Shown: in pieces, positions 1-64,000 of the stretch
How the letters are laid out: the number at the start of each line of letters is the position of its first letter
Position numbering within the stretch: position 1 is the first letter of the stretch
NCBI GenBank assembly: GCA_041737125.1
Contig: JBGSSJ010000012.1
Coordinates: forward strand, 2,637-66,636
DNA from: Minisyncoccia bacterium
Lineage (GTDB): Bacteria; Patescibacteriota; Minisyncoccia; Phycocordibacterales; UBA9973
Length of the DNA stretch: 64,000 nt
Reading direction: 5' to 3'
Program-made: the position numbers and the translations under genes
Notes under the pieces: generated by a model
Database searches by the model: none
Told to the model about the DNA's origin: nothing
What the model saw: only the letters and a program-made list of their open reading frames with translations

Positions 1-1224
1 GAAGGACGCGTTTGCATACTCGATGTCGCGAGGGCTATCTAAGTTCTTGATCAAACCTGAAGTCTCGTTCGGTAAGTCTATACCTGTCTTCTCGCCTATA
101 CCGTATGCTTTCATGTATTTGCGCATATCATCGTGGCCAAGCTTCTCTTCGACGAACACCATACCTGTGTTTAGTGACTGGTCGAGCACTGTCTGCATGG
201 ATGCAAGTCCGCGTGCTTTCATGTCGAAGTTATTTATCTCTTTCTTATTCACTATCACAACTCCTTTATCCATATATGTCGTCTCGGGAGTAACTACACC
301 TTTATCTAGAGCTGCAGCCATCACTAGTGGCTTGATAACTGATCCGAACTCAAACACACTCTCAACGATTGGATTCTTAAAATACTCGACACTATCTACT
401 TCGCGGAAATTATTCAAATCAAAGTCAGGCAAGCCTGCTATGGCATATATCTCCCCCGTATTCGGGTCTATAATCACACCACCTGCTTGATCGGCATCCC
501 ATTTATCAAGTGCATTTTTAAGCTCTCCTTCGAGTGTGTGCTGAGTTGAAGGCTCGATAGTAGTTATGATGTCACCTTGGCTCTTCTCTCCTGTGACAGT
601 GTCACTAATGTCAGAGAAGACTTCTGCAAAAAAGTTCACATATATCTCATCTTTAGGTTTGGATAATGTATCGTTGTAAAAGCGTTCGAGTCCATACTGA
701 CCAACTCTGTCATCTTCCTTGAAAGCAAGGAACCCTAGAGTCTGAGAAGCTAAGTTATTCCCAGGATAGAAGCGCCAGTTGTCCTTGTAAATAGACACGG
801 CAGGAATCTTCAGGCTACTTATGGCATCTGCTTGTTCTTTCGATAAATGGACTTGTATTTCTTCGTATGGATCATTCACTTTACTAGCACGTGCAATGAA
901 TGTGTCATAATCCATCTCTATGTATGGGTCGAGTGCTTTATAAAGCTCTTCTTTATCTGTCACATTTTTAGGATTTATAGCGACTTTGAATCCAGATGAC
1001 ATGGTGCCAGCTGCTACGAGCGAATTATCCTTCTTTGTGAAGAATATAGAACCTCTGTCGAATATGTTACCTGCAGGGGTCGCATATAGCTTATCTGCAC
1101 GCGCTTCATATTTGCTTGCATCGATAACTTGCACGTAGAAAAGCTTGAGTACAAGTACACAAGAAAAAACAAAGACGATTACTGAAATGGCCTTTATTCG
1201 AGATTGGAACAATGATGCTTTCAT
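1..1224 (-). CDS. ftsI: Class B penicillin-binding protein (FtsI-like transpeptidase), N-terminal ~408 aa; C-terminus lies beyond the window start
   Basis: Minus-strand frame is open from 1224 to the window edge; it is absent from the ORF track because it is truncated. My translation begins MKASLFQSRIKAISVIVF (N-terminal TM anchor) and contains a PBP dimerisation-like region and the SxxK active-site motif (GSVIKP). Its ATG overlaps the ftsL stop (TAATG). Position follows mraZ-rsmH-ftsL. Confidence 0.7.
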   Translation of the reverse strand, partial: MKASLFQSRIKAISVIVFVFSCVLVLKLFYVQVIDASKYEARADKLYATPAGNIFDRGSIFFTKKDNSLVAAGTMSSGFKVAINPKNVTDKEELYKALDPYIEMDYDTFIARASKVNDPYEEIQVHLSKEQADAISSLKIPAVSIYKDNWRFYPGNNLASQTLGFLAFKEDDRVGQYGLERFYNDTLSKPKDEIYVNFFAEVFSDISDTVTGEKSQGDIITTIEPSTQHTLEGELKNALDKWDADQAGGVIIDPNTGEIYAIAGLPDFDLNNFREVDSVEYFKNPIVESVFEFGSVIKPLVMAAALDKGVVTPETTYMDKGVVIVNKKEINNFDMKARGLASMQTVLDQSLNTGMVFVEEKLGHDDMRKYMKAYGIGEKTGIDLPNETSGLIKNLDSPRDIEYANASF

Positions 1225-1541
1225 TATCTTATAGCAACTTCTGTACTTGCGCGTGTAGCAAAGATGCTATTCTTCGCATCGACAAAGCCAAGCTCTGTAG
1301 CATAAGTCCTGTCTATCTTATTTGTACTTGCAAGATAAGTAAGCTCAAGTGTACCCACTTTATTAGTTAGATCTTTGGAAGTAGCCTCTAGTGATTTACG
1401 AGCAAGAACATTGAAAGTAATAGAACCAATAAGATAAACATAAGTTACAGAGAGGACTATAAGAGCGCTTATAAGTATACGAAGTATCATCTTCTGTGTG
1501 TATCTATCATTTACCATTTCTATTGTTTTTGTTTTGCTCAT
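1224..1541 (-). CDS. ftsL: Cell division protein FtsL-like (small bitopic membrane protein)
   Basis: 105 aa with a single N-terminal TM (ILRILISALIVLSVTYVYLIG) followed by a coiled-coil-like region. Located between rsmH and a class-B PBP as in the canonical division cluster. Confidence 0.6.
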   Translation of the reverse strand: MSKTKTIEMVNDRYTQKMILRILISALIVLSVTYVYLIGSITFNVLARKSLEATSKDLTNKVGTLELTYLASTNKIDRTYATELGFVDAKNSIFATRASTEVAIR

Positions 1542-1553
1542 ATTATTTTGTTA

Positions 1554-2447
1554 TTATATTTTTTCTATTATTCTTAATTTGGCTGAACGTGATCTTTTAT
1601 TTAAATTTATCTCTTCATCTGTAGGTATTATTGGCTTCTTGGTTATAATGTTTGCATATCCCTTTTGCTTTAATTCTACGAATGCCCTCTTCACTATTCG
1701 GTCCTCAAGGCTATGGAAAGTAATGATTGCTATTCTTCCGCCGATTGATAACTTATCAAAACCTTTCTCTATGACCTTCTCTAGATTAGTCAGTTCGCTA
1801 TTCGTGGCTATGCGGAGTGCTTGGAATGTGCGTGTGCTTGGATGAATTTTCAGTCCTCTGTATGATCTGCCGACAGCTTTATCTATAATTGCTACTAGGT
1901 CGAAAGTAGTCTCTATACTTTTCTCGCGTCTTGCTTCGACTATCGCTTTAGCTATTCTTCGAGAATACTTCTCTTCACCGAAGCCATAGATGATGTCTGC
2001 GAGTGTCTCTTCTCCCCAAGTGTTCACTATGTCACGGGCTGTCAAGTCTTCCTCTGTAGGATTTTTCTTCATGGTCATGAGCAATGGCTCGTCCCTCATG
2101 AATGAGAATCCACGACCGGCAATATCGAGCTCGAAAGATGATACACCAAGATCAAGCAGTATGCGGTCCACATGAGGCATATTGAGCTCAGCCAAGACTT
2201 TATCAATATCTTGGAAGCCAATAGTTCGGTAGACTACATCGTGGTCAACTTCACCTATCTGTGCTTTCGCGCGTGCGATAGCATCAGAGTCGAGGTCGAG
2301 TCCGATGATCTTCACACCGGAACCAAATCTACGAATGATTTCTGATGTATGTCCTCCACCGCCTAGTGTGCCGTCTACAATGATATCTCCGGACTTTATA
2401 GCGAGTCCATCGATTGTCTCATCTTTGAGTACGGGAATATGTGTCAT
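1554..2447 (-). CDS. rsmH: 16S rRNA (cytosine1402-N4)-methyltransferase RsmH (MraW)
   Basis: 297 aa; N-terminus MTHIPVLKDE and the SAM-binding motif DGTLGGGGHT are typical of RsmH; immediately downstream of mraZ. Confidence 0.9.
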   Translation of the reverse strand: MTHIPVLKDETIDGLAIKSGDIIVDGTLGGGGHTSEIIRRFGSGVKIIGLDLDSDAIARAKAQIGEVDHDVVYRTIGFQDIDKVLAELNMPHVDRILLDLGVSSFELDIAGRGFSFMRDEPLLMTMKKNPTEEDLTARDIVNTWGEETLADIIYGFGEEKYSRRIAKAIVEARREKSIETTFDLVAIIDKAVGRSYRGLKIHPSTRTFQALRIATNSELTNLEKVIEKGFDKLSIGGRIAIITFHSLEDRIVKRAFVELKQKGYANIITKKPIIPTDEEINLNKRSRSAKLRIIEKI

Positions 2448-2448
2448 A

Positions 2449-2883
2449 TTAAAGAACTCCTATCTGCCCTAATTTATCTGCGAGGGCGTCGGCTTGTCCA
2501 TCTACAATCTTCTTGTAATCATTCCAAGACTTTTCGTTCCAGATTTCTGCGCGATTCTGTACTCCGATAACTATCACCTTACTGGTAAGTCCTGAACGAT
2601 TCTTTAAATTATCCGGGATTAATATTCGGCCTTGAGAGTCCACATCAATCTGGACTGCCTGACCAAAGATAAATCTCGAAAAACTTCTATTATCGCTCGC
2701 TATCATCGAACCATCAGATAATTTACTTGCTATCTTCTCCCACTCTTTTGTAGTGAAAATGGAAAGACAATTATCAAGCCCTGGTGCTACAACAACACTC
2801 TTCCCCATTTCCTTTCGGAACTTTACTGGAAGTGACATTCTGTTTTTATCATCTAGTGTGTGAGTGTATTCTCCGATGAGCAT
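2449..2883 (-). CDS. mraZ: Transcriptional regulator MraZ
   Basis: Track ORF is 2449..2931, but the canonical MraZ N-terminus (MLIGEYTHTLDDKNRMSLPVKFR, DxxxR motif) begins at an internal Met at ~2883. The upstream 16 codons overlap the operator repeats and are probably not translated. Confidence 0.8.
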   Translation of the reverse strand: MLIGEYTHTLDDKNRMSLPVKFRKEMGKSVVVAPGLDNCLSIFTTKEWEKIASKLSDGSMIASDNRSFSRFIFGQAVQIDVDSQGRILIPDNLKNRSGLTSKVIVIGVQNRAEIWNEKSWNDYKKIVDGQADALADKLGQIGVL

Positions 2884-2926
2884 AATAATGAAGTGAAATA
2901 AGGTTATTTTTGTAAAATCTAGTTTT

Positions 2927-2992
2927 ACCACTTTATCCCACTTGGTTTAATTATAAACCACTTTGCCCCACAATACAACAAAAAATACCCAC
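2927..2992 (-). promoter_or_regulatory. Putative MraZ operator: five phased GTGG(G/T) boxes (plus-strand CCCAC/ACCAC at 2927, 2937, 2957, 2967, 2988) flanking a TATAAT-like -10 element (minus strand, 2950..2955)
   Basis: Minus-strand reading gives TTGTGGGTA...TTGTGGGGCAAAGTGGTTTATAATTAAACCAAGTGGGATAAAGTGGTAAAA. Box spacing of 10/20/21 bp keeps helical phase. MraZ is known to bind direct TGGGN / AAAGTGG repeats upstream of its own gene. Confidence 0.5.
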
Positions 2993-3240
2993 AAAACTGT
3001 GGATAACAATTAGAGGTAAATTTGACTTATATTGGAATTGTAGTATTATACTTTTTAGTTAGTTCTTTTGAAGGTTGGGTATACCAGTGGGGTTAAATAT
3101 AATTAACTCTACTTATAGATTTGACTAATCTTGTATTCTATAGAGTCAAGCTATATTAGGTAGGCCGAGGGCCAGCCCATACAAAGGAGCAGAGCCGTCC
3201 GGTATTTATACTGGATGGCTTTTTTTATTCATAAAATATT

Positions 3241-4749
3241 TTATTCTTTTGGTCTCATTATTGGGAAGAAGATTACATCCCTTAGATTTTTCTGTTCTGT
3301 GAATATTGCCACTAGTCTATCTATACCCATACCGAATCCTGTCATAGGAGGCATGCCATGCTCCATAGCTGTAAGAAAAGTCTCACTCACATCCATCGCT
3401 TCCGCATCACCTCCTTCTTTTGCTTTCGCTTGCGATACTAGTAGCTCGCGTTGTACTGTAGGGTCTACCAACTCTGCGTACTGATTCGTGATTTCCGCAC
3501 CGGCGATAATAAGCTGGCAAACTTTTGCAGTATTATTGGCATTCTGTTGAGCGAGTGGCTTCAAATCTCCTGGGAAGTCTGTGACGAATGTAGGATTGAT
3601 AATCTTCTTCCTTGAAGACTTCTTGTAAATCTTGTCGAGCAAGTTCCCTCTGCCTAATCTTTTCACTTCATCCTCATTTACTCCCCACTTGAGAGCTTGT
3701 GCTTGTGCATCTTCTAAGGTAATAGTTTCTATATCTATATCTGCATCACGTTTTAATAATTCACCGAAAGTTATGCGTGGCCACTCTCCACTTAAATCTA
3801 CATCAGTAATATTACCTTCATTATCATAAACCTTGAAAGTCGTCTTACCCATTACATCACTTGCTATGGACTTGATAAGTTCTTCTGTCCAAGCCATATT
3901 CGTATCTAGGCTCTGGTAAGCAGCATACCACTCAATCATAGTGAATTCTTGCAAGTGAGTAGGGTCAGATCCTTCATTCCTGAAATTCTTCCCTATCTCA
4001 TAGACGCGCTCATAACCTCCTACCATAAGCATCTTGTGCTCAAGCTCAAGTGCAATACGGAGAACCATATCCATATCATAATCATTGTGGTGAGTATTGA
4101 AAGTCTCTGCCATGGCACCACCTGCTTGGTTCTGTAGTATTGGTGTCTCTATTTCTAGGAAGTTCTTATTATCAAAAAAGGCTCTGATGAATTTAATAAT
4201 CTGGGAACGGATGATAAACCGATTATAAACTTCCGGGTCCATAAGTATATCTAAGTACCTCTTCCTGTAAGTCTCTTCTGTGTCTTGTAGTCCGTGCCAT
4301 TTATCTGGAAGTGGGAGGAGGGCTTTCGTAGCCATCTGCCACTCTTTGATCAGAATGCTCTGTTCCCCTCTTTGGGTAACAAAGAGTGAGCCAGTTACAG
4401 AAATGAAATCACCATTATCTATAGTATCTACGAATAGATTAAATACACTCTCTTCTAGTGTATCCCTCTTCAGTACAGCTTGGAGTTTGGCATCGCCGTC
4501 TTGTAGCACTACGAAAAGTATGGCTCCTTGTCCACGCACAATCATAACTCTACCTACTATGGAAATACTCTTCTCTTCTGAAAGAGGTGCTAACTTGTCA
4601 AAGGAACTTTTCACTTCCGCTATAGAGTAATCACGCGCAACCGACGCCGGGTATGGATCCATACCTGCTTCTTTTAATTTGTTTATTTTAACTATTCGAG
4701 CTTGTCTTAATTCTTCTATTGAGGCCATAGGTCTATTGTATATCAACAA
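3241..4749 (-). CDS. lysS: Lysyl-tRNA synthetase (class II)
   Basis: 502 aa; N-terminal OB-fold anticodon-binding region plus class II motifs (FRNEG, GGAMAETF..., GMGIDRLV). Confidence 0.9.
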   Translation of the reverse strand: MLIYNRPMASIEELRQARIVKINKLKEAGMDPYPASVARDYSIAEVKSSFDKLAPLSEEKSISIVGRVMIVRGQGAILFVVLQDGDAKLQAVLKRDTLEESVFNLFVDTIDNGDFISVTGSLFVTQRGEQSILIKEWQMATKALLPLPDKWHGLQDTEETYRKRYLDILMDPEVYNRFIIRSQIIKFIRAFFDNKNFLEIETPILQNQAGGAMAETFNTHHNDYDMDMVLRIALELEHKMLMVGGYERVYEIGKNFRNEGSDPTHLQEFTMIEWYAAYQSLDTNMAWTEELIKSIASDVMGKTTFKVYDNEGNITDVDLSGEWPRITFGELLKRDADIDIETITLEDAQAQALKWGVNEDEVKRLGRGNLLDKIYKKSSRKKIINPTFVTDFPGDLKPLAQQNANNTAKVCQLIIAGAEITNQYAELVDPTVQRELLVSQAKAKEGGDAEAMDVSETFLTAMEHGMPPMTGFGMGIDRLVAIFTEQKNLRDVIFFPIMRPKE

Positions 4750-5200
4750 TAGTGTATTTGGCTAGTCCCTTTGGAGTGTTGATAGAGACTACATCCTTTT
4801 TAGCTTTGCCGAAGAGTGCTTCACCGAGTGGTGACTTGTTGGATATTTTATTCTTGGACATGTCAGCTTCCTCTGCACCTACGATGCTGTAAGTCACTGT
4901 GTCTTTCGCACCTTCTTTCTTCACTACTACTGTAGTGCCTATTTCTACTTTATCACTGTGGTGCTTCTTCACGACGACAGCTGACTGAATCATATACTCA
5001 ATCTGATTTATGCGGTCCTCTGTTTTACCTTGATCCTCACGAGCTTGGTGGTATTCGGCATTCTCGGACAAATCACCCAAGGCTTTCGCTGCCTCTAAAG
5101 ATTCTAATATTTCTTTGCGCTTTACTGTTTTTAAATTGTTTAATTCTTCAATTAAAGCCTTCTTTTTTTCCTCTGTTATATAATGTATTTCATCCATCAC
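4733..5200 (-). CDS. greA: Transcription elongation factor GreA
   Basis: 155 aa; N-terminal coiled coil with the conserved acidic tip (LGDLSENAEY) and a C-terminal FKBP-like domain; overlaps the lysS start by 17 nt. Confidence 0.85.
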   Translation of the reverse strand: MMDEIHYITEEKKKALIEELNNLKTVKRKEILESLEAAKALGDLSENAEYHQAREDQGKTEDRINQIEYMIQSAVVVKKHHSDKVEIGTTVVVKKEGAKDTVTYSIVGAEEADMSKNKISNKSPLGEALFGKAKKDVVSINTPKGLAKYTIVDIQ

Positions 5201-5363
5201 GTATGAAGTAGTCTTTCGTAGACAGACGTACTTAATTAAAATAATAAATCAAAATATGGATCATGATGTGCCCTAATTCAAACCATCAAATAGAACATGT
5301 ATGACTTCATACGTGATCCATAATCGTCGTAGTATATAGGTTTTTGAATGATAAGTAAAGGGC

Positions 5364-7061
5364 TTACTTCAAATATTCTGGCGCATAGACGCTCATATAG
5401 TCTATGACTTCGCTCATAACTCGAGTCGCATTACCGGAAGCACTCTTTGGTCCGCGCTCAAGCAACACTGCAAATGAATAGCGTGGGTTTTCATATGGGA
5501 AATAACCAACAATCCATGAGTTCGTATTCGTATTGCCCAAGCCCACCTGTGCCGTACCAGACTTCGCAGCAACTTCGACAGAAGAGAGATTAAGCGCCAT
5601 ACCAGTACCCTCGGTCACAACTTTGCGCATACCACTCTTTATAATTTTCAACTTCTCTAAATCAAGCTCTATTACATCTTTCTTGTCTCTGAAGTTCGGA
5701 TCATCGTGTAAGACATGTGGTGTATACATCACACCATCATTGGCAATACCTGCGACAGCTTTCGCCATCTGTATAGGTGTGACTTGGAAGCCGTACTGAC
5801 CGATGGAAGTGTTGTAAGTGTCACCCACGCGCCATATATCACCTTTGAAAGTTTTCTCTTTCCACTCCGGTGTAGGTATGACTCCACCCTTCTCACCTGA
5901 GAGATCTACTCCAGTCTTCTCTGCAATTTTAAATAAACTTATGTACTCATCAATTTTCGCAATTCCTAGACCCTTCTGATCTTGGTATCCACCTCCAATC
6001 TGATAGAAATATATATCAGAAGATACAGCAATAGCTCTCTCCATATCTACATAACCGAATACTCCGTGATCTTTAAAAATAGACTTCTTGTCTGGAAAAT
6101 AAGGGTTAGGTATAGACATAGTACCATTGGAAAGAATCTGCTTAAAAGGACTAATAATCTCTTCTTTCAACGCTCCATATGCAACGAAAGGTTTAACAAT
6201 AGAGCCAGGACTGTATAGGCCTGCGATTGATCTATTCAAAAATACTTTCCTTTTATCAGAGAAGTAGCCACTGATTGTTTTCTTATCTTTACCTGCTGAT
6301 AATATTGTAGAGTTGTACTCAGGATAACTTGTAAGAGTCAGTAATTCTCCTGTCTTTATATCCATAATCACTCCGGCTCCACCAGAGAAATTTACACTTG
6401 TCGCCATGTTTGCAATAGACTCATACATTTTATTCTGTATCCGAGAGTCTATAGCAAGCTTTAGATTATCACCTGCTTTCGGTGGTGTAACTATGTTCTC
6501 AGAATGAATTTTACCTGCAACATCCATCTCAGTTATGCGGACGCCATTCTCTCCTATTATTTTATCATTATAGACCTTCTCTACACCGTCCTTACCGATG
6601 AAATCTTGTTGCCAATAATTGCCCGATGAATCTTTCGCAGGAATACTGACATAACCCAAAAGTGAACTGAAGCCACCCATGGTTGTATAAGTTCTACTTG
6701 GTGAAGAGAATTTATTTAGATCATTTACATCCCAAGTGTTCCATGCGAGAACCACATCATTCCTGTCATAAATAAGACCTCTGTCAGCAAAGATTGGCTG
6801 CTTAGATAGAGTATTGTTTTCACTTTTTTTATAAAGTTCCTCACCCTTGGCGATTTGCAGATTACCAAGCTGGAATAAGAATATAATAGTAACAGAGAAG
6901 AAGAATATTCCGAGCGATATAATAGATCGCTTTGGTATGGCTTTCTCTAGACGTCCTTCGAATTGTTGAGTATTAAAGTTCGGTAAATTCTTCGAGTCGA
7001 GAAATATCTCGTCTGGATCAATGCCTCCTATTATTTTTCTTCTTCTTTTAAAGTTGATCAT
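5364..7061 (-). CDS. mrdA: Class B penicillin-binding protein (PBP2/MrdA-like transpeptidase)
   Basis: 565 aa; N-terminal TM; transpeptidase motifs SxxK (SIVKP), SxN-like and KSGT; second class-B PBP in the window. Confidence 0.75.
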   Translation of the reverse strand: MINFKRRRKIIGGIDPDEIFLDSKNLPNFNTQQFEGRLEKAIPKRSIISLGIFFFSVTIIFLFQLGNLQIAKGEELYKKSENNTLSKQPIFADRGLIYDRNDVVLAWNTWDVNDLNKFSSPSRTYTTMGGFSSLLGYVSIPAKDSSGNYWQQDFIGKDGVEKVYNDKIIGENGVRITEMDVAGKIHSENIVTPPKAGDNLKLAIDSRIQNKMYESIANMATSVNFSGGAGVIMDIKTGELLTLTSYPEYNSTILSAGKDKKTISGYFSDKRKVFLNRSIAGLYSPGSIVKPFVAYGALKEEIISPFKQILSNGTMSIPNPYFPDKKSIFKDHGVFGYVDMERAIAVSSDIYFYQIGGGYQDQKGLGIAKIDEYISLFKIAEKTGVDLSGEKGGVIPTPEWKEKTFKGDIWRVGDTYNTSIGQYGFQVTPIQMAKAVAGIANDGVMYTPHVLHDDPNFRDKKDVIELDLEKLKIIKSGMRKVVTEGTGMALNLSSVEVAAKSGTAQVGLGNTNTNSWIVGYFPYENPRYSFAVLLERGPKSASGNATRVMSEVIDYMSVYAPEYLK

Positions 7062-7338
7062 TGTTGTATAAAATAATATTTTTCTTTAATGCTTCTACTA
7101 TTATGTAAGCGAAGCTAATAATAACCGACATCCACAGTGGTGATGCAAGCACTCGCACGCCATCCACACCATAGAGTCCATAAATCATAATATTTATTAT
7201 TATAAATTCGTAGAAATCATGAAATAAGAATAGACCGATGAAAGACAAAGGAATACTAATCCACCAAGGTAGTATAAATACAGAAATTAATAACAAGACA
7301 TCATATAATACCCTTTTCATGGAAGCATTATACTTCAA
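7048..7338 (-). CDS. Small polytopic membrane protein, possibly MreD-like (inferred from position immediately upstream of the PBP2 gene)
   Basis: 96 aa with three hydrophobic helices and no recognisable motif; the assignment rests on gene order only. Confidence 0.25.
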   Translation of the reverse strand: MKYNASMKRVLYDVLLLISVFILPWWISIPLSFIGLFLFHDFYEFIIINIMIYGLYGVDGVRVLASPLWMSVIISFAYIIVEALKKNIILYNNDQL

Positions 7339-7362
7339 AATATCTCAAATTGACAAATTATA

Positions 7363-8190
7363 TTATCTGTTTCTTATTTTGTTGTAGATTGAACGTAATA
7401 TCCAGAATATAATCAGAATAATTAGTCCATAGAAAACTATTTTTGACCCTAATATAAAGCCAAGTATAATAAGGAAGAATAATTTTACATTCGCTATAGG
7501 GCCTTCTGTATTCTCAGACACCGTACTTGCTTTTCCAGCAGCAATATTACTATCATATCTCTCTCGTGCAATTTTTTGCTTTTCTTTGGCTGCTTCTTTG
7601 TCTGCTTGTATTCTTGTATTATTCTCAACTCGGAAAGTTTCAATTACATTAAAATTTTCTGATACTTTCTCTGATACAGAAGCAGGCACTATCTTGTCTA
7701 TATCACCCACAGCTTGCTCTACTTGATTCTTGATTATATCTTTACTGGAAACGGGTACTCCATCAATAACTTTCACAGCAACAGGAACGAAAACATTATC
7801 TTTATCTGTCTCACTTACACTAAGGGAAATATTCTGTTTCAAATTTGCTGTACCTACAGTAGAAGTAATAATTTTCGCAGAAATAGAGTGGTCACCAGAA
7901 GTGACGACCCAAGGGATAGATACTTCTTTTAGAGAATTCTTCAGGGCTACAACTTCACGCACACCAAGCACTGTAGTCTTGTCATAGAATTCTACTTTTA
8001 CATTTAGATCTTTAGTTCCTCCATTCCATACTGCTGTATATATCTTAATAATATCTTTCTCTTTCAAGGGCTCACTTGAATACCATATAGAGCCAGGTAT
8101 TAGACCAGTAGTGACAACTGAAGTCTCCGCATAGGAGAAAGTAGGATTTAAAAATAATAGAGAAATAAGGATAATTAGATATTTACGCAT
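7363..8190 (-). CDS. Hypothetical secreted protein with C-terminal membrane anchor
   Basis: 275 aa; signal peptide (MRKYLIILISLLFLNPTFSYA), beta-rich middle, Lys/Glu-rich linker and C-terminal TM (LFFLIILGFILGSKIVFYGLIILIIFWIL). Confidence 0.4.
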   Translation of the reverse strand: MRKYLIILISLLFLNPTFSYAETSVVTTGLIPGSIWYSSEPLKEKDIIKIYTAVWNGGTKDLNVKVEFYDKTTVLGVREVVALKNSLKEVSIPWVVTSGDHSISAKIITSTVGTANLKQNISLSVSETDKDNVFVPVAVKVIDGVPVSSKDIIKNQVEQAVGDIDKIVPASVSEKVSENFNVIETFRVENNTRIQADKEAAKEKQKIARERYDSNIAAGKASTVSENTEGPIANVKLFFLIILGFILGSKIVFYGLIILIIFWILRSIYNKIRNR

Positions 8191-8193
8191 ATA

Positions 8194-9519
8194 TTATATT
8201 GTATCATCTTTTAAGATTTTATCACCCACCTTATACGCTTCGCCTGCTCCCATAGTCACAATTATATCTTTATTATTCATCTGTGGCAGAAATAATTCTA
8301 AATATTTATCTGTGCCTTCGAAATCATAGAATGCGTGAGCATTTGTTCCCTCTTTGTTTATACGCTCTACTAGAATATGTGAGGATATAGTGCCGTCATC
8401 TTCTTCGCGGGCGTGGTATATCGGTAATACAATTACAGCGTCAGCTTCCTTGAAGCTTGTAGCGAAGTCGGCTAGTAACAACTTAGTACGACTGAATAAA
8501 TGCGGCTGGAATATTACAGTTATAGCGTAGCCTTGCTCTTTCGGATAGAATTCGCGGAATCCTTGCAGTGTTGCCCTTATCTCTTTCGGATGGTGAGCAT
8601 AATCATCGTAAACCATTGCACCTGAACGAAGGGTGCCTTTGTGGTCGAAGCGGCGCCAAGTACCAGAGAATTCCATTAAAGATTTATCTATTTCTATACC
8701 TGGAACATCTAGTATTGAGCCCACAGCAGAAGCACAAGCTGCATTCTTCTTATTATGAAGACCTGGGATTTTCAATTTAAAATCAGGATTAAAAAAATCT
8801 TGATAATTTATAACTTTCGCATTTATACCTGTAACTACATCTTTTATATTCTTGTCATCTATATTACATACGACATATCCATCGCTTGGGACTTTCATCG
8901 CAAGAGTACGGAATGCACTTTTGATATCTTCTATATCTTTATAGTAATCCAAATGATCTTCGTCTACATTTGTTATGACCAAGATATTCGGATTTATATT
9001 TAGGAATGATCTTCTGTATTCACAAGATTCAACAACGAATAAATTACTATTCCCTTTCACAAAGTTAGTTCCATTCTTAAGCAAGCTACCTACCACCACT
9101 GTCGGGTCCTTACCTGCATCGTGTAATATGCCCGCTATCATACCGGTAGTTGTCGTCTTCCCGTGGGTTCCCGCTACTGCGACAGTGTATTTGTCTTTAC
9201 TGACTACTCCAAGCATTTCGGGATATGTAAGCACTGGCACACAGAGAGACTTTGCGTATTCTACGAGCTCAGGCCCAAGTGTCGTCCAAGCGATACTATA
9301 GACCACAAGCTCAGTGCCATCTGGTATAACAGAATCATCTTTACCAATCTTTGTATCTATCCCGATAGTGCGTAGTGAGGCTACCATGTCGAATTCCTCA
9401 AGATCATTCCCTGTGACAATCTTCCCCTCACCTATCATCATCCTCGCAATCGCTGAAATACCGATACCTCCGATACCGATAAAGTGGATATTTTTAATTT
9501 TAGTTAAATCTGGGTTCAT
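8194..9519 (-). CDS. murC: UDP-N-acetylmuramate--L-alanine ligase
   Basis: 441 aa; N-terminal HFIGIGGIGISAIA Rossmann motif typical of MurC and the Mur ligase P-loop GTHGKTTTTGMIAGIL. Confidence 0.85.
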   Translation of the reverse strand: MNPDLTKIKNIHFIGIGGIGISAIARMMIGEGKIVTGNDLEEFDMVASLRTIGIDTKIGKDDSVIPDGTELVVYSIAWTTLGPELVEYAKSLCVPVLTYPEMLGVVSKDKYTVAVAGTHGKTTTTGMIAGILHDAGKDPTVVVGSLLKNGTNFVKGNSNLFVVESCEYRRSFLNINPNILVITNVDEDHLDYYKDIEDIKSAFRTLAMKVPSDGYVVCNIDDKNIKDVVTGINAKVINYQDFFNPDFKLKIPGLHNKKNAACASAVGSILDVPGIEIDKSLMEFSGTWRRFDHKGTLRSGAMVYDDYAHHPKEIRATLQGFREFYPKEQGYAITVIFQPHLFSRTKLLLADFATSFKEADAVIVLPIYHAREEDDGTISSHILVERINKEGTNAHAFYDFEGTDKYLELFLPQMNNKDIIVTMGAGEAYKVGDKILKDDTI

Positions 9520-9520
9520 G

Positions 9521-10147
9521 TTATTTTAATATTACCTCATCTCCATTCCCTACAAAAGTATACTTATTATCTTCTACTATTATACCCTGTCCATCTCTTA
9601 GTATTCTTAGTGGGTACTTTAAGGTTTTAATTTTTTCTTTTATTATTTCTTCTGATTCATCTTTATAATGAACTTTTAAAACAAATGGTACATAATTAAG
9701 AGCAGTAAAATCTGTAACTTCAAAACGTAGCTTTCCTGTATTATCCCAGTCAGATACCTCTATTGTAGGACACATAATATAAGCTCCGGCGCTTGTTCCA
9801 ATATACACCCTTCCTTCATTAAGTAATTCTTTAAGAATATCAGCGAAACCATTTTCCTTAATAGCTCTTATGAGATAGAAACTATTCCCCCCTTCCATAT
9901 GAATAATGTTTTTATCTTTAAAAAAAGTTTTTATTTCTTCCTTAGTTTTACCTTCAATATCAAACTCCTCAAATTTATAATTAGTATTTAATATTATATT
10001 TTTTAAATTATTAAAAAATGATTTATCTCTATCTCCCTTAGATGCAGTGGTAATCCAACCAATCTTCATTTGGTCTTTAGGAATACCTGTAGCCTGATAG
10101 CCATACTTTAAAAGGAAACTTGAATCTGACCCTAAAATTATTTTCAT
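9521..10147 (-). CDS. Peptidase family S51 (dipeptidase E-like) / class I glutamine amidotransferase-like
   Basis: 208 aa; GTSAGA nucleophile-elbow motif and EGGNSFYL region typical of PepE-like S51 peptidases. Confidence 0.55.
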   Translation of the reverse strand: MKIILGSDSSFLLKYGYQATGIPKDQMKIGWITTASKGDRDKSFFNNLKNIILNTNYKFEEFDIEGKTKEEIKTFFKDKNIIHMEGGNSFYLIRAIKENGFADILKELLNEGRVYIGTSAGAYIMCPTIEVSDWDNTGKLRFEVTDFTALNYVPFVLKVHYKDESEEIIKEKIKTLKYPLRILRDGQGIIVEDNKYTFVGNGDEVILK

Positions 10148-10737
10148 AAATTTAATTCTCTATCTATAACTTCTATTAAGTTTTCTTCATTCAGAAACAA
10201 GAATGACTTGATGCCTAAACTTTCTGCTGAATCTACATTTGACTGCTGGTCATCGAAATACATGCACTCTTTGGGATCCAAGTTATTCTCAGTCATGACT
10301 AGCTCCCATGCTTTCGGGTCTGGCTTCACCAAGCCCGTCTGCCAAGAAAAGTAGACCTTATCTACGGCATCGTGCATCCACGGATAATGACCATAGTATT
10401 CAGCTCTTTCCTTGAAATTATTCGATAGTATAAATATTTTAATTCCTTTTTGTTTTAAGCTCTTTACGTATTCTATTATTGTATCAGATTGTACTTCAAA
10501 CTTGAACCAATAATCCCAGAAATCTTGCTCTTTCAAACCCAAATTCCATTCTTTAAAAACAGGCTCCCAGTAAGTAAATGCTGGCTTTGCATTGGGCTTC
10601 CTTACTTCTTCCATAATCATTTTTAATTTCGGTAAGAATACATCACTAGGTATGCCGAAATCTTTTGCAAACCTATCGCTAAGCTTCTCGCTCTGCAAAA
10701 ATATTCCATGCAAATCAAAAATAATAGCTTTTATCAT
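10144..10737 (-). CDS. HAD-superfamily hydrolase
   Basis: 197 aa; motif I FDLHG (DxHG variant of DxDG) at the N-terminus and FDDQQSN motif IV-like near the C-terminus. Confidence 0.5.
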   Translation of the reverse strand: MIKAIIFDLHGIFLQSEKLSDRFAKDFGIPSDVFLPKLKMIMEEVRKPNAKPAFTYWEPVFKEWNLGLKEQDFWDYWFKFEVQSDTIIEYVKSLKQKGIKIFILSNNFKERAEYYGHYPWMHDAVDKVYFSWQTGLVKPDPKAWELVMTENNLDPKECMYFDDQQSNVDSAESLGIKSFLFLNEENLIEVIDRELNL

Positions 10738-11354
10738 AAATCTTTAATATTACTATTTATCATTTTTACTATTTCGGGGAAAGTAGCGATGTCGAAGTGA
10801 CCATTCTTACTTTTATAAATAATAATTTTGGCATTTTTTAATTTATTCCTATACTTTTCTGCATGATCAACGGGTACACAATCATCGTCAGCCGAGAACA
10901 TCAAAGTGAGATTCTTGGAATTCTTCTCCAAAAGAGATAAATCTTTACCTAGTTTAAAACCACCCACCAAATCCTCTCCAATACAAGTATCATCAAAAGG
11001 TGGACAGACTAGGTATGTAGCTAGAATTTTCTTCGGAAATTTATTTTCAGATAAATACTGTGCAAGAAATATACCGCCCAAAGAACCTCCTATTAAGATA
11101 ACATTATTTCTTAAGTACGGTATGAATTTTTCAAAATGAATTTTCCATTCTTCGTATTTTGCATCTTCGCTAAGAGGCATTCTAGGTCTTAAGATTTCAA
11201 ATTTTTTACCTAATTTATCATCCATATAATCAGTAGCCCAACGTTTCTTCTTTTCAAAAGTAATAGATCTATCTTTTAGCCACAACAAATAATCTTTCCT
11301 GTTTCGAAAAGTCATACCTCCATGAATCATTAATATTTGTGGCTTTTTTTTCAT
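10734..11354 (-). CDS. Alpha/beta-fold serine hydrolase (YdeN/RBBP9-like)
   Basis: 206 aa; GxSxG nucleophile motif (IGGSLGG) and a C-terminal His. Confidence 0.5.
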   Translation of the reverse strand: MKKKPQILMIHGGMTFRNRKDYLLWLKDRSITFEKKKRWATDYMDDKLGKKFEILRPRMPLSEDAKYEEWKIHFEKFIPYLRNNVILIGGSLGGIFLAQYLSENKFPKKILATYLVCPPFDDTCIGEDLVGGFKLGKDLSLLEKNSKNLTLMFSADDDCVPVDHAEKYRNKLKNAKIIIYKSKNGHFDIATFPEIVKMINSNIKDL

Positions 11355-11355
11355 A

Positions 11356-12729
11356 TTATTTTAACTTCTTAATTATCTTCATAAATAAATCGTTTCTTTC
11401 ATATTCATTATTGAACATTCCAAATGACGCAAATGCTGAAGAGAATAAAACTATATCCCCTCTTTTCGCCACAGATAACGCCTTCTCTACTGCGTCTTTC
11501 AAATTATCAACTTTATTACTTTCAACTTTTAACTTTTTACTCATTAACTCATCCGTTCCCGTCCCACCAATCATCACCACAGCTTTACAATTCTTATTTA
11601 TAGCTTTCACCAGGTTCTCGAGTGGTAAATTCTTCGTGGCCCCACCACAGATTAGTACAATATTTTTCTTAGCACTTTCCGATAGGCCTTGATTAGCGGA
11701 AAGTGCTTCGATTCCTGCAATAGTCGCCTCTGGAGTTGTCGCATTATTGTCGTTATATATCTTTATCCCTTTTACAGTTTTTACATATTGAAGTCTGCCT
11801 TCCACGCCTTTGAAAGCTTTAACAGCTTTCTTTATCTTAACTTCGGGTATTTGGAACTGCTTCGCTACTTCTACAGCACAAGCCAAATTATCCCTCTGAT
11901 ACAAACCAGGCACAACGAAATCCCAATCTAATACATTTTTAGTCTTTACAACTATAACCTTACTCTTATTGCCTTCCGGTAAACTTTTTATTTCTTTATC
12001 TATTAACTTTTTTACCTTAGGTAATGTTATTAGTACATCTCCCTTCTTTTGATATTTAAATATATTTGCTTTGTCTTCGAAATACCTATTCATATCATCT
12101 TTATAGTAATTCATATGATCACACATGAAAGTGGTGAAAACGGAAATATTTGGGGAAATATTTGCATCACCGAAGCCTTGCAACTGCCATGAATCAAGCT
12201 CAAGTACTACAATGTCATTGCTCTTTACTTTATTTAAGAGTGGAAGAGTAGCCCCACCTCGCACATTACCACCCAAGTATATTTTACGTTTTAATAGCTT
12301 TTCATTACTTTTCAATATCTCGTATATAAGCATTGTAGTCATTGTCTTACCTCGAGTACCAGTCACACCGACCATAGTCACATCTTCTGCAAGCTCTGCA
12401 AATAATGAAGCATCTATCTTCACTGGAATTTTATTCTTCTGTGCTTCTTTAATATAAATAGAATCAAGTGGCACACCAGCAGACTTTATAATTATATCTT
12501 TACCTTGGAAGTCACTTAGTCTATGTTCACCTAAGACGAATTTAATGTTTGGATATTTTGCAAGTAATTTTATAGAAGTGGCGAGCCTTTCTCTTGACTT
12601 CAAATCAGTCACTATAAGTTGCGCACCACATTCTGCCAAGAATTGCGTATAGGCAATAGACCGCCCCAAGAGCCCAAGCCCCATGACAGTAATCTTTTTA
12701 TCTTTAAAGTATTCTTTATAATTTTTCAT
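11356..12729 (-). CDS. murD: UDP-N-acetylmuramoylalanine--D-glutamate ligase
   Basis: 457 aa; N-terminal VMGLGLLGRS Rossmann motif and the Mur ligase P-loop VTGTRGKTMTT. Confidence 0.8.
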   Translation of the reverse strand: MKNYKEYFKDKKITVMGLGLLGRSIAYTQFLAECGAQLIVTDLKSRERLATSIKLLAKYPNIKFVLGEHRLSDFQGKDIIIKSAGVPLDSIYIKEAQKNKIPVKIDASLFAELAEDVTMVGVTGTRGKTMTTMLIYEILKSNEKLLKRKIYLGGNVRGGATLPLLNKVKSNDIVVLELDSWQLQGFGDANISPNISVFTTFMCDHMNYYKDDMNRYFEDKANIFKYQKKGDVLITLPKVKKLIDKEIKSLPEGNKSKVIVVKTKNVLDWDFVVPGLYQRDNLACAVEVAKQFQIPEVKIKKAVKAFKGVEGRLQYVKTVKGIKIYNDNNATTPEATIAGIEALSANQGLSESAKKNIVLICGGATKNLPLENLVKAINKNCKAVVMIGGTGTDELMSKKLKVESNKVDNLKDAVEKALSVAKRGDIVLFSSAFASFGMFNNEYERNDLFMKIIKKLK

Positions 12730-14493
12730 TTAAAATAATTGCTTTTGCCATAATTCATAAAATCTCCCCTTCTTATTCATAAGTTCATCATATGAACCTT
12801 CCTCTATAATACCACCTTCTTCGATAACTATAATCTTATCCATTTCCTTAATAGTTGTAAGCCTATGAGCGATGACAACAGCAGTCACATTCTTGAAAAA
12901 TTTATGTAATGAATCTTTAATCTTTTCTTCAGATTCTAGATCGAGGTGTGAAGTAGCTTCATCTAGAAGTAGTATTGACGGCTCTTTAAAGATAGCACGA
13001 GCAATACCAAGTCGCTGGCGCTCACCACCAGAGAGCTTCACTCCATGCTCTCCTATTTTAGTATCTATGCCATTTGGTAGCTTGTGAACATAGTCCTTCA
13101 CATGGCCAATTTCTAAAGAATTTTCAAGTAGTTCTTTATCATCCTTTTTACTTGGTTGTGAAATTATTATATTTTCTTTTAAAGATAGATTGAATACTTC
13201 TGTATCTTGGGGGACAATGGATATATGTTTATAGAACTCATCCGGATGAATATCTTTGATTGATACATTGTCTATCTTTATATCTCCATGATAATCATCC
13301 CTTTCACGAATAAGTAGCTTGAACAACGTAGACTTCCCTGCACCCGAGAGCCCGACAATACCAATCTTCTGGCCTTTAGAAATTTTAAATGTAAGATTAT
13401 TTAAAGCTTTATTATCTTCATAATAAAAAGAAAGATTTTCTATTAATAAAGTATTCCATACTTTAGGAAATTCTTGAGTACCTATCTCTGGCACAACTTC
13501 TCTCCCTACAAGATCATACATTCTATAGATTGACTGCCTCGACACCATAACATCCTGACTTACATCAGTAATTTCTTTAATATTACTCCAAATTTTATCA
13601 AAATAAGCTGAGAACATAACAATAAGAGCTATATCGTATCTACCCTTAAATACAGAGTATACAATATAAGACAATACTGTCATCTTAAATACCTGAGAGA
13701 ATATTGCCATGAACCCACTTCTAAATTGGAACATTTTTATTCTATTCTTAAATGCACGAAAGAGATTATCTGTCAGATAAGCAACTTTATTCATCATTTC
13801 TTTACCTATATGTAGCACTCGGATAGTTCGTATATTACTCACAACTTCATATACATTCCCACTTAGTTGATCTTCGTGGATATTTACTTGGTGCGCAGCA
13901 CCAATACATCTCTTTTGTAAATATTTTGAAATTGAAAAATATACAATTAAAAAGACGAGCATTATTAAAGCTATCCAAGAATCAAACTCAAGTAATATGA
14001 ATGGGATACCGACAAAAGTAACAAAAGTTTCAATATAACTATTTATGTATGCATATAGGATATCTCTATAACTCATTGCTCCACGTTCTATACGTTTAAT
14101 TTTTATGCCGGAAGATTCCTTCTCATGCCATGCACTATCTTTAGATATAAGGACACCTAACATATACTTTTCTATATTTAAATACACATCCTGCGCTGTA
14201 GAAAAGACTAGCCTTTTTGCAATATATCTAAATAGATGCTGAATAATATAAGATATAACCCATAACATGAGGATAATAGACGCATGATTGAAATCAAGTG
14301 AATGTTCAGTTAATCCATTTACAACTAGCCCTAATGCATAGACTGGGTAAAGCCCAGCCACATCACCAGCTAATCTAAAAAAAGTACCAAGTACTATATA
14401 TTTTTTTCTATCTCCTGAGTACTTCCAAATATCTTTTATTAAACTTTTTAAAGAATATTGTATTCCTTTATCATTTGGATCTGATATTTTCAT
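12730..14493 (-). CDS. ABC exporter, fused permease/ATPase (MsbA-like type I exporter)
   Basis: 587 aa; six-TM N-terminal domain, Walker A GLSGAGKST, signature LSGGERQRLGIARA and Walker B ILLLDEATS. Confidence 0.8.
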   Translation of the reverse strand: MKISDPNDKGIQYSLKSLIKDIWKYSGDRKKYIVLGTFFRLAGDVAGLYPVYALGLVVNGLTEHSLDFNHASIILMLWVISYIIQHLFRYIAKRLVFSTAQDVYLNIEKYMLGVLISKDSAWHEKESSGIKIKRIERGAMSYRDILYAYINSYIETFVTFVGIPFILLEFDSWIALIMLVFLIVYFSISKYLQKRCIGAAHQVNIHEDQLSGNVYEVVSNIRTIRVLHIGKEMMNKVAYLTDNLFRAFKNRIKMFQFRSGFMAIFSQVFKMTVLSYIVYSVFKGRYDIALIVMFSAYFDKIWSNIKEITDVSQDVMVSRQSIYRMYDLVGREVVPEIGTQEFPKVWNTLLIENLSFYYEDNKALNNLTFKISKGQKIGIVGLSGAGKSTLFKLLIRERDDYHGDIKIDNVSIKDIHPDEFYKHISIVPQDTEVFNLSLKENIIISQPSKKDDKELLENSLEIGHVKDYVHKLPNGIDTKIGEHGVKLSGGERQRLGIARAIFKEPSILLLDEATSHLDLESEEKIKDSLHKFFKNVTAVVIAHRLTTIKEMDKIIVIEEGGIIEEGSYDELMNKKGRFYELWQKQLF

Positions 14494-14494
14494 A

Positions 14495-15679
14495 TTATTT
14501 TAAATATTTCTTTAATTCTTCTGTATCATCAAAATGGTTTTTGATGCCATTTATTTCTTGATAATTCTCATGGCCTTTGCCTGCGACGAGTATATAGTCG
14601 CCACTCTCTGCAAGCTCTACTGCTTTCTTTATTGCTTCCCTTCTATCAGAGATAATATGTACACCTCCGACTTCGCTCAGGGCTTCGCTGGATAAACCTT
14701 TCTTCATATCTTCTAATATGTCTTCAGGTTTTTCTGTGCGAGGATTATCAGATGTAATTATTATTATATCACTCATATCATAGCCGATTTTAGCCATTAT
14801 TGAGCGCTTTGTCTTATCCCTATCTCCTCCGCAACCAAAGACAGATATTATCTTCCCTTTCTTATTTTGGTTCATTTCATTTATTGTTCGTAGCACATTA
14901 GACAATGCATCTGGTGTATGCGCATAGTCGACTATTCCAGTCACACCAGCTGTGCTCGTGTAAGATTCGAATCTTCCTCGTGCAGGAGCGAGCTTCTTTA
15001 TCTCTTCTTTTACTTTTTCTTTATCTTCTCCAAGTAACACTGCTACAGAGTAAACAGCGAGTATATTATATGCATTGAACTCGCCCAATAATTTCGTCTC
15101 TAACTTATCAGAGAAGTCTGCTTCCTTTTTGAATCCATATTTATACGCTTTGGCTTCTATATCAGATAACATCTTCTCTCCATAACCATCATCGATATTC
15201 GAAAGTGCAAAAGCGTTACGAGGTAGCATTGTGAAGAACTTCTTCTTGGCTTTAAAGTAATTCTCGAAAGTTTTATGATAATCCAAATGATCATGAGTAA
15301 GGTTCGTATATACTCCACCAGCAAAATTAATCCCGGCTATTCTATCCTGTGCGATTGCATGGGAGGATACTTCCATGAAGCAGTACTCACAACCTGCCTC
15401 CACCATCTTATTTAATAAATTATTCAACTCTATAGGAAGCGGTGTTGTATTTCGAGCTTCTATTTCTTCATCATTTATCTTATTCACAACTGTGCCTATC
15501 ATTCCTACTTTATATCCTAAGTTACGGAAAAGCTGATACAGAAGAGTGACTGTAGTAGTCTTACCATTGGTACCTGTCACTCCGATAATCTTTATCTTCT
15601 TTGACGGATTACCATAGAAATGCAATCCTGCTAGGAAAGCAATAAATCTATGTTTTATTTTTTTAAAAAATTTATTCAT
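14495..15679 (-). CDS. murE: UDP-N-acetylmuramoyl-L-alanyl-D-glutamate--2,6-diaminopimelate ligase (short form)
   Basis: 394 aa; P-loop GVTGTNGKTTT and the MurE-specific DNPR motif (ITSDNPRTE). Confidence 0.7.
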   Translation of the reverse strand: MNKFFKKIKHRFIAFLAGLHFYGNPSKKIKIIGVTGTNGKTTTVTLLYQLFRNLGYKVGMIGTVVNKINDEEIEARNTTPLPIELNNLLNKMVEAGCEYCFMEVSSHAIAQDRIAGINFAGGVYTNLTHDHLDYHKTFENYFKAKKKFFTMLPRNAFALSNIDDGYGEKMLSDIEAKAYKYGFKKEADFSDKLETKLLGEFNAYNILAVYSVAVLLGEDKEKVKEEIKKLAPARGRFESYTSTAGVTGIVDYAHTPDALSNVLRTINEMNQNKKGKIISVFGCGGDRDKTKRSIMAKIGYDMSDIIIITSDNPRTEKPEDILEDMKKGLSSEALSEVGGVHIISDRREAIKKAVELAESGDYILVAGKGHENYQEINGIKNHFDDTEELKKYLK

Positions 15680-16268
15680 TACTTAATTTGTTTTGGAATA
15701 ATTTGATTGCTTTCTCTATGTCTTGCGAGACTTCTTTTATAGACTGATTACCATTTATTTTCTTAAGTTTTCCTAAACTGTCAAAATAGTTCACTGTCTT
15801 AGAAACCTGATCTTTATGCCATTTTATACGACTTAAGATAAATTTATTATCATCATCGGTACCACGTTTACGTCCAATAGAACGTTTAAATACTTCTTTG
15901 TCTGGAAGAGTTATATAAATAGCGAAAAACTTCTCCTTGTGTTCTTTCATTAATTTATTGAGTAGCTGACCTTCAGGCTTAAGACGTGGATTTCCTACAA
16001 ACAAAAGATTTTTATTCTTTGGTCTTTTCTCAATATTCTCAAGGAGGAACTTCTTCATCAGAGCTACCGGTGCAGGTAAGCCTTTGCTCACAGTTCTGCG
16101 TAGCCATTCCCCATCCTTACTTTTCTCTTTCTCAAGCTTTCGCCAATGCTTCCCAGATTCGACTGGTTTAAGGTTGTATTTATCAAGTATTACAAGTGCT
16201 TGAGTATCTTTACCTGAAGCAATTTGTCCAAGTAAGACAAGGTGGAAACCAAGTTGTTCTTTCTTCAT
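15672..16268 (-). CDS. P-loop nucleoside monophosphate kinase, adenylate kinase-like
   Basis: 198 aa; N-terminal LVLLGQIASGKDTQA resembles the adenylate kinase GxxGxGKGTQ P-loop; overlaps the murE start by 8 nt. Confidence 0.4.
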   Translation of the reverse strand: MKKEQLGFHLVLLGQIASGKDTQALVILDKYNLKPVESGKHWRKLEKEKSKDGEWLRRTVSKGLPAPVALMKKFLLENIEKRPKNKNLLFVGNPRLKPEGQLLNKLMKEHKEKFFAIYITLPDKEVFKRSIGRKRGTDDDNKFILSRIKWHKDQVSKTVNYFDSLGKLKKINGNQSIKEVSQDIEKAIKLFQNKLSNE

Positions 16269-16324
16269 ATAACTAATTTACCATAAAAATGGTCAAATAA
16301 AAACCCTTATGGTATAGTATTTTT

Positions 16325-17470
16325 ATGAAAATTCTAGCTATTGAGACATCCTGCGACGATACATGTATTGCTATTCTTGAGGTAAAAGAATTGAAAAATG
16401 CTGTCTCATTTAAGATACTTTCTAATGTAGTGAATTCCCAAACAATCCATGCAAGCTATGGAGGAGTATTCCCTATGATGGCAAAGCGTGAACATATCAA
16501 AAATATCGGTCCAGTATTTGATAGAGCCATGAAGGATGCGAAGAATCCAAAGATAGATATGATTGCGGTCACAGTAGGCCCGGGGCTTGAGCCTGCACTA
16601 TGGGTAGGTATTACTTTTGCTCAAGAATTAAGCACGAAGTTAAAAGTTCCAATCATACCTGTAAACCATATGGAAGGTCATATACTATCCATCTTCCCTA
16701 CAAAGATGAAAACTTTCACTATCAAGAAGGACGAGTCTATATTCCCAGTGCTTTCTTTGCTCGTGTCTGGAGGACACACAGAAATAGTATTGGCGAAAGA
16801 CTTCGGCAAATACAAAATTATCGGCCGTACTCGCGATGATGCTGTCGGTGAAGCATTTGATAAAGTCGCTCGTATGCTTGGATTGCCTTACCCTGGTGGA
16901 CCAGAAATCTCAAGATTAGCGAAAGAGGAGCGAGGTAATATTAATTCGGGAAGCCTTGCGCAGGCTGACGAGCCGAGCAGAGAAATTTTTCACCAGAAAA
17001 ATATTCGTGCTGACAGAAATAATATTCCGAGCGACATAAAGCTCCCCCGCCCTATGATGTATTCGAAAGATTACGACTTCTCCTTTTCTGGGCTCAAAAC
17101 TGCAGTACTATATATGATACGTGATGTATACAAAGGCAAACTTACAGACAAACAAAAGTCACAAATAGCAAAAGAATTCGAAGATGCCGCCATTGAAGTT
17201 CTAGTTCACAAGACTCTTCGTGCAGTGAAGCAATACAAAGTGAAAACTCTCATAGTAGGAGGTGGAGTATCTGCGAATACTTATCTAAAAGAGACTTTGA
17301 AAAATAAATTAAAAGAATTTGATAAAGAAATCAAAACACACTTCCCTGTGAAAGGCTTGTCGACTGATAATGCTCTCATGATAGCGATTGCCGGATATAT
17401 GAATCATATAAATAAGAAAAAGATGAGAGGCCAGGCAAAGCTTAAGGCTGTCGGAAATCTATCCTTATAA
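16325..17470 (+). CDS. tsaD: tRNA N6-adenosine threonylcarbamoyltransferase TsaD (Kae1/Gcp family), with a ~38-aa internal insertion
   Basis: 381 aa; MKILAIETSCDDTCIAIL N-terminus, HMEGH metal site, GGVSAN and FSFSGLKT motifs. An extra GC-richer segment (ERGNINSGSLAQADEPSREIFHQKNIRADRNNIPSDIK) lies between the GPEISRLAKE and PRPM blocks. Confidence 0.85.
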   Translation: MKILAIETSCDDTCIAILEVKELKNAVSFKILSNVVNSQTIHASYGGVFPMMAKREHIKNIGPVFDRAMKDAKNPKIDMIAVTVGPGLEPALWVGITFAQELSTKLKVPIIPVNHMEGHILSIFPTKMKTFTIKKDESIFPVLSLLVSGGHTEIVLAKDFGKYKIIGRTRDDAVGEAFDKVARMLGLPYPGGPEISRLAKEERGNINSGSLAQADEPSREIFHQKNIRADRNNIPSDIKLPRPMMYSKDYDFSFSGLKTAVLYMIRDVYKGKLTDKQKSQIAKEFEDAAIEVLVHKTLRAVKQYKVKTLIVGGGVSANTYLKETLKNKLKEFDKEIKTHFPVKGLSTDNALMIAIAGYMNHINKKKMRGQAKLKAVGNLSL

Positions 17471-17507
17471 TATTGGAAAAAAGTCTCCGAAATGCTATAT
17501 TTTATAT

Positions 17508-19697
17508 ATGAATGAAGAGCATAAAGACATAAATCCAAAACTATTATCCCCTTATAATCCGAATGATACAGAAGACCGTATTTATAAGCTTTGGGAAGAT
17601 AGTGGATTTTTTAATCCTGATGTTTGTATAGAACAAGGTGTAACGAAAGAAGATAGCGAGACTTTCTCTATCGTCCTCCCCCCTCCAAATGTTACAGGCA
17701 CTCTTCATATAGGTCATGCTTCGATGCTCACTATTGAAGATATCATGGTGCGCTTCGCTCGTATGCAAGGCAAGCGTACACTTTGGCTACCGGGTACAGA
17801 CCACGCAGCTATTGCTACACAATCCAAAGTTGAGAAAATATTAGAAAAAGAAGAAGGTAAAAGAAAAACTGATTTAGGGAGAGAAGAGTTCCTAAAGAAA
17901 GTGGAGCTATTCGCGCAAGATAGCCATGACACAATAGTATCCCAAATGAAGAAGATGGGTACTTCTGTCGACTGGTCTCGTGAAGCATATACACTAGATG
18001 ACACTCGTAACTTTGCTGTAAGAACAGCATTCAAGAGAATGTATGAAGACGGACTTATATACCGCGGACACAGAATTGTAAACTGGGACCCTAAAGGCCA
18101 GACTGTTATATCTGATGATGAAGTTATAAACGAAGAGCGCAAAGCGAAACTTTATACTTTCAAGTACAGCCATGACTTCCCTATTTCTATATCTACAACT
18201 CGTCCTGAGACAAAAGTTGGCGATGTCGCTGTCGCAGTGAATCCGACGGATGAACGATATAAGGAATACGTAGGCCAAGAATATGATGCTGTTTTTTGTG
18301 GAGTATCTATACACATAAAAGTTATCGCAGATGAGCAAGTAGAGAAAGAGTTCGGTACAGGAGCACTTGGAGTGACTCCAGCCCACAGCTCAATCGATGC
18401 AGATATCGCAACACGTCATAACTTGGGATCAAAACAAGTCATAAATGAATATGCGAAAATGATGGTAGGTGGTGAGAATATTCTCGGCAAGAAGACTACA
18501 GAAGCACGCGCAATAATAGTGGATTGGCTAAGTAATGAAGGCTTACTTGAAAAAGAGGAAGAAGTAATACAGAACGTACCCACAGCAGAGCGCACTGGTG
18601 GTATTATAGAACCGTTGCCGAAACTTCAATGGTTCATAAATGTAAATAAGCCTATAGCGTCACGAAATAATAAAACACTTAAAGAATTAATGCTCTCTGC
18701 CGTGAAAAGCCAAGATGTAAATATTATTCCTGATCGCTTTGAAAGAGTTTATTATAACTGGATAGAGAATCTACGGGACTGGTGTATATCTCGCCAAATA
18801 TGGTACGGCCACAGAATACCTGTCTGGTACAAAGAAGGAGAAATTTATTGTGGAATAGAAGCACCCGAGGGTGGCGATTGGGAGCAAGACCCTGATACCC
18901 TTGATACTTGGTTCTCATCGGGGCTTTGGACTTTCTCGACTTTAGGTTGGCCAGATATGGAAGCAAAGGATTTGCGAGACTACCATCCCACAAGTGTGCT
19001 TGAGACTGGGTACGATATTATATTCTTCTGGGTGGCACGCATGATACTCATGTCACAATACCTGCTCGGTGAAGTTCCATTCCGAACTGTATATCTTCAT
19101 GGACTTGTTCGAGATGCACAAGGGCGTAAGATGAGTAAATCACTCGGTAATATTATTGACCCGCTTGATGTCGCAGAAAAGTACGGAGCAGATGCTGTAC
19201 GCATGTCGCTTATTATAGGCACAGGTCCCGGGAATGATAGCAAAATGAGTGAAGACAAAATCAAAGCTTACAAGAATTATGCGAACAAGCTCTGGAATAT
19301 TACACGCTTCGTATTAACTAGTACAGATTATGTATACAATGGAGAATTTAATAATTTCACAGAGAAAGATCGTGAGCTAATACTCGATAGGAATACAATA
19401 CTAAAAGATATCACTAAAGACATGACTTCGTACCGCTTCTATCTTGCAGGCGAGAAGATATACCAATACACATGGGCACGTTTCGCTGATGTCATTATAG
19501 AAGAAAGTAAAAAGATACTAGAAAATGGTACAGAAGAAGAAAAAGAATCCAGAAAGCAATTCCTCCTCGATACACTGGTAAAGATAGTCATTACTCTCCA
19601 CCCTTTCATGCCATTCGTCACCGAAGAGATCTGGTCTATGATTCCAGTCGAGAATAAAAATTTACTCATGGTAACTCCATGGCCAGCTAATGACTGA
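17508..19697 (+). CDS. valS: Valyl-tRNA synthetase (short form lacking the C-terminal coiled-coil extension)
   Basis: 729 aa; PPPNVTGTLHIGHA (HIGH) and KMSKSLGN motifs; editing-domain-like insertion. Confidence 0.75.
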   Translation: MNEEHKDINPKLLSPYNPNDTEDRIYKLWEDSGFFNPDVCIEQGVTKEDSETFSIVLPPPNVTGTLHIGHASMLTIEDIMVRFARMQGKRTLWLPGTDHAAIATQSKVEKILEKEEGKRKTDLGREEFLKKVELFAQDSHDTIVSQMKKMGTSVDWSREAYTLDDTRNFAVRTAFKRMYEDGLIYRGHRIVNWDPKGQTVISDDEVINEERKAKLYTFKYSHDFPISISTTRPETKVGDVAVAVNPTDERYKEYVGQEYDAVFCGVSIHIKVIADEQVEKEFGTGALGVTPAHSSIDADIATRHNLGSKQVINEYAKMMVGGENILGKKTTEARAIIVDWLSNEGLLEKEEEVIQNVPTAERTGGIIEPLPKLQWFINVNKPIASRNNKTLKELMLSAVKSQDVNIIPDRFERVYYNWIENLRDWCISRQIWYGHRIPVWYKEGEIYCGIEAPEGGDWEQDPDTLDTWFSSGLWTFSTLGWPDMEAKDLRDYHPTSVLETGYDIIFFWVARMILMSQYLLGEVPFRTVYLHGLVRDAQGRKMSKSLGNIIDPLDVAEKYGADAVRMSLIIGTGPGNDSKMSEDKIKAYKNYANKLWNITRFVLTSTDYVYNGEFNNFTEKDRELILDRNTILKDITKDMTSYRFYLAGEKIYQYTWARFADVIIEESKKILENGTEEEKESRKQFLLDTLVKIVITLHPFMPFVTEEIWSMIPVENKNLLMVTPWPAND

Positions 19698-20403
19698 AGC
19701 TATAACAGATCCTAAAGTAATCTTATTTGCTATACTTGGGGGGCTTATGCCTGCCCTACTTTGGCTTTGGTTCTGGTTTAAAAATGAAGACAATGAAGAA
19801 AGAGAGCCTATAGTACTAATTGTAACTTCATTTATCTTGGGAGGCTTACTTGTCCTTATTGCAGGCTTTCTACAGAAGGCCACCTTGGGTCACATTACTG
19901 ACAAAAATTTACAGATTGTGGCATGGGCAGGTATAGAAGAAGCACTCAAGATGGCCGGTGTATTAGTTATAATAATGGGTACGAATATTATCAGGAGGCC
20001 AATAGATTACCCAATGTATTTCATAGCTGTTGCACTTGGATTCGCGGGGCTTGAGAATATTTTCTACTTACTGCATCCTATTAGTACAGATGGAACTGTT
20101 GTAGGATTACTCACTGGTAACCTTAGATACTTGGGCTCTACACTTCTTCACGCAATCGCAAGCTCGATGATGGGTAGCGCGCTAGGACTTGCATTCTATA
20201 CGAAGAGTATGCGAGGAGTTTATCTATTCTTTGGTCTGTTTTGTGCTATAATATTACACAGTGTTTTCAATTTTTATATAATGAAAAATGGTGGAGCGAA
20301 TTTCTTGAGTGTTTTTGGGTTTTTATGGGTCGTCGCAATTATTAATATACTTATTTTTGAAAAGTTAAGACGTATGGGGAGATATATTCCTGTACAACAA
20401 TAA
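19690..20403 (+). CDS. PrsW-family intramembrane protease-like membrane protein
   Basis: 237 aa polytopic; PrsW-like motifs EExxK (IEEALKM), FxxxH-like and HAIASS present. Confidence 0.45.
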   Translation: MTEAITDPKVILFAILGGLMPALLWLWFWFKNEDNEEREPIVLIVTSFILGGLLVLIAGFLQKATLGHITDKNLQIVAWAGIEEALKMAGVLVIIMGTNIIRRPIDYPMYFIAVALGFAGLENIFYLLHPISTDGTVVGLLTGNLRYLGSTLLHAIASSMMGSALGLAFYTKSMRGVYLFFGLFCAIILHSVFNFYIMKNGGANFLSVFGFLWVVAIINILIFEKLRRMGRYIPVQQ

Positions 20404-20408
20404 TATAT

Positions 20409-20894
20409 ATGCTTAAAAAGAAATCATTTTTAGAAAGACTTACTGGTAGTATGAAATTCGAAGACGAAGAAGAAGAAATTGATACTGAAAGTAAGACTAT
20501 TACTTTGGATAAAAATCCAAATAACAAAGAAGAGAAGAAAACTTCTAATTGGGAGGAAGAGGAGGAGGCACAGCTCACAGTAGACCTATATCAGACAAAT
20601 ACAGATATAGTAGTCCAGGCCATGATTGCAGGAGTCTTACCCGAGAACCTTTCTATAGTTATATCTCGAGATATGATAACCGTTAAAGGTAAAAGAGAGG
20701 AAAATAAAGCTATAAACACTGAGAATTATTTCGTGCAAGAATTGTATTGGGGATCATTCTCTCGTACTATTTCCCTACCAGAGGAGGTAGACCCTGAAGG
20801 CGCTGATGCAGTGGAAAAGCATGGCTTGCTCATCATAAAGATGCCGAAAATAAACAAAGACAAGAAGACTACACTAAAAGTAAAATCAATATAA
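20409..20894 (+). CDS. Small heat-shock protein, Hsp20/alpha-crystallin family
   Basis: 161 aa; acidic N-terminal arm followed by an alpha-crystallin domain (TVDLYQTNTDIVVQAMIAGV...GLLIIKMPK). Confidence 0.75.
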   Translation: MLKKKSFLERLTGSMKFEDEEEEIDTESKTITLDKNPNNKEEKKTSNWEEEEEAQLTVDLYQTNTDIVVQAMIAGVLPENLSIVISRDMITVKGKREENKAINTENYFVQELYWGSFSRTISLPEEVDPEGADAVEKHGLLIIKMPKINKDKKTTLKVKSI

Positions 20895-20895
20895 T

Positions 20896-20934
20896 AAAAA
20901 CTCCTCCCCGACCATGGTCGGGGAGGAGTTTTTA
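20896..20934. terminator. Bidirectional intrinsic terminator between convergent genes
   Basis: A-run, then a perfect 13-bp stem CTCCTCCCCGACC / GGTCGGGGAGGAG with loop ATG, then a T-run. Confidence 0.8.
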
Positions 20935-21711
20935 TTATTTTATAATATTACGAGGAGGTAGTGGTATGAACATACTCACTCGGTCTTTGTATTCTTTGAA
21001 ATCTGGATTCTCTTCCATCTTTTTCTCAAGGAGTGGTATGCCAGAAACTTTCAGAATAAGGAAAGTTATAGTGAGAGGCCCAATAATACCGAAAAGTCCG
21101 AAAGGTAAACCTAGAGCAATAATCCACAAGCCCCACCATTGTGTGACTTCACCAAAGTAATTTGGATGACGAGTATATGCCCACAAGCCACTCTGCATTA
21201 GCTTGCCTTTATTCTCAGGATTCTTTATGAATCTTGCTAACTGTGCATCCCCCACTGCTTCAAAGTAAAATCCTACAAGCCAAACAACCACACCTATAAC
21301 ATCAAACAGACTTATCACAGATGAAACACTTTTATTAATCAGTAACACTGGGAATACAATAAGAAAAAGTAGAGTTCCTTGTAAAATATACACTTGTAGG
21401 TAAGAGCGTAAAACGAACCACCTACCCCACTCTTTGCGCCAAGCCAGATAGCGATAATCCTCTGTTTTGCCTTTATTACGATTATAAATATGAGAAGCTA
21501 AACGCAAACCCCAAATACTCACAAGCAAACACACAATAAGCCCTCGCATAGTATGCATATCAGAAAGCGAGAATGACACCCATGCCATAAGCACAAAACC
21601 CAAACCCCATGCGACATCAGCTACATCATTCCTCTGTTTAATAAGAGAAATGACAAACCACATACTCATGTAAACGAGTAATACTAAACCGAGTATTATA
21701 TAGTAGTTCAT
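20935..21711 (-). CDS. DUF1295 / ICMT-like polytopic membrane protein (steroid-reductase / methyltransferase superfamily)
   Basis: 258 aa; multiple TM helices and a C-terminal RHPNYFGE motif characteristic of the family. Confidence 0.5.
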   Translation of the reverse strand: MNYYIILGLVLLVYMSMWFVISLIKQRNDVADVAWGLGFVLMAWVSFSLSDMHTMRGLIVCLLVSIWGLRLASHIYNRNKGKTEDYRYLAWRKEWGRWFVLRSYLQVYILQGTLLFLIVFPVLLINKSVSSVISLFDVIGVVVWLVGFYFEAVGDAQLARFIKNPENKGKLMQSGLWAYTRHPNYFGEVTQWWGLWIIALGLPFGLFGIIGPLTITFLILKVSGIPLLEKKMEENPDFKEYKDRVSMFIPLPPRNIIK

Positions 21712-22106
21712 AATCCTATTTTAGTTGAAATTAAATATGTAATAGCAGAGACCGAAGCAGCAAGAACTGCACCCCAAGCCAAATCCACAATAGTCACGAG
21801 TAGTGGCCAATCTTTCGCAACAGCTAAATTCGTCAGATCATAAGTCGCATAACAAACAAAACCAAACAATGCACCAAACAGAATTGCATGCATCAAAGAA
21901 CCTTTACTTACAGCAGGTGATATAACAAATACAATAAGTCCACCGATAAAAATAAGGTAGAATATAATCGCCGCAGCCCAATTCACATCTGGCTTCATAA
22001 GCATACCGATTTGTTCGCGATAGAAATTCTTCGCAATTACCCCAAGCCAAATCATATCAATAGCAAAGAAAACAGGTAAAGCAATAGCATAAAGTTTTAT
22101 AAACAT
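21708..22106 (-). CDS. Small integral membrane protein (DUF2177-like)
   Basis: 132 aa with four predicted TM helices; family assignment is from memory of the fold pattern only. Confidence 0.3.
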   Translation of the reverse strand: MFIKLYAIALPVFFAIDMIWLGVIAKNFYREQIGMLMKPDVNWAAAIIFYLIFIGGLIVFVISPAVSKGSLMHAILFGALFGFVCYATYDLTNLAVAKDWPLLVTIVDLAWGAVLAASVSAITYLISTKIGL

Positions 22107-22119
22107 AAATATATTTTGA

Positions 22120-22800
22120 TTAATTTTTAATTTCTTTTAATACGACCTTTATCAAGTTGTCTTCTATGAGCTTCGCATAACCTTCTTTGTTCGGATGGAT
22201 ACGGTCAGCTAGCATCAGATCTCCATCCAGGAATACACTTGCAACAAGGAAAGGCACAAGTGGTAAATTATACTTCTCGGACAAATCTTCATATACAGCA
22301 TCAAATTCTTTCTTATATTGGAATCCTGCATTAAGTGGTGACTGCATTTCAAGCATTAAAATTGTAGGTTTACTTTCGGCACTCTGTAGTATCTTGATGG
22401 TACTTTCCATATTATTTTTCATTTCTGTTACTGGTAGAGCACGTAATGCATCGTTGCCTCCTATACCCCATATAATCATGTCAGGATTTTGTTCTTTAAT
22501 AAAAGTTGCTCTTTCATTATTACCTTTCGTTGTCTCTCCGCTCACACCAGCGTTGATAACTTTCACATCGATGCCTTCCGCCTTCAGTCTCTCTTCTAGC
22601 TGGTAAGGATAACTCTCAGAGAGAGGTAGTCCATACCCCGCAGTCAGACTATCCCCAAAAGCAACTATAGTATACTTTGCACCAGGATTATTTTGTTTAA
22701 GATTTACTTCTTTCTTATCATCTTTCAATGTGAAATACCACAATGAAAATATTGCTAAAATTACAATAACAATTATTAGAATGATTTTAACGTTCTTCAT
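22120..22800 (-). CDS. SGNH/GDSL esterase (TesA-like, membrane-anchored or secreted)
   Basis: Track ORF is 22120..22854; the likely start is the internal Met (MKNVKIILIIV..., ~22800) preceding an N-terminal TM/signal. GDSL block I AFGDSLT, block III GGND and block V DRIHP are present. Confidence 0.7.
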   Translation of the reverse strand: MKNVKIILIIVIVILAIFSLWYFTLKDDKKEVNLKQNNPGAKYTIVAFGDSLTAGYGLPLSESYPYQLEERLKAEGIDVKVINAGVSGETTKGNNERATFIKEQNPDMIIWGIGGNDALRALPVTEMKNNMESTIKILQSAESKPTILMLEMQSPLNAGFQYKKEFDAVYEDLSEKYNLPLVPFLVASVFLDGDLMLADRIHPNKEGYAKLIEDNLIKVVLKEIKN

Positions 22801-25285
22801 ATGACAGTAATTCTCGAAGTGGCTTCTTATCACTTTTCCATAACACTTTGGCAAGTATAACCACGAATAGTATTATAGCACCTAATGCTATCAGCAACTC
22901 CACATTATAAAGGCTGGTACTTTCAATTTTAAAATAGTAGCGAGCAATAAATAAAGTGCCCAATATAGCTGTAAGATAGCCGAGCACTCCACTAAATAAA
23001 GTAGTAGAAATAGTCTCAAGATAGTACAATCTTTCGATGAATTTCTTCTTCGCACCTAGAGCCATCATCTGGGCGCTTTGCTTACGTCTTCCTTCGAAAG
23101 AAGAGATAATTAGAGTGACTATTAGGAAGAGCGCCAAAACCAAAGGTGGTATAGATATGACGAATATTATGACGAGTAATCCTCCTATTAAGCCTTCTGC
23201 AAATTTAGTAATTTCTGCTGTATCAATAATCGAGATATTTGGGAAGTTCTGTGCTAAGAATTTCGTAAAGTTGTTCTTCTCTAGACCATCTAGGTAATTG
23301 TAGCCGAAGAATGTGGCTGGATACTTCTCTAAATCTTTCGGATTAAATACAAAATAGAAAAATGGCAAGCCACTCCTAGAATCAGACTCCCTTATACTTG
23401 TCACCGTAGCCTCAACTTCAAAGCCTTGTATAGAGAATACAACTCTCGAGCCCATAACAATATCAGCTCTCTCAGCGAATTCTTTTTCCACAGAGACTTC
23501 ATTCACCTCCCCACTGAGCCATTTACCTTTCACTACTTTCTCATTCGGAAGTAAATCTTCACGATAAGTCAAATTGTATTCCCTGCCGAACTCACGACTA
23601 ACGGATCCATCAGCAAGCGCTATGCCCTTTTGTATATCTCTATCATCGATGAATAGTATACGTGCACCTACGTTCGGGAACAAAGTCACATCTTTGAAAT
23701 TCTCTTTTATACTCTCTGTCTGAGATTTCTGAATGTCTACTATATATACCGTAGGCAATCTCTCGCCCAAATCTTTCTGTATGAAAGTCGTAAGAGTAGA
23801 CTGAAGAAGTATAAGTAAAGACAGAGATGTAAGCGCTACGTAAAGTGAGGTTAAAGACACAATACCAAATAGTCCATCTTTATATTTATATGATATTAAG
23901 GTCCTAGTTAGGAATTTAAATTTACTCCTCTTCTTGTATAGAGTTAAGATTAAATAATAGAATAAGACAGCAAGTAGTACATATATAGCAATAATCGCAA
24001 AGATACTAATAAGCCCATAAAGGAAGCTCTCGAGTAAGAATATGGCTATTAGTACCAAAGGAATTAGAGTAGATAGAGTGATAATAATAAAATTACCAAA
24101 CACATTCTTCTCTTTAGGTTCTTGCCCGCCGGACAAAAGTATCTTTGGATTGAGGCGCATCAGACTGCGTAGACTAGGGATGAATGAAGCAAATGAAATA
24201 CTAAAAACTACAAACAAAGTAAGGATAGTAGGAATAAGTAGGTCGACTAATGGTAGCTCTAAATCAAAATTTAAGAAAATATATTCACGAATGAAGTTAA
24301 ATATAATAAGTGACAATCCTCCACCTAGCAAAGTAGATAATATAAGTATGTAGAATAATGAAAGCGATAGAGTGAGTCCGAGCTTCTTCTTTTCAAATCC
24401 TATGGCGAGTAATACTGCGAAACTTTTCCTCATGATAGTAAGTAAGTAAAGCATGCCTGCATAGATATTTACTGCTGCCAAAATACAGGAGAGTAATACT
24501 GCAAGCACAAGGAATTGCTCCACGAGGGAAAGACCTTCAACGAAACCAGGCTCTGATATACCTGCTATATCTACACTTACCCCTCGCATTTCCTCTCTGT
24601 CGATTATTTTAGTCAGGTTATCCTTACTAGTATCCTCAATAATATAAGTATAAGTGTACTCTGCTCTTAATAATGACTTGTCTATACTAGCGCGATTAAA
24701 ACCTTCCTTACTAATGAGAACTTGAGGTAAGAAATTAAATCCTGATAGTAGTGACTTACTATCCTTCTCTATGATTCCTATTACTTTGTAATTTTTATTT
24801 GCATAGATTATATCCTCTCCGACTGATACATCGAGCTTTGTCTGTGCATTCTTGTCGATGTATATCTCATCCTCTTTTGGAGTGACATAAGTCGATCCTT
24901 CTATACTTAGGCCTCCGTAGACTGGATAGCTATTATCCACAACAGATAAAGATACAGGAGTATTCAAATCCCCTTTCGTAAGAATACCTGAGAAGTCATA
25001 CTGACTGGATTTATCAATAACTTTAATATCTTGCCCCAGGATATCACCCAAACTCTTGTCGTCGAGTTCATAATTGGACTCAATCGATATGTCCCCACCG
25101 ATTAATTCTTTATTCTTATCTTCCAAGAACATTGAACTAGAATTCGTAAAAAGTAACACTGTGAAAACTATCAGCGTAGTAAAAGTAAGCGACAAAAAAG
25201 GTAAGATGAACTTCTTCCATTCACGTGAGACAATACGCAAACTAAATTTAAATATAGTTTTAAAATTATACACTTTTTCTTTCAT
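22787..25285 (-). CDS. ABC transporter permease with two FtsX-like domains (YbbP/MacB-like)
   Basis: 832 aa; two repeats each of a large periplasmic domain followed by a four-TM FtsX-like bundle; directly follows the ABC ATPase gene. Confidence 0.7.
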   Translation of the reverse strand: MKEKVYNFKTIFKFSLRIVSREWKKFILPFLSLTFTTLIVFTVLLFTNSSSMFLEDKNKELIGGDISIESNYELDDKSLGDILGQDIKVIDKSSQYDFSGILTKGDLNTPVSLSVVDNSYPVYGGLSIEGSTYVTPKEDEIYIDKNAQTKLDVSVGEDIIYANKNYKVIGIIEKDSKSLLSGFNFLPQVLISKEGFNRASIDKSLLRAEYTYTYIIEDTSKDNLTKIIDREEMRGVSVDIAGISEPGFVEGLSLVEQFLVLAVLLSCILAAVNIYAGMLYLLTIMRKSFAVLLAIGFEKKKLGLTLSLSLFYILILSTLLGGGLSLIIFNFIREYIFLNFDLELPLVDLLIPTILTLFVVFSISFASFIPSLRSLMRLNPKILLSGGQEPKEKNVFGNFIIITLSTLIPLVLIAIFLLESFLYGLISIFAIIAIYVLLAVLFYYLILTLYKKRSKFKFLTRTLISYKYKDGLFGIVSLTSLYVALTSLSLLILLQSTLTTFIQKDLGERLPTVYIVDIQKSQTESIKENFKDVTLFPNVGARILFIDDRDIQKGIALADGSVSREFGREYNLTYREDLLPNEKVVKGKWLSGEVNEVSVEKEFAERADIVMGSRVVFSIQGFEVEATVTSIRESDSRSGLPFFYFVFNPKDLEKYPATFFGYNYLDGLEKNNFTKFLAQNFPNISIIDTAEITKFAEGLIGGLLVIIFVISIPPLVLALFLIVTLIISSFEGRRKQSAQMMALGAKKKFIERLYYLETISTTLFSGVLGYLTAILGTLFIARYYFKIESTSLYNVELLIALGAIILFVVILAKVLWKSDKKPLRELLSYEER

Positions 25286-25994
25286 GTTTTATTTCGTGTA
25301 AATTTTTATCTTTCAATTCTATTATACGGTCCATTTTCTCTGCTATATTCATGTCATGAGTAATTATGATTAAAGTCTTCCCTCTCTTATCCACTTCGCG
25401 GAGTAATAGATCAAGCACTCTTCCACCAGTCTTGCCATCGAGGCTTCCTGTCGGCTCATCGGCTAGTATTATATCTGCATTCGATGCTAGAGCTCGCGCA
25501 ATAGCGACTCTCTGTCGCTCGCCACCGGAAAGCGTGGATGGGAAAGAGTGAGCCCTGTCTTTAAGCCCAACCTCTTGGAGTAGAGTGTTCGTAATATCTT
25601 CAATATCTTTAGCAGTAAAAGTGCCCCGGATATCTAGCGGCGCGGAAATATTCTCGAATGAATTAAACGGACTGACTAATTCGAAAGATTGGAAAATGAT
25701 TGATACCTGCTTATTTCTGTATTCTGATAGTTCGTCGAGCGACAGAGTGTTTATCATGCGATTCTTCACATGTATCTCCCCTTCTGTCGGCCTGTCGAGC
25801 CCTGCAAGTAGCGATAGCAATGTGGACTTACCACTACCTGAAGCCCCTACTATAGCCACCTTCTCCCCGTCCTTTATCTGTAAGCTAGTATCCTCGAATA
25901 TAACTAAAGGTGTGTCATTATCATTAAACTCTTTCTTTAAATTTTTTATCTCTATTATTGTATTTTTATCCATATAATATACCCATCTTACCAT
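25266..25994 (-). CDS. ABC transporter ATP-binding protein (YbbA/LolD/MacB-type)
   Basis: 242 aa; Walker A GASGSGKST, signature LSGGERQRVAIARA, Walker B IILADEPTG. Confidence 0.85.
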   Translation of the reverse strand: MVRWVYYMDKNTIIEIKNLKKEFNDNDTPLVIFEDTSLQIKDGEKVAIVGASGSGKSTLLSLLAGLDRPTEGEIHVKNRMINTLSLDELSEYRNKQVSIIFQSFELVSPFNSFENISAPLDIRGTFTAKDIEDITNTLLQEVGLKDRAHSFPSTLSGGERQRVAIARALASNADIILADEPTGSLDGKTGGRVLDLLLREVDKRGKTLIIITHDMNIAEKMDRIIELKDKNLHEIKHERKSV

Positions 25995-26029
25995 TTATCC
26001 CCCAAACAGCCAAAACCCCAAAAAACATT

Positions 26030-26071
26030 CCGACATTCTCAAGAATGTCGGAATGTTTTTTAACGAAGTAA
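26030..26071. terminator. Orphan bidirectional hairpin terminator (A-run, 14-bp perfect stem, T-run) at the left edge of the GC-richer phoH block
   Basis: AAAAAACATTCCGACATTC-TCAA-GAATGTCGGAATGTTTTTT. Confidence 0.65.
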
Positions 26072-26203
26072 TGGTTTGACGTATACCAGGAAAAATGTAA
26101 ATATGTATGAAAATGAGCATATAATTTGCTCTAGGGGTGATTAAATAACATCCTGATGCCATATTGGAAGCGAAAGCAATTATTCAAATAAAAATTCTTT
26201 GAC

Positions 26204-27199
26204 ATGGTAGAGACTATCATTAATCTCGAAACGGTTAACCCTATTGATTTCTTTGGGGTAAACAATGTAAAATTAGACCTTCTGAAAAAGAAGTTTCCAC
26301 TGCTAAAAATACTCGGCAGGGGCACGCAAATAAAACTTAGTGGCTCGCCGGAGCAAATTGCAAGTGCACGGGAAAAAATTGAATTGGTAATACAGTACCT
26401 GGAACGAAACGCCCACCTGACAGATAATTATTTTGAAACTATTTTAGGTGGAGATGATCAGGAAGTAGTTGACAATTTTGTTGAACGTAATCCCAATGAT
26501 GTTTTAGTATTTGGTCCTAACGGAAAAAACGTAAGGCCGAGAACCGCTAACCAAAAAAGTATGGTTGAAGCATCAGATACCAGTGACATTGTTTTTGCTT
26601 TAGGACCTGCAGGTACCGGTAAAACTTATACAGCAGTGGCATTGGCTGTGAGGGCGCTGAAAAACAAATCGGTAAAAAAGATCATCCTTACAAGGCCTGC
26701 AATAGAAGCTGGTGAAAATCTTGGCTTTCTACCCGGAGACTTGAAGGAGAAAATTGATCCTTATTTAAGGCCTTTGTATGACGCCCTGGATGATATGATT
26801 CCTGCAGATAAGTTGGGTTATTACATGAGTACGCGCACTATTGAAATTGCACCACTTGCTTATATGCGTGGCCGTACACTTGATAATGCCTATATTATTC
26901 TCGATGAAGCTCAGAACTCAACCGATCTACAATTAAAAATGTTTCTTACCCGTATTGGTGCCAATGCAAAGGCTATTATTACAGGCGATATGACGCAGGT
27001 GGACCTTCCCAAAAATCAAAGAAGCGGACTTATTAAGGCAAATCGCATTCTACAAAACATAAAAGGTATCGCCCATATTGAATTGAATGAAGAAGATGTG
27101 GTAAGGCACCGTTTGGTAAAATCAATTATTAATGCTTATGCTAAAGAAAAAGAGCGCGAGGACAATGTAGAGGCATCCACGGCGAACACTCGTAGTTAA
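26204..27199 (+). CDS. phoH: PhoH-like ATPase
   Basis: 331 aa; Walker A GPAGTGKT; Walker B ILDEAQN; ITGDMTQVDLP motif. GC content and codon choice differ from flanking genes. Confidence 0.85.
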   Translation: MVETIINLETVNPIDFFGVNNVKLDLLKKKFPLLKILGRGTQIKLSGSPEQIASAREKIELVIQYLERNAHLTDNYFETILGGDDQEVVDNFVERNPNDVLVFGPNGKNVRPRTANQKSMVEASDTSDIVFALGPAGTGKTYTAVALAVRALKNKSVKKIILTRPAIEAGENLGFLPGDLKEKIDPYLRPLYDALDDMIPADKLGYYMSTRTIEIAPLAYMRGRTLDNAYIILDEAQNSTDLQLKMFLTRIGANAKAIITGDMTQVDLPKNQRSGLIKANRILQNIKGIAHIELNEEDVVRHRLVKSIINAYAKEKEREDNVEASTANTRS

Positions 27200-27221
27200 T
27201 AAAAAATAGAGAAGAATACAA

Positions 27222-27254
27222 AGCCGCATTCCTACCCCGGATTGCGGCTTTTTT
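27222..27254 (+). terminator. Intrinsic terminator downstream of phoH
   Basis: AGCCGCATTCC-TACCCC-GGATTGCGGCT followed by TTTTTT. A second hairpin (ATAGCAAGGA-CTA-TCCTTGCTAT, 27274..27296) lies between it and the tRNA-Phe 3' end. Confidence 0.65.
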
Positions 27255-27304
27255 GAATTAATATTGTTTAATAAATAGCAAGGACTATCCTTGCTATTTT
27301 TAAT

Positions 27305-27380
27305 TGGTGCCGAGGACCAGAGTTGAACTGGTGACATCTCCCTCTTCAGGGGAGCGCTCTACCAACTGAGCTACCTCGGC
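27305..27380 (-). tRNA. tRNA-Phe (anticodon GAA), CCA encoded
   Basis: Reverse complement GCCGAGGTAGCTCAGTTGGTAGAGCGCTCCCCTGAAGAGGGAGATGTCACCAGTTCAACTCTGGTCCTCGGCACCA folds into a canonical cloverleaf with a GAA anticodon. Confidence 0.9.
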
Positions 27381-27395
27381 ATATTATTATTTGTT

Positions 27396-27524
27396 AAAAA
27401 CCAAACTCGTTATCATATCTGTCGCTTGTCTTACCAAAACAGCTATCCGAACATATACTTTTATCCCTTAAACCAACCTCGTTATCATATCTGTCGCTTG
27501 TCTTACCAAAACAGCTATCTCGGC
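27396..27524. repeat. Two ~57-bp direct repeats with 72-bp period, 42/42 identical core (27406..27447 and 27478..27519); each ends in a degenerate copy of the tRNA-Phe 5' acceptor/D-arm
   Basis: The core CTCGTTATCATATCTGTCGCTTGTCTTACCAAAACAGCTATC occurs twice. Its end TACCAAAACAGCTATCTCGGC can be compared with the tRNA sequence TACCAACTGAGCTACCTCGGC. Confidence 0.7.
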
Positions 27525-27547
27525 AAGAAACTATCTAGGCTAAAAAA

Positions 27548-27847
27548 TTATCTTTGATTCAATAATTTAATTAATTCATCCATCTGCTTGCTATCACCTA
27601 AACCTTTTGAAATATCACTTATATTCCCCATGTTTGATACACCACCTGAATATATATTCAACATGTTACCCATAAGAGGCTTCACGAAGTAATATGCCCC
27701 GAAAGAGAACAAGATAATGACAGTCCAATAGCCTATTCGATAGATAGCCGCCCATTTCTGATTGCGAACTACCTTCTTTAGCATCTCATTATTCTCTTTT
27801 GCAATGACTAAACTCTCTTCCAAGAGTCTTTTTGTCTCAGGATCCAT
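27548..27847 (-). CDS. Hypothetical small membrane protein
   Basis: 99 aa; one central TM (WAAIYRIGYWTVIILFSFGAYYFV); located between two tRNA genes. Confidence 0.35.
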   Translation of the reverse strand: MDPETKRLLEESLVIAKENNEMLKKVVRNQKWAAIYRIGYWTVIILFSFGAYYFVKPLMGNMLNIYSGGVSNMGNISDISKGLGDSKQMDELIKLLNQR

Positions 27848-27886
27848 ACGCTAAACTTTAGCATATTTGAGATAAAAATAAAAGTG

Positions 27887-27958
27887 TGCCTCCACTCCGA
27901 ATCGAACGGGGATCTATTCCTTAGGACGGAACTGTTCTATCCATTGAACTATGGAGGC
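27887..27958 (-). tRNA. tRNA-Arg (anticodon CCT), CCA not encoded
   Basis: Reverse complement GCCTCCATAGTTCAATGGATAGAACAGTTCCGTCCTAAGGAATAGATCCCCGTTCGATTCGGAGTGGAGGCA gives a cloverleaf with a 7/7 acceptor stem, a T-loop TTCGATT and an anticodon loop GTCCTAA. One C-A mismatch sits in the T-stem. Confidence 0.7.
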
Positions 27959-27965
27959 TATATAT

Positions 27966-27991
27966 AAAAGCACCATTTCTGGTGCTTTTAT
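27966..27991. terminator. Bidirectional hairpin terminator downstream of the glutaredoxin-like gene
   Basis: AAAAGCACCA-TTTC-TGGTGCTTTT. Confidence 0.6.
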
Positions 27992-28020
27992 AATACGTCA
28001 AAAATGTATAAAATGCTACT

Positions 28021-28269
28021 CTATAGACCTAGAAGCTGGTCGATCTTCGGCTGATTGAAGCCGACAACCATTTCATCCCCGATGAAGATTACAGGCACAC
28101 CCATCTGGCCACTCTTCTGTACCATTTCCTTCCTCTTCTCTAAATCAGCGGCTACATCGTAGTCCACATATTCTATATTCTTCTCTTTAAAATAGTCTTT
28201 CGCTTTGTGGCAAAAGTGACATGATGGAGTACTATATACAATTACTTTATTCATAATTTTTACACCCAA
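28021..28269 (-). CDS. Glutaredoxin-like protein (NrdH/Grx family thioredoxin fold)
   Basis: 82 aa; CHFC redox motif at the N-terminus of helix 1; GVPVIFIGDEMVVG glutaredoxin signature. Confidence 0.75.
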   Translation of the reverse strand: MGVKIMNKVIVYSTPSCHFCHKAKDYFKEKNIEYVDYDVAADLEKRKEMVQKSGQMGVPVIFIGDEMVVGFNQPKIDQLLGL

Positions 28270-28385
28270 AAATAGGGCAAATAATTTCTAATGACACTCA
28301 TTATATCATAACAATAATTATTGCAACACTTGACAGAGGTGCTATCAGCGGGACCGTGAATACACTTATCGAAGCTATTTTGGTG

Positions 28386-28456
28386 TGCGGGATACGAGAA
28401 TCGAACTCGTGTCTCATCCTTGGGAAGGACGCATCATACCACTAAACTAATCCCGC
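28386..28456 (-). tRNA. tRNA-Gly (anticodon CCC), CCA not encoded
   Basis: Reverse complement GCGGGATTAGTTTAGTGGTATGATGCGTCCTTCCCAAGGATGAGACACGAGTTCGATTCTCGTATCCCGCA has a 7/7 acceptor stem, a perfect T-arm ACGAG-TTCGATT-CTCGT and an anticodon loop TTCCCAA. The D-stem is weak (wobble pairs). Confidence 0.7.
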
Positions 28457-28489
28457 AAATATATTGGTCGGGCTAAACTAATCCCGCAA
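28443..28489. repeat. 17-bp perfect direct repeat CTAAACTAATCCCGCAA: copy 1 is the 5' end of tRNA-Gly, copy 2 lies 30 bp upstream of the gene
   Basis: Copies at 28443..28459 and 28473..28489, separated by 13 bp (ATATTGGTCGGG...). Confidence 0.7.
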
Positions 28490-28491
28490 TA

Positions 28492-28875
28492 TTAATCTCT
28501 ATTAAAAAACCTTTTTAGGAATGCACGGAAGCCGTGCTCTTTCATGCTTTCTTCTGTGTTTTCTTCTTTCGGAGTATCATCTACTATGACGACCATCCTC
28601 TCTCCTGGCTTTACTACTTGGAACTTGTCGCGGACAGATTCCTCTATACCCTCTTCGGTATTTAGCTTCTCTATATCCGAAGAAAGTAGGCTCTCGCGCT
28701 CTCGAAGTTCCTCAATCTTCTTTAATTCTGAGATTTTATTCTTGTGCGTATCCCGCTCCTTCTGTATAAGATCTATCATATTATAAGCAAAAACAACCAC
28801 TATAATCAAAAGTACAAGTAGCGTAAGTGGTGAGTGCCAAAATGAGTATTTATTTTTCTCCTTGAATTGTGCCAT
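28492..28875 (-). CDS. Septum formation initiator family protein (FtsB/DivIC-like)
   Basis: 127 aa; short cytoplasmic N-terminus, one TM (LTLLVLLIIVVVFAY), coiled coil (ISELKKIEELRERESLL...) and a C-terminal beta region with PGE motif-like VKPGERMVVI. Confidence 0.55.
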   Translation of the reverse strand: MAQFKEKNKYSFWHSPLTLLVLLIIVVVFAYNMIDLIQKERDTHKNKISELKKIEELRERESLLSSDIEKLNTEEGIEESVRDKFQVVKPGERMVVIVDDTPKEENTEESMKEHGFRAFLKRFFNRD

Positions 28876-29005
28876 AAAATATGTATAATTATAACATGAT
28901 TTTTAATGCTAAAAATAAAAAGAGGATAGAGCGCACTTTTGCTGTAATCTCAATCATAGTTATCGTAAGTATGATTTTGCTTTACTTGCCTATCTTCCAG
29001 TAATA

Positions 29006-30802
29006 CTAACTGCCGCTTCGCATCATTTTTAGAAAGACATCATGAGAGATGTTTATTTTTCCTCTGCCTGCCATCTTCTTCTTACCTTTCTTCTGCTTCT
29101 CTCTTAGCTTCATTTTACGTGTTATGTCCCCTCCATACATGTGCTGGGTGACATCTTTCATGAAAGCACTGACTGACTCAGAAGAGATTATTCTTCCTAA
29201 GGCTTTACCTTGGATCTTAAATGCGAACTGCTGACGAGGTATAACCTTCTTTAATTTCTCTACTTGGCTCTTTGCATCTTCTTCTACACGACGTCTTGAT
29301 ACCACCCTTGTGAAAGCAACCATTGGTTCGTCGGCTACAAGTATATCTAGGCGCACTACATCGGCCGGCTTGTATTCACCTATATCATAAGAGATAGAAG
29401 CATAACCAGAAGTCAGACTTTTCAACTCGTCAAAGAAATCACGCATGAGTTCACGAAGTGGCATTTCCAAATCTATAGACGAGCGACTATCCCCGAAATT
29501 ATCTGTCATTTTTACTTCAGCTTCATGCTCATAAAAGAAAGGCATCAAGTTACTAACATACTTAGAAGGAACAATAATCTTCACATCCACCCATGGTTCG
29601 AAAACTTGCTTTATATTTCCATCATCCGGGAATAAGTGGGGGGAGTATATCATCTGTTCCTTATCATTCTTTAATATCACTTTATATGTAATTGAAGGCA
29701 TAGTCACCACAAGCTCTAAGTCGAATTCACGATTAAGTCTCTCCGTTACAATTTCTAGGTGAAGCATTCCTAGGAAACCACACCGAAATCCGCGACCTAG
29801 ACTACCTGAAGTTTCTTCTTCATATGAGAATGAAGAGTCAGAAAGTTTTAATCTAGAGAGAGCTTGCTTGAGTTCTGGGAAGTCGTCGGCAGACTCAGGA
29901 TATACTGATGCCCATACCACCGGGAAAGGGTTCATATACCCAGGAAGTGCAGGTAACGGGCGCTTTGTATACGTAATAGTGTCTCCGACAGATGCAATAC
30001 CGGGCTTTTTAATACCGGTTACAATATATCCAATCTCTCCACCATTAATTGTATCTCTTGGAAATTCTTCAGGAGAGAAAGTCCCCACCTCAAGTGAAAT
30101 AAACTTTTCATTTGAAATAGCAAAGAGGAGCGATTCACCTTTCTTGAAACTTCCATCTATCACACGCACATATACTATAACTCCGCGATGATTATCGTAT
30201 TTAAAGTCAAAGACAAGTGCTCTCCCTGAAGTACTCTCTTCTACAACGACTGGTGGTGGAATTCTTTTTACGAGTTCTGTAAGTAGATTATCTACTCCTT
30301 GGCCAGTCTTCCCAGATACTTCTAGTATTGTATCTGGATCTATATCTAGGAGTAGAGCGAGCTCCATTTTTACTTCATATACACGAGCAAGTGGTGAATC
30401 TACTTTCGAAAGTACTGGGATGATCACAAGCCCTGATTCGCGTGCCATACCTAGTGTAGTAAGTGTCTGTGCTTGGACTCCCTGAGTACAATCCACAAGA
30501 AGTATAGAGCCTTCTACGGCCTTAAGTGCACGCGAAACTTCATAAGAGAAGTCAATATGTCCTGGTGTATCAATAAGGTTTAGGATATATTTCTCTCCAT
30601 CAACGGTATACTCCATACGCACCGGCTGCATCTTGATAGTAATGCCACGTTCACGTTCGAGCTCCATGGAGTCGAGGACTTGGTCTTTCATTTTGCGTTT
30701 CTCTATAGTACCTGTAACTTCAAGCATACGGTCTGCCAGTGTTGATTTGCCGTGGTCAATATGAGCTATGATACTGAAATTTCTTATAGATTTAATATCC
30801 AT
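29006..30802 (-). CDS. lepA: Translation elongation factor 4 (LepA)
   Basis: 598 aa; G-domain motifs AHIDHGKST and DTPGH, and the LepA-specific C-terminal domain. Confidence 0.9.
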   Translation of the reverse strand: MDIKSIRNFSIIAHIDHGKSTLADRMLEVTGTIEKRKMKDQVLDSMELERERGITIKMQPVRMEYTVDGEKYILNLIDTPGHIDFSYEVSRALKAVEGSILLVDCTQGVQAQTLTTLGMARESGLVIIPVLSKVDSPLARVYEVKMELALLLDIDPDTILEVSGKTGQGVDNLLTELVKRIPPPVVVEESTSGRALVFDFKYDNHRGVIVYVRVIDGSFKKGESLLFAISNEKFISLEVGTFSPEEFPRDTINGGEIGYIVTGIKKPGIASVGDTITYTKRPLPALPGYMNPFPVVWASVYPESADDFPELKQALSRLKLSDSSFSYEEETSGSLGRGFRCGFLGMLHLEIVTERLNREFDLELVVTMPSITYKVILKNDKEQMIYSPHLFPDDGNIKQVFEPWVDVKIIVPSKYVSNLMPFFYEHEAEVKMTDNFGDSRSSIDLEMPLRELMRDFFDELKSLTSGYASISYDIGEYKPADVVRLDILVADEPMVAFTRVVSRRRVEEDAKSQVEKLKKVIPRQQFAFKIQGKALGRIISSESVSAFMKDVTQHMYGGDITRKMKLREKQKKGKKKMAGRGKINISHDVFLKMMRSGS

Positions 30803-30840
30803 AAATCTATACTAGCAGAAAAAGCCTTAAATTAAAAGGT

Positions 30841-32598
30841 TTAACTTATAAATCCTCCGACTTGATGATTCCACAAACTAGCATATTTACCACCTTTAGC
30901 TATAAGTTCTTTATGAGTTCCATTCTCTATAATATGCCCTTCTTCGAGGACCAATATTCTGTCCATCTTCTGAATCGTAGAGAGGCGGTGAGCTATAACA
31001 ATAGTAGTTTTACCTTTCATAAGTTCTGCTAATGCTTCCTGGATATACTTTTCACTGACGCTATCAAGGGCACTTGTAGCTTCATCGAGTATAAGAACTG
31101 GCGCATTTTTAATCATTGCACGAGCTATAGCCACACGTTGGCGCTCACCACCAGAGAGCTTCACTCCGCGCTCACCGACATATGTATCATATCCATTACT
31201 TAATCTTTCTATAAATTCCGAAGCATAGGCTTTCTTCGCGACTTCTCTTACTTCTTCATCTGTTGCGTCTTGTTTACCGTAAGCAATATTCTCGCGAATT
31301 GTTCTATGAAATAGAACTGATTCTTGTGGCACATATGATATAACACTACGCAAATCATCTTGAGTAATGTTACGAATATCCTGTCCGTCGATAGTAATAG
31401 ATCCCTTCGATACATCCATAAATCGCAATATTAAGTTTATGATTGTGGACTTCCCTGCTCCAGAGTGACCTACTATGCCGATGCGCTCACCCGGCTTGAT
31501 ATCCAAATCAAAGTTATGTAACACAGGCTTGCCATTCTCATAAATGAAATCTACCTTGTCGAATACAAGATGCCCTTCCTTTATCTTTACTTCTTCTGGA
31601 TTTTCAGGATCTTTAATTTCTAATTTTGTATCAAATATATCTACTACTTCTTTCATGTCAGAAGCATGCTTCATAAATCTAGTAAGAGAATTACCTAGAT
31701 TCCACAGACGTTCCGCTATCATTATTAGATAAGTTTGCACTAAAACAACAGTTCCAGTACTCATCTCATTCTTGAGCCATAAATTTACTGTTATATATAG
31801 CATGGCACTTTGGAAAATAAAAACCAACATTGACTGTATAAAATCAATTCTATTCCCGAAGAACCATGATTTTTTAGCTTTTGTAGCAGCATCGTCCGTC
31901 AAATCTTTAAAAGAAGCTTCCTCTTTTTTACCTGCTGAGAAAATCTTTACAGCTAAAATATTACCAAAAACATCAGCCAACCTTCCTCCTATCTTGGAAT
32001 CAGCTTGTGCTTCTATGAAATCATATTTCATTTTACGTCTTACGAAAAACAACACCACGCCTATAAAAACAATAATAAATGATAGGAATAGCAAGGTTAT
32101 AGATAGTGAACTCTCAAATAAAACAATAAAAATCGCAATAAAAGATATAAGAACACTCCAAAAATCATAGATAAAAATATCATACATTGTCTCGAATGAT
32201 GAAGAGAACTTGCGAGATTTGGTTACAAGACTGCCAGAAAAATTATTAGAGAAAAAAGATTGAGAATGACCTTGAATCTTTTTAAAAGTAAAATTCCGAA
32301 GCTCCCTTGCTACATTAATCTCAAACCATAGATGTAGGTGCTTCGCACCTCGACCTATTAAATGAGCAACTAAGTTTAAAAGAATGATCAAGATAATTAA
32401 GTTTAAAAGAGGAGTAGAGTATATACTTCTCTCTAATGTATCTATTGAAATAATATCAATAATCTTCTTAAAATAAAAAGGGCGTATTATGTCTACTACT
32501 GTTCTTACAGCAAAAATAAAAAGTAAAGAGAAAAATACGAGTTTATATTTTCGCATTTGAGGCCAGACGTATTTAAATATACCTTTAAATAAGGACAT
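30841..32598 (-). CDS. ABC exporter, fused permease/ATPase (MsbA-like), adjacent to murJ
   Basis: 585 aa; six-TM domain, Walker A GHSGAGKST, signature LSGGERQRVAIARA, Walker B LILDEATS. Confidence 0.8.
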   Translation of the reverse strand: MSLFKGIFKYVWPQMRKYKLVFFSLLFIFAVRTVVDIIRPFYFKKIIDIISIDTLERSIYSTPLLNLIILIILLNLVAHLIGRGAKHLHLWFEINVARELRNFTFKKIQGHSQSFFSNNFSGSLVTKSRKFSSSFETMYDIFIYDFWSVLISFIAIFIVLFESSLSITLLFLSFIIVFIGVVLFFVRRKMKYDFIEAQADSKIGGRLADVFGNILAVKIFSAGKKEEASFKDLTDDAATKAKKSWFFGNRIDFIQSMLVFIFQSAMLYITVNLWLKNEMSTGTVVLVQTYLIMIAERLWNLGNSLTRFMKHASDMKEVVDIFDTKLEIKDPENPEEVKIKEGHLVFDKVDFIYENGKPVLHNFDLDIKPGERIGIVGHSGAGKSTIINLILRFMDVSKGSITIDGQDIRNITQDDLRSVISYVPQESVLFHRTIRENIAYGKQDATDEEVREVAKKAYASEFIERLSNGYDTYVGERGVKLSGGERQRVAIARAMIKNAPVLILDEATSALDSVSEKYIQEALAELMKGKTTIVIAHRLSTIQKMDRILVLEEGHIIENGTHKELIAKGGKYASLWNHQVGGFIS

Positions 32599-32638
32599 TT
32601 TGTTATATTAGCAGAAAATACTAAGTAATAAAAGGCTC

Positions 32639-34327
32639 TTAAAGGACCCCTTGCTCCGGAGCAACTACGCGCTCACGCCAGAACTTATGACTAAGAGCAG
32701 CTACAAGGTCTGCTAATTCTTTATTTTTCATCATGGTAAGGGTAAATATACCAAAGCTAATTCCTATTAATCCTGAAAGGAAGCCTTGCATGAACACACC
32801 AAAACCAGTAGATAGTGTAAACACATCATCCAAAATACCCAAGGCTACATATGAAGCAAGCCCCATAATGAAAGAACTTACAAAGCTCTGGAAAAATGTT
32901 GTATATATGCCAGAACATTTTTTCTCCAAGAAATCTTTTTTGAAAAATACCCACAACAAAAATAGATTAAGTAATGATCCACAAGCGTAAGCAAGTGGAA
33001 GAGCAAGCATCATTGTGCCTGGCACATCGGTCACACGTAGTAGGGCTTCTATTTCAGTTAATACATACGGATTACTTTTGAATATATATAAGAATAGATA
33101 GGCGAAGACAATAATCATAAATGAGGAAATGATATTTAGGAATAATGGCTTCTTCGTATTACCTGTCGCATAGTAACCTCGGACGAATAGTAGCACCAAA
33201 CTCTGTGACACGAGTGATATTATGAAGAGCGCGGCGGCCGCCGCTGTAAGCCTTGTGTCTGCCCAACTAAATGTCTCAGATCCCAAAACTACACGCACTA
33301 TCTGAGCACGAAGCACTATCATAAGAGTAATCACAGGTAGTGACCAAAATATAATCTGACGAGTCGCAGAGATAATATGCTTGATAAAGCTTTCCATGTC
33401 CTTCATAGAGAAAGATTTTACAAGCACAGGAAAAGCAGCGACAGAATAAGATATACCTATTATTCCTACAGGTACTGATTGTAAATTGTAAGAGAAAGTA
33501 AAAAGTGATATAGTCCCGTCTTTCAAAGTAGAAGCCATAGCAATGAGAACTACGAAAGCCAAGCTATTACAAGATAGTGCCAGAGTCCTTGGTGCGGATA
33601 ACTTTATAACTTGTACCACTTCCTTCCAATTTATACTGGAGATAAATTTAGGGAAGAATCCATGTTTAATCACAACAGGTATCTGTATAAGTAAATGCAT
33701 GATAGCACCGATAATTACACCCATAGCTAAACCATATACACCCCATATTGGATAGATGAATATAATCCCAACCAAAATACCAACATTATAGAGTATAGGC
33801 GACAAAGAGAAGACAAAGAAATTTTTGAAAAGCTGTGTAACAGTACCGATAAGATTCGAAAGCCCTATGAATATAGGAGAAAGCAACATTATGCGACTAG
33901 TAGTCACAAGTAGATCAAACTGACTCTCAGTAAAACCAGGGGCAATGAATTTCGCTATGTAAGGCATAAGTATAGCGACAACCACACTAATACCCACCAT
34001 GAAAATCATATAAACACTGAAAATATTATTCAAGAACTTCTTAGCATAATTTTCTCCATCTGGACCATTATGAATTTTGTCCACCAGAAACGGCATCAGC
34101 ACTGTAATAGATGCAAGTGATGCAACGGATATATATAGGAAGTCAGGAATACGGAAAGCAGCATAATATATATCAAGAGTAGGCCCAGCTCCTATGATGT
34201 GAGCAAGTGTTCTATCACGAACAAGACCAAGTAATTGTGATATAAATGCGAAACTACCAAGCAAGAGTGCAGCCTCATTCACTCCATGGAATTCTTTATT
34301 CAGAAATGTCAGTATCTTCTTTACCAT
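32639..34327 (-). CDS. murJ: Lipid II flippase MurJ (MviN family)
   Basis: 562 aa with ~14 TM helices; N-terminal GSFAFISQLLGLVRDRTLAHIIGAGPTLDIYYAAFRIPDF matches the MurJ signature region. Confidence 0.8.
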   Translation of the reverse strand: MVKKILTFLNKEFHGVNEAALLLGSFAFISQLLGLVRDRTLAHIIGAGPTLDIYYAAFRIPDFLYISVASLASITVLMPFLVDKIHNGPDGENYAKKFLNNIFSVYMIFMVGISVVVAILMPYIAKFIAPGFTESQFDLLVTTSRIMLLSPIFIGLSNLIGTVTQLFKNFFVFSLSPILYNVGILVGIIFIYPIWGVYGLAMGVIIGAIMHLLIQIPVVIKHGFFPKFISSINWKEVVQVIKLSAPRTLALSCNSLAFVVLIAMASTLKDGTISLFTFSYNLQSVPVGIIGISYSVAAFPVLVKSFSMKDMESFIKHIISATRQIIFWSLPVITLMIVLRAQIVRVVLGSETFSWADTRLTAAAAALFIISLVSQSLVLLFVRGYYATGNTKKPLFLNIISSFMIIVFAYLFLYIFKSNPYVLTEIEALLRVTDVPGTMMLALPLAYACGSLLNLFLLWVFFKKDFLEKKCSGIYTTFFQSFVSSFIMGLASYVALGILDDVFTLSTGFGVFMQGFLSGLIGISFGIFTLTMMKNKELADLVAALSHKFWRERVVAPEQGVL

Positions 34328-34333
34328 TTACTA

Positions 34334-36691
34334 TTATTGTTGGCCTTGTAATGGTAATTTGGCTGGTTGTTTTGCGGCTTCCTTTTTATCTTCTGTTTTT
34401 TCTTCTGTAGGTGCTACAACTGGATTATCTATGGATTTAATAGCATTCTTTATTTCTTCATTGTCAGGAATAATCTTGGCTAGAATTTCGTACTGTGCGA
34501 GTGCATCACTCTTACGTCCTACTTTAGAGTAAGATTGTCCCAACAAGAATCTAGCATTTAGATAAGTTGGATCTAGTATTACAGCTTGTTCGAAAGCTCC
34601 AATAGCTTCTTGGTATTGTGAGTTATTTGAACGTAGTAAACCTAATCTGAAGAATATAGTTGGATCATTTGGGTTTACTTGAGCTGCTCTCTCAGCCTGC
34701 TTTATGGCCCCAGCCAAGTTCCCTTCATTAGTTTCTATCTGAGCAAGAAGGAATATAGCATCAGTATAGTTTGGCTTAAGAGTTAGAGCTTCATTTATAT
34801 ATCTACGAGCTTCTGTATTATTTTTATTTATAATTTCTAGAGCTGCTTTAGATAGTAAGATGGAAGGATTATGAGGAGCGAGTTTTTGCGCACTAGTATA
34901 AGCAGATAGAGCTTTATCATAACTACCCTCTATAGCAAGCGGCACGAGAGAACTATACATATTACCCAAATTAACATGATTTATATATTGATTTGGATTC
35001 TGTCTCACAGCAAGTATAGCAGACTGTTCGGCTAGATTTACTAATCTCTGAATATTGGACTTCAAGAGATCTTCAGAAACATTCTTCTCATTTAATTGAA
35101 GACCTATGTGATTGACATATATACCAGAGATAGTTCTGTAGTAAATATCATTCTCATCTAGACGTATAGCACTACCAAGCAATTGCTCACCTTTTACCAA
35201 AGATTCTATTGTATTATTTACTGTTGAACCTTTTGAGAAATAAGCTATAGAGATGAATTTCTCTGTATAAACATATGCAGTGGCAAGCGTTAATACCATG
35301 AGACACATAATTCCAAGGATTGAGAAGAAGCTATGGCGTGGATCACCTAAGAAAGAAAATTCTCTTACTTTTATTAATTGAGCTTGTACCATCAACCCTA
35401 TTAATATTCCACTTGATACAAATGCAATTGAAAATATTACTATACTAGGAGTATAGAATATAATAGTGAACCACGAATAGATTGCAGTGATGAAAGTTAT
35501 GAATGTAAAATAATTCGACGAAGTACTATTGAACATGTTACGGAATGACTTAGCGCTTCTCTTTATGAGAACACCTAGGAAAAGTAACCATGAGAGTATA
35601 CCTACAATACCAACAGTCGCAGCGAAAGTCATAAGTGAACTAAAGCCATTATTAAAATCTATATTCCAGTATTGAGAAAGTACGACTTCTTTTGGTTGCC
35701 ATAGCGCCCAGTTATGCACAAAAGTATTTGGCCCTGTACCGAAGAATGGATTGTGCTTAATGGCTTCAAGTGCAATACCAGATGTAGTAGACACAAGTGG
35801 CCTCACAACTAAGTTTGGTATATTTATATACTGTGAAGTAAAACTATATATAGGATTATTTGCGAATATAAATAGTAAAGATAATAATATTACAACAAGA
35901 GTAGTAAATGGAAATCTCTTCTTGTTCTCAGTAGAGACATTATTATCTTGCGATTGTTGTATTGACACTTTATATACGAACAAGACTAGAGCAAACAATC
36001 CAATCATAATCCAAACAATCGAGAAATTAATGATTACAAGGAAGAATAAACCAGATACTAACAAGAAGTACTGTAGGAACAACATAAAACCCTTATTTTT
36101 CATAAATTCAATCGTAAACAGTACAAGTAATATAATCAATCCAAAGAATAATCCGAAATCATTCCAAGAACCGAACAAGTTGCCATTTGATACACCACTT
36201 AGCAAACCCGGGGCAAATCGATCAAAACCTATAAAGATATGGACCAACTCAAATACAGATAGTATTGTCGCGCCCAAGAAAAGTAACATGTAGAAATACC
36301 ACAACCTTTTCTCTTTTTGGAAATGAACAGAAGATAGGAAGAACAGTATGAAAAGTACAAGCATTGAGCTAGCAGTACCTACTTCAAACCCACTACCAAA
36401 GATCGATATATACTTAGATGAGGAGAAAAAAGATGCAATCAAAAATACGACAGGTATAGCCCCTGCAAATAACAAAATATTATCTTTAGGCAAAGAGAAC
36501 TTACCTTCACCTAAACGTGCCATAAGCCAGAATGCTAAAGAAAGGACCGCTCCTATAGATAATAGGAAACCCTTATTTGCATCGAGGGTAATCGGTACAT
36601 AAGGTATGAATAAGAATAATGACAAGAACAATGTTCCAAGAATTGTCCCAAATGATAATTTATCGAATAATTCAACTTTTTTAGATTCCAT
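34334..36691 (-). CDS. O-antigen ligase/polymerase-like (Wzy_C/WaaL-type) polytopic membrane protein with C-terminal TPR repeats
   Basis: 785 aa; ~12 TM helices with a periplasmic loop containing AIKHNPFFGTGPNTF (H-N...GxG motif of the O-antigen ligase family); the C-terminal ~300 aa form tandem TPR-like repeats (A..Y..A....P.N). Confidence 0.6.
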   Translation of the reverse strand: MESKKVELFDKLSFGTILGTLFLSLFLFIPYVPITLDANKGFLLSIGAVLSLAFWLMARLGEGKFSLPKDNILLFAGAIPVVFLIASFFSSSKYISIFGSGFEVGTASSMLVLFILFFLSSVHFQKEKRLWYFYMLLFLGATILSVFELVHIFIGFDRFAPGLLSGVSNGNLFGSWNDFGLFFGLIILLVLFTIEFMKNKGFMLFLQYFLLVSGLFFLVIINFSIVWIMIGLFALVLFVYKVSIQQSQDNNVSTENKKRFPFTTLVVILLSLLFIFANNPIYSFTSQYINIPNLVVRPLVSTTSGIALEAIKHNPFFGTGPNTFVHNWALWQPKEVVLSQYWNIDFNNGFSSLMTFAATVGIVGILSWLLFLGVLIKRSAKSFRNMFNSTSSNYFTFITFITAIYSWFTIIFYTPSIVIFSIAFVSSGILIGLMVQAQLIKVREFSFLGDPRHSFFSILGIMCLMVLTLATAYVYTEKFISIAYFSKGSTVNNTIESLVKGEQLLGSAIRLDENDIYYRTISGIYVNHIGLQLNEKNVSEDLLKSNIQRLVNLAEQSAILAVRQNPNQYINHVNLGNMYSSLVPLAIEGSYDKALSAYTSAQKLAPHNPSILLSKAALEIINKNNTEARRYINEALTLKPNYTDAIFLLAQIETNEGNLAGAIKQAERAAQVNPNDPTIFFRLGLLRSNNSQYQEAIGAFEQAVILDPTYLNARFLLGQSYSKVGRKSDALAQYEILAKIIPDNEEIKNAIKSIDNPVVAPTEEKTEDKKEAAKQPAKLPLQGQQ

Positions 36692-36744
36692 AATTTTATA
36701 AAAATATAATAATAATTAATTATACCTAAATAGCCTCAATAAAG

Positions 36745-39576
36745 CTATACCACGATATTCACCAACCTCCCTTTCACATATATAACCCTCTTTACTTCCC
36801 TACCTTCTATCCATGGCATTATTACCTTGTCTTCTAATGCTTGTTTTTTGATTATTTCTTCATTCATATCTGAGTCTATCATCATCTCTGTACGCACTTT
36901 ACCATTAACTTGAACAACTATTTTGAAATTGCTGTCTATAACTTTCTTCTTATCCCACTTTGGCCACTTCGAGACATGTATGGATTTCTTACTAATCCAA
37001 AGCTCTTCAGTTATATGCGGAGCGAATGGTGAGAGTATCTGCAGAAATAATTCAAAATCTTTCTTTGATATACTTTTCGTCTTCTCTACTTCATTAATGA
37101 AAACCATCATTGCAGATATAGCAGTATTGAAACTCATAGACTCAATATCTTCTGTAACTTTCTTGATTGTTTTATGGAGAAGTGTTTCTAATTCTTTATC
37201 CGTCTTACTTGCAAAACTATTACCACTAATACGCCAAACTTTCTCCAAGAATCTTCTGGAGCCTATAATACTCTCAGTACTCCAGGACACTGCTTGATCG
37301 AATGGCCCTATGAACATCTCATATATACGTAAAGTATCAGCCCCGTATAGCTTTACTATATCTTTCGGGTCAATTGTATTACCTACTGATTTAGACATTT
37401 TTACTCCTCCCTCGGCAAGTATCATGCCATGGGAAGTGCGCTTCATATATGGCTCACTTGTAGGGACAAGCTTCAAATCATATAAGAACTTATGCCAGAA
37501 GCGAGAGTACAGTAAGTGCAGTGTCGTATGCTCCATACCACCGTTATACCAATCTACACCATTCTTCATCCAAGCCCGGAGAGCCTTCTTTGATGCGAGT
37601 TCTTTATTATTCTTCGGATCTGTGTACCTTAGGAAGTACCATGAGCTCCCTGCCCAGTTCGGCATTGTGTCAGTCTCCCTTTTGGCTTTGCCTTTACACT
37701 TTGGGCACTTTGTATTGACCCATTTATGCATGATAGCAAGTGGACTCTCGCCATTATCTGTTGGCACATAAGACTTCACTTTTGGTAAAGTTACCGGTAA
37801 ATCTTTCTCTGGTACAGGGACATAACCGCACTTTTCGCAGTGTATTATAGGTATTGGTTCACCCCAGTACCTCTGACGGGAGAATATCCAATCACGAAGT
37901 TTGTATTTTGTTACAATTTTACCACCAACTGCTTTCGTAATTTCTTTTTGAGCATCTACGTTTGATAAATCATTAAACTTACCGGAATTCACTAATATAC
38001 CTTCGTTTGTATAAGCTTGATCTTTCCCCAACATATTATTCCAGAAAATTACAGCTTCCTCTTTATCGATAATTTTTTCTACTTCTTCTTTAGTAAGCCA
38101 TACTATGTCATGTAAATTCTTCTCATTGTCACTTGTATCTTCTTTCTTTCCATCTATTAATTCAAAATATGCTCCTACTACATTTGCCCATCTATTCTCT
38201 TTTTTGTGAGGTGCATAGAATTGTGCATGAGCTCTACCCAATGTACTTATGAATTTTATATTCTGGTATCCAGTTTCTTCTCTTATTTCACGAGCACCAG
38301 CAATATGAGGATCTTCACCATCAGTTCCACCTATTACGAAAGTCTTCCAATTCTGAGTCTTCCACATTAAGCACAGATACTTATCTTCTGACCAATGCTT
38401 CACTATAGATACAATAGTATCTCTTTTTACAAAAGGTTGATCTTTCCTTATTGCACTCTCACCTTCAGTTGTTATAAAAAGTGGGGCGACAACTTGGCGA
38501 ATCTCTTGATTATATTTCTTCGCAAATAGGAAATCACGTTCATCGTGTGCAGGCACAGCCATAACAGCACCAGTACCATAATTCACCAATACATAATCTG
38601 CAATCCATACAGGTACTTCTTCCCAATTTGCAGGATTTATAGCTTTAATACCTTTCACTTCAACCCCAGTCTTTTCTTTGTCTTCTGCGGTGCGATCGAG
38701 TTCTGACTTTTTCTTTACATCTAAAATATATTTCTCTACTTCATTCCAATTTGAAATTTGTGGTTTCAGTTTATTAACTAATTCATGTTCAGGTGCAAGA
38801 ACAACATAGGTCACACCAAAAAGTGTATCGGCTCTTGTTGTAAATACTTTAATTTTCTCTGGAGAATTTTTTATAGAAAATTCTATTTCACTTCCTTCAC
38901 TCTTCCCTATCCAGTTCCTTTGTTGAATTTTTATCTTCTCTAAATAATCCACATCATCTAGATCTTTATCTAGTCTATCTGCATACTTAGTAATGGCTAG
39001 CATCCATTGCTCTTTCTCCCTCTTCTCTGTATCTCCACCACAGCGCTCACATTTGCCATTTACCACTTCTTCATTGGCAAGGCCTATCTTACAATTCAAG
39101 CACCAGTTTATAAAGGTCTTCGACTTATAAGCCAAACCCTTTTTATACATTTGAAGGAAGATCCACTGTGTCCACTTATAATATTTCGGATCAGTAGTAT
39201 TTACTTCACGTGACCAGTCGAAAGAGAATCCAATGGATTTAAGTTGCTTACGGAACATATCAGTATTCTGTTTGGTTACTTTCTCTGGCTGTATACCTGT
39301 CTTTATTGCGTAATTCTCTGTAGGTAAGCCGAAGGCATCCCAGCCTATTGGGTAGAGAACGTTGTAGCCTTCCATTCTGCGCTTCCTTGAAATTATATCC
39401 ATCGCAGTATTCGAGCGTATGTGGCCCACATGAAGTCCCGCTCCAGATGGGTATGGGAATTCTATAAGTCCGTAGAACCTTTTACCTTTGCCTCCGTTCT
39501 TTGCATGATAAATTTTCTTTTTATCCCAAGCCGCTTGATGTTTCTTTTCAATTTTATTATGGTCGTAGTTTTTCAT
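36745..39576 (-). CDS. leuS: Leucyl-tRNA synthetase with an inserted Nudix-hydrolase-like domain
   Basis: 943 aa; HVGH and KMSKS class I motifs; editing-domain motifs TTRADT and GTGAVMAVPAHDERD; conserved RDWIFSRQRYWGEPIPI. A ~134-aa insertion between the editing domain and the RDW block carries a Nudix box. Confidence 0.85.
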   Translation of the reverse strand: MKNYDHNKIEKKHQAAWDKKKIYHAKNGGKGKRFYGLIEFPYPSGAGLHVGHIRSNTAMDIISRKRRMEGYNVLYPIGWDAFGLPTENYAIKTGIQPEKVTKQNTDMFRKQLKSIGFSFDWSREVNTTDPKYYKWTQWIFLQMYKKGLAYKSKTFINWCLNCKIGLANEEVVNGKCERCGGDTEKREKEQWMLAITKYADRLDKDLDDVDYLEKIKIQQRNWIGKSEGSEIEFSIKNSPEKIKVFTTRADTLFGVTYVVLAPEHELVNKLKPQISNWNEVEKYILDVKKKSELDRTAEDKEKTGVEVKGIKAINPANWEEVPVWIADYVLVNYGTGAVMAVPAHDERDFLFAKKYNQEIRQVVAPLFITTEGESAIRKDQPFVKRDTIVSIVKHWSEDKYLCLMWKTQNWKTFVIGGTDGEDPHIAGAREIREETGYQNIKFISTLGRAHAQFYAPHKKENRWANVVGAYFELIDGKKEDTSDNEKNLHDIVWLTKEEVEKIIDKEEAVIFWNNMLGKDQAYTNEGILVNSGKFNDLSNVDAQKEITKAVGGKIVTKYKLRDWIFSRQRYWGEPIPIIHCEKCGYVPVPEKDLPVTLPKVKSYVPTDNGESPLAIMHKWVNTKCPKCKGKAKRETDTMPNWAGSSWYFLRYTDPKNNKELASKKALRAWMKNGVDWYNGGMEHTTLHLLYSRFWHKFLYDLKLVPTSEPYMKRTSHGMILAEGGVKMSKSVGNTIDPKDIVKLYGADTLRIYEMFIGPFDQAVSWSTESIIGSRRFLEKVWRISGNSFASKTDKELETLLHKTIKKVTEDIESMSFNTAISAMMVFINEVEKTKSISKKDFELFLQILSPFAPHITEELWISKKSIHVSKWPKWDKKKVIDSNFKIVVQVNGKVRTEMMIDSDMNEEIIKKQALEDKVIMPWIEGREVKRVIYVKGRLVNIVV
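38029..38430 (-). other. Nudix-hydrolase-like domain inserted in LeuRS (aa ~383-516); Nudix box at nt ~38263..38331
   Basis: GGTDGEDPHIAGAREIREETGY matches G-x4/5-E-x7-REUxEExGU (Nudix signature with one spacing deviation), flanked by beta-strand-like sequence typical of the Nudix fold. Confidence 0.6.
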
Positions 39577-39584
39577 AGAAAATC

Positions 39585-40142
39585 TTATTTATTAAACTTC
39601 TTTACTGCAAGCCATATGAGTAAACCAAGAGCGATACCAAGTATTGCGACTTTGGATAATCTATCTGCAAGTGACCAGTAGCGCATAGAAGCAATAATAA
39701 GGGATAATACCCCACCCCAAGCAAAAGCTACAGATAGTATAGAAATAGTGATGAATCCAGTCGAAACTATAAGGAATACTCCAAAAATAATCAGAGTGAT
39801 GAAAACTTTCTTCTCATAAGATTCACGAGCTTTGTCATAATTCAACTGATTCGTATAATTAGAATTACAATAACCATCTATTGTAGTTTTACCTTTTTCA
39901 TTAGGATAAGCATTCTCTGTCCACTGTCCTCCAGCAGAGACGCATTTATCTTTCGTTTTTATCTCTTCTACTACTTGGGCTGGCTTTATGTAATCCTCAT
40001 AAACTGGCTCTTTATACACCAGAGAAACAGTATAATTTGCAAATAAATTTATAACAATAATAATAGCGAAAATTATTGAAACATGAACGAACCTCGGTGT
40101 CTTCTTTTCTATTATTTGATTTTGATTTATTTGTGTATCCAT
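39585..40142 (-). CDS. Hypothetical membrane protein (N-terminal TM, cysteine-containing extracytoplasmic domain, C-terminal three-TM bundle)
   Basis: 185 aa; hydrophobic segments at aa ~20-40 and ~110-185. Confidence 0.35.
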   Translation of the reverse strand: MDTQINQNQIIEKKTPRFVHVSIIFAIIIVINLFANYTVSLVYKEPVYEDYIKPAQVVEEIKTKDKCVSAGGQWTENAYPNEKGKTTIDGYCNSNYTNQLNYDKARESYEKKVFITLIIFGVFLIVSTGFITISILSVAFAWGGVLSLIIASMRYWSLADRLSKVAILGIALGLLIWLAVKKFNK

Positions 40143-40185
40143 AATCTGGATTATATCAGAAAATTAGTATATAATATAGCCTATT

Positions 40186-40731
40186 ATGGAACATCTTACG
40201 AAGAAATCCGAAGCAACGCTCGGGCATGCAGCAGCGAATGCTACTAGGTGGATAGGCTCTACCAGATCCCTAATCATCCACACTATCCTATTTGCAGGAG
40301 CTTTTTCTTTAGTATTCTTTGGTTTTGAATTTGATAAAATCCTCCTTGTGGTAACGACTATTGTATCTCTCGAAGCTATATATCTATCTATCTTCATCCA
40401 AATAAGTGTAAACAATCAAGCTAAGCACTTGGAAGAAGTGGCTGAAGATGTCGGTGAAATCCAGGAGGATGTCGAAGGAATTGAGAAAGATATCGATGAG
40501 ATTCAGGAAGACGTGGATGAAATCCAGGAAGATGTGGAAGGTATTGAGAAAGATATCGATGAGATTCAGGAAGACGTGGATGAAATCCAGGAAGATGTAA
40601 GCGAAGAAGATGAGGAAGAAACAATTATAAAACAAGATGAGGCTATGCTCTCTCGCATTGAGAATACACTACAAATACTTATAAAAGATATAGAAGACCT
40701 AAAGAAGCAGCAAGAAAATAAAAACAAGTAA
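40186..40731 (+). CDS. DUF1003-like membrane protein with a C-terminal acidic tandem-repeat/coiled-coil tail
   Basis: 181 aa; two TM helices flanking an SxxxQNRQ-like region (ISVNNQAKH), then EIQEDVEGIEKDIDEIQEDVD repeated. Confidence 0.4.
   Translation: MEHLTKKSEATLGHAAANATRWIGSTRSLIIHTILFAGAFSLVFFGFEFDKILLVVTTIVSLEAIYLSIFIQISVNNQAKHLEEVAEDVGEIQEDVEGIEKDIDEIQEDVDEIQEDVEGIEKDIDEIQEDVDEIQEDVSEEDEEETIIKQDEAMLSRIENTLQILIKDIEDLKKQQENKNK
40456..40600 (+). repeat. 63-bp (21-codon) in-frame tandem repeat, ~2.3 copies, encoding EIQEDVEGIEKDIDEIQEDVD
   Basis: GAAATCCAGGAGGATGTCGAAGGAATTGAGAAAGATATCGATGAGATTCAGGAAGACGTGGAT is repeated with a few synonymous changes. Confidence 0.8.
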
Positions 40732-40754
40732 TTAATTACTTGTTTTTATTTTAT

Positions 40755-41342
40755 CTAATTTTGTTCTAAATTTATTTCTACCTGTCCTTGGCGAAGTATT
40801 TCTACTTTGCCATTCGAGAGCCTTATCAAGGTCGACGGCTTGGCTATACGCGTACTATCATTCACATACAAATCAATATTCTCTCCGAAGTAGCTCTCTG
40901 CCTCTCTTATATTTCGAGCAGGCTCGAGACCTTGCGGATTCGCACTAGGAGCTACAAGTGAGCCTACAGTATTTATAAGGTTGAACAAATCTTCATTCTT
41001 CGCATCTACCATGCGCACTGCTAGAGTATTCCTCCCTCTGTGCAAATAGAACAATGCATCATCATTACTATCAAGTACTACACTCACCTTATCTGGCCAT
41101 ATAGTCTCGAGTATTTTCCTATCTTCTTCACTTAGTTCTACTCCAAGTTTAGTTAAATGTTCATATGAACTTATGAGTACTATGCAAGGCTTATCTGTAT
41201 CACGACCGCGTACTTGGTACAGCTTCTCTACGGCACCCTCATCAAGAGCGCTTGCAAGTACTCCATAAATAGTGTCGGTCAGTGCGACGACTAATCCTCC
41301 ACCTTTTATGACATCTATTGCTTGTATCCAATTACTTTTCAT
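40755..41342 (-). CDS. tsaC: L-threonylcarbamoyladenylate synthase (TsaC/YrdC/Sua5 family)
   Basis: 195 aa; YrdC fold motifs (GGLVVALTDTIYGV, KPCIVLISS, GSLVAPSANP). Confidence 0.75.
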   Translation of the reverse strand: MKSNWIQAIDVIKGGGLVVALTDTIYGVLASALDEGAVEKLYQVRGRDTDKPCIVLISSYEHLTKLGVELSEEDRKILETIWPDKVSVVLDSNDDALFYLHRGRNTLAVRMVDAKNEDLFNLINTVGSLVAPSANPQGLEPARNIREAESYFGENIDLYVNDSTRIAKPSTLIRLSNGKVEILRQGQVEINLEQN

Positions 41343-41351
41343 AAATTTATA

Positions 41352-41729
41352 TTAAGAACTTATAGCAGACAGAGCATTTACTTTCGCTGCTACGATGAAG
41401 TCATTATGGGAAAGCCCACCTATAGCATGAGTAGATAGTACGACGCTCACATTCTTATAATCTGTCAGGTGTATATCTGGATGGTGGCCTTCCTGCTCGG
41501 CAATAGCGCCAACTTTGTCGACGAAATCAAGCGCTTCCTTGAAGTCCGCGAATGCATAATGCTTCTCTATACTATCCCCATCTTTCGACACTTCATAACC
41601 TTCCACTTCTTTTATTAATAAATCCACCTCCTCTTTTATCAGAGGTGCTACCCCACCCTCACACGCTATACACTTTTGTTCTGTTAGATTCATGTACTTA
41701 TTATATACGTAAAGAGTCTTATTTGACAA
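41352..41729 (-). CDS. Pterin-4-alpha-carbinolamine dehydratase (PCD/DCoH)
   Basis: 125 aa; conserved EGHHPD active-site motif. Confidence 0.75.
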   Translation of the reverse strand: MSNKTLYVYNKYMNLTEQKCIACEGGVAPLIKEEVDLLIKEVEGYEVSKDGDSIEKHYAFADFKEALDFVDKVGAIAEQEGHHPDIHLTDYKNVSVVLSTHAIGGLSHNDFIVAAKVNALSAISS

Positions 41730-41769
41730 GGTTATTTATATGTATTAGAATATACACGAACATATGTTC
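41723..41769 (+). promoter_or_regulatory. Near-consensus sigma-70 promoter (TTGACA-17 bp-TAGAAT) with a perfect 12-bp palindrome GAACATATGTTC at the predicted start site, upstream of the sigma-factor gene
   Basis: -35 TTGACA at 41723..41728; -10 TAGAAT at 41746..41751; palindrome at 41758..41769; a small GC hairpin (GCCCG-TGTAC-CGGGC) sits just before the ATG. Confidence 0.45.
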
Positions 41770-41808
41770 ATCTAACAATTCTAAAACGCCCGTGTACCGG
41801 GCTAGGTT

Positions 41809-42672
41809 ATGAGGCAATTAAAAATCGGAACCAAGATTACGAATCGGGATTCGCAGGCAGTAGAAAAGTATCTTCAGGAAATTTCCAAAATCGGCATGAT
41901 CACGCCCGAAGAGGAAACCATTTTGGCCCAACGGATCAAAATGGGTGATCAGCGTGCTTTGGAGCGCCTGACAGCAGCTAACCTTCGTTTTGTGGTCTCC
42001 GTAGCAAAACAGTATCAGCACCAAGGTTTAGCCTTAAGTGACTTGATAAATGAAGGCAACCTGGGACTAATAAAAGCAGCACAGCGCTTTGATGAAACCA
42101 AGGGTTTCAAATTCATCTCCTACGCTGTGTGGTGGATTCGCCAATCAATTTTGCAGGCTTTGGCAGAGCAAGGACGACTTGTTCGCATTCCTCAAAATAA
42201 AATTGGGGTGTATAACAAGGCAAATAGAGCCTACGCAGTTTTCGAACAAGACCATGAACGCGAACCTTCCACTGAAGAACTCGCTGAAATTCTCGAAATG
42301 AGCGAAACCGAAATCAACAACATTTTCCAGAGTAACATCCATCACAAAAGCCTAGATGCAACAGCTGAAGGTGCGCCAGAAGATGCTGGTACTCCTGGTG
42401 ATTTGTTGGAGGCGAGCGAGGACACTGATGACGACATTATGAAGGATTCGCTCCGCGAAGAAATCCGCCTGGTGCTGAAATCCCTCAGCCCTCGCGAAGC
42501 CGAAATTGTTTATGCTTACTTTGGGCTCGATGGCGAAAATGGTGTAACCATTGAGCAGATTGGTCAGAAGTACGATCTTACTAAAGAACGTATCCGCCAA
42601 ATCAAAGAACGGGCAATCAAACGCCTGCAAAAAGCACGTTACAGTAACTCGCTTAAAGCCTACCTCGGGTAG
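41809..42672 (+). CDS. rpoD: RNA polymerase primary sigma factor, short Bacteroidetes-type sigma-A form (regions 1.2, 2, 3, 4 only)
   Basis: 287 aa; starts MRQLKIGTKITNRDSQAVEKYLQEI and ends LKAYLG; region 2 DLINEGNLGLIKAAQRFDETKGFKFISYAVWWIRQ; region 4 HTH. From memory of flavobacterial SigA sequences, the length and both termini match the Bacteroidetes primary sigma factor. GC ~45% versus ~36% flanks. Confidence 0.8.
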   Translation: MRQLKIGTKITNRDSQAVEKYLQEISKIGMITPEEETILAQRIKMGDQRALERLTAANLRFVVSVAKQYQHQGLALSDLINEGNLGLIKAAQRFDETKGFKFISYAVWWIRQSILQALAEQGRLVRIPQNKIGVYNKANRAYAVFEQDHEREPSTEELAEILEMSETEINNIFQSNIHHKSLDATAEGAPEDAGTPGDLLEASEDTDDDIMKDSLREEIRLVLKSLSPREAEIVYAYFGLDGENGVTIEQIGQKYDLTKERIRQIKERAIKRLQKARYSNSLKAYLG

Positions 42673-42759
42673 TAAGCGAAAAATAAAAACCCAAATCTAA
42701 AAACAAATTGCAATGGCTAGACTCAAAAAGTCCGGCCATTTAATTTGCCTAATTTTTTA

Positions 42760-43512
42760 TTAAACTTTCGCTATATTCGCAACTATCGCCTTATGATCAC
42801 TCACACCTTCTACTAATTTCACATTTGTAATTTGATACTGTGGAGTGCTGAAGAGTCCGTCCACCACATATAGTGCTTCACGACTACGGACATCAGGACC
42901 CTTGTGCAAGTTAGCATCTAGAGTCGAATCATATTCAAGGGGAATATTATCTTTATATTTATTTGCAAACATTGCAAATGTCTCACGTCCGCGTGGAGCA
43001 TTGAAGTCGCCACAGAGAATGAGATCATCGAACTGCGAAAGTATACCTAGCAACTTCTGTGCTTGTTCTAACTGGAATGAAGTAGGTGTACCTTTATGAC
43101 TTACAGCTAAGTGCGTATTTGCTATGCGATACATCTTGCCCTCTATCATCATCTCTGACCATAACACGAGCTGATTAGATACATGAGAAGCAATCAACAG
43201 ATCAGCCGAACGCACCCAATTAGGGATATTATCCTCCGTTCCGTTGTAATACTCAGAATGCGATACACTTTCGAAACGTGTAAAGATAGCAATGCCTTGA
43301 GTATGAGTTGTCTCCCCTTTTGTCCGAGGTGATGGGTGAATGGACATCGGTTTGAAAGTTCCTTTCATTCCTAGAGCCTCTTCAAAGCGAGGTATGTCTA
43401 CATCGTATATTTCCTGGAAGCAAACTACGTCGGGCTTCTCAGACACAAGAAAAGGCACTATTCTCTCATAGTGCATATCCATTTCTATATTTAGTGAAAT
43501 AAATTTAATCAT
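42760..43512 (-). CDS. Endonuclease/exonuclease/phosphatase (EEP) family protein
   Basis: 250 aa; N-terminal (V)CFQE and C-terminal GDFN and SDHKA motifs typical of the EEP fold. Confidence 0.65.
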   Translation of the reverse strand: MIKFISLNIEMDMHYERIVPFLVSEKPDVVCFQEIYDVDIPRFEEALGMKGTFKPMSIHPSPRTKGETTHTQGIAIFTRFESVSHSEYYNGTEDNIPNWVRSADLLIASHVSNQLVLWSEMMIEGKMYRIANTHLAVSHKGTPTSFQLEQAQKLLGILSQFDDLILCGDFNAPRGRETFAMFANKYKDNIPLEYDSTLDANLHKGPDVRSREALYVVDGLFSTPQYQITNVKLVEGVSDHKAIVANIAKV

Positions 43513-44625
43513 TTATATTTTAAATTCTATAACGTCTCCGTCTTTGACTATATAATCCTTCCCTTCTGTACGCACTTTCCCTTTTGCACGTGCATCAGCA
43601 TAGCTACCTGCATCGAGCAGATCCTGGAAGTACACTACTTCTGCACGTATGAACTTATCCTTGAAGTCTGTATGTATAGCCATACCAGCGACTGGTGCAG
43701 TACTTCCATGCTTGATAGTCCATGCACGAGTCTCATCCTCACCTGTAGTGAAATATGTATCGAGTCCGAGTAATTTGTAGCCCTCTTTGATAAGGCTATC
43801 TATGCCATCATCCTGCCCTCCCAATTCCTTCCTGAAGACTTCCTTCTCTTCCCCTTCGAAATCTTTCAGCTCTTCTTCTATCTTCGCATCGAGCACCACA
43901 TAGCGTGAACCCATGCTCATTATGTAGTCAGTAAGTTCTTTGAATATTTCTGGATTAGTCTCATCCAAGTTCTTTGATCCACCTCTTTTGTTTAGTCCGT
44001 AGATGAAAGGTTTGAGTGTCAGCAAGTTCAGCATTTTCACTTTCTCAAGTTCGACTTCTTCGAAGCTGACAGTGTTCGCAAGCTTACCTGCCTCAAACGC
44101 AGCTTCGAGCTTTACAAGTGCATTGTTCTCGATGACGGCTTCCTTGTCGCCCTTCTTTATCTCACGTACCAAATTATTCTTCCTTTTGATAACAGTTTCA
44201 AGGTCGGCAAGTATAAGCTCGAGGTTGATTACTTCTATATCACGAAGCGGATCTATATCGCCATAAACATGGATGACTTCATTGCCACCTTCGCTCTTCA
44301 GTGGGAATATGCGCACCATCTCGAGTATCGCATCTACTTCGCGGATATTGGATAAGAATTTATTCCCCAAGCCTTCGCCAGCCGAAGCTCCCTTCACAAG
44401 CCCTGCGATATCCACGAACTCTATCACAGGAGGAATGGTCTTCCTCGAGTTTGAGAATTCAGACAAGTTCCATATACGCTCATCAGGCACAGGAACAATA
44501 CCCACGGATGGGTCGATAGTACAGAATGGGTAATTCTCCGCAGGAACACCCTTCTTCGTCAAAGCATTAAAAAGCGTCGATTTCCCGACATTTGGTAGAC
44601 CTACAATTCCAATAGATAGTGACAT
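43513..44625 (-). CDS. ychF: Ribosome-binding ATPase YchF (Obg-like)
   Basis: 370 aa; G1 GLPNVGKST, the YchF hallmark NYPFCTIDP, and a C-terminal TGS domain. Confidence 0.9.
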   Translation of the reverse strand: MSLSIGIVGLPNVGKSTLFNALTKKGVPAENYPFCTIDPSVGIVPVPDERIWNLSEFSNSRKTIPPVIEFVDIAGLVKGASAGEGLGNKFLSNIREVDAILEMVRIFPLKSEGGNEVIHVYGDIDPLRDIEVINLELILADLETVIKRKNNLVREIKKGDKEAVIENNALVKLEAAFEAGKLANTVSFEEVELEKVKMLNLLTLKPFIYGLNKRGGSKNLDETNPEIFKELTDYIMSMGSRYVVLDAKIEEELKDFEGEEKEVFRKELGGQDDGIDSLIKEGYKLLGLDTYFTTGEDETRAWTIKHGSTAPVAGMAIHTDFKDKFIRAEVVYFQDLLDAGSYADARAKGKVRTEGKDYIVKDGDVIEFKI

Positions 44626-44681
44626 ACTTAAAATATAGCAGAAAAAAGGAATATTTCAAAAAAATATTATTCTCCTATATA

Positions 44682-46178
44682 TTATATGGACTTAATTTGT
44701 TCTTTCTTGTGATCTTCGATAGCTTTATCTACTTCATCTAGATCACCTTCTATGGCTTCTTTAATTTCTTTTTCTTCTTTGGATAGAATGCGAGTATGGC
44801 GAGTATTTTGTAATATTTCCAGATGTTTCTCTAGGCGCTTTTTTAACAAAAGAAGTATTTTTGAATGGTCACCTCTAACAAGAGCACTGCGAACTATAAT
44901 TTTCTTGTGGAGCCTATCATATTGACGTCCGAGCTTAAATGCACCAATAATCAAAACTATTACTAGTACGATAATTAAATATATTACAGGCACATCAACT
45001 GCCAACATGTTGATAGTGTATGGATCCTTCGCAGGTGCAAGTGGTTGTAATGGTTGTACTTGCTCTACTGGTGCGATAGTTGCAGTGAAAATTCCAACTG
45101 ATTCCACACTGTTACCTGCGCGATCAAATGCTACTAATTTCACAGTATGGTTCCCCGCTATACTATAAGGAAGGCTGTAGTTGCCATCAACAAAATCTGC
45201 ATAATCCACCTTCTTTACCAATACATCATTTATGTAAATTTCATAATAATCTAATCCTGAAGTTTCATCTATGATATCAGCATTTATGTTGAGGACTTTC
45301 TTAGTATCATCATAGATAAAGGTAACATCATTCTTCTTCGGAATAGTAGTATCTATTCTTGCTATATATGTACTAGTCGGACCCCATTTCCCATCTTTCT
45401 GTGCGCGTACTTTGAAGTACCAAATTCCATCTTTCAAGTTTTTCACAGACCTTTCGCTTGTTGCAGGGCTTATTGTCACGCGAGGAACACCCGCAATATT
45501 ACTATCAATACCTGTTTGTACAGAAGTTATCCCTGTTGGTAATTTCCATTTGAATATTGGATTATTATCCTTATACCACAATTCCTGAGATGGATGAGTG
45601 AGTGATGTCACATTTAATGTGATGAGTGATGGTTGTGGTGCGGGTACGTCAGCAACAACCGGCTCCTCCTTTTGCACTATAGAGAGAGTCTTGCCTGTTT
45701 TACTATTTAAGACATCAGTACCAAACCCATCATCCGCACGAACAGCAGAGTCAGAGAAGATTAAGTCAGCCTGGCCAGCTTTCTTTGCTTTCACAACGAA
45801 AGAGAGTGCAGTGCCACTTGAGCCATTGAATCCCGGAGTAGGGATACCTCCATTGAAAGTAATAATTCCACTAACATTCGAATATGCAGGCTCCTCTACC
45901 CACAAGGAGAATACTGAGCCTCCTTTATTTATAGATACTACCTCAAGTAAATCACTTGGATATATAATTTTCGCTTCGGCATTATTGATCGGTACACCTT
46001 CTGAATTTATCACTACTGATAGTGTCGTTATACCTCCAGGCGAAAGACTGGTCGAAGAAGAATTAATTTTAAGTGTAGCCGCGTCTACAGTACTTGATAC
46101 AAAGAATGAAATAAGTAGCAGGCAAAAGAATGCTAATTTAGTTTTTAGTAGATTTTTTATATCCATAGAAGATCCCAC
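44682..46178 (-). CDS. Secreted, C-terminally membrane-anchored protein with an N-terminal cohesin-like domain, beta-sandwich repeats and a cytoplasmic coiled-coil tail
   Basis: 498 aa; signal peptide; N-terminal ~140 aa (TLKINSSS...GGITTLSVVINSEGVPINNAEAKIIYPSDLLEVV...SLWVEEPAY) is paralogous to the upstream 219-aa protein; TM VIYLIIVLVIVLIIGAF near the C-terminus; overlaps the upstream gene by 41 nt. Confidence 0.45.
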   Translation of the reverse strand: MGSSMDIKNLLKTKLAFFCLLLISFFVSSTVDAATLKINSSSTSLSPGGITTLSVVINSEGVPINNAEAKIIYPSDLLEVVSINKGGSVFSLWVEEPAYSNVSGIITFNGGIPTPGFNGSSGTALSFVVKAKKAGQADLIFSDSAVRADDGFGTDVLNSKTGKTLSIVQKEEPVVADVPAPQPSLITLNVTSLTHPSQELWYKDNNPIFKWKLPTGITSVQTGIDSNIAGVPRVTISPATSERSVKNLKDGIWYFKVRAQKDGKWGPTSTYIARIDTTIPKKNDVTFIYDDTKKVLNINADIIDETSGLDYYEIYINDVLVKKVDYADFVDGNYSLPYSIAGNHTVKLVAFDRAGNSVESVGIFTATIAPVEQVQPLQPLAPAKDPYTINMLAVDVPVIYLIIVLVIVLIIGAFKLGRQYDRLHKKIIVRSALVRGDHSKILLLLKKRLEKHLEILQNTRHTRILSKEEKEIKEAIEGDLDEVDKAIEDHKKEQIKSI

Positions 46179-46797
46179 CCAACAAAATAATTACTAATAA
46201 TATTATAACATTGTTATTCATACTAAATCCAGGGAAAATTGTCTTCTCTTCTGTCGGTTCTTCTATTTTACCATCAACTTCTTCTGTAGTAATTTGTGAA
46301 TCTTTTACCACAAGATTTAAAGACATCGATTTTACTATAGTTGATTCTTCTGTCCCCTTTCCATCATTTAAATATGTCTTCACTCCACTCCATGTCATGT
46401 CTATATTACCTGACACTGCAGTACGTAGGTGTAAGGTCAAAACGAGGCCTTCTTTTGCGAGTCCCTCAGGAGTACCACCTACAAAACGAACCGTCTTTCC
46501 CTTCGAATTATATACTGGTTCTACCGGCCACATAGAGAGAGCTGAGCCTTGTTTACTTACTTCTACTGACAAGGAGTCGGCAATAGAGCCTTGTAGAGAC
46601 ACAGTTCCTTCGATAACATTTAAATTCTTCCCTTGTGGATCTATACGTACCTCTACCACTGTTGTAGTATCCCCATCTTTGCTAGTAGGTACCACTTTAT
46701 AGCTTAGTTGGGCTGCCAGTAAATCCTGTGGTACTACGCACAACAAAAAGCTGATTATAAATGCGTATGCTATATGTGATGAGAATATTTTATACAT
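46138..46797 (-). CDS. Secreted, C-terminally membrane-anchored protein with a cohesin-like domain
   Basis: 219 aa; signal peptide; ~130-aa beta-rich domain (KVVPTS...VVEVRIDPQGKNLNVIEGTVSLQGSIADSLSVEV...SMWPVEPVY); Glu/Thr linker; C-terminal TM VIILLVIILLGGIFYGY; begins 7 nt after the giant gene stop. Confidence 0.45.
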   Translation of the reverse strand: MYKIFSSHIAYAFIISFLLCVVPQDLLAAQLSYKVVPTSKDGDTTTVVEVRIDPQGKNLNVIEGTVSLQGSIADSLSVEVSKQGSALSMWPVEPVYNSKGKTVRFVGGTPEGLAKEGLVLTLHLRTAVSGNIDMTWSGVKTYLNDGKGTEESTIVKSMSLNLVVKDSQITTEEVDGKIEEPTEEKTIFPGFSMNNNVIILLVIILLGGIFYGYKKSTKN

Positions 46798-46803
46798 AAT
46801 TAA

Positions 46804-49800
46804 TTATTGTTTTTTAAAGGCGATAGGTTTCTTGCCCCATTGATAAAGAAGGATAGAAAAGTCGACTGAATTTACTTGTTTGTCTAGATTTATATCAGCA
46901 CAAGGGTTATTAAATGGGGATGTTGTTTTCCAGAAAGAAAGCATTATAGAGAAGTCTACTGAATTTACTTTTCCATCATGGTTTAAGTCTGCACCAATAC
47001 ATGCATTCGTTAAAATAGGTGCTACAGATGCCCCACCTCCACCACCTCCCCCTCCACCAGGCGGTGTGACTGAAGTATCGGTACTCGCTGCAAATGACTG
47101 AGATGCAGTTGAGGAATCTGATCCGAACAATACATCCAAATGGAAGTAATAATCACCAGCAATAGGTACAGTCGAGTTCAATGTTGTATCAAAATTTTCT
47201 AATGGCTGAATTAATTTCGCCGCAGTAGAACTAAATATATCATTCCCTCCTCCGCATGTATTGAGTACTGAATCAGTAACACACCATGTGTATTGATATT
47301 CATATGCAGTAGATCCTTCATTCGTAATACGAACTGCAGTAGATATACTTGGAACAATCAAATCAGTAAAGCTCTGAATCAATACTTGCGCAGGAGATCC
47401 AGGAGTACCACTTACTTCACCTGAAGCGACACTCGTGCCAATAATATTTTTCGCATATACTCGGAAATCATACGAGTTATTATTCGCAAGTCCTGTAACT
47501 GTAACAGAAGGAGTAGTACTTACACTATCAGCAAATACAGTCCATGTACCCAATGTCGTAAGTTTATATTCTATAACATAATCAGTTATCGCAGAGCCTC
47601 CATTGGAAAGTGGTGCTGACCAAGACAAGCTTACACTACTATCATCAATGATTGCTGCTAAGTTAGTCGGCGCCCCTGGGACACTCGCAGGAGTTACTCC
47701 AGAACTTGATCCAGAAGACACACCCGTACCGAGAGCATTTGTAGCAGTGACACTAAATGTATAAGTGACTCCATTCGTAAGCCCTGTGAATATTGCAGTC
47801 GTTGTCGCGCTTGTCATTGTAGCGCCGCCTGGACTTGCCGTAATAGTATATGAAGTTATCGGTGAGCCGCCATTTGAAGCTGGAGCAGACCAAGACACAA
47901 TAACGCTCGTATCCGCTGCTTCACCAGCTACGTTCGTAGGAGCTCCTGGAACAGTTGCAGGAGTTACGGAATTACTTGCACTAGATGCAACACTTGTCCC
48001 AACTGCATTAGTTGCAGTGAAAGTGAATGTATATGTCACTCCATTTGTAAGTCCTGTCACAGTGATCGGTGAAGTACCTCCAGTTGCAGTATGTCCACCA
48101 ATGTTTGAAGTAATAGTATACGAAGTGACTGCTGATCCTCCATTGTTCACTGGAGGTGTGAATGTAATAGTTGCTTCGCCATTCCCAGCAACTGCAGTTA
48201 TGCTTGTAGGCGCATCAGGTACAGTCGCAGGCACAATTGAGTTACTTGTTCCTGAAGAAGTACTTGTTCCCATAATATTTGTTGCAGTCACAGTGAATGT
48301 ATAGGTTGTACCATTAGTAAGTCCTGTGACTGTGATTGGTGAACTACCTCCAGTAGCAGTATGACCTCCAACATTTGAAGTGACTGTGTATGAAGTTATC
48401 GCAGATCCACCGTTATTTACTGGAGGTGTGAATGTGATAGTAGCTTCACCATTACCTCGAACTGCAGTTATAGATGTCGGTGCATCCGGAACAGTCGCCG
48501 GAGTTACAGAATTAGTTGTCGCTGAAGCAATTCCTGTACCCACACTATTCGTCGCAGTCACAGTAAATGTATATGTCACTCCATTTGTAAGTCCTGTGAC
48601 TGTGATTGGTGAACTACCTCCAGTTGCAGTATGACCTAAGTTTGAAGTAACTGTATAGATTGTTATGGCAGAGCCGCCATTTGAAGATGGAGCAGTGAAT
48701 GTAATTGTTGCTTGTCCATTACCTGCTGTTGCAGTACCGATAGTAGGAGCTCCTGGTACACTGACCGGAGTTACTGAATTACTAGAACTTGATGCAACAC
48801 TAGTCCCCACATCATTTGTGGCAGTCACTGTGAATGTATATGTCACTCCATTCGTAAGTCCGACAACTACCAAAGGAGATGACCCTCCTGTTGCTGTATG
48901 ACCAAGGTTTGAAGTTACTGTGTAGCTTGTGATTGCTGATCCGCCATTATTTACTGGGGGTGTAAATGTGATAACTGCTTCGCCATTGCCCGCTGTTGCA
49001 GTCCCTATAATAGGAGCATCAGGAACTGTAGCTGGAGTAATAGTATTACTTGGATCTGAAGCGACACTAGTACCTACCGCATTTGTCGCAGTCACTGTAA
49101 ATGTATACGAGACACTATTTGTAAGCCCCGTGACTGTAATTGGAGAGCCGTTACTTGTTGCAGTAAATCCTCCAGGACTTGAAGTCACTGTATAACTTGT
49201 GATTGTAGATCCGCCATTATTCACAGGAGGTGTAAATGTAATTGTCGCTTCACCATTACCCCTGACTGCAATTATAGAAGTAGGTGCGTCAGGAACAGTC
49301 GCCGGAGTTACTGCATTACTTGCAGTTGATGCAACACTCGTGCCTACGGCATTGGTTGCAGTCACAGTAAATGTATATGCGACTCCGTTAGTAAGTCCTG
49401 TGACTACAAGTGGTGAACTACCACCTGTAGTAAAGTGTCCTCCAATACTTGAGGTCACTGTGTATGAAGTTATTGCAGATCCGCCATTTGATATAGGTGC
49501 GTCAAATGTGATAGTTGCTTGTCCATTACTAGAAACTGCAACTATATTTGTCGGTGCATCTGGAACAGTCGCCGGAGTTACAGCGTTGGTCGTGCCTGAA
49601 GCAACACTTGTACCATTTGCATTTGTGGCAGTCACAGTGAACGTGTACGTTGTACCGTTTGTAAGTCCAGTGATTGTTATCGGAGATGTCCCACCACTTG
49701 TAGTAAATCCTCCCGGACTTGAAGTGACTGTGTAGCTTGTAATTACAGAACCACCATTATTTACTGGAGGTGTGAATGTGATAGTTGCTTGACCGTTACC

Positions 49801-52800
49801 CGCTGTTGCAGTGCCTATGATAGGTGCGTCCGGAATCGTTGAAGGAACCACACTATTACTTGTAGCAGATGAGGCACCTGTTCCTGCACTATTCGTAGCA
49901 GTCACTGTAAATGTATACGTTACTCCGTTTGTAAGACCTGTGACTGTGATTGGTGAAGTACCTCCGGTTGCAGTGTGACCAAGATTTGAAGTAACTGTGT
50001 ATGAAGTTACCACAGACCCTCCATTATTTAATGGAGGTGTGAATGTAATAACTGCTTCGCCATTGCCTCCAGTTGCTGTACCTATTGTAGGTGCATCTGG
50101 AACTGTTGCAGGAGTTACAGCATTGGTTGTCGCAGAGGCAACGCTTGTACCATTTGCATTTGTTGCGGTCACAGTAAATGTGTATGAAGTACCGTTTGTA
50201 AGTCCGGTTACCGTGATTGGTGACGTACCTCCTGTAGCAGTGTGTCCAAGATTTGAAGTAACTGTGTAGCTTGTGATTGCAGAGCCACCATTATTTACTG
50301 GAGGTGTGAATGTAATAGTTGCTTGACCATTACCTGGTGTGGCAGTACCAATGATCGGGGCATCTGGAATAGTTTGATAACTAAAGTAAGGATACGATGA
50401 TGCTTCATCGATGGACCAAATAAGTGAAGTGAAATCCCATCCGACAAAAGTAGCTTCTTCTTTCATTTCTGTACTAGTCTTCCCCGTTATCCCAGCTGGA
50501 TCAACACCATTTCCGACACCGTCCCCAGTTGCATATCCTGATGTTGTTGTGTCCCAATAATTTGAAACATATGTCCCTCCAAGTGGATTCCCAGTTACTC
50601 CACCAGTGTACTGAAGTGAAGCTGCACCTGCTGCGCCCGTTCCACCTGTTGAACCTCCAGATCCGCCTACTCCAGCACTTCCGCCTGTACCACCTGTCGC
50701 ACCGTTTGTTTTCGTTCCAGATGGTGCTCCTGTTGCATATGTATTAGTAATAATTGTCGTATTATGACTTCCTAATAGTCCACCCACATACGCAGACCCT
50801 CCTGCACCACCGGCACCACCGGCACCACCATTTCCATTTACTCCAAGTGCTCCTCCTCCTTGAGCGCCTCCTGCGCCGCCCACTCCACCAACACCACCCA
50901 CTCCTGGAGTACCCCCAATTGCAGTAATAGACCCACGCTGGTAGGCATTTGTAATCGCTCCCGTATTTTGCCCGACTAATCCTCCGACAAACACAGCATC
51001 ACCCGCACCTCCTGCACCACCGGCTCCACCGATTGTTCCATTTCCACCATTTCCAGAAACACCTGATCCACCAGCACCTCCTTCACCGCCAGTACCTCCG
51101 ACTGCTCCCGCTGCACCCACACCACCTGTTACTAAAATATTTCCTGATGCATAACTTGTATTAAAATTCCCAGTAGTGATATTCGCTCCCACAAGTCCAC
51201 CCACATAACTTGCGCCAGAAGCACCACCAGCACCTCCTCCTATTGATGCTCCTCCTGCACCACCTGCAAGTGTTCCTCCATTTCCTCCTCTTCCTCCTGC
51301 GCCAGATGCCCCAGCACTTCCACCGTTTCCACCAACAGTAGTGACGTCGCCGGCTGACCAAGAAAATTGAATAATGCCGGCTGTAAAATTATATCCAACG
51401 AGTCCTCCGGCATACAAAGCTCCACCTGCGCCTCCTGCAGCCGTAGTACCACTTCCGCCACCTGCGCCTCCTGCGCCAGAGACACCACCGGTTCCCCCAT
51501 TTCCACTCAATCCTGCAGCCCCACCCACGCCACCAGTGGCTCCATTTACGCTAACATCTCCTAATGCATAGGTAGTATACAATGTTCCAATATTGTATCC
51601 TGCAAATCCTCCACCGTACGTGATACCTCCTGCAGCACCAACAGTTCTTGCACCTGAAGCTCCACCGGTACCACCAGTACCAGAGACATCTCCTGCTCCA
51701 CCTGTCCCACCATTTCCTCCCGCACCACCGACACCTCCTGTGCCCCCTACAAGAGTGAGCGATCCTGTAGAGTAAGAATCCTTAATCGTTCGTGCGGTAT
51801 TATTGAATCCAGTAAATCCTCCACCATAAGCAAGACCTGCGGCACCAGCTGCCCCACCGTTTCCAGCTACTCCACCGACACCTCCGTTGCCACTTACACC
51901 AACTGACCCAGAGGCACCATTGCCTCCAGTTCCACCAGCTCCTCCGGTGCCAGTAATACCGACAACATTACTTGTTGTATATGAAGAGAGAAAAATATTT
52001 CCATCGTTATACCCGACAAATCCACCAGCATACATAACACCTGATGCGCCACCTGCTCCACCTACCCAACCTATGCCACCAGCACTTGATGGGCTTGATA
52101 CTCCTCCATTTCCACCAATTCCACCATTGCCTCCATTCCCGCTTGTTGATGAGACCGTAGTACCAAGCGAATAACTAGTAAGAATTGTATTTGTCGTATT
52201 GACATTAAATCCTGCTAGTCCTCCAGAAGCTGAGACTCCACCTCCACCTGCGGGACCTCCGGCCCCACCAGTTCCTCCTATGTGTGAAGTTCCAAGCGAA
52301 CCATTTCCTCCAGTACCACCATTTGATCCATGTGCTCCATTACCCCCGATCGCAGTCACAGAACCAGTTGCATATGAATTTAAAATAATTCCTGTTGCCG
52401 CATTATTTCCGACAAGTCCACCAGCATACCCCAAACCACCTGCAGCACCACTCCCCCCTGCGCCTCCTGTCGCAGCTGTACCACCAGAGACTGTACTACT
52501 TGCCCCACCCGAAGCTCCATTACTTGATACTCCGGCATTCCCTCCGATAGAAGAGACAGCACCTGTTGCATAAGAACTTCCTTCTATAATTCCTGTATTA
52601 TTTCCGATCAATCCACCAGCATAGCTTGCGCCTCCTGTACCTGCGGTACCACCGGCTCCTCCTACTCCTCCGAGCGCACCAGATCCTGCAATTCCTCCAG
52701 CAACACTTGTAGCTGCATTACCACCTGTACCTCCTGTCGATGTAACATTACGCGTAGCATAACTTGTAGTAATAGTAACAGTACTTCCTAGCTGAGCAAT

Positions 52801-55800
52801 TAATCCTCCTGCGTAAGAAACTCCTCCTGCACCACCTGCACCAGCTGCGACACTCGCTCCTCCTGCACCACCAGCACCACCAGCACCAGGAATCCCAGAG
52901 GCTCTTCCATTTCCACCAAGTCCGCCAAACGACTCCACTGTATTGCCAGTCGAATATGCATGGAAATAATTACTTCCTCCTCCTGCCGCCATATTACTAT
53001 ACCCCACAAGTCCTCCAGCATTTGATTCACCTCCTATACCTCCTGACCCACCTGCACCAGAGGCACCACCTGCTGCACTTGTTGCGCCGTTTGCTCCATT
53101 TCCTCCGATATTTCCTGTACTTCCTGTGCCCCCAGTACTACTAACATTTCCTGTTGCATATGAATTAATAATGTCACTAAGTCCAGCACCTATTCTATTA
53201 TTTCCGATCAATCCACCAGCATAACTTGCACCTCCCACTGCACCAACCACAGCGCCACCACCTGTGCCACCTGCTACTGTTGATCGTGATGCGCCACCGT
53301 TCCCTGATATTCCTGAAATTCCAGCTGTTCCTCCAGTAGAGGAAACATTTCCTGTTGCATATGTATCTAAATAATTACTTGCACCGGTCGTGAAGTTACT
53401 GAAACCTACGAGCCCTCCAGCATTTGCTTCACCTCCGACACCAGCTAATCCTGCCAATGCACCAGGCGCACCTGCATGAGTACTTGTTCCTAGAGAACCA
53501 TCTCCACCATTGCCACCAAGACCTCCATTTCCCCCGAGCCCACCAACAACAGTGATGCTTCCTGTTGCATACGAATCACTAATTCGTACTATTTGTGTTG
53601 TTCCAGTCATACGACCAACAAGTCCTCCTCCGTATGCTAGCCCACCAGCTCCACCTGCGCCACCTGCTCCACCGAGTGCAGAGACTCCACTTGAAATAGT
53701 ACTACCAGAAGTACCTCCAGTCCCCCCATTACCACCAGTTCCGCCAGTACCAGCAGTTGCAGAAAAAGAAATTGACGAATAAGAATTATCTCGAATAATT
53801 CCGAGATTGTCTCCCACCAATCCTCCTACTGCTCGTACACCACCTGTACCACCAATACCTCCAAGAGCTCCAACTCCGCCATTAAATGCCCCTACACCAC
53901 TTCCTCCATTACCACCATTTCCGCCTGTTCCACCACTTTGTTCAAAACCTGAAATAGAAATCAGTGTTGAATATGAGTCTGATACTGCACCTGTTGATGT
54001 GCTTGATCCTAAAAGTCCTCCAATAAATGATCCTTGTGAAGCTCCACCTGCGCCGCCTGCACCACCTGCGCCACCTGCTCCACCTGTTGCCAATCCTGAA
54101 CCTCCATCCCCTCCATTACCTCCATTACCAGGAGTTCCGCCTGTCACCACAATATTACCTGCGCCGGATCCACTATCGACGGTTGCATGCGAAGAAATGA
54201 CATCAGACGTTGTGGATCCAACAAGACCCCCTGCATGAATTATACTTGATTGGTTTCCAGCACCACCAGCACTTCCTGCTGTTCCAGAGTTGATACTTGC
54301 ACTTATTCCATGTGCACCATTGCCTCCATTTCCTCCAGTAATATTGAGAGTTGTTTTTGAGTATGAGTTTGCTTGAATAATTCCAGTGCTATATCCTACT
54401 AATCCTCCAACATAGATACCTCCACCAAAACTTCCTACACCACCTGTTCCATTTAATCCATCAAGCGCTGTGCCCGTACCAATACCACCAATACCACCTA
54501 GAGCACCATGCCCCGCAGAACCACCCACCACTACGATAGTTCCTGTTTCTGCATATGATGAGGTAATTGTTCCTAAACTACTTTGCCCTACAAGTCCTCC
54601 TACGTGCAATGCCGTAGAGGCGGTTGTCGCACCTGAACCACCAGCACCACCATTTCCTGCAACACCTCCGATATGATTCGTACCAAGAGATCCATCACCG
54701 CCATTTCCGCCCTGTCCTCCGTTCCCGCCATTACCTCCTGTTCCTGTCATACTGACTGTCGCATAGGAACTATTAATAATTCCATTTGCTGTGTTGTTTC
54801 TTCCTACTAATCCTCCCAGTGAAAGACTTCCCCCTACGCCTCCTGCTCCACCGATACCACCAGCTGCAGCAGTTCCATTTGTTATAGCTCCAGAAGCACC
54901 AGCAGCGCCTCCTATTCCACCATTTCCTCCAGCTCCTGAAACCGCAACGAGAGATCCTGTTGTATGATAACTTGTTTCAATTCCAATAGAAGAATCCCCT
55001 ACTAATCCTCCTGTAAAGTTTGCACCACCTGCACCACCTATAGCTCCTGCACCACCTGCACCACCTATAGCAGCTCCTCCTCCAGATCCTCCTGAGCCTC
55101 CATTACCACCCGTTCCCCCTATACCAGATGTACCAGAAACAGTATTACTAGAGTATGCATTAATTATCTCACCTATATTTGAAAATCCGACAAGTCCTCC
55201 TGCATACGAGGCGCCTCCAACACCACCAACTCCTCCTATAGCTCCTGCTCCACCGACAGAATTATTTCCACCTACACCGCCTGATCCTGCATTTCCTCCT
55301 GCACCTGCATTTCCTGCACTTGCCATCACTGTACCTGTGGCATATGAATTATCAATATATGCATTTGTTGTAGTAAATCCGATAAGTCCTCCACTATACG
55401 CAGAGCCGCCAGTACCACCGGCTCCACCTACTGCTCCTGCTCCACCAAATATATTATTTATAGTTCCGTCACCACCATTTCCACCACTTGCACCATCCCC
55501 CCCCGTAGCTCCATTTACAGTAACTGAACCTGTTGCATATGAATTTCTTACTACGTATCCAGCACCGGCATTATATCCGACAAGTCCTCCACCATATATT
55601 GCATTACCAGATCCTCCGGCTCCTCCTGCTCCTCCAATAGAACCATTAGCACCTGATGTTCCGGTCGTTCCATTAGCTGCGACTCCACCATTTGCAACGA
55701 CATCATTTGTAGAATGTACAGTATCAATAAGAACATTACTAAGGGAGACATACCCTACAGCACCTCCTGCATGAACTGCACCTGTTACCCACCCAGCACC

Positions 55801-58800
55801 ACCTGCCCCACTTGTACCATTTCTTCCACTTCCTCCCCCACCAGTTCCTCCTGTAGCGCCTGTTCCACCAGATCCTCCAACACCAGCAAAAGTCACAGTA
55901 ATAGTTCCACCACTTGCTTGTGATGAAGAAATATTACCATTACCTTGGCCTGCTATCCCACCTATATATACTGCACCACCTACGTTTCCGGAGCCACCGT
56001 TTCCACCAACACCTCCAGCATGTCCACCAGTTCCAAGTGACCCATTTCCACCAGTACCACCATCTCCTCCCATACCTGCACTTGCTCCATTTCCAGTAAG
56101 ACTTCCTATAACACTCAGATTTGAAATAACTCCAGAAAAGTTAACACCAAAAAATGCAGTATTATCACCAGTAATACCTCCGATATATGTCGCACCTCCT
56201 ATTCCACCTGGACCACCGGTTCCACCACTTGCTGCAGTACCTCCGGCAATATTTCCAGATGCACCAGCCGTGCCACCTACCCCACCGTTTCCACCAACTC
56301 CTCCACTTACTGTAATAGTTGTAATTGTATATGTAAGATCTTTAATCACTCCAGCATTAGACCCCGTTATTCCTCCGCCGTACGCAGCTCCTCCAGTGCC
56401 TCCTGTAACACCCACAGCACCAGTTCCTCCTATTGCTCCACTTCCACCAGCACCACCAGGTGCTCCACCTCCGCCTATTCCACCTGCACCCCCAGTTGAA
56501 GTAATTGTCCCTATAGTATGTGGAGTAGAAAGTGTCGTACTCACCAATCCATTAAACCCAATAATACCTCCAGCATAACTAGCCCCACCGACACCACCGA
56601 AACCACCATTGCCCACATATGCAACACCTGCAAGACCTGCGACTCCCGGACCACTTGATCCTGGAGTACCGCTTGCTCCAGAATTTCCGCCGGCTCCTCC
56701 TATAGCTTCAATATTTCCAGAAGCATATGATCCAGAAGCAACAGTTGCAATATTGTATCCGACAACACCTCCACTTGAAGCAAGACCTCCAGCTCCACCA
56801 GAATTACCTAATGTTGCTGCACCTCCCGCAACAGCATTACTTGAATTACCACCATTTGCGCCTGATCCTCCTAAACCTCCAACTCCTCCGATGGCAGTTG
56901 CATTCCCTGTTGCATATGAACCACCAAGAACAATTCCATTTGTTGAATTATATCCCAGCAATCCACCTGCATATCCTGCACCCGCAGCGCCCCCGATTCC
57001 AAGACTTCCACCACCAGAAGCTCCGATAGTTCCACTTCCACCTGTTCCACCTGCGCTACCGATACCACCTGTTCCACCAGTTGAGATAGTGTTGCCCGTA
57101 GCATATGAATTATTGATAACACCGTTACTAAACCCAACAAGTCCTCCAGCAGAAGAATAACCTGCAGTAGCACTCGTCGCTCCATTTCCTCCTATTGCAC
57201 GGACTCCACCTGCACCACCTGCGCCGGCATTCCCAGAATTTCCACCAATAGAAAACACATCAACTTCTGAGTATGAATAAATAACACTTCCAGAAGAATT
57301 TTGTCCTACAATACCACCTGCAAAAGATAGCCCTCCTGCAGCGCCAGCTATTCCCGCTCCGCCAGCACCACCTATAGCATTTGTTCCACCCGCTCCGCCA
57401 CTGGACCCATCTGCACCATTACCACCAGAGCCTGCAGTGGAATAAACTGACCCTATCTCTGAATATGAATTAGATATTGTTGAAGTATTAAATCCTGCGA
57501 TTCCCCCTGAGTATGCAGTACCACCCACTCCACCTGCGCCACCAACAGAACCAGCAGCACCGACATGACTTGCACCACCTAGAGACCCGTTCCCTGCTGC
57601 GCCTCCAATTGCGCCACTTTTACCAGAAGATGCAGTCGCAGTAACTACACTTGTCGTATAATAATTTGTAATAAAATTCGCATTATGTCCTACAACACCA
57701 CCAGCATATGCAAGTGCACCTGCACCTCCTGCACCACCTGCACCACCTGATGCAGCGATTCCTGAATTAACTGTTGCAGTTGTTGCACCTCCTGCACCTC
57801 CTGCACCACCATCACCTGGAGTTCCACTCGTTGATGTTACTGCACCAGATGTAAGAATTAATGTTTCTGAAGTAATAACTCCAGTACTTTGACCCGCAAC
57901 TCCTCCTGCAAAAGAAGCTCCTCCAACTCCTCCTGCCGCGCCTGCGCCTCCTGCGCCGCCGATGGCATTCGTTCCGCCTGCAGCACCGGCACCGCCTGCA
58001 CCACCATTTCCTCCTGCACCACCAGTAACAATGACATCACCTGTTGAATAACTAGATGCTATCGGTCCCAAAATATATTGTCCTACCACTCCTCCTCCAT
58101 ATCCGGCACCGCCTATACCACCGACAGCTCCTGCACCACCTACTCCACCTGTCACACCTACAGCACCTACTCCTCCATTTCCTCCGTTTCCACCTATACC
58201 TCCAGCACCACCAGTTGCATTTACTGTTCCTGTTCCGTAAGAAAATAGTACTTGTCCGTTAAGATTGTAGCCAATAACACCACCAACATATGCAGCACCT
58301 CCAACTGCTCCAGCACTTCCTGCAATACCAGCAAGACTAGTGCCACCATTTCCACCAAGTGCTCCATTTCCACCTGAGCCACCTGTACCAGTTACTGTGC
58401 TCGTTGAATAATCATTTGTTAATGTGGACCCTGAGTTATATCCAATAACACCTCCCACATATGCAGCACCTCCCACAGTTGCAATAGCACCTGCTCCACT
58501 AAGAGCTCCAGCACCACCAGCTCCACCGGCACCGGCATTCCCACCAGCACCTGCAGTTCCAGTTATAGTCCCTGTTGTGTGATAACTATGACTTGTTACA
58601 TTTGTATTTACACCAACTACACCTCCAATATAAACATCACCTGCAGCACCCGCATTGGCACCTGCAATTCCAGGCAAACCAATAAGACCTGAAACTCCTG
58701 CACCACCACTCCCACCTCCGCCACCTAGTCCTATTACTTGGTTTTCAGAATATGAATATTGAATTATCCCTGTATTACGTCCTGCGAGACCACCAACCTG

Positions 58801-61800
58801 TGCGAAAGTTACAAATGCTGATCCTCCTACACCAGAGGCACCGCCTGCACCTGAAGCTCCGCTAGCCCCCTTTACTCCACCTGAGCCCCCTGTACCACCA
58901 GCACCACCTGAGCCAGCAACTCCGGTAATAACTCCTGTTGTTGCATATGAAGAAAGAATAACTCCAGCATTAAGTCCAGCAAGACCACCAACATACGCTC
59001 CACCTCCTGCACCTCCTGCACCAGCAGCACCTCCTGCACCTCCTGCATGTGCTGCACCAAGAGAAGCACTTCCTCCTGCGCCGCCTGATTGTCCATTTTT
59101 ACCATTTGATCCAGTTCCGGTCACATTGCTTGTTGAATAGTTTGAGCCTATATCTCCGATAATAATTCCAGCTGAAGCATTCTGTCCTACAAGTCCTCCA
59201 GCATGCGCAAGTGACCCTGCACCACCTGCGCCGCCTATTCCACCTATAGCAGCAGTTCCTGTTGTAGCAGTCGCACTTGCACCACCTATACCACCGGTTG
59301 AACTAGTTCCACTTTCTCCACCGAATGCTTCTACATCTCCTGTTGCATATGAAGCGCCTTCAATAATTCCTGAATTATTCCCCACTAAACCACCAACATA
59401 AGTGACTCCACCGAGAGCACCCGCTGCTCCTGCTCCACCTGCTCCACCAATCGCTGCGCCTCCGCCGGCACCCCCAACACCTGCTGTTCCCGCATTTCCC
59501 CCTGTTCCTCCAGTTCCAGTAACAGAACCTGTCGTATATGAAGCGTCAATTACTCCTGTATTAATCCAACCAGCAAGTCCGCCAACATAACTAATACCTC
59601 CCACGCCTGGAGCACCAGCTGCACCACCTGCTCCACCGATACCTGTTCCAGAGTTTGTTCCACCATTACCAGCTGCACCTGAGTCACCACCTGTACCACC
59701 TACACCGATAACTGTCGCCGAACTACTTGATGTTGTTATATTTCCTTGAGCAGAGAAACCGACAAGTCCACCTACATATGATATTGCTCCCGCACCACCT
59801 GCAAGAGTTCCACCTCCCGCACCTGCGACTGTTGCGCCACTTGTTGTATTTCCACCAGCACCACCCGAACCTGATGCACCACCTGCACCACCAGTCCCTG
59901 TAATAAAACCTGATACACTTGCACTGGTGATAGTTCCTGCATTATATCCAGCAAGCCCACCGACGTAGACGATAGACCCCGCTCCGCCAATTGTTCCTGT
60001 ACCTCCCGCTGTAGGTGTTACTCCAGATGTTCCTGTGGCACCATTTGAACCTGTCGCGCCAGATACTCCGACAGCCGTTATAGAAGCATTCGTAAGTACT
60101 ACATTTTCAATTAGGTTTGTTGTATATCCAAAAAGTCCGACATATGCGAGTGTTGTTGTATTAATAAAAAGATTGCTTATCGCATAATTGTCACCATTAA
60201 AATTCCCTGTAAATGGAGTTGTATTTGTTCCGATTGGAATAAATCCGACCCCTGCATTCCATCCTGAAGTCACACTTGCATTAATTGCATTATTTAATTT
60301 GTATGAACTAGCAAGATTAGTTCTCGCTCCTTGTAATCCGTACACATCAAAAACCATAAATGGATCAGTGCTGATTCCCATCCCTGTATATCGTCGAAAT
60401 GTTCCTGCACTTACTGAAAAATTTCCTGTTACAGAAAATGTATCGTTGAGTGGATCAGGTGCAGTAAAGGTAGCTGCGGAAGTTTGAATGTAATCACCAG
60501 ACAACCCACCAGAATTATTTATTATAAGATTTGCATTCTGAGTAATAGTTCCTGTATATCCAGATATAGTAAGAGAGCCTATAGTAAAAGCTTGATCTAT
60601 AATTGCACCATTTGAACCTGTATCAAAAATAACGTTCGTTTCAAAATCAGGTATAGAAGCTCCGCTTGCACCACCAGATGTGGCAGACCAACTAGATGTA
60701 CTACTCCAATTTGCACCAGCTGCTCCTACCCAATATCTTGTAGTGATAGGGTCAACAACTTGATCAATGGTAAGGTCTCCAATAATTTTCAAATCAAATG
60801 TTTCTAAAGGAGTAGAGAGCCCTGATAAAATTATCCTATATTTACCATCTTCAGCAATGACAGGGAAAGCAGCGATAAATTCTCCATCAACAGTATAGAC
60901 TTCAACTGTCACAGCACTACCATCATGAGTAGGCTTTGCATACAAAGTTATATCATTTCCATTATCGAGAAACGTATCAAACGTAACTCGTACAAATTGT
61001 CCGTCTAGAATATCTGCAAAAATTTGATCTCTATATTTTATTGCATCGAAAATATCTTCAAGAATATTTTTATCAGAATCCAGACGAATACCATCTGAAA
61101 TAAAAATAATTTCAAATGTCTGAGTAGAGAGGTGCGGTACTACCCAACTCACGTGATCTATATATTCATCTTCGTCATCGTCGTACGAGACGAATTCCAT
61201 ATTTTCATCTCCATTATTGGTCCATTTTATTTTTATTTGATCTTCTTGTCCTACTTTAAATATTTCTGAAATTTCTATACGGACCGGAACGTCAACCATA
61301 GGAGCTACAGCATCTTGCTCGGGAGTAGACGAAACTACTACTACTTTACCGTTATCTATTACTTGCTCCTCGATAGTTGGTAGGCGACTCGTTTCTTCGC
61401 CAAGTGATGGAGGTATTTCTTCGCTAATTGCTTCCAATGCACTTGAGCCTCCACTATTATCTATATCTTCATTCTTCTCTTCTTCGCTCTCTATAATAAT
61501 TTCTGTTACTACTTCTGGTTCTTCAATTATCTCAGTACTATCTTCATTTACTATTTCTATTACTTCCTCTTCAGCTACTTCAGGCTCGGAAATTGTTTCT
61601 ATAATATCTTCTGTTGTTACTTCTTGTTCTACAGTTACTTCTTCCGTATCTTCTATTATTTCTGTAACAGGTAGCACAGCTTCGATGGTGGGATCATTTG
61701 TAGTAACCTGAATCATTTCTACAGTTTCTTCATTGGTTGTGGATTCAATTATTACTTCATCTTGCGCATCAACAGTAAAATAAAAACTACACAATAAAAA

Positions 61801-61854
61801 AATTGCGAAGAGAAATGATAAAATTTTATTATATTTAAAAGCACAAAGCGACAT
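46804..61854 (-). CDS. Giant secreted surface protein (5,016 aa): signal peptide, acidic E/T/I-rich linker, ~450-aa N-terminal domain, ~3,200 aa of GLUG-like Gly-rich repeats, 11 FN3-like repeats, a small C-terminal domain, a Gly9 linker and a C-terminal dockerin
   Basis: One uninterrupted 15,051-nt ORF. N-terminus MSLCAFKYNKILSFLFAIFLLCSFYFTVDA. Recurring (Y)VGGLVG-N-G-I--SYATG units separated by G/A/S/T-rich spacers. FN3-like units PDAPTIGTATAGNGQATITFTPP...YTFTVTATN x11. Tail ...DLNHDGKVNSVDFSIML...DINLDKQVNSVDFSILL. Confidence 0.85.
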   Translation of the reverse strand: MSLCAFKYNKILSFLFAIFLLCSFYFTVDAQDEVIIESTTNEETVEMIQVTTNDPTIEAVLPVTEIIEDTEEVTVEQEVTTEDIIETISEPEVAEEEVIEIVNEDSTEIIEEPEVVTEIIIESEEEKNEDIDNSGGSSALEAISEEIPPSLGEETSRLPTIEEQVIDNGKVVVVSSTPEQDAVAPMVDVPVRIEISEIFKVGQEDQIKIKWTNNGDENMEFVSYDDDEDEYIDHVSWVVPHLSTQTFEIIFISDGIRLDSDKNILEDIFDAIKYRDQIFADILDGQFVRVTFDTFLDNGNDITLYAKPTHDGSAVTVEVYTVDGEFIAAFPVIAEDGKYRIILSGLSTPLETFDLKIIGDLTIDQVVDPITTRYWVGAAGANWSSTSSWSATSGGASGASIPDFETNVIFDTGSNGAIIDQAFTIGSLTISGYTGTITQNANLIINNSGGLSGDYIQTSAATFTAPDPLNDTFSVTGNFSVSAGTFRRYTGMGISTDPFMVFDVYGLQGARTNLASSYKLNNAINASVTSGWNAGVGFIPIGTNTTPFTGNFNGDNYAISNLFINTTTLAYVGLFGYTTNLIENVVLTNASITAVGVSGATGSNGATGTSGVTPTAGGTGTIGGAGSIVYVGGLAGYNAGTITSASVSGFITGTGGAGGASGSGGAGGNTTSGATVAGAGGGTLAGGAGAISYVGGLVGFSAQGNITTSSSSATVIGVGGTGGDSGAAGNGGTNSGTGIGGAGGAAGAPGVGGISYVGGLAGWINTGVIDASYTTGSVTGTGGTGGNAGTAGVGGAGGGAAIGGAGGAGAAGALGGVTYVGGLVGNNSGIIEGASYATGDVEAFGGESGTSSTGGIGGASATATTGTAAIGGIGGAGGAGSLAHAGGLVGQNASAGIIIGDIGSNYSTSNVTGTGSNGKNGQSGGAGGSASLGAAHAGGAGGAAGAGGAGGGAYVGGLAGLNAGVILSSYATTGVITGVAGSGGAGGTGGSGGVKGASGASGAGGASGVGGSAFVTFAQVGGLAGRNTGIIQYSYSENQVIGLGGGGGSGGAGVSGLIGLPGIAGANAGAAGDVYIGGVVGVNTNVTSHSYHTTGTITGTAGAGGNAGAGGAGGAGALSGAGAIATVGGAAYVGGVIGYNSGSTLTNDYSTSTVTGTGGSGGNGALGGNGGTSLAGIAGSAGAVGGAAYVGGVIGYNLNGQVLFSYGTGTVNATGGAGGIGGNGGNGGVGAVGVTGGVGGAGAVGGIGGAGYGGGVVGQYILGPIASSYSTGDVIVTGGAGGNGGAGGAGAAGGTNAIGGAGGAGAAGGVGGASFAGGVAGQSTGVITSETLILTSGAVTSTSGTPGDGGAGGAGGATTATVNSGIAASGGAGGAGGAGALAYAGGVVGHNANFITNYYTTSVVTATASSGKSGAIGGAAGNGSLGGASHVGAAGSVGGAGGVGGTAYSGGIAGFNTSTISNSYSEIGSVYSTAGSGGNGADGSSGGAGGTNAIGGAGGAGIAGAAGGLSFAGGIVGQNSSGSVIYSYSEVDVFSIGGNSGNAGAGGAGGVRAIGGNGATSATAGYSSAGGLVGFSNGVINNSYATGNTISTGGTGGIGSAGGTGGSGTIGASGGGSLGIGGAAGAGYAGGLLGYNSTNGIVLGGSYATGNATAIGGVGGLGGSGANGGNSSNAVAGGAATLGNSGGAGGLASSGGVVGYNIATVASGSYASGNIEAIGGAGGNSGASGTPGSSGPGVAGLAGVAYVGNGGFGGVGGASYAGGIIGFNGLVSTTLSTPHTIGTITSTGGAGGIGGGGAPGGAGGSGAIGGTGAVGVTGGTGGAAYGGGITGSNAGVIKDLTYTITTITVSGGVGGNGGVGGTAGASGNIAGGTAASGGTGGPGGIGGATYIGGITGDNTAFFGVNFSGVISNLSVIGSLTGNGASAGMGGDGGTGGNGSLGTGGHAGGVGGNGGSGNVGGAVYIGGIAGQGNGNISSSQASGGTITVTFAGVGGSGGTGATGGTGGGGSGRNGTSGAGGAGWVTGAVHAGGAVGYVSLSNVLIDTVHSTNDVVANGGVAANGTTGTSGANGSIGGAGGAGGSGNAIYGGGLVGYNAGAGYVVRNSYATGSVTVNGATGGDGASGGNGGDGTINNIFGGAGAVGGAGGTGGSAYSGGLIGFTTTNAYIDNSYATGTVMASAGNAGAGGNAGSGGVGGNNSVGGAGAIGGVGGVGGASYAGGLVGFSNIGEIINAYSSNTVSGTSGIGGTGGNGGSGGSGGGAAIGGAGGAGAIGGAGGANFTGGLVGDSSIGIETSYHTTGSLVAVSGAGGNGGIGGAAGASGAITNGTAAAGGIGGAGGVGGSLSLGGLVGRNNTANGIINSSYATVSMTGTGGNGGNGGQGGNGGDGSLGTNHIGGVAGNGGAGGSGATTASTALHVGGLVGQSSLGTITSSYAETGTIVVVGGSAGHGALGGIGGIGTGTALDGLNGTGGVGSFGGGIYVGGLVGYSTGIIQANSYSKTTLNITGGNGGNGAHGISASINSGTAGSAGGAGNQSSIIHAGGLVGSTTSDVISSHATVDSGSGAGNIVVTGGTPGNGGNGGDGGSGLATGGAGGAGGAGGAGGASQGSFIGGLLGSSTSTGAVSDSYSTLISISGFEQSGGTGGNGGNGGSGVGAFNGGVGALGGIGGTGGVRAVGGLVGDNLGIIRDNSYSSISFSATAGTGGTGGNGGTGGTSGSTISSGVSALGGAGGAGGAGGLAYGGGLVGRMTGTTQIVRISDSYATGSITVVGGLGGNGGLGGNGGDGSLGTSTHAGAPGALAGLAGVGGEANAGGLVGFSNFTTGASNYLDTYATGNVSSTGGTAGISGISGNGGASRSTVAGGTGGGAVVGAVGGASYAGGLIGNNRIGAGLSDIINSYATGNVSSTGGTGSTGNIGGNGANGATSAAGGASGAGGSGGIGGESNAGGLVGYSNMAAGGGSNYFHAYSTGNTVESFGGLGGNGRASGIPGAGGAGGAGGASVAAGAGGAGGVSYAGGLIAQLGSTVTITTSYATRNVTSTGGTGGNAATSVAGGIAGSGALGGVGGAGGTAGTGGASYAGGLIGNNTGIIEGSSYATGAVSSIGGNAGVSSNGASGGASSTVSGGTAATGGAGGSGAAGGLGYAGGLVGNNAATGIILNSYATGSVTAIGGNGAHGSNGGTGGNGSLGTSHIGGTGGAGGPAGGGGVSASGGLAGFNVNTTNTILTSYSLGTTVSSTSGNGGNGGIGGNGGVSSPSSAGGIGWVGGAGGASGVMYAGGFVGYNDGNIFLSSYTTSNVVGITGTGGAGGTGGNGASGSVGVSGNGGVGGVAGNGGAAGAAGLAYGGGFTGFNNTARTIKDSYSTGSLTLVGGTGGVGGAGGNGGTGGAGDVSGTGGTGGASGARTVGAAGGITYGGGFAGYNIGTLYTTYALGDVSVNGATGGVGGAAGLSGNGGTGGVSGAGGAGGGSGTTAAGGAGGALYAGGLVGYNFTAGIIQFSWSAGDVTTVGGNGGSAGASGAGGRGGNGGTLAGGAGGASIGGGAGGASGASYVGGLVGANITTGNFNTSYASGNILVTGGVGAAGAVGGTGGEGGAGGSGVSGNGGNGTIGGAGGAGGAGDAVFVGGLVGQNTGAITNAYQRGSITAIGGTPGVGGVGGVGGAGGAQGGGALGVNGNGGAGGAGGAGGSAYVGGLLGSHNTTIITNTYATGAPSGTKTNGATGGTGGSAGVGGSGGSTGGTGAAGAASLQYTGGVTGNPLGGTYVSNYWDTTTSGYATGDGVGNGVDPAGITGKTSTEMKEEATFVGWDFTSLIWSIDEASSYPYFSYQTIPDAPIIGTATPGNGQATITFTPPVNNGGSAITSYTVTSNLGHTATGGTSPITVTGLTNGTSYTFTVTATNANGTSVASATTNAVTPATVPDAPTIGTATGGNGEAVITFTPPLNNGGSVVTSYTVTSNLGHTATGGTSPITVTGLTNGVTYTFTVTATNSAGTGASSATSNSVVPSTIPDAPIIGTATAGNGQATITFTPPVNNGGSVITSYTVTSSPGGFTTSGGTSPITITGLTNGTTYTFTVTATNANGTSVASGTTNAVTPATVPDAPTNIVAVSSNGQATITFDAPISNGGSAITSYTVTSSIGGHFTTGGSSPLVVTGLTNGVAYTFTVTATNAVGTSVASTASNAVTPATVPDAPTSIIAVRGNGEATITFTPPVNNGGSTITSYTVTSSPGGFTATSNGSPITVTGLTNSVSYTFTVTATNAVGTSVASDPSNTITPATVPDAPIIGTATAGNGEAVITFTPPVNNGGSAITSYTVTSNLGHTATGGSSPLVVVGLTNGVTYTFTVTATNDVGTSVASSSSNSVTPVSVPGAPTIGTATAGNGQATITFTAPSSNGGSAITIYTVTSNLGHTATGGSSPITVTGLTNGVTYTFTVTATNSVGTGIASATTNSVTPATVPDAPTSITAVRGNGEATITFTPPVNNGGSAITSYTVTSNVGGHTATGGSSPITVTGLTNGTTYTFTVTATNIMGTSTSSGTSNSIVPATVPDAPTSITAVAGNGEATITFTPPVNNGGSAVTSYTITSNIGGHTATGGTSPITVTGLTNGVTYTFTFTATNAVGTSVASSASNSVTPATVPGAPTNVAGEAADTSVIVSWSAPASNGGSPITSYTITASPGGATMTSATTTAIFTGLTNGVTYTFSVTATNALGTGVSSGSSSGVTPASVPGAPTNLAAIIDDSSVSLSWSAPLSNGGSAITDYVIEYKLTTLGTWTVFADSVSTTPSVTVTGLANNNSYDFRVYAKNIIGTSVASGEVSGTPGSPAQVLIQSFTDLIVPSISTAVRITNEGSTAYEYQYTWCVTDSVLNTCGGGNDIFSSTAAKLIQPLENFDTTLNSTVPIAGDYYFHLDVLFGSDSSTASQSFAASTDTSVTPPGGGGGGGGGASVAPILTNACIGADLNHDGKVNSVDFSIMLSFWKTTSPFNNPCADINLDKQVNSVDFSILLYQWGKKPIAFKKQ
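46807..47031 (-). other. C-terminal dockerin module (duplicated Ca2+-binding segment) of the giant protein
   Basis: Two F-hand-like repeats, D-L-N-H-D-G-K-V-N-S-V-D-F-S-I-M-L and D-I-N-L-D-K-Q-V-N-S-V-D-F-S-I-L-L, ~30 aa apart, preceded by a GGGGGGGGG linker. Confidence 0.75.
47395..50350 (-). repeat. Eleven tandem ~267-bp coding repeats (FN3-like domains), several near-identical at nucleotide level
   Basis: Visible as periodic, near-identical spurious plus-strand ORFs (e.g. ...DPPLFTGGVNVIVASPLP...VAVTVNVY...) and as the protein repeat PDAPxIGTATAGNG(E/Q)ATITFTPPVNNGGSAITSYTVTSN...GLTNGVTYTFTVTATN. Confidence 0.85.
50450..60130 (-). repeat. ~9.7 kb of degenerate tandem coding repeats (period ~60-70 codons) encoding GLUG-like motifs plus GGxGGxGG spacers
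   Basis: Minus strand is dominated by GGN/GCN/ACN/AGY codons, so the plus strand reads as Pro-rich spurious ORFs. Motif VGGLVG...SYATG recurs dozens of times. Confidence 0.8.
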
Positions 61855-61976
61855 ATGTATATTATATCAATAAAATGCTTATTATTTTGTAAAAAAAATA
61901 CAAAATGTGTTAATAAGTAACATATTTTCGAAGAAAAAAGTTTGTTTTTAAAAAATATTTCTTATATAATATTCAA

Positions 61977-62537
61977 ATGCCAAACAATGCCAAAAAAAAT
62001 GTTTATAAACAGAAAGAATTTCAAATTTATTTATTATGGAAATCTTTACCCGCTCATGTACACGGAATGAAGAGAGCAGAACTAGAATCTTCAGGTTTTA
62101 CTGATCCACTTATTTTAAAAATTTTAAAAATTAAAAATCAAACAGAATTTGCAAAAAAATTTAATATTAAAGACCTTGGAACATTAACAGACTGGAACAA
62201 TAAAATTAAAAAAGAGAACATAGCCTCCCCTATTTTGGTTAATAACTTTGAAGAACAATTATCAAATATTAATAAGCAAATAATTTTACCTCAAATAGAT
62301 GAATTGAAACAAATAATAATAGAACAAAATAAAACTATATTTCTTTTAAAAAATGAAAATCTTTCATTAAAAAGTAAACTTAAACCCCGCGTAAAAATCA
62401 GAAAAGAAAAAGAAATAATATCCTCAGTATCAATAGACGAGACACGAATTGATTCCTTATCAAAGAAAAATAATCCCAAAGAAATAATAAAAGGTAGTAG
62501 TATCTTTCAACAAATTAAAAACCTATTTCTAGGCTAG
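61977..62537 (+). CDS. Hypothetical Lys-rich protein transcribed divergently from the giant gene
   Basis: 186 aa; basic, helical/coiled-coil-like; no recognisable motif. Confidence 0.3.
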   Translation: MPNNAKKNVYKQKEFQIYLLWKSLPAHVHGMKRAELESSGFTDPLILKILKIKNQTEFAKKFNIKDLGTLTDWNNKIKKENIASPILVNNFEEQLSNINKQIILPQIDELKQIIIEQNKTIFLLKNENLSLKSKLKPRVKIRKEKEIISSVSIDETRIDSLSKKNNPKEIIKGSSIFQQIKNLFLG

Positions 62538-62562
62538 AAATAGGTTTTTAATTACAAAATAG

Positions 62563-63990
62563 CTATTTATCAAAATCATCTCCCTTTTGATGTTCTATCT
62601 GATTGAGTTGTATAGTCTTAAACCTATCGAATATATCTTTCTCTTGCTCATATCTCATAATCATATCTGACGCATGGTAAGCACCCAAGTAATGCGACAT
62701 AACTACATAAGTAGACCCTATGTTGTAGAGTTTCTTCGCATCATTTACGAAGTGGCTAGTGGTAATGATTATGCCGTCTTTATTCTTGTCCCTATAGTAC
62801 TTCGTTAGGAGCATGTTCGTATTGAAGTCCGGAATTGTAGAAATTATTTTACTTGCTTTCGTTATGCCTATCTCATCTAGGAAGTCCACATCTTCTGCGT
62901 CACCGAATTTGAAATTAATATTCATTTTCTCTGCACCAGATATCGATTCCGGATTATGGTCTACGACCAAATATGTCGCCTTTAACCTCTGTGCTATTTT
63001 TACGAATTCATAACCTACTCTGCCATAGCCAAAGATGATGACATCGTATGAATTATTCTCATCGGTCTTGTTCTCGTAATTATTCTTCCTAATTTCCAGG
63101 AATGACAGGAGTGGCTTCACCTTGTTATAAATCTGATCCGCATAGAGGACAAGATATGTAGAGCCCGCAATAGTGATAATACCTACGAGCGTTATGAGCG
63201 ATACAGCTTGCCTATCTATGTGCCCGAGTGATAAGCCTAGTGCCATAAGTATCAGAGAGAATTCGCTTATCTGAGCGACAGTAAGCCCCGCCATAAAGCC
63301 CGTCCTCTTCCGGAACCCAAGTAAATTCATCAAGATGAAAACAATTATTGGATTACCGACGAGCACAAAGAGCGAGAGGATGATAGCTGGCATCATCGAC
63401 AAGCCGAGCTCCCCTAGCATAAGGTGCGAGCCCAAGAGAATGAAGAATAATACAATGAAAAAGTCGCGTAATGACTTCATCCTAGAACTAATCTCGAATG
63501 AATAATTTGAAGCTGATAATGTGACGCCTGCGATAAGCGCACCGATTTCTATAGAAAATCCGATCTTATAGAACAATCCTGCGAGAACCAATCCCCAAGT
63601 CACAGAAAAGAGAAATAATAATTCCTGAGATTTCGCTATATTATTAAAAAGTTTCGGTAGTATATACTTGGAAACGAAATACAAAACGATACTTACACCG
63701 ATACCTTTTAATAATAGAATGAGAAATGTACCTCCGATGTTGCCCCCAGTTATAGCGTAAGTCCCTAAGAATGGAACTATCACAAGGAGTAATGTCGCCA
63801 CCAAGTCCTGCACGAGTAGGAAGCCAATGGAAATTTTGCCGTATAGTTTCTCCAAGTCTCCCCTATCTGATAATAATTTGAGTATGATAATAGTACTACT
63901 AAAAGTAAGAGCAATCGATCCGTAAAGTGAAGTAATCTTATCGAATCCTAGTAACTTCATAATTATGAAGCCTATAACTGAAGTGAACAC
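62563..63990 (-). CDS. CPA2-family monovalent cation:proton antiporter (KefB/KefC-like) with C-terminal TrkA-N (RCK) domain; N-terminus beyond window end
   Basis: At least 475 aa; polytopic membrane domain followed by a Rossmann motif (IIFGYGRVGYEFVKIAQRL) typical of TrkA-N; the reading frame runs to the window edge. Confidence 0.65.
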   Translation of the reverse strand: MFTSVIGFIIMKLLGFDKITSLYGSIALTFSSTIIILKLLSDRGDLEKLYGKISIGFLLVQDLVATLLLVIVPFLGTYAITGGNIGGTFLILLLKGIGVSIVLYFVSKYILPKLFNNIAKSQELLFLFSVTWGLVLAGLFYKIGFSIEIGALIAGVTLSASNYSFEISSRMKSLRDFFIVLFFILLGSHLMLGELGLSMMPAIILSLFVLVGNPIIVFILMNLLGFRKRTGFMAGLTVAQISEFSLILMALGLSLGHIDRQAVSLITLVGIITIAGSTYLVLYADQIYNKVKPLLSFLEIRKNNYENKTDENNSYDVIIFGYGRVGYEFVKIAQRLKATYLVVDHNPESISGAEKMNINFKFGDAEDVDFLDEIGITKASKIISTIPDFNTNMLLTKYYRDKNKDGIIITTSHFVNDAKKLYNIGSTYVVMSHYLGAYHASDMIMRYEQEKDIFDRFKTIQLNQIEHQKGDDFDK

Positions 63991-64000
63991 TATCTGACCC

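Follow-up and report, generated by a model that had tools for sequence, protein, structure and literature searches.

The DNA analyzed here, a 64-kb stretch (referred to as the window), carries a sigma factor gene of foreign origin, from a Chitinophagales-like Bacteroidota, that is physically linked to a Patescibacteria (CPR) chromosome. Our preferred reading, with a probability of roughly 0.6, is a lineage-specific acquisition of a Bacteroidota sigma-A gene in a CPR chromosome, where it would be host-expressed and most likely provide an additional sigma factor. On this reading, one or more small genes, present in the corresponding slot of relatives, have been replaced in a Paceibacteria-type Patescibacteria chromosome by a 1.07-kb cassette; the donor was a Chitinophagales-like Bacteroidota, and the gene received was a sigma-A of the housekeeping type. 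Primary-type sigma factors are informational proteins that make extensive contacts with the core polymerase and define the promoter language of a genome, and their transfer between phyla is expected to be resisted. Bacteroidota sigma-A is the textbook example of a phylum-specific promoter language.

Origin of the sigma gene

The open reading frame (41809..42672, plus strand) encodes 287 aa, begins with MRQLKI, and ends with LKAYLG. Matches to Sigma70_r1_2 (aa 18 to 48), r2 (aa 56 to 123), r3 (aa 136 to 206), and r4 (aa 222 to 275) all exceeded the gathering scores (PF00140, PF04542, PF04539, and PF04545). This is the four-region architecture of sigma-70 groups 1 and 2, and the protein could be aligned over its full length with SigA/RpoD chains of known structure, starting at about residue 100 to 340 of those chains. 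Region 1.2 begins at residue 18, and the 287 aa leave no space for region 1.1 or a nonconserved insert. The Bacteroidota sigma-A family is likewise without region 1.1 (PMC12632263), and its members are short, at about 285 to 290 aa, and have no nonconserved insert. The nearest known counterpart, the primary sigma factor of the B. fragilis sigma-ABfr type (Vingadassalom et al., 2005, cited in PMC12632263), shares the length of about 287 aa and regions 1.2 to 4.2. The earlier note had assigned the protein to Bacteroidetes sigma-A on its architecture and termini, and this is confirmed here. The NCBIfam RpoS and RpoD equivalog profiles all scored below their cutoffs. MzaA, the sigma factor of the MZA antiphage system, was rejected as a candidate identity: the score was 246 bits (NCBIfam equivalog cutoff, 800), of the 726 profile positions, the match covered the C-terminal 240 alone, and the protein has no long N-terminal extension.

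Sequence identity and a neighbor-joining (NJ) tree place the protein among the sigma-A orthologues of Bacteroidota and apart from other sigma factors. Identity to the Chitinophagaceae proteins (Taibaiella, Edaphocola, Thermoflavifilum, and Chitinophagaceae sigA) is 81 to 86%; 119 homologues fall within this range, and all of the organism-named ones are from Bacteroidota, mostly Chitinophagaceae. Full-length representatives of other 50% clusters reach at most 61% identity. In the NJ tree, the protein is nested 19 nodes deep within the Chitinophagaceae sigma-A radiation, among the putative donors. At the 90% level it is a singleton, and no sister genome carrying it was found among those sampled.

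The six nearest homologues with contig data all lie in a Bacteroidota gene order, (LGT or AIRS)-sigA-...-trxB-folB, with DUF4249 between sigA and trxB in five loci and missing in one. The protein in the window resembles this family in its termini and identity, and its regions 2 and 4 are essentially the family consensus. Its gene differs in lying in a Patescibacteria chromosome, outside the sigA-DUF4249-trxB-folB neighborhood, with a pterin-4a-carbinolamine dehydratase (PCD) gene on one side and an endonuclease/exonuclease/phosphatase-family (EEP) gene and ychF on the other. Such a position is expected of a transferred copy. A phage vector was also considered; the best homologues on IMG/VR viral contigs were just 38 to 53% identical and thus gave no evidence for phage delivery.

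The gene has a GC content of 46.2% (third codon positions [GC3], 46.9%). The window as a whole has 39.7%, or 37.5% without a giant gene at 46804..61854, and the adjoining 5 kb on each side have 37.5% and 39.7%. The gene is thus GC-richer than its background, as the earlier note had stated, but the proposed contrast of about 45% in about 36% was slightly overstated. Among the 41 genes of the window, it ranks first in GC3 (z = 2.2), and its codon usage agrees least well with that of the remaining window (z = -2.5). The G/C-ending codons previously singled out are indeed enriched compared with the host (CGC, 50% versus 19% of Arg; CTG, 18% versus 5% of Leu), and ACC (38% versus 7% of Thr) and ATA (8% versus 48% of Ile) also differ. 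The compositional deviation is real and, for all that the gene is the extreme of the 41, modest in size. GC3 in the neighboring ychF is 45%.

Physical linkage and the slot in relatives

Every gene flanking the sigma gene is of Patescibacteria type. YchF, LeuRS, PCD, and EEP have their best matches in Patescibacteria, and the closest YchF loci, all from MAGs, are those of Candidatus Paceibacterota (77%), sequences deposited as "uncultured Candidatus Saccharibacteria" (69 to 75%), and Nomurabacteria (68%). The window, otherwise a normal housekeeping region, also contains mraZ/W, mur genes, greA, aminoacyl-tRNA synthetase genes, lepA, and murJ. The PCD gene (41352..41693, minus strand; Pfam Pterin_4a) is the first gene of a PCD-sua5 operon, with best named matches in Patescibacteria/Parcubacteria (58 to 70%). 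The EEP gene (42760..43512, minus strand; Pfam Exo_endo_phos) directly abuts ychF (43513..44625); its best named matches are in Patescibacteria/Paceibacterota (45 to 58%), and the corresponding protein of the related contig L100 matches at 82%. Between these two native flanks, the sigma gene is the sole gene on the plus strand, as had been noticed before. A larger Bacteroidota island was rejected, with PCD and EEP being of Patescibacteria type and the donor flanks missing.

Two related Patescibacteria contigs (L100 and L101) share a colinear backbone, ychF-EEP-slot-PCD-sua5-...-leuS. The backbone of L100 is about 84% identical to the window in nucleotide sequence; that of L101 has amino acid identities of 88% (YchF) and 67% (LeuRS). 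In both relatives, the slot is occupied by homologous small hypothetical genes (hyp136 and hyp118), with LysE additionally present in L100. In a blastn comparison with L100, homology ends at 41696 and restarts at 42764, and boundary alignments put the limits of homology precisely at the stop codon of EEP and the ATG of PCD. The intervening 1,067 bp (41697..42763), comprising promoter, sigma gene, and terminator, have no homology to L100 or L101 and form the inserted or replaced cassette, which is the derived state relative to these relatives. No remnants of hyp136, hyp118, or LysE were found in the cassette, no direct or inverted repeats flank it, and no integrase was found in the slot. A serine-recombinase element in L101 was discarded as a mobile-element signature; it sits upstream of ychF, outside the slot.

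The foreign composition and codon usage could also be expected if a Bacteroidota fragment had been misjoined into a Patescibacteria contig, the chimera or contamination that the earlier note gave as its second alternative. However, a different assembly of run SRR28170474 reproduced both junctions. Logan contig L098 corresponds to positions 40723 to 41874 of the window and L099 to positions 42303 to 46221, with 100% identity in either case, and one junction lies within each contig. The two contigs were assembled separately, probably from the reads that also underlie the deposited assembly; they control for the assembler and not for the sample, and the arrangement was not found in a second sample. 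Within the sigma gene, L098 ends at 41874 and L099 begins at 42303, which could reflect k-mers common to Bacteroidota sigA genes in the sample, and the middle 428 nt (41875 to 42302) are present in the NCBI assembly only. GC3 is uniform along the gene, in Logan-covered and uncovered segments alike. Furthermore, the insert amounts to precisely one whole gene, with a host-type promoter and terminator, between host genes that are adjacent in relatives, and the conserved Bacteroidota flanks (LGT/AIRS and DUF4249) were not carried along. The protein also has 15 unique changes at columns that are at least 97% conserved and two unique one-residue insertions; the 119 nearest Bacteroidota sequences share none of these features except E148D (one sequence). 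With the junctions reproduced and the backbone shared by relatives, we regard a chimera as essentially excluded and the physical linkage as true. The first alternative of the earlier note, a cross-phylum transfer of a Bacteroidetes primary sigma factor, gains support from the donor identity, the Patescibacteria flanks, the reproduced junctions, and the slot in the relatives. In practical terms, an informational gene of unusual composition in a MAG is not necessarily contamination.

Promoters and predicted specificity

The sigma gene is preceded by a canonical sigma-70-type promoter (41723..41751, plus strand; 11/12 match) consisting of TTGACA (41723 to 41728), 17 nt, and TAGAAT (41746 to 41751), from which a leader of about 50 nt is predicted. 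The earlier claim that the gene has its own consensus promoter therefore stands, with the qualification that this promoter is of the host sigma-70 type and not of the donor type. The upstream region has no similarity to those of the donors, where TAnnTTTG is accompanied by a conserved AACTTAcCCTTTGCAAC element. The PCD-sua5 operon has a divergent, leaderless promoter (TTGTCA-18 nt-TATAAT; 41700..41729, minus strand; 11/12 match), with 6 nt from the end of its -10 box to the PCD ATG (41693). Between the convergent sigma and EEP genes, a hairpin (42704..42747; MFE, -18.4 kcal/mol; z = -3.3 versus shuffles) with T-rich runs on both sides is a probable bidirectional terminator. A hairpin in the 5' leader of the sigma gene was not significant (z = -1.3). 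Judged from sequence, the expression signals are of host type, and only the coding sequence is donor-like. The replacement of donor upstream DNA by an 11/12 host-type promoter and a terminator suggests domestication. Given such signals, the host's canonical holoenzyme would transcribe the gene, possibly under the control of a repressor acting at a candidate palindromic operator (see below).

TATAAT-like boxes ending 6 to 12 nt before the ATG were present in 10 of the 18 upstream regions in the window, a number reached by none of 2,000 shuffles; these boxes are TATAAT or TGnTATAAT at leaderless spacing. Bacteroidota sigma-A recognizes -33/-7 promoters, with TAnnTTTGY at -7 (PMC12632263, PMC9723704). 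TAnnTTTG was not enriched in the 64-kb window (74 matches versus 62 ± 7.7 expected), and no good TTTG-N19-21-TAnnTTTG was found upstream of any of its genes; a candidate target promoter of the Bacteroidota type was not found in the 64 kb. Essentially, regions 2 and 4 do not depart from the Bacteroidota family, from which we infer the same specificity for -33 TTTG/-7 TAnnTTTG promoters. With host operons starting from leaderless TATAAT boxes and not from TAnnTTTG, the protein would be an accessory, host-expressed xenologous sigma factor. It is probably not the housekeeping sigma factor of the host, and a native rpoD would reside elsewhere in the host genome.

A nonorthologous displacement, in which the Bacteroidota sigma-A replaced the native primary sigma factor and now performs the housekeeping role, would agree with the absence of a second sigma-70 gene from the 64-kb window, with the housekeeping nature of the donor family, and with how strongly the core-binding and DNA-binding regions are constrained. 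We consider this very unlikely. The host operon starts and the sigma gene's own TTGACA-17-TAGAAT promoter speak against it, as do regions 2.4 and 4.2, which are the same as in Bacteroidota proteins with a different, -33/-7 consensus. Moreover, the acquisition postdates the split from relatives at about 84% nucleotide identity and is thus too recent for genome-wide promoter turnover. A protein with region 4 and HARE-HTH adjoining leuS in the relatives is without region 2 and was rejected as a sigma factor.

Constraint along the protein and possible roles

Constraint, as judged from the substitution pattern, is not uniform along the protein. Changes were counted at columns with a conservation of at least 97% across the 119 nearest homologues. 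Region 2 has none in 64 such columns, region 4 has 1 in 38, and region 3 has 14 in 55 (region 3 versus the rest, Fisher P = 1.4e-7). Regions 1.2, 2, and 4.2 have 0 to 1 changes in 112 highly conserved columns, and the whole protein has 37 differences from the consensus. The cluster of changes maps to the sigma finger in the alignment with solved SigA chains, with nine changes at conserved positions, including the two one-residue insertions. The sigma finger reaches into the core enzyme. Otherwise invariant residues are altered (e.g., R178H, P185T, and R221L), and the terminal branch is 0.11 (median, 0.006; about 18-fold). The dN was 0.10 to 0.12, two to three times that among Bacteroidota; saturation of dS against all available DNA homologues precludes a dN/dS for the terminal branch. 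The substitution excess in region 3 could represent relaxed constraint rather than adaptation.

The long branch, the elevated dN, and the altered invariant residues would suit a transient or neutral passenger, i.e., a real transfer of a sigma factor that is useless in the CPR cell and heading for loss, having either no productive holoenzyme with the foreign core or no target promoters. The singleton status of the protein, the lack of a sister lineage that has it, the variable slot, and the lack of detected TAnnTTTG-type promoters in the window favor the same fate. On the other hand, the reading frame is intact, the near absence of changes in regions 1.2, 2, and 4.2 despite 37 differences is unlike uniform decay, dS is saturated against the nearest homologues while dN is about 0.1, and host-type signals stand in place of donor upstream DNA. 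On balance, a passenger is unlikely.

For the preferred reading of an acquired, host-expressed sigma factor, the retention of Bacteroidota regions 1.2, 2, and 4 for core binding and DNA recognition, together with the remodeling of region 3.0-3.2 and the sigma finger, suggests that the protein is most likely an additional sigma factor, one that would associate with the CPR core polymerase and guide it to -33 TTTG/-7 TAnnTTTG promoters; expression, core binding, and the accessory role are all predicted from sequence. Compared with Bacteroidota sigma-A, the protein has a remodeled finger, is under a TTGACA/TAGAAT promoter instead of the TAnnTTTG type, and is probably not a housekeeping factor in its present host. 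Group 2 sigma factors (RpoS, cyanobacterial SigB-E, and actinobacterial HrdA-D) have the same full four-region, primary-like architecture, and the predicted work beside a separate housekeeping sigma factor, redirecting the same core enzyme, would also be shared. Group 2 factors are nonessential within-lineage duplicates with promoters near the housekeeping consensus, whereas the factor described here is a recent cross-phylum xenologue with an expected -33/-7 specificity unlike the host consensus. Horizontally acquired genes are a general phenomenon in CPR/Patescibacteria epibionts. The present case resembles these acquisitions in being a single foreign gene that occupies a variable slot in a streamlined genome and shows signs of a partial domestication, and it differs in concerning a central informational gene. 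A full-text literature search for horizontal transfer of sigma factors in Patescibacteria returned nothing relevant as far as titles and the beginnings of abstracts indicate. A constrained, intact Bacteroidota sigma-A under host-type signals in a CPR genome amounts to a natural experiment on cross-phylum sigma-core compatibility and on possible ways in which promoters of foreign DNA are read following transfer. The gene may further point to Chitinophagales as the ecological partner of this uncultured Paceibacteria lineage.

A more specific and quite doubtful proposal is that a CPR bacterium living on or with a Chitinophagales host captured the housekeeping sigma factor of that host as a "promoter-compatibility" device for reading host-acquired DNA. 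The factor would perhaps be induced on DNA damage via a LexA-like operator, the CPR polymerase would then read Bacteroidota-type promoters on other host-derived DNA, and the remodeled sigma finger would be an adaptation that fits the foreign factor to the CPR core. If this is true, the gene would combine a functional innovation with a molecular clue to the host of the Paceibacteria lineage. The candidate operator is a perfect 12-bp palindrome, GAACATATGTTC (I3; 41758..41769), at the predicted transcription start, and it resembles a LexA/Cheo box. The sequence CGAACATATGTTCA at 41757 to 41770 fits the Gram-positive LexA consensus GAAC-N4-GTTC, which occurs only once in the 64 kb, at this palindrome. 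A box of this kind is absent from lexA of L060, and the recA promoters of L053 and L054 have a different palindrome. In the relative L005, the region upstream of a UDG-family gene has one analogous box, a similar palindrome of 16 bp.

Origin of the sigma gene

The sigma gene (41809 to 42672, plus strand) encodes a housekeeping-type sigma factor and reached this CPR genome by a recent transfer between phyla; its expression signals are of the host type, and the sigma finger of its product has been remodelled. Both the recipient (i.e., a CPR genome) and the gene class (i.e., a housekeeping-type sigma factor) are unusual. A full-text literature search on horizontal transfer of sigma factors in Patescibacteria returned nothing relevant, as judged by titles and the beginnings of abstracts.

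The 287-aa product (termini MRQLKIGTKITNRD...NSLKAYLG) contains sigma-70 regions 1.2 (aa 18 to 48), 2 (aa 56 to 123), 3 (aa 136 to 206), and 4 (aa 222 to 275), as detected by Pfam, and strongly matched the NCBIfam RpoD, SigA, and RpoS models at scores below their cut-offs. Its full length aligned with the last ~270 residues of solved SigA/RpoD chains, so that region 1.1 and the non-conserved insert are missing. Between the pterin-4a-carbinolamine dehydratase gene (PCD; 41352 to 41693, minus strand) and the endonuclease/exonuclease/phosphatase-family gene (EEP; 42760 to 43512, minus strand), it is the sole plus-strand gene. Its G+C content is 46.2% (46.9% at third codon positions [GC3]), versus 39.7% for the window, or 37.5% once a glycine-rich giant gene is removed. 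Among the 41 window genes, it has the highest GC3 (z = 2.2) and the poorest codon-usage fit to the rest of the window (z = -2.5). Codon preferences differ from those of host genes for Ile (ATA, 8% versus 48%), Arg (AGA, 5% versus 29%; CGC, 50% versus 19%), and Thr (ACC, 38% versus 7%). The Bacteroidetes sigma-A architecture, lone plus-strand placement, and foreign composition described in an earlier note are thus borne out, the compositional deviation being real but moderate.

A homology search covering 5.8 billion proteins yielded 119 best non-self matches with 80 to 86% identity, and all of the organism-named ones were Bacteroidota, chiefly Chitinophagaceae (i.e., Taibaiella, Edaphocola, Thermoflavifilum, and "Chitinophagaceae bacterium"). 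Full-length representatives of the other 50%-identity clusters were at most about 61% identical, and no homologue above 53% identity was found in the viral contigs searched. A neighbor-joining (NJ) tree placed the protein inside a Chitinophagaceae-like radiation. The six nearest homologues with contig data (P0002, P0005, P0008, P0012, P0028, and P0031) share a single conserved Bacteroidota neighbourhood, (AIR synthase or Lgt)-sigA-DUF4249-thioredoxin reductase-FolB, with DUF4249 missing from one locus (L084) and with LpxK and a T9SS-tail protein close by in some. The window protein agrees with the Bacteroidota sigma-A family in architecture, termini, identity, and phylogenetic position, and differs solely in lacking the donor-clade synteny, as expected for a transferred copy. 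As a protein, it is a plain Bacteroidota sigma-A member.

The flanking genes have a different affiliation. The closest genome loci for the adjoining YchF were in Patescibacteria MAGs, namely, a Candidatus Paceibacterota MAG (77%), MAGs deposited as "uncultured Candidatus Saccharibacteria" (69 to 75%), and a Nomurabacteria MAG (68%). The best named matches of PCD (58 to 70%) and EEP (45 to 58%) were Patescibacteria, Parcubacteria, Paceibacterota, and Taylorbacteria. The window also carries mraZ-mraW, a PBP gene, four Mur-type ligases, greA, three aminoacyl-tRNA synthetases, tsaD, adk, lepA, murJ, phoH, and three tRNAs, and overall it is an ordinary Patescibacteria chromosome segment. The family features and Patescibacteria flanks together confirm a foreign Bacteroidetes-type sigma factor in a reduced-genome bacterium.

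Integrity and structure of the locus

The earlier note had left a choice between horizontal transfer and a chimeric or contaminated contig. Exact-protein look-ups of the flanking genes led to two contigs independently assembled by the Logan project (run SRR28170474). One (L098) equals window positions 40723 to 41874 at 100% identity and extends from sua5 across PCD and the intergenic region to nt 66 of the sigma gene; the other (L099) equals 42303 to 46221 at 100% identity and covers the final 370 nt of the sigma gene, then EEP and ychF, and reaches into the gene beyond. Thus, a second assembly also shows a physical link between each end of the sigma gene and Patescibacteria DNA. Both contigs end inside the sigma gene (41874 and 42303), and the central 428 nt are backed by the deposited assembly only; one explanation would be that the assembly graph branched at k-mers also present in genuine Bacteroidota sigA genes of the sample. 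GC3 is uniform along the gene (45.5%, 45.5%, and 48.4%), including this central part. Misjoining of a Bacteroidota gene into a Patescibacteria contig retains the caveat that the same reads probably underlie both assemblies, but the two reproduced junctions and the uniform GC3 speak against it, and it would take a misassembly at two junctions to set a single complete gene, signals included, precisely between syntenic host genes, which is very improbable. We regard such an artefact as very unlikely. Horizontal transfer, in turn, is supported by the Bacteroidota homologues, the Patescibacteria flanks, and the joined junctions.

The slot between ychF-EEP and PCD-sua5 spans 1,067 bp (41697 to 42763). 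In the related contig L100 (JGI 3300033569), which is about 84% identical to the window in nucleotide sequence on both sides, the slot is 1,291 bp from EEP stop to PCD start and encodes a LysE transporter and a hypothetical protein of 136 aa; the EEP stop codon and the PCD ATG are the exact limits of the homology. L101 (GCA_040384045.1; YchF, 88%, and LeuRS, 67% identical), also related, is colinear with the window (ychF-EEP-[118-aa gene]-PCD-sua5-DUF948-...-leuS-TPR-murJ), and the 118-aa gene is a homologue of the L100 136-aa gene (E = 3e-16). Neither gene has left a trace in the window, and no repeats were found flanking the sigma cassette. In more distant relatives, ychF directly adjoins sua5. 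From these layouts, the cassette is a derived, lineage-specific replacement in a variable slot. Integration near ychF may recur in this clade. In L101, a mobile-element-like block (4816 to 8950; AAA_25 ATPase, HTH_17, and large serine recombinase) lies immediately upstream of ychF.

The consensus promoter ascribed to the sigma gene is present (TTGACA, 41723 to 41728; 17 nt; TAGAAT, 41746 to 41751; plus strand), but it is canonical and not of the donor type. Chitinophagales sigA genes are preceded by TAnnTTTG boxes and by a conserved AACTTAcCCTTTGCAAC element, both of which are absent upstream of the window gene. Donor-like sequence in the cassette is confined to the coding region. Back to back with this promoter is that of PCD (TTGTCA-18-TATAAT, minus strand), with 6 nt between the end of its -10 box and the start codon. 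A hairpin (42704 to 42747; -18.4 kcal/mol; z = -3.3), a probable terminator, separates the sigma gene from the convergent EEP gene.

A perfect 12-bp palindrome, GAACATATGTTC (41758 to 41769), lies at the predicted transcription start, seven nucleotides beyond the -10 box; the 64 kb contain no other GAAC-N4-GTTC. It fits the Firmicutes/Actinobacteria-type (Gram-positive-type) LexA box, and this putative regulator-binding palindrome might be a LexA box. In the relative L005, a similar 16-bp palindrome, CCGAACAAATGTTCGG (8838 to 8853), precedes a UDG-family gene by 28 nt. However, the recA promoters of two Parcubacteria loci that are more distantly related, L053 (~14510 to 14570) and L054 (~14690 to 14750), share another palindrome, GTGATATAATATCAC, which overlaps the -10 box and is a candidate LexA operator of another type, and no GAACATATGTTC-like box was seen in the lexA promoter of L060.

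Divergence and likely role of the sigma factor

The sigma protein had a terminal branch of 0.11 substitutions per site in the NJ tree; among the 119 closest relatives, the median was 0.006. The gene shares 72 to 75% nucleotide identity with the nearest available genes, with saturated synonymous sites, and its dN was 0.10 to 0.12, versus 0.03 to 0.07 among the Bacteroidota genes themselves. Among columns at least 97% conserved in the 119 relatives, changes were found in 0/9 at the N-terminus, 0/10 in region 1.2, 0/64 in region 2, and 1/38 in region 4, versus 5/30 in region 3.0-3.1 and 9/25 in region 3.2/linker (including two unique 1-residue insertions; region 3 versus the rest, Fisher P = 1.4e-7). 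This uneven placement indicates that strong purifying selection still acts on the determinants of core binding and promoter recognition, which remain of the Bacteroidota type. Alignment with solved SigA chains places the region 3.2 cluster in the sigma finger, the part reaching into the core enzyme, which has thus been remodelled, either through adaptation to a foreign core or through relaxed constraint. That the acquired factor is a neutral passenger heading for loss is a minor possibility.

Sigma-A of Bacteroidota has no region 1.1, and the promoters that it recognises are of a phylum-specific -33/-7 type (TAnnTTTGY) (PMC12632263, PMC9723704). No TAnnTTTG enrichment was detected in the window (74 observed versus 62 ± 7.7 expected). 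A TATAAT-like hexamer, often preceded by TGn, ends 6 to 12 nt before the start codon in 10 of 18 window upstream regions, a count reached in 0 of 2,000 shuffles; host promoters are therefore leaderless and of the canonical -10 or extended -10 type. The TATAAT/TGnTATAAT operon starts lack a Shine-Dalgarno sequence, which, with their spacing, points to largely leaderless transcripts in this Patescibacteria lineage. Operon starts with such boxes include the genes at 16325, 28875, 40142, 40186, 41693, 44625, 61854, and 61977. The sigma gene is itself under a canonical promoter and, in contrast to these host operon starts, has a ~50-nt leader.

No second sigma gene was found across the 64-kb window, and the most economical reading is that the host's own canonical housekeeping sigma factor is encoded outside it. 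This factor would transcribe the acquired gene, whose product would act as an accessory factor with an expected promoter specificity different from the host's. We assign a probability of about 0.6 to a real transfer with a functional accessory sigma factor; replacement of the native primary sigma factor by the acquired one is improbable.

Other features of the window

The LeuRS gene (36745 to 39576, minus strand) has a NUDIX hydrolase domain (aa ~395 to 500) inserted after the editing domain, an architecture shared by the L101 LeuRS. The position after leuS in the window is occupied by a TPR protein, with no homologue of the conserved ~345-aa protein found directly after leuS in related Patescibacteria. 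The latter combines a sigma-70 region 4 HTH at its N-terminus with a C-terminal HARE-HTH domain and lacks region 2 (L045, 14797 to 15852; L040, 14524 to 15576; L010, 18037 to 19068; and others).

The giant gene (46804 to 61854, minus strand) accounts for the 48 to 53% G+C content and the GC skew of about -0.4 at 51 to 60 kb. A Pfam search of the N-terminal 2,285 aa of its product returned no match. The 5,016-aa protein (26% Gly) has a signal peptide, an acidic N-terminal region, GGxGG/GLVGY-type repeats, and two C-terminal dockerin-like DxNxDGKVNSVDF motifs.

Follow-up and report, generated by a model that had tools for sequence, protein, structure and literature searches.

The Parcubacteria/Paceibacteria make up a very large, uncultured share of the CPR, and to our knowledge it is not known by what means they attach to a host or surface. 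The 64-kb stretch of Minisyncoccia DNA analysed here (hereafter the window) poses a concrete form of that question: do three consecutive minus-strand genes, encoding a giant protein that ends in a dockerin, then a short and then a long protein with related N-terminal domains, specify a surface fibre together with the anchors that hold it on the cell? The first-pass annotation described the two downstream genes as tandem paralogous cohesin-like anchors of different architecture. We confirmed both open reading frames (219 and 498 aa) at the positions given in Table 1, with the short gene starting 6 nt past the stop codon of the giant gene.

Table 1. Features of the three-gene cassette, with positions in the window.
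Feature	Position	Strand	Basis
Giant secreted protein gene, 5,016 aa, presumed cargo	46804..61854	minus	ORF, hydropathy, Pfam
Dockerin module at extreme C-terminus of giant protein	46831..47001	minus	PF00404
Short anchor gene, 219 aa	46138..46797	minus	ORF; 20 homologues
Short anchor, signal-peptide-like N-terminus, residues 1-28 (...DLLA, then AQL)	46714..46797	minus	hydropathy, conservation
Short anchor, cohesin-fold domain, residues 29-162	46312..46713	minus	AF2, Foldseek, hhalign
Short anchor, acidic Glu/Thr linker, disordered, residues 163-195, with F-P-G-F motif	46213..46311	minus	pLDDT
Short anchor, C-terminal membrane helix, about residues 194-212, then basic YGYKKSTKN	46162..46218	minus	hydropathy, AF2
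Overlap between short-gene end and probable long-gene ATG start, 29 nt	46138..46166	minus	sequence, M5 conservation
Long anchor gene, 498 aa from GTG 46178, probably 494 aa from ATG 46166	44682..46178	minus	ORF; 313 homologues at E <= 1e-3
Long anchor, signal-peptide-like N-terminus, residues 5-33 (...TVDA, then ATL)	46080..46166	minus	hydropathy, conservation
Long anchor, cohesin domain, residues 34-167	45678..46079	minus	AF2, Foldseek, sub-threshold Pfam
Long anchor, stalk of two Ig/FN3-like beta-sandwich domains, residues 190-275 and 276-366	45081..45611	minus	AF2, Foldseek
Long anchor, membrane helix, residues 398-420	44919..44987	minus	hydropathy, charge, AF2 helix 398-435
Long anchor, conserved cytoplasmic tail, 78 aa, residues 421-498	44685..44918	minus	conservation, AF2

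The N-terminal domains of the two proteins proved homologous, as had been proposed. Pairwise BLASTP aligned them over 162 residues at 25% identity (E 3e-9), and the profiles of the two families aligned over 151 columns (hhalign probability 98.7%, E 3.3e-16). AlphaFold models of both domains (pLDDT mostly 82-96 for the long protein and 80-95 for the short) form a nine-stranded beta-sandwich of the jelly-roll type that is superposable on solved cohesins, which bears out the cohesin-like reading. Foldseek matched the long model to type I cohesins (1g1k and 6kge; TM 0.76-0.78, rmsd 2.5-2.7 Å, about 146 columns), to a construct of cohesin and FN3 (2w1n, E 1e-12), and to 2vn5 and 2vn6, which we take to be entries from work on the dual binding mode. 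The best match to the short model was a cohesin from Archaeoglobus fulgidus (2xdh, E 2.4e-7, TM 0.68), with 6kgf and 1aoh also recovered (TM 0.63-0.68 and E 2e-7 to 4e-6 across these three). The Pfam Cohesin model (PF00963) scored 13.6 bits on the whole long protein and 19.0 bits on its isolated domain, short of the 24.1-bit threshold; 7 of 36 long-type relatives matched it at E <= 0.01, one of them above the cut-off (P0045, 25.5 bits), and it gave no match in the short protein or its family (0/20 members). Searches of the PDB with profiles of the long family, the short family, and the combined cohesin domain returned no match, cohesin or other, at E <= 0.1, so the cohesin identity rests on the fold and on the marginal Pfam matches. 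The third PDB match of the combined profile was a Ruminococcus flavefaciens ScaB cohesin (5m2o, E 0.62 over 39 residues), the top ones being chance matches. The two families differ in their conserved motifs (WVEEP versus WPxEP, NGGVPTPGF versus VGGTPxGL, and RANDGLGTDV versus YLNDGKGTEE), and a candidate cognate dockerin forms the C-terminus of the protein encoded next upstream.

Past the shared domain the architectures diverge in the way first described: the short protein runs from its beta domain through a Glu/Thr linker to a membrane helix, and the long protein adds two further sandwiches, a membrane helix, and a helical tail. The extra beta-rich stretch of the long protein, put earlier at about 250 aa, is Ig-like as suggested, but its folded part covers about 180 aa, two Ig/FN3-like domains, and the remainder consists of two low-confidence linkers. 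These stalk domains are modelled with pLDDT 94-98 and match FN3/Ig arrays in Foldseek, with weak Pfam/NCBIfam matches to Big_13, PKD, and OmpL47, and DUF7743 was matched in 8 of 36 long-type relatives; the whole-protein pTM of the long anchor model is only 0.40. Residues 166-195 of the short anchor, between cohesin and membrane helix, have pLDDT <50. Most lineages have a short paralogue with one Ig-like domain, and the form in the window is therefore a reduced variant, for which the earlier description as a simple anchor is plausible.

All three proteins of the cassette have signal-like N-termini, and the two cohesin proteins alone end in a membrane helix followed by basic residues. The N-terminal hydrophobic segment covers residues 9-38 in the long anchor, where A33 and A34 are invariant, and residues 3-32 in the short anchor, where A28 is invariant and A29 nearly so. 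Toward the C-terminus, hydropathy of the long anchor reaches its maximum of 3.19 over residues 386-420, with one K/R and two D/E before the helix and four K/R and one D/E after it; in the short anchor it peaks over residues 186-216, with an AF2 helix at 196-218 and three K/R and no acidic residues beyond. Because a signal-like N-terminus is combined with a single C-terminal membrane helix and then basic residues, the cohesin domains of both anchors should face outward. This topology, like the cleavage of the predicted signal peptides, is read from hydropathy and charge; together with the signal-like N-termini, hydropathy and the positive-inside rule place the shared domain outside the cell. 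Neither anchor has a Pfam match to SLH, and both C-termini consist of a membrane helix and basic residues. The end of the short anchor (FPGFSMNNN, membrane helix, YGYKKSTKN) looks tripartite and was considered as an (exo)sortase-type sorting signal; we rejected this candidate, as NCBIfam gave no match at E <= 1. The segment does not qualify as PGF-CTERM-type, no sorting enzyme was seen in the window, and the TLxTC sortase signature is absent from every ORF of the window. The conserved YGYKK doubles as the coding start of the overlapping long gene.

The tail of the long anchor had been described as a coiled coil of about 90 aa. It spans 78 aa, and rather than one long coiled coil the model has two amphipathic helices (residues 438-462 and 467-497) with heptad-like hydrophobic stripes, joined by an R-I-L-S-K-E-E turn that is conserved as R-x-L-S/T-x-E-E. 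The tail core (residues 444-485) shows 78% mean identity, the highest of all segments of the long protein, compared to 65% for the cohesin. A profile search with the tail returned 132 proteins, in almost all of which the tail is C-terminal and two of which carry the module twice, and every protein inspected with an intact N-terminus begins with the same cohesin-type domain. By this search the tail is a C-terminal module restricted to the long-anchor family, and its being both family-restricted and the most conserved segment argues for a specific role. Its role is probably in oligomerisation, or else as a stopper or a site for docking. The tail gave only scattered sub-threshold matches to Pfam, with no family assigned, and its HMM matched the long protein alone among all ORFs of the window. 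Clustering of the ORFs within 4 kb downstream at 77 loci identified no conserved partner gene near the long gene, the best neighbour being housekeeping synteny (ychF in 13 of these loci).

Besides its signal-like N-terminus and its C-terminal dockerin, the presumed cargo contains a region of Gly-rich repeats and about 11-15 FN3 domains (Pfam fn3, E 2.8e-96). Its sole hydrophobic segment by hydropathy is N-terminal, with no C-terminal membrane helix, and Pfam matched no CBM or enzyme domain in it. The Dockerin_1 model (PF00404, cut-off 22.9) reached 32.4 bits when run on the last 598 aa and 30.0 bits when run on the C-terminal half. In type I dockerins, calcium-ligand Asp/Asn residues stand at positions 1, 3, 5, 9, and 12 of a repeat of about 22 residues. 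The module here has this duplicated calcium-ligand segment (DLNHDGKVNSVD... and DINLDKQVNSVD...), each copy followed by a helix; the two 22-residue repeats, DLNHDGKVNSVDFSIMLSFWKT and DINLDKQVNSVDFSILLYQWGK (46924..46989 and 46831..46896), are each preceded by a Cys and are separated by a 9-residue linker. Across 70 such modules, D1, D12, F13, and S14 are present in 100%, N3 in 96-100%, D5 in 90-100%, and W20 in 99-100%; N or D occupies position 9, the linker has 9 aa in every module, and the two repeats differ consistently at positions 18-22 ([AY]FWK[TS] versus YQWGK). Relatives of this dockerin have precomputed PF00404 matches and are named 'dockerin type I repeat-containing protein' by NCBI, and the subtype has at least 542 metagenomic relatives. 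A protein search with the dockerin for other types of cargo gave 21 matches, all of them short fragments from the C-terminus of like proteins, and so tells little about cargo; the 64-kb window itself contains a single dockerin, with no second one, and two cohesins. Such a subtype, whose consensus is very tight (DFSI[LM]L helices and the fixed linker), could serve as an orthogonal pair in protein engineering.

Gene order in the cassette is dockerin giant, short cohesin gene, long cohesin gene, and the last two overlap. The overlap had been given as 41 nt, a figure that takes the GTG at 46178 as the start of the long gene. Homologues of the long protein begin at a Met aligned with residue 5, encoded by the ATG at 46166, and M5 is nearly invariant; gene calls in relatives likewise yield a 29-nt overlap. 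The GTG is the mechanical ORF start and is probably not used, so that the protein would be 494 aa long and the overlap 29 nt; P0001 and P0268 are the 494-aa and the 498-aa call of one and the same sequence. Among 66 related pairs the overlaps are 29 nt (19 loci), 20 nt (9), 26 nt (6), and other sizes, nearly all 2 mod 3. Overlap in most relatives fits the translational coupling proposed at first, and the two downstream genes are probably coupled in this way. We saw no terminator-like site inside the cassette, although scans for promoters and terminators gave no more than expected from shuffled sequence.

Among species-representative genomes, 352 stretches contain relatives, and the short-anchor orthologue holds the same position in related loci. 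The linkage analysis covered 80 species-level loci, comprising 68 tandem pairs, three loci in which both cohesins are fused into one protein (lineages L033, L059, and L068), and nine lone long genes. A dockerin lies directly upstream in 68 of the 71 two-cohesin loci and upstream of none of the nine lone long genes. Beginning instead from the dockerin, two cohesin domains lie right downstream in 37 of the 40 metagenome loci with enough downstream sequence. The two paralogues are 22-39% identical to each other at each locus, and the long form exceeds the short form in length at every locus. At L005/L007 a long gene stands without short gene or dockerin beside an assembly gap and phage-like ORFs, and we treated this as an exception or an assembly problem.

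We consider it fairly likely that the three genes form, in a CPR bacterium of Parcubacteria/Paceibacteria type, a surface-fibre cassette in which the cohesin anchors tether the dockerin-ended giant fibre to the cytoplasmic membrane. The giant protein would be exported by Sec, with its calcium-binding, type I-like dockerin emerging last, and the overlapping downstream genes would give type I membrane proteins that each display one cohesin outside the cell and bind the dockerin non-covalently. From the length of the giant protein, the fibre would extend over several hundred nm. Where cellulosome-anchoring scaffoldins have SLH or sortase anchors, the two proteins would use a membrane helix. The long anchor, with its conserved cytoplasmic two-helix tail, would lift its cohesin on the two-domain Ig-like stalk, the short anchor would hold its own near the membrane, and the two would be ancient, non-redundant paralogues. 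The ratio of one dockerin to two cohesins per cassette is unexplained by this model and weighs against it, and the conserved arrangement is not obviously explained by current models of single or dual binding modes.

A rival reading is a division of labour, in which one cohesin binds the dockerin of the giant protein and the other binds a divergent dockerin elsewhere, the other anchor, or a component of the cell wall or host. The low identity of the paralogues in every locus and the different motifs of the two families (e.g. WVEEP versus WPxEP) would suit it, as would the high specificity of cohesin-dockerin pairs (cited in PMC9012536). However, both cohesins follow the dockerin in nearly all loci from either direction of search, the window contains no second dockerin, and the protein search brought up only fragments of the one kind, and we hold this division to be unlikely. 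Alternatively, both anchors could act on one dockerin, either as a heteromeric clamp gripping its two non-identical faces or by hand-over, the short anchor catching it at SecYEG and passing it to the long one. The strict 1:1:1 linkage and overlapping genes suggest a fixed stoichiometry, and the fused cohesins, the constant difference in anchor length, and the two dockerin repeats, each conserved yet distinct at positions 18-22, point the same way. Against it, a classical dual-binding dockerin binds a single cohesin at a time, and divergence of the cohesins is uncorrelated with that of the dockerin halves (Spearman -0.05 and 0.13, n=66), a crude comparison that ignores phylogeny and so weakens, without excluding, the idea of one cohesin per dockerin half. 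We judge a clamp or hand-over decidedly unlikely.

It is also conceivable that the domains resemble cohesins in fold alone and bind no dockerin, in which case the two would be unrelated proteins of the surface or envelope whose genes simply lie in one operon with that of the giant protein. That the Pfam Cohesin model scores the long protein below its threshold and gives no match in the short one would fit this, and the beta-sandwich recurs in many adhesins, with CNM and Als3 appearing low in the Foldseek list of the short model. Yet bona fide cohesins make up the overwhelming majority of the best structural matches, the Pfam threshold is passed by some members of the family, and a near-obligate linkage to a dockerin that holds in both directions would be difficult to account for in any other way, which makes this reading very improbable.

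Tethering of the fibre by the two anchors, the reading we prefer, has a close known counterpart in ScaE-CttA of Ruminococcus flavefaciens, where a non-enzymatic adhesin is held through a C-terminal dockerin on a single-cohesin anchor whose cohesin is attached to the cell by its C-terminus. The load geometry proposed here would be the same, with the cohesin held by its C-terminus and the dockerin pulled from its N-terminus, a load-bearing geometry measured at 600-750 pN for ScaE-CttA (PMC4266597). In contrast, ScaE is sortase-linked to the wall whereas the anchors here have transmembrane helices; CttA carries an X-dockerin whereas no X-module was identified in the cassette; and the cassette has a 5,016-aa Gly-rich/FN3 fibre without CBM match and two paralogous anchors, one with a cytoplasmic tail. 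In Clostridium thermocellum, SdbA, OlpB, Orf2p, OlpA, and OlpC similarly tether dockerin-bearing partners by surface cohesins, and the type I cohesin structures of OlpA and OlpC (4dh2, 3ul4) are among the Foldseek matches; those anchoring scaffoldins sit on a Gram-positive wall by SLH, whereas the cassette has membrane helices, no multi-cohesin scaffoldins, and no enzymes. The system would do the work of an anchoring scaffoldin while falling outside the SLH- or sortase-anchored families, and with one cohesin per anchor it lacks the multi-cohesin scaffoldin and dockerin-bearing glycoside hydrolases of a cellulosome. Cohesins and dockerins also occur outside cellulose degradation in A. fulgidus, ANME archaea, and diverse Bacteria (reviewed in PMC9012536), where the domains are scattered over variable proteins rather than fixed in a three-gene cassette with dedicated paralogous membrane anchors.

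We found no description of the three-gene cassette in the literature searched, and we regard the system as a new variant of cohesin-dockerin surface anchoring in which paired transmembrane anchors would bind the dockerin; the cohesin-dockerin field gains a membrane-helix mode of anchoring. What our search of the Patescibacteria literature brought up concerns Saccharibacteria, namely type IV pili and a single dockerin protein that is essential. The latter, SEML1_0315 of Southlakia epibionticum, is an essential dockerin envelope protein with a suggested role in host-cell interaction, and the passage on it in PMC10633639 describes no cohesin partner or anchor pair. The giant protein is like it by description only, as a dockerin-bearing envelope protein in Patescibacteria, and comes from a different class within that group. 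The cassette supplies a concrete and widespread candidate attachment apparatus with three defined parts.

A more ambitious combination would make the long anchor a transmembrane adhesion receptor, its tail binding a partner or mediating clustering and so coupling fibre load or occupancy to the interior, would have it work only as a pair with its short counterpart, the cohesins gripping the two non-identical faces of one dockerin, and would make the whole the main host-attachment organelle of Parcubacteria; we think it quite unlikely that all of this holds together. Such a receptor would follow the logic of TMEM132 or the integrins. The TMEM132 adhesion molecules of animals have a signal peptide, a cohesin homologue, three Ig domains, a membrane helix, and a conserved cytoplasmic tail with a proposed connection to intracellular machinery (PMC6030884), an order of parts that the long anchor shares as an architectural analogy only. 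The TMEM132 tail carries eukaryotic WIRS and PP1 motifs and the family has no known dockerin partner, whereas the long anchor has a two-helix tail and a dockerin encoded next door.

The first-pass annotation had proposed that the two membrane anchors share an N-terminal domain, and the comparison bore this out: the short and long anchors proved homologous both by BLASTP (E 3e-9, 25% identity, residues 21-177 and 13-172) and by alignment of the short-family and long-family profiles (probability 98.7%, E 3.3e-16). In AlphaFold2 models, the long anchor (mean pLDDT 84.8) comprised a beta domain at residues 34-167, two more beta-sandwiches at 190-275 and 276-366 (pLDDT 94-98), helices at 398-435, 438-462 and 467-497, and low-confidence segments at 172-183 and 371-395; the short anchor (pLDDT 76.7) comprised a beta domain (29-162), a disordered stretch (166-195) and a terminal helix (196-218). 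Foldseek searches of the PDB matched the long anchor to 2w1n (cohesin+FN3, E 1e-12) and to type I cohesins 1g1k and 6kge (target-normalised TM 0.76-0.78 at 2.5-2.7 Å), and the short anchor to the Archaeoglobus fulgidus cohesin 2xdh (E 2.4e-7, TM 0.68), CaCohA2, the CipA cohesin 1aoh and dozens more. As modelled, the shared domain of both anchors is a cohesin by fold. By sequence alone the assignment would be marginal: Pfam Cohesin scored 13.6 bits on the whole long anchor and 19.0 when the domain was taken alone (cut-off 24.1), did not match the short anchor, and matched 7 of 36 long-type relatives, one of them (protein P0045) above cut-off, and 0 of 20 short-type relatives. PDB sequence-profile searches returned no cohesin at E ≤ 0.1; the third match of the combined cohesin-domain profile was the R. 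flavefaciens ScaB cohesin 5m2o (E 0.62, 39 residues), and NCBI names one relative a 'cohesin domain-containing protein'.

The probable partner module lies next door. In the 64-kb window there is just one dockerin, and just two ORFs encode cohesins. The dockerin forms the C-terminus of the giant protein (Dockerin_1, 32.4 bits versus a threshold of 22.9) as two intact 22-residue repeats, DLNHDGKVNSVDFSIMLSFWKT and DINLDKQVNSVDFSILLYQWGK, with eight residues only between it and the stop codon. It is preceded by at least 11 FN3 domains; the N-terminal half of the protein consists of Gly-rich repeats, with no Pfam match in the first 2,517 residues. Across 70 related modules, D1, D12, F13 and S14 were 100% conserved, N3 96-100%, D5 90-100% and W20 99-100%; the inter-repeat linker was always nine residues, and the repeats were consistently asymmetric, repeat 1 ending in [AY]FWK[TS] and repeat 2 in YQWGK. 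A Cys precedes each repeat (in NACIGAD... and NNPCAD...), and related modules carry one before repeat 1 (48/70) or in the linker (31/70); a disulfide between the two could clasp the dockerin. A run of nine consecutive Gly codons lies 14 residues before the dockerin, and the Gly-rich region of the gene (50000..60000) has a GC content of ~0.50, versus 0.33-0.43 in the window outside this gene, with strongly negative GC skew.

Coordinates of the cassette and other features, and mean identities of long-anchor segments
Feature	Position	Strand	Size, basis or mean identity
Giant protein ORF	46804..61854	minus	5,016 aa; ORF reading
Short anchor ORF	46138..46797	minus	219 aa; ORF reading
Long anchor ORF	44682..46178	minus	498 aa; ORF reading
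Gly codon run	47032..47058	minus	
Cys ahead of dockerin repeat 1	46999..47001	minus	
Cys ahead of dockerin repeat 2	46900..46902	minus	
Short anchor C-terminal end	46138..46245	minus	
Leucyl-tRNA synthetase	36745..39576	minus	943 aa
DUF1003-like protein	40186..40731	plus	181 aa
Long anchor, tail core	residues 444-485		78%; most conserved segment of whole protein
Long anchor, cohesin			65%
Long anchor, Ig-like domains			57-60%
Long anchor, linkers and TM			17-39%

The three ORFs are consecutive (giant, short anchor, long anchor), with 6 nt from the giant stop codon to the short anchor ATG and a 56-nt gap between the long anchor and ychF. The overlap of the two anchor genes noted earlier is present with either start codon and conserved in relatives; its length we revise from 41 nt, which follows from the mechanical GTG start at 46178, to 29 nt. 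We take ATG 46166 as the start because homologues begin at a Met aligned to residue 5 (conserved almost without exception across 36 aligned sequences), the genes called in three related contigs overlap by 29 nt, and overlaps in 66 related gene pairs were nearly all 2 mod 3 (29 nt in 19, 20 nt in 9, 26 nt in 6). Public gene calls for an identical long anchor give 494 aa in one case and 498 aa in another. A scan found no terminator-like site inside the cassette, and translational coupling of the two anchor genes may reasonably be inferred.

We then examined how widely this arrangement is conserved. A long-protein profile searched against one genome per species recovered 352 related stretches, of which 80 were kept; locus counts rest on our own HMMs (two cohesin types and tail) and dockerin regular expression, and with loci cut at 6-10 kb, giant gene sizes in relatives are lower bounds. 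Judged by record titles, almost all 80 are MAGs with Patescibacteria-type names (Parcubacteria, Paceibacterota, Nomura-, Falkow-, Wolfe-, Wildermuth-, Niyogi- and Gribaldobacteria); the label Candidatus Saccharibacteria is carried by many, and that of Flavobacteriaceae or Gammaproteobacteria by two. In 68 loci a short-type ORF (196-339 aa) immediately preceded a long-type ORF (480-667 aa); both cohesins were fused in one ORF in 3, and the long type stood alone in 9. A dockerin motif occurred ≤1.5 kb upstream in 68 of 71 two-cohesin loci and 0 of 9 single loci, at the end of ORFs often exceeding 3,000 aa before the locus edge. From the opposite direction, at least 542 dockerin-profile relatives were found in metagenome contigs, and among 40 metagenome loci with a regex-recognised module and at least 2.6 kb downstream, two cohesin domains directly followed the dockerin in 37, one in 2 and none in 1. 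This linkage is reciprocal, and the dockerin subtype and cohesin pair therefore belong together.

Several loci depart from this pattern. The fused ORFs (L033 1076..3538, L059 981..3704, L068 6784..9384; 821-908 aa, two cohesin domains) represent either natural fusion or read-through/frameshift at the overlap. In L005 and L007 (GCA_964356795.1, CAYHIK010000001.1), the long anchor, 61-63% identical to the window's, stands alone: the 10 kb upstream contain neither a short gene nor a dockerin, and TatC/TatA, a stretch of N and some large ORFs resembling phage tail-fibre proteins are present instead. L055, L075 and L085 are singles of a similar kind; in L008 the second cohesin ORF lies downstream.

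Short and long cohesins were only 22-39% identical in every locus, which marks the duplication as old and both copies as maintained. They share an invariant core (S88, W93, P97, G110, G116 and the D150-G151-x-G153-T154 motif, long-protein numbering) flanked by conserved motifs that differ between the two. The ectodomain is always larger in the long form: the window's short anchor is without an Ig-like domain, and in most lineages the short form carries a single such domain (DUF7743-type, about 290-320 aa), with more in the long form.

All three N-termini run from a basic to a hydrophobic stretch and a small-residue motif (long anchor, TVDA|AT; short anchor, DLLA|AQ; giant protein, TVDA|QD). 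Across both anchor families the two Ala residues are invariant or nearly invariant. The two cohesin proteins alone carry a second, C-terminal hydrophobic segment; hydropathy detected no C-terminal anchor in the giant protein. Hydropathy and charge suggest that the cohesins face outward with cytoplasmic C-termini, because net charge after the segment is positive (4 K/R versus 1 D/E within 15 residues in the long anchor, YGYKKSTKN in the short), as the positive-inside rule predicts. The short anchor ends in F-P-G-F, 5 residues, TM helix and YGYKKSTKN, and the F-[PS]-G-F motif and YGYKK end are conserved across its family, partly, perhaps, through the overlapping long gene start. This layout resembles tripartite PGF-CTERM/PEP-CTERM sorting signals; that reading gained no support, with no NCBIfam match and no sortase-like motif in the window. 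In long-type relatives a G-S-F motif immediately precedes the TM helix; the window's long anchor lacks it.

We favour, with moderate confidence, a mechanism in which paired membrane-anchored cohesins capture the fibre's dockerin. The fibre would be exported N-terminus first, and its dockerin, last to emerge, would be caught by cohesin anchors from adjoining, probably co-translated genes, leaving the fibre projecting from the cell with its N-terminal part distal and a TM helix standing in for SLH or sortase anchoring. The pulling geometry would match the one in the CttA-ScaE adhesion complex of R. flavefaciens, which resists forces of 600-750 pN (PMC4266597). Two cohesins could serve one dockerin by alternative binding at two heights, by hand-over or as a simultaneous clamp, or one could bind a second ligand; a crude test found no co-divergence of the cohesins with the dockerin halves.

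The 78-residue tail is exclusive to the long form. Its profile matched 132 of 1.84 billion representative proteins and no Pfam family; the module was C-terminal in almost all, right after a TM helix wherever the sequence was inspected, and every inspected protein with an intact N-terminus opened with the same cohesin-type domain, followed by varying stalks. In two proteins, P0166 (563 aa) and P0172 (464 aa), the TM-plus-tail module is present as two tandem copies, reflecting either a duplicable module or two merged genes. The first-pass annotation had described a coiled coil, a term that is partly apt: the modelled tail has two helices with hydrophobic stripes at 3-4 spacing (L442/L445/L449/L453/L456 and I472/I476/L480/V483/I487), linked by an invariant R-x-L-S/T-x-E-E turn resembling a helix cap, but it is better fitted by a short helical hairpin, which could self-pack or oligomerise. 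A role as stopper or oligomeriser seems somewhat more likely than signalling; related loci offered no conserved downstream gene as a possible partner, and a specific partner is still conceivable because the tail is so highly conserved.

That surface proteins can be anchored by cohesin-dockerin pairs is well known, as is the occurrence of non-cellulosomal cohesins and dockerins in Bacteria and Archaea (PMC9012536); one dockerin protein has been found essential in a Saccharibacterium (PMC10633639). Animal TMEM132 has a like order of cohesin, Ig, TM and cytoplasmic tail, by analogy only (PMC6030884). We found no description of the cassette in full-text literature on cohesin/dockerin in Parcubacteria, Patescibacteria or CPR, a coverage outside which most subscription journals fall. 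The cassette combines known modules in a new, conserved, lineage-wide arrangement, with an unexplained ratio of two cohesins to one dockerin and a cytoplasmic module that is uncharacterised.

Elsewhere in the window, leucyl-tRNA synthetase carries a NUDIX domain inserted after its editing domain (PF00293, residues 396-501, 34.2 bits with the cut-off at 21.1; Nudix box ...REIREETGY); not all relatives share this insertion, since the syntenic enzyme in related locus L003 has 829 aa only. A DUF1003-like two-TM protein contains a perfectly duplicated acidic helical segment, EDVEGIEKDIDEIQEDVDEIQ, and in 7 of 77 loci a member of its family follows the cohesin pair at ≤4 kb downstream, probably through plain synteny.

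Follow-up and report, generated by a model that had tools for sequence, protein, structure and literature searches.

The giant gene at the locus

The window, i.e. the whole 64-kb stretch of DNA that was analysed, carries on its minus strand a three-gene cassette of an uncultured ultra-small bacterium of the Patescibacteria (CPR) with a reduced genome. The cassette comprises a giant gene for a fibre protein and the genes for two smaller proteins, CohA and CohB. From the N-terminus on, the fibre consists of signal peptide, acidic region, head domain, GLUG repeats, FN3 domains (11), X domain, Gly linker and dockerin, and its translation ends with ...TPPGGGGGGGGGASVAPILTNACIGADLNHDGKVNSVDFSIMLSFWKTTSPFNNPCADINLDKQVNSVDFSILLYQWGKKPIAFKKQ followed by the stop codon. 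The features of the giant gene are the following:

46804..61854, minus: giant fibre ORF, 5,016 aa (ORF list and translation)
61765..61854, minus: Sec-type signal peptide, aa 1-30, MSLCAFKYNKILSFLFAIFLLCSFYFTVDA followed by Q (sequence reading and Kyte-Doolittle window at aa 10-30)
61375..61764, minus: acidic low-complexity region rich in E, V, I and T, aa 31-160 (composition)
60055..61374, minus: N-terminal head region, aa 161-600 (BLASTP homology)
50371..60054, minus: GLUG region, about 47 motif units separated by Gly-rich spacers, then a cap segment (PF07581 and motif count)
47395..50370, minus: FN3 array, aa 3829-4820, eleven domains in tandem, each 89-90 aa long (Pfam fn3)
47083..47394, minus: X domain, an Ig-like beta-sandwich (AF2 and invariant columns)
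47002..47082, minus: disordered Gly-rich linker (AF2 pLDDT and Gly runs in homologues)
46807..47001, minus: dockerin, composed of Ca loop 1, helix 1, Ca loop 2 and helix 2 (PF00404, PDB matches, AF2 and conservation)

The signal peptide has the standard n-h-c layout with a cleavage-like site between VDA and Q, and it would be cleaved after residue 30; its segment at aa 10-30 is the sole hydrophobic segment of the fibre according to the Kyte-Doolittle analysis. Glu constitutes 24% of aa 31-190. The head region, for which Pfam scans of aa 161-600 gave no family, is homologous to the N-terminal part of another protein, the 1,112-aa DUF2341 protein of locus L001, with 45% identity over aa 161-369 (BLASTP, E 3e-61) and a second matching segment at aa 371-491 (E 3e-14).

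The GLUG region has a median period of 65 aa and contains 36% Gly. Its motif was detectable in short pieces of the fibre (161 aa), which passed the PF07581 threshold with 25.2 and 21.2 bits (cutoff 20.5), while Pfam on 1,000-aa pieces gave nothing. The FN3 array was matched by Pfam fn3 in 11 stretches (E 4.8e-99) and appears at the DNA level as nine 270-nt units of 70% identity. In the X domain, which carries the invariant motif NEG..YEYxYxWC...N.CGGG.D, the AF2 strands occupy model residues 27-129 with a pLDDT of about 90 or more; a fold search returned only generic Ig-like sandwiches and no functional lead.

The earlier note had seen neither an LPXTG motif nor an S-layer homology domain on the fibre, and our searches agree with it: the sorting motif (searched as LP.T[GAN]) is absent throughout the protein, and no SLH family was found in Pfam scans covering the fibre apart from aa 3001-3516 inside the GLUG region. 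Promoter and terminator scans of the three genes gave no excess over the shuffled expectation, and no terminator was detected between the genes.

The dockerin and the cohesin-like proteins downstream

The C-terminal tail of the fibre is confirmed as a genuine dockerin, as proposed in the earlier note. Its last 65 residues match Pfam Dockerin_1 (PF00404) with 36.3 bits (E 6.6e-9, gathering score 22.9) over profile positions 3-52 of 57, while the generic EF-hand_1 model reaches only E 0.21 on the same tail. A search of the PDB gave the CelS/Cel48 dockerins as best matches (E about 1e-4). The internal duplication described from the sequence is present as well: the predicted Ca loop 1, DLNHDGKVNSVD (aa 4956-4967, window 46954..46989), is followed by FSIML (46939..46953), and the predicted Ca loop 2, DINLDKQVNSVD (aa 4987-4998, window 46861..46896), by FSILL (46846..46860). 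The loops start 31 aa apart, with 19 aa between them, and there is a Cys shortly before each. Both have D, N, D, N and D at Ca positions 1, 3, 5, 9 and 12, where conservation had been expected, and they would bind Ca2+. The AF2 helices directly follow the loops (model residues 170-178 and 201-209, pLDDT about 90). When all 64 kb were scanned in six frames with a regular expression for the Ca-loop pattern, only these two loops were detected. Assignment of the tail to the NCBIfam “GC-type dockerin” was ruled out (18.4 bits, cutoff 29).

These properties are shared by the family. In 114/114 homologues with two recognisable loops the loop spacing is 31; among the same 114 sequences Ca positions 1, 3, 5 and 12 are conserved at 99-100%, and DFSI after each loop at 100%. 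Here, loop positions 10-11 are S-V, followed by the invariant DFSI(L/M)L, and a co-varying Cys pair is present in the family. The best match of the dockerin region in species-representative genomes is 78% identical.

Between the X domain and the dockerin lies the linker, in which the Gly9 run occupies aa 4933-4941 (window 47032..47058); the interval 46807..47060, within which the note had placed a Gly9 hinge and the dockerin, covers the stretch from this run to the dockerin exactly. The run does belong to a flexible linker (pLDDT <50 at AF2 model residues 134-154). Its length is nothing special to this gene, since a Gly/Ser-rich linker is found family-wide and the longest Gly run in the linkers of homologues varies from 3 to 20.

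The dockerin call had also been tied to the presence of cohesin-like proteins in the genome, and the two genes that immediately follow the fibre gene code for membrane proteins, CohB with the cohesin fold and CohA with a cohesin-like domain:

46138..46797, minus: CohA, 219 aa, with its start codon 6 nt past the stop of the giant gene
46303..46713, minus: cohesin-like domain of CohA
about 46159..46224, minus: C-terminal TM of CohA (TM prediction), with a short acidic stalk ahead and a KKSTKN tail after it
44682..46178, minus: CohB, 498 aa, probable start at 46166
45675..46079, minus: cohesin domain of CohB
45078..45626, minus: two Ig-like domains of CohB
about 44904..44990, minus: TM of CohB
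44685..44903, minus: conserved helical cytoplasmic tail of CohB

CohA and CohB, each with a signal peptide and a single C-terminal TM, are type-I single-pass membrane proteins with an N-terminal extracellular domain, which has the cohesin fold in CohB and, as judged by sequence and profile comparison, a putative cohesin fold in CohA. Their cohesin domains are paralogues (BLASTP, E 3e-9). When the profile of CohA orthologs was compared with the PDB, cohesins ranked first (E 0.018), and Pfam Cohesin was matched by 2/41 of these orthologs (best E 2.7e-11); CohA of the window gave no Pfam Cohesin match. CohB of the window lies below the threshold of this family (PF00963; 13.6 bits, cutoff 24.1, E 0.08), with a match covering profile positions 2-122 of 139, and matches at E<=0.01 were obtained for 8 of its 34 orthologs (best 3.5e-6), one ortholog (P0085) being named “cohesin domain-containing protein” by NCBI. 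PDB sequence searches with CohB alone or with the full-length ortholog profile gave no cohesin matches. Domain-restricted profiles alone put cohesins first, and did so weakly; in the profile of both cohesin-domain types, Ruminococcus flavefaciens cohesins took the top three places (E 0.0017-0.088). Fold comparison was decisive for CohB: its model (mean pLDDT 83.6) is a nine-stranded jelly-roll beta-sandwich superposable on solved cohesins, with Foldseek giving E 1.8e-12 to a cohesin+FN3 construct and a TM of 0.78 to 1g1k.

Conservation of the cassette among relatives

We detected 367 related loci in species-representative genomes. We inspected 76 loci in which a dockerin ORF is present, and each of them has a cohesin-like gene downstream on the same strand; the median gap between the two genes is 3 nt, and 73 of the 76 gaps are within -60..+25 nt. 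No second dockerin ORF was found within +-10 kb of the related loci. In nearly all full-length matches, the X-Gly-dockerin unit is located at the C-terminus or a few residues from it, while the proteins bearing it vary from 258 to more than 3,650 aa and have unrelated N-terminal parts. Many homologues are just 258-330 aa long (signal peptide, FN3, X and dockerin) and have the same cohesin neighbours. The X domain precedes the dockerin in every family member and is also found without it. The conserved unit is thus X-Gly-dockerin plus CohA, usually with CohB, and the passenger ahead of it is exchangeable.

This arrangement bears on the question of whether the dockerin has a cohesin partner at all. 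The tail could be a Ca2+-stabilised structural or ligand-binding module, with CohA and CohB binding an unrelated ligand and the adjacency resulting from the clustering of surface genes. Many non-cellulosomal dockerin and cohesin modules are indeed without a demonstrated partner (PMC9012536), and the cohesins of the window are under the Pfam threshold. A mirror-tree comparison of distance matrices gave no dockerin-specific signal: r was 0.49 for dockerin-CohA, 0.38 for dockerin-CohB and 0.54 for X-CohA, and we rejected it as evidence for the choice of partner because the X-CohA value exceeds the dockerin-CohA one, which indicates shared phylogeny. Nevertheless, we consider this explanation improbable, since the cohesin-fold gene lies directly downstream in 73/76 loci over a wide range of Patescibacteria despite the varying passenger, and DFSI(L/M)L, as the putative recognition helix, does not vary. 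Moreover, loop position 10 is hydrophobic in five loci only, and all five share another cohesin complement, with a long CohA and without CohB.

Dockerin and cohesin are the defining modules of the cellulosome, and the best sequence and structure matches obtained here are cellulosomal, so recruitment of the protein into a scaffoldin-built polysaccharide-degrading complex has to be considered. By the content of the window and the related loci, the cassette is not a cellulosome, and we regard enzyme assembly of this kind as hardly conceivable: each protein has one cohesin, so that a multi-cohesin scaffoldin is lacking, the scanned fibre and neighbour proteins gave no match to a glycoside hydrolase or CBM family, a single dockerin occurs in the 64-kb window and in each related locus, and the host is a Patescibacterium with a reduced genome.

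Proposed anchoring of the fibre and known systems

In our judgement, it is likely that the GLUG/FN3 fibre is exported by the Sec pathway and that a membrane cohesin retains it non-covalently through the C-terminal end, the binding itself being suggested by family knowledge and gene adjacency; the role of the cassette is probably the fastening of such fibres to the cell. The Sec pathway would export the fibre, CohA and CohB, after which the C-terminal helices would keep CohA and CohB in the cytoplasmic membrane. The dockerin may then fold round two Ca2+ ions and plug into a cohesin, and the N-terminal head of the fibre would project outward, presumably contacting a host cell or substrate. By its genes, the locus encodes one dockerin and two cohesins; CohA is favoured as the partner because it is the invariant neighbour. 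The fibre may have an adhesive role, although neither the head nor the GLUG region gave functional annotation pointing to adhesion. Through its conserved cytoplasmic tail, CohB might link events at the fibre to the cell interior.

The earlier note had placed the dockerin at the tip of the fibre. Since it is the membrane of the same cell that anchors the cohesins, the dockerin is most likely at the cell-proximal base instead. Orientation would flip if the signal peptide were an uncleaved anchor: held at the N-terminus in this or another way, the fibre would present the dockerin at its distal tip to the cohesins of neighbouring cells of the same population, or to those of the same cell as a loop, and the outcome would be aggregation and not anchoring. 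Such an arrangement would agree with the N-terminal position of the only hydrophobic segment and with the nearly symmetrical dockerin halves, which resemble those of dockerins with a dual binding mode. It is difficult to reconcile with the n-h-c signal peptide and its cleavage-like site between VDA and Q, with the homologues of 258-330 aa, which are far too short to bridge cells while their cohesin neighbours are unchanged, and with the tight operon coupling (median gap 3 nt), which fits a cis-acting receptor. We therefore hold the reversed orientation to be decidedly improbable.

The cassette has its closest counterparts in several known systems. Among them are the clostridial type I pairs (Clostridium thermocellum Cel48S/CelS dockerin with CipA cohesin, and C. 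cellulolyticum Cel5A with CipC). The present case differs from these in its passenger, a giant fibre that is not an enzyme, in its cohesins, which occur singly and are anchored in the membrane, and in its host, which does not degrade cellulose; at loop positions 10-11, S-V takes the place of S-T or A-L, and the invariant DFSI(L/M)L and the co-varying Cys pair are further distinctions.

In R. flavefaciens, the CttA XDoc is bound to the cell-wall-anchored ScaE cohesin, which represents an adhesin fastened by a cohesin-dockerin bond. However, ScaE is anchored by sortase, whereas CohA and CohB are anchored by a C-terminal TM helix. The X module of CttA packs against the dockerin, whereas here a disordered Gly linker separates the two, and the X domain also occurs without a dockerin. 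A type II/III X-dockerin dyad, in which direct packing makes X and dockerin one rigid unit, may be suggested by the constant position of the Ig-like X domain ahead of the dockerin, while the 20-30 intervening residues with pLDDT <50 point the other way. The C. thermocellum anchoring scaffoldins SdbA, OlpB, Orf2p, OlpA and OlpC attach to the cell wall via SLH domains; no SLH was found here, the anchor being a membrane helix, which in CohB is accompanied by the cytoplasmic tail.

Cohesin and dockerin modules outside cellulosomes include those of the C. perfringens GH84C/GH33 toxin complexes, Archaeoglobus fulgidus and ANME archaea (Peer et al. 2009, as cited in PMC9012536). These are scattered modules on enzymes, substrate-binding or S-layer proteins. 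By contrast, the dockerin-then-cohesin operon described here is fixed, is shared by hundreds of genomes and carries X-Gly-dockerin as a defined tag. In the Omnitrophota, which are also ultra-small bacteria, giant surface proteins with dockerin-like repeats have been proposed to act in attachment (bioRxiv 10.1101/2023.11.21.568195). Dockerin/EF-hand and thrombospondin repeats occur in large numbers inside these proteins, which are anchored by a C-terminal TM of their own, while the fibre described here lacks a TM, ends in one dockerin and would be received by separate cohesin proteins. A description of a dockerin-cohesin operon in Patescibacteria was not found in our literature search, the coverage of which was incomplete.

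Patescibacteria represent a large share of bacterial diversity, and a life in attachment to other cells is assumed for most of them, while the fastening of their large surface proteins to the envelope is largely unknown. The locus suggests a concrete mechanism that is open to testing, in which a small plug and its socket are encoded by neighbouring genes, conserved in hundreds of genomes, while the passengers can be exchanged. Anchoring of this type would extend cohesin-dockerin biology from enzyme assembly to the membrane attachment of giant fibres. One can suggest, as a tentative and rather doubtful generalisation, that X, poly-Gly and dockerin constitute a lineage-specific sorting tag with CohA/CohB as its dedicated membrane receptor, i.e. 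a general modular system of non-covalent surface display in Patescibacteria which replaces sortase and SLH anchoring and holds giant host-contact adhesins.

The envelope protein SEML1_0315 of the cultured Saccharibacterium Southlakia epibionticum has a dockerin domain and is essential according to Tn-seq (PMC10633639); this report mentions no cohesin partner. It resembles the fibre in being a dockerin-bearing envelope protein of a Patescibacterium, in this case a cultured one, and the cassette may explain why it is essential if the two are homologous. The locus supplies defined constructs for binding assays, and protein engineering would gain from it a cohesin-dockerin pair that is compact and orthogonal.

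Dockerin module at the C-terminus of the fibre

The fibre protein ends in ...TPPGGGGGGGGGASVAPILTNACIGADLNHDGKVNSVDFSIMLSFWKTTSPFNNPCADINLDKQVNSVDFSILLYQWGKKPIAFKKQ* (translation of the ORF), and the nine-glycine run, the two Ca-loop-like segments and the FSI(M/L)L repeats described in the earlier note are all found where that note had placed them. The C-terminal end comprises the Ig-like X domain, the linker and the dockerin, in that order:

46804..61854, minus strand: fibre ORF, 5,016 aa (ORF list and translation)
47083..47394, minus strand: X domain
47032..47058, minus strand: Gly9 run, aa 4933-4941
46954..46989, minus strand: Ca loop 1, followed by FSIML
46861..46896, minus strand: Ca loop 2, followed by FSILL

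From one loop start to the next there are 31 aa, and scanning all six frames of the 64-kb window for the Ca-loop pattern gave these two sites only. The proposal that this segment is a dockerin rather than a generic EF-hand was borne out by Pfam, since the tail scores 36.3 bits with Dockerin_1 (PF00404; gathering score 22.9, E 6.6e-9, profile positions 3-52 of 57), while EF-hand_1 reaches only E 0.21. The Ca-ligand positions 1, 3, 5, 9 and 12, which the note had singled out for inspection, are D, N, D, N and D in both loops. The best matches among solved structures are the Cel48S/CelS dockerins of C. thermocellum (1daq and 2mte, E about 1e-4), together with further type I dockerins; with the “GC-type dockerin” model of NCBIfam, the tail stays below threshold. 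For the last 221 aa, AlphaFold2, run on a 43-sequence alignment, predicts a confident beta-sandwich (model residues 27-129), a linker that includes the Gly9 run (134-154, pLDDT <50) and a confident module (157-215) whose helices 170-178 and 201-209 each come straight after a loop. The C-terminal module is a dockerin, a further member of the known family.

Over 200 proteins are closely homologous to the same 221 aa, and for most of them a PF00404 hit is precomputed; those that are named are from Patescibacteria lineages (Pacebacteria, Kaiserbacteria, Nomurabacteria and “Patescibacteria group”). Two loops can be recognised in 114 homologues. Their spacing is invariably 31, positions 1, 3, 5 and 12 are conserved at 99-100%, and DFSI follows each loop without exception. 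The X domain has the invariant residues NEG..YEYxYxWC...N.CGGG.D with two conserved Cys; between it and the dockerin lies a linker rich in Gly/Ser whose length varies. A fold search with the X domain gave generic matches only. Among 1.8 billion representative proteins, 314 clusters carry the tail at E<=1e-10, and almost every full-length match has the X-linker-dockerin unit at its C-terminus or a few residues short of it. Other large proteins also contain an X domain, in these cases with no dockerin.

A Cys precedes loop 1 by three residues and another precedes loop 2 by one residue (46897..47001). Across the 114 homologues, both are present in 83, neither in 18 and a single one in 13. Since the two residues co-vary, this pattern suggests a putative disulfide that would staple the dockerin.

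Cohesin-like neighbours and conservation of the operon

The earlier note had proposed a search for cohesin-bearing genes, and two cohesin-like genes, which it had not seen, lie directly downstream of the fibre gene:

46138..46797, minus strand: CohA, 219 aa, starting 6 nt past the fibre stop codon
44682..46178, minus strand: CohB, 498 aa, its start overlapped by the CohA gene

Both begin with a signal peptide and have a single C-terminal hydrophobic helix. CohB spans the Pfam Cohesin profile almost end to end at a sub-threshold score (13.6 bits, E 0.08); 8 of its 34 orthologs reach E<=0.01, and one carries the NCBI name “cohesin domain-containing protein”. The assignment is supported by the agreement of the Foldseek matches to its AlphaFold2 model (mean pLDDT 83.6), namely 2w1n (E 1.8e-12) and 1g1k (TM 0.78). 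CohA and the cohesin domain of CohB are paralogous (25% identity over 162 aa, E 3e-9), and Pfam Cohesin is detected in 2 of 41 CohA orthologs (best E 2.7e-11). Searched against PDB sequences, the CohA ortholog profile retrieves R. flavefaciens cohesins first, weakly (E 0.018), as does the joint profile of CohA and the CohB domain (E 0.0017).

C-terminal to its cohesin, CohB has a pair of Ig-like domains, classed in orthologs as DUF7743/Big_13, and then the TM helix. The protein ends in a cytoplasmic tail of ~70 aa (aa about 426-498, window 44685..44903; AlphaFold2 helices 438-462 and 467-497) that is conserved, charged and helical, with the ortholog consensus LLKKRLEKHLEILQxTRHxRxLTKEEKxIKEAIExDLDExD. 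Because a plain anchor would need no such tail, it suggests an intracellular partner or a signalling role.

Relatives of the tail are encoded at 367 loci in a GTDB scan with one genome per species. Of these loci, the best 80 were retrieved, nearly all of them labelled as Patescibacteria lineages; together with three JGI loci and the window, they yielded 76 loci with a dockerin ORF. A cohesin-like gene lies downstream on the same strand in all 76, with a second one in most; the median gap from the dockerin stop to the cohesin start is 3 nt (-60..+25 nt in 73 loci). No locus has another dockerin-like ORF within +-10 kb. Seven loci with the same cassette (L037, L038, L043, L048, L058, L073 and L076, from third-party assemblies) are labelled “uncultured Gammaproteobacteria”, and many others “Saccharibacteria”. 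The former labels and some of the latter look unreliable, like artefacts of binning or classification, and are unfit for inferring the distribution of the cassette.

Proposed anchoring of the fibre, and known systems

The dockerin assignment, the cohesin fold, the features of membrane proteins and the conservation of the operon are demonstrated; we regard anchoring of the fibre through its dockerin and a membrane cohesin as fairly probable. By analogy with established cohesin-dockerin pairs, the dockerin would bind Ca2+ and one neighbouring cohesin, and this bond would hold the Sec-exported fibre at the cytoplasmic membrane by its C-terminal end; the Gly linker, being flexible, would permit free orientation, with the fibre head pointing outward. 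Dockerin-based attachment, as read in the earlier note, is supported, but its placing of the module at the fibre tip is not: the dockerin probably lies at the base. That note had also seen neither LPXTG nor SLH; the fibre has no LPXTG motif and gave no SLH hit in the Pfam scans, which covered it outside aa 3001-3516 of the GLUG region.

As the invariant immediate neighbour, which persists where CohB is absent, CohA is the favoured candidate partner, not an established one. A mirror-tree test of the dockerin against the cohesins was uninformative on this choice. Hydrophobic residues at the canonical specificity position 10 (L/M in loop 1, V/M in loop 2) occur in five loci, all of which have a long CohA and lack CohB; this match is a hint, confounded by phylogeny.

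The cassette resembles the cell-anchoring arm of cellulosomes. It is not itself a cellulosome, as it has no multi-cohesin scaffoldin, the proteins scanned gave no CAZymes, and the dockerin is single in the 64 kb and in each related locus. In R. flavefaciens, the C-terminal X-dockerin of the adhesin CttA plugs into the surface-fixed cohesin ScaE, and this pair is the closest analogue. Unlike anchoring scaffoldins, which use SLH or sortase, the cassette uses a TM helix; its passenger is a giant GLUG/FN3 fibre, and its dockerin-then-cohesin order is fixed. The Omnitrophota “dockerin-type” giants differ from the fibre in build. Cohesin-dockerin modules outside cellulosomes are known from every one of the three domains of life, and ANME archaea have them in abundance (PMC9012536). 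One essential envelope protein of Southlakia, a cultured Saccharibacterium, has a dockerin domain, with no mention of a cohesin partner (PMC10633639). The literature searched, with incomplete coverage, contained no description of an X-Gly-dockerin plus cohesin operon. The conserved X-Gly-dockerin and membrane-cohesin cassette is a new form of the known cohesin-dockerin type.

Architecture of the fibre and the rest of the window

The signal peptide (aa 1-30) is the sole hydrophobic segment of the fibre and is followed by an acidic low-complexity region; no Pfam family was found in the head. In the middle, some 47 units with the GLUG motif are separated by Gly-rich spacers, at a median period of 65 aa and with 36% Gly. 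Within the Gly-rich region 50371..60054, PF07581 (GLUG) exceeds its threshold in 161-aa pieces, while HMMER/Pfam reports no family in 1,000-aa pieces, so automated annotation would leave most of the giant protein blank. Eleven FN3 domains separate the GLUG region from the X domain; these units have diverged to 70% identity in DNA sequence, which makes an artefact of repeat collapse unlikely.

The dockerin-bearing proteins of related loci vary highly in size. About 20 are the same Gly-rich GLUG and FN3 giant (>3,550 aa, a lower bound set by the 10-kb flank), and the remainder (258-2,283 aa) have unrelated N-terminal parts, many comprising only a signal peptide, FN3, X domain and dockerin (about 326 aa). 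For example, a small dockerin protein is encoded on the 657-kb Patescibacteria contig L001, in the same neighbourhood (ychF, leuS) as the giant in the window. There, 5308..11872 encodes, in order, a 1,112-aa DUF2341 protein, a 179-aa protein resembling the C-terminus of the latter, a 206-aa protein with a signal peptide and TM, the 326-aa FN3-X-dockerin protein and a 294-aa CohA. The N-terminus of the DUF2341 protein matches fibre aa 161-369 (45% identity, E 3e-61); head and tail are thus separate genes in some lineages and a single gene here, which indicates gene fusion or fission.

The other genes of the window are ordinary chromosomal ones (mraW, PBP, Mur ligases, MurJ, aminoacyl-tRNA synthetases, LepA, YchF and a sigma factor). 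LepA is 95% identical to its best match, and its relatives, where named, are “Patescibacteria group bacterium”. A 181-aa ORF (40186..40731, plus strand) has a hydrophobic N-terminal region and, after it, an acidic repeat that is duplicated exactly, EIQEDVEGIEKDIDEIQEDVD. The leucyl-tRNA synthetase (36745..39576, minus strand) has 943 aa versus 810 aa in the syntenic L001 gene and appears to carry an insertion.
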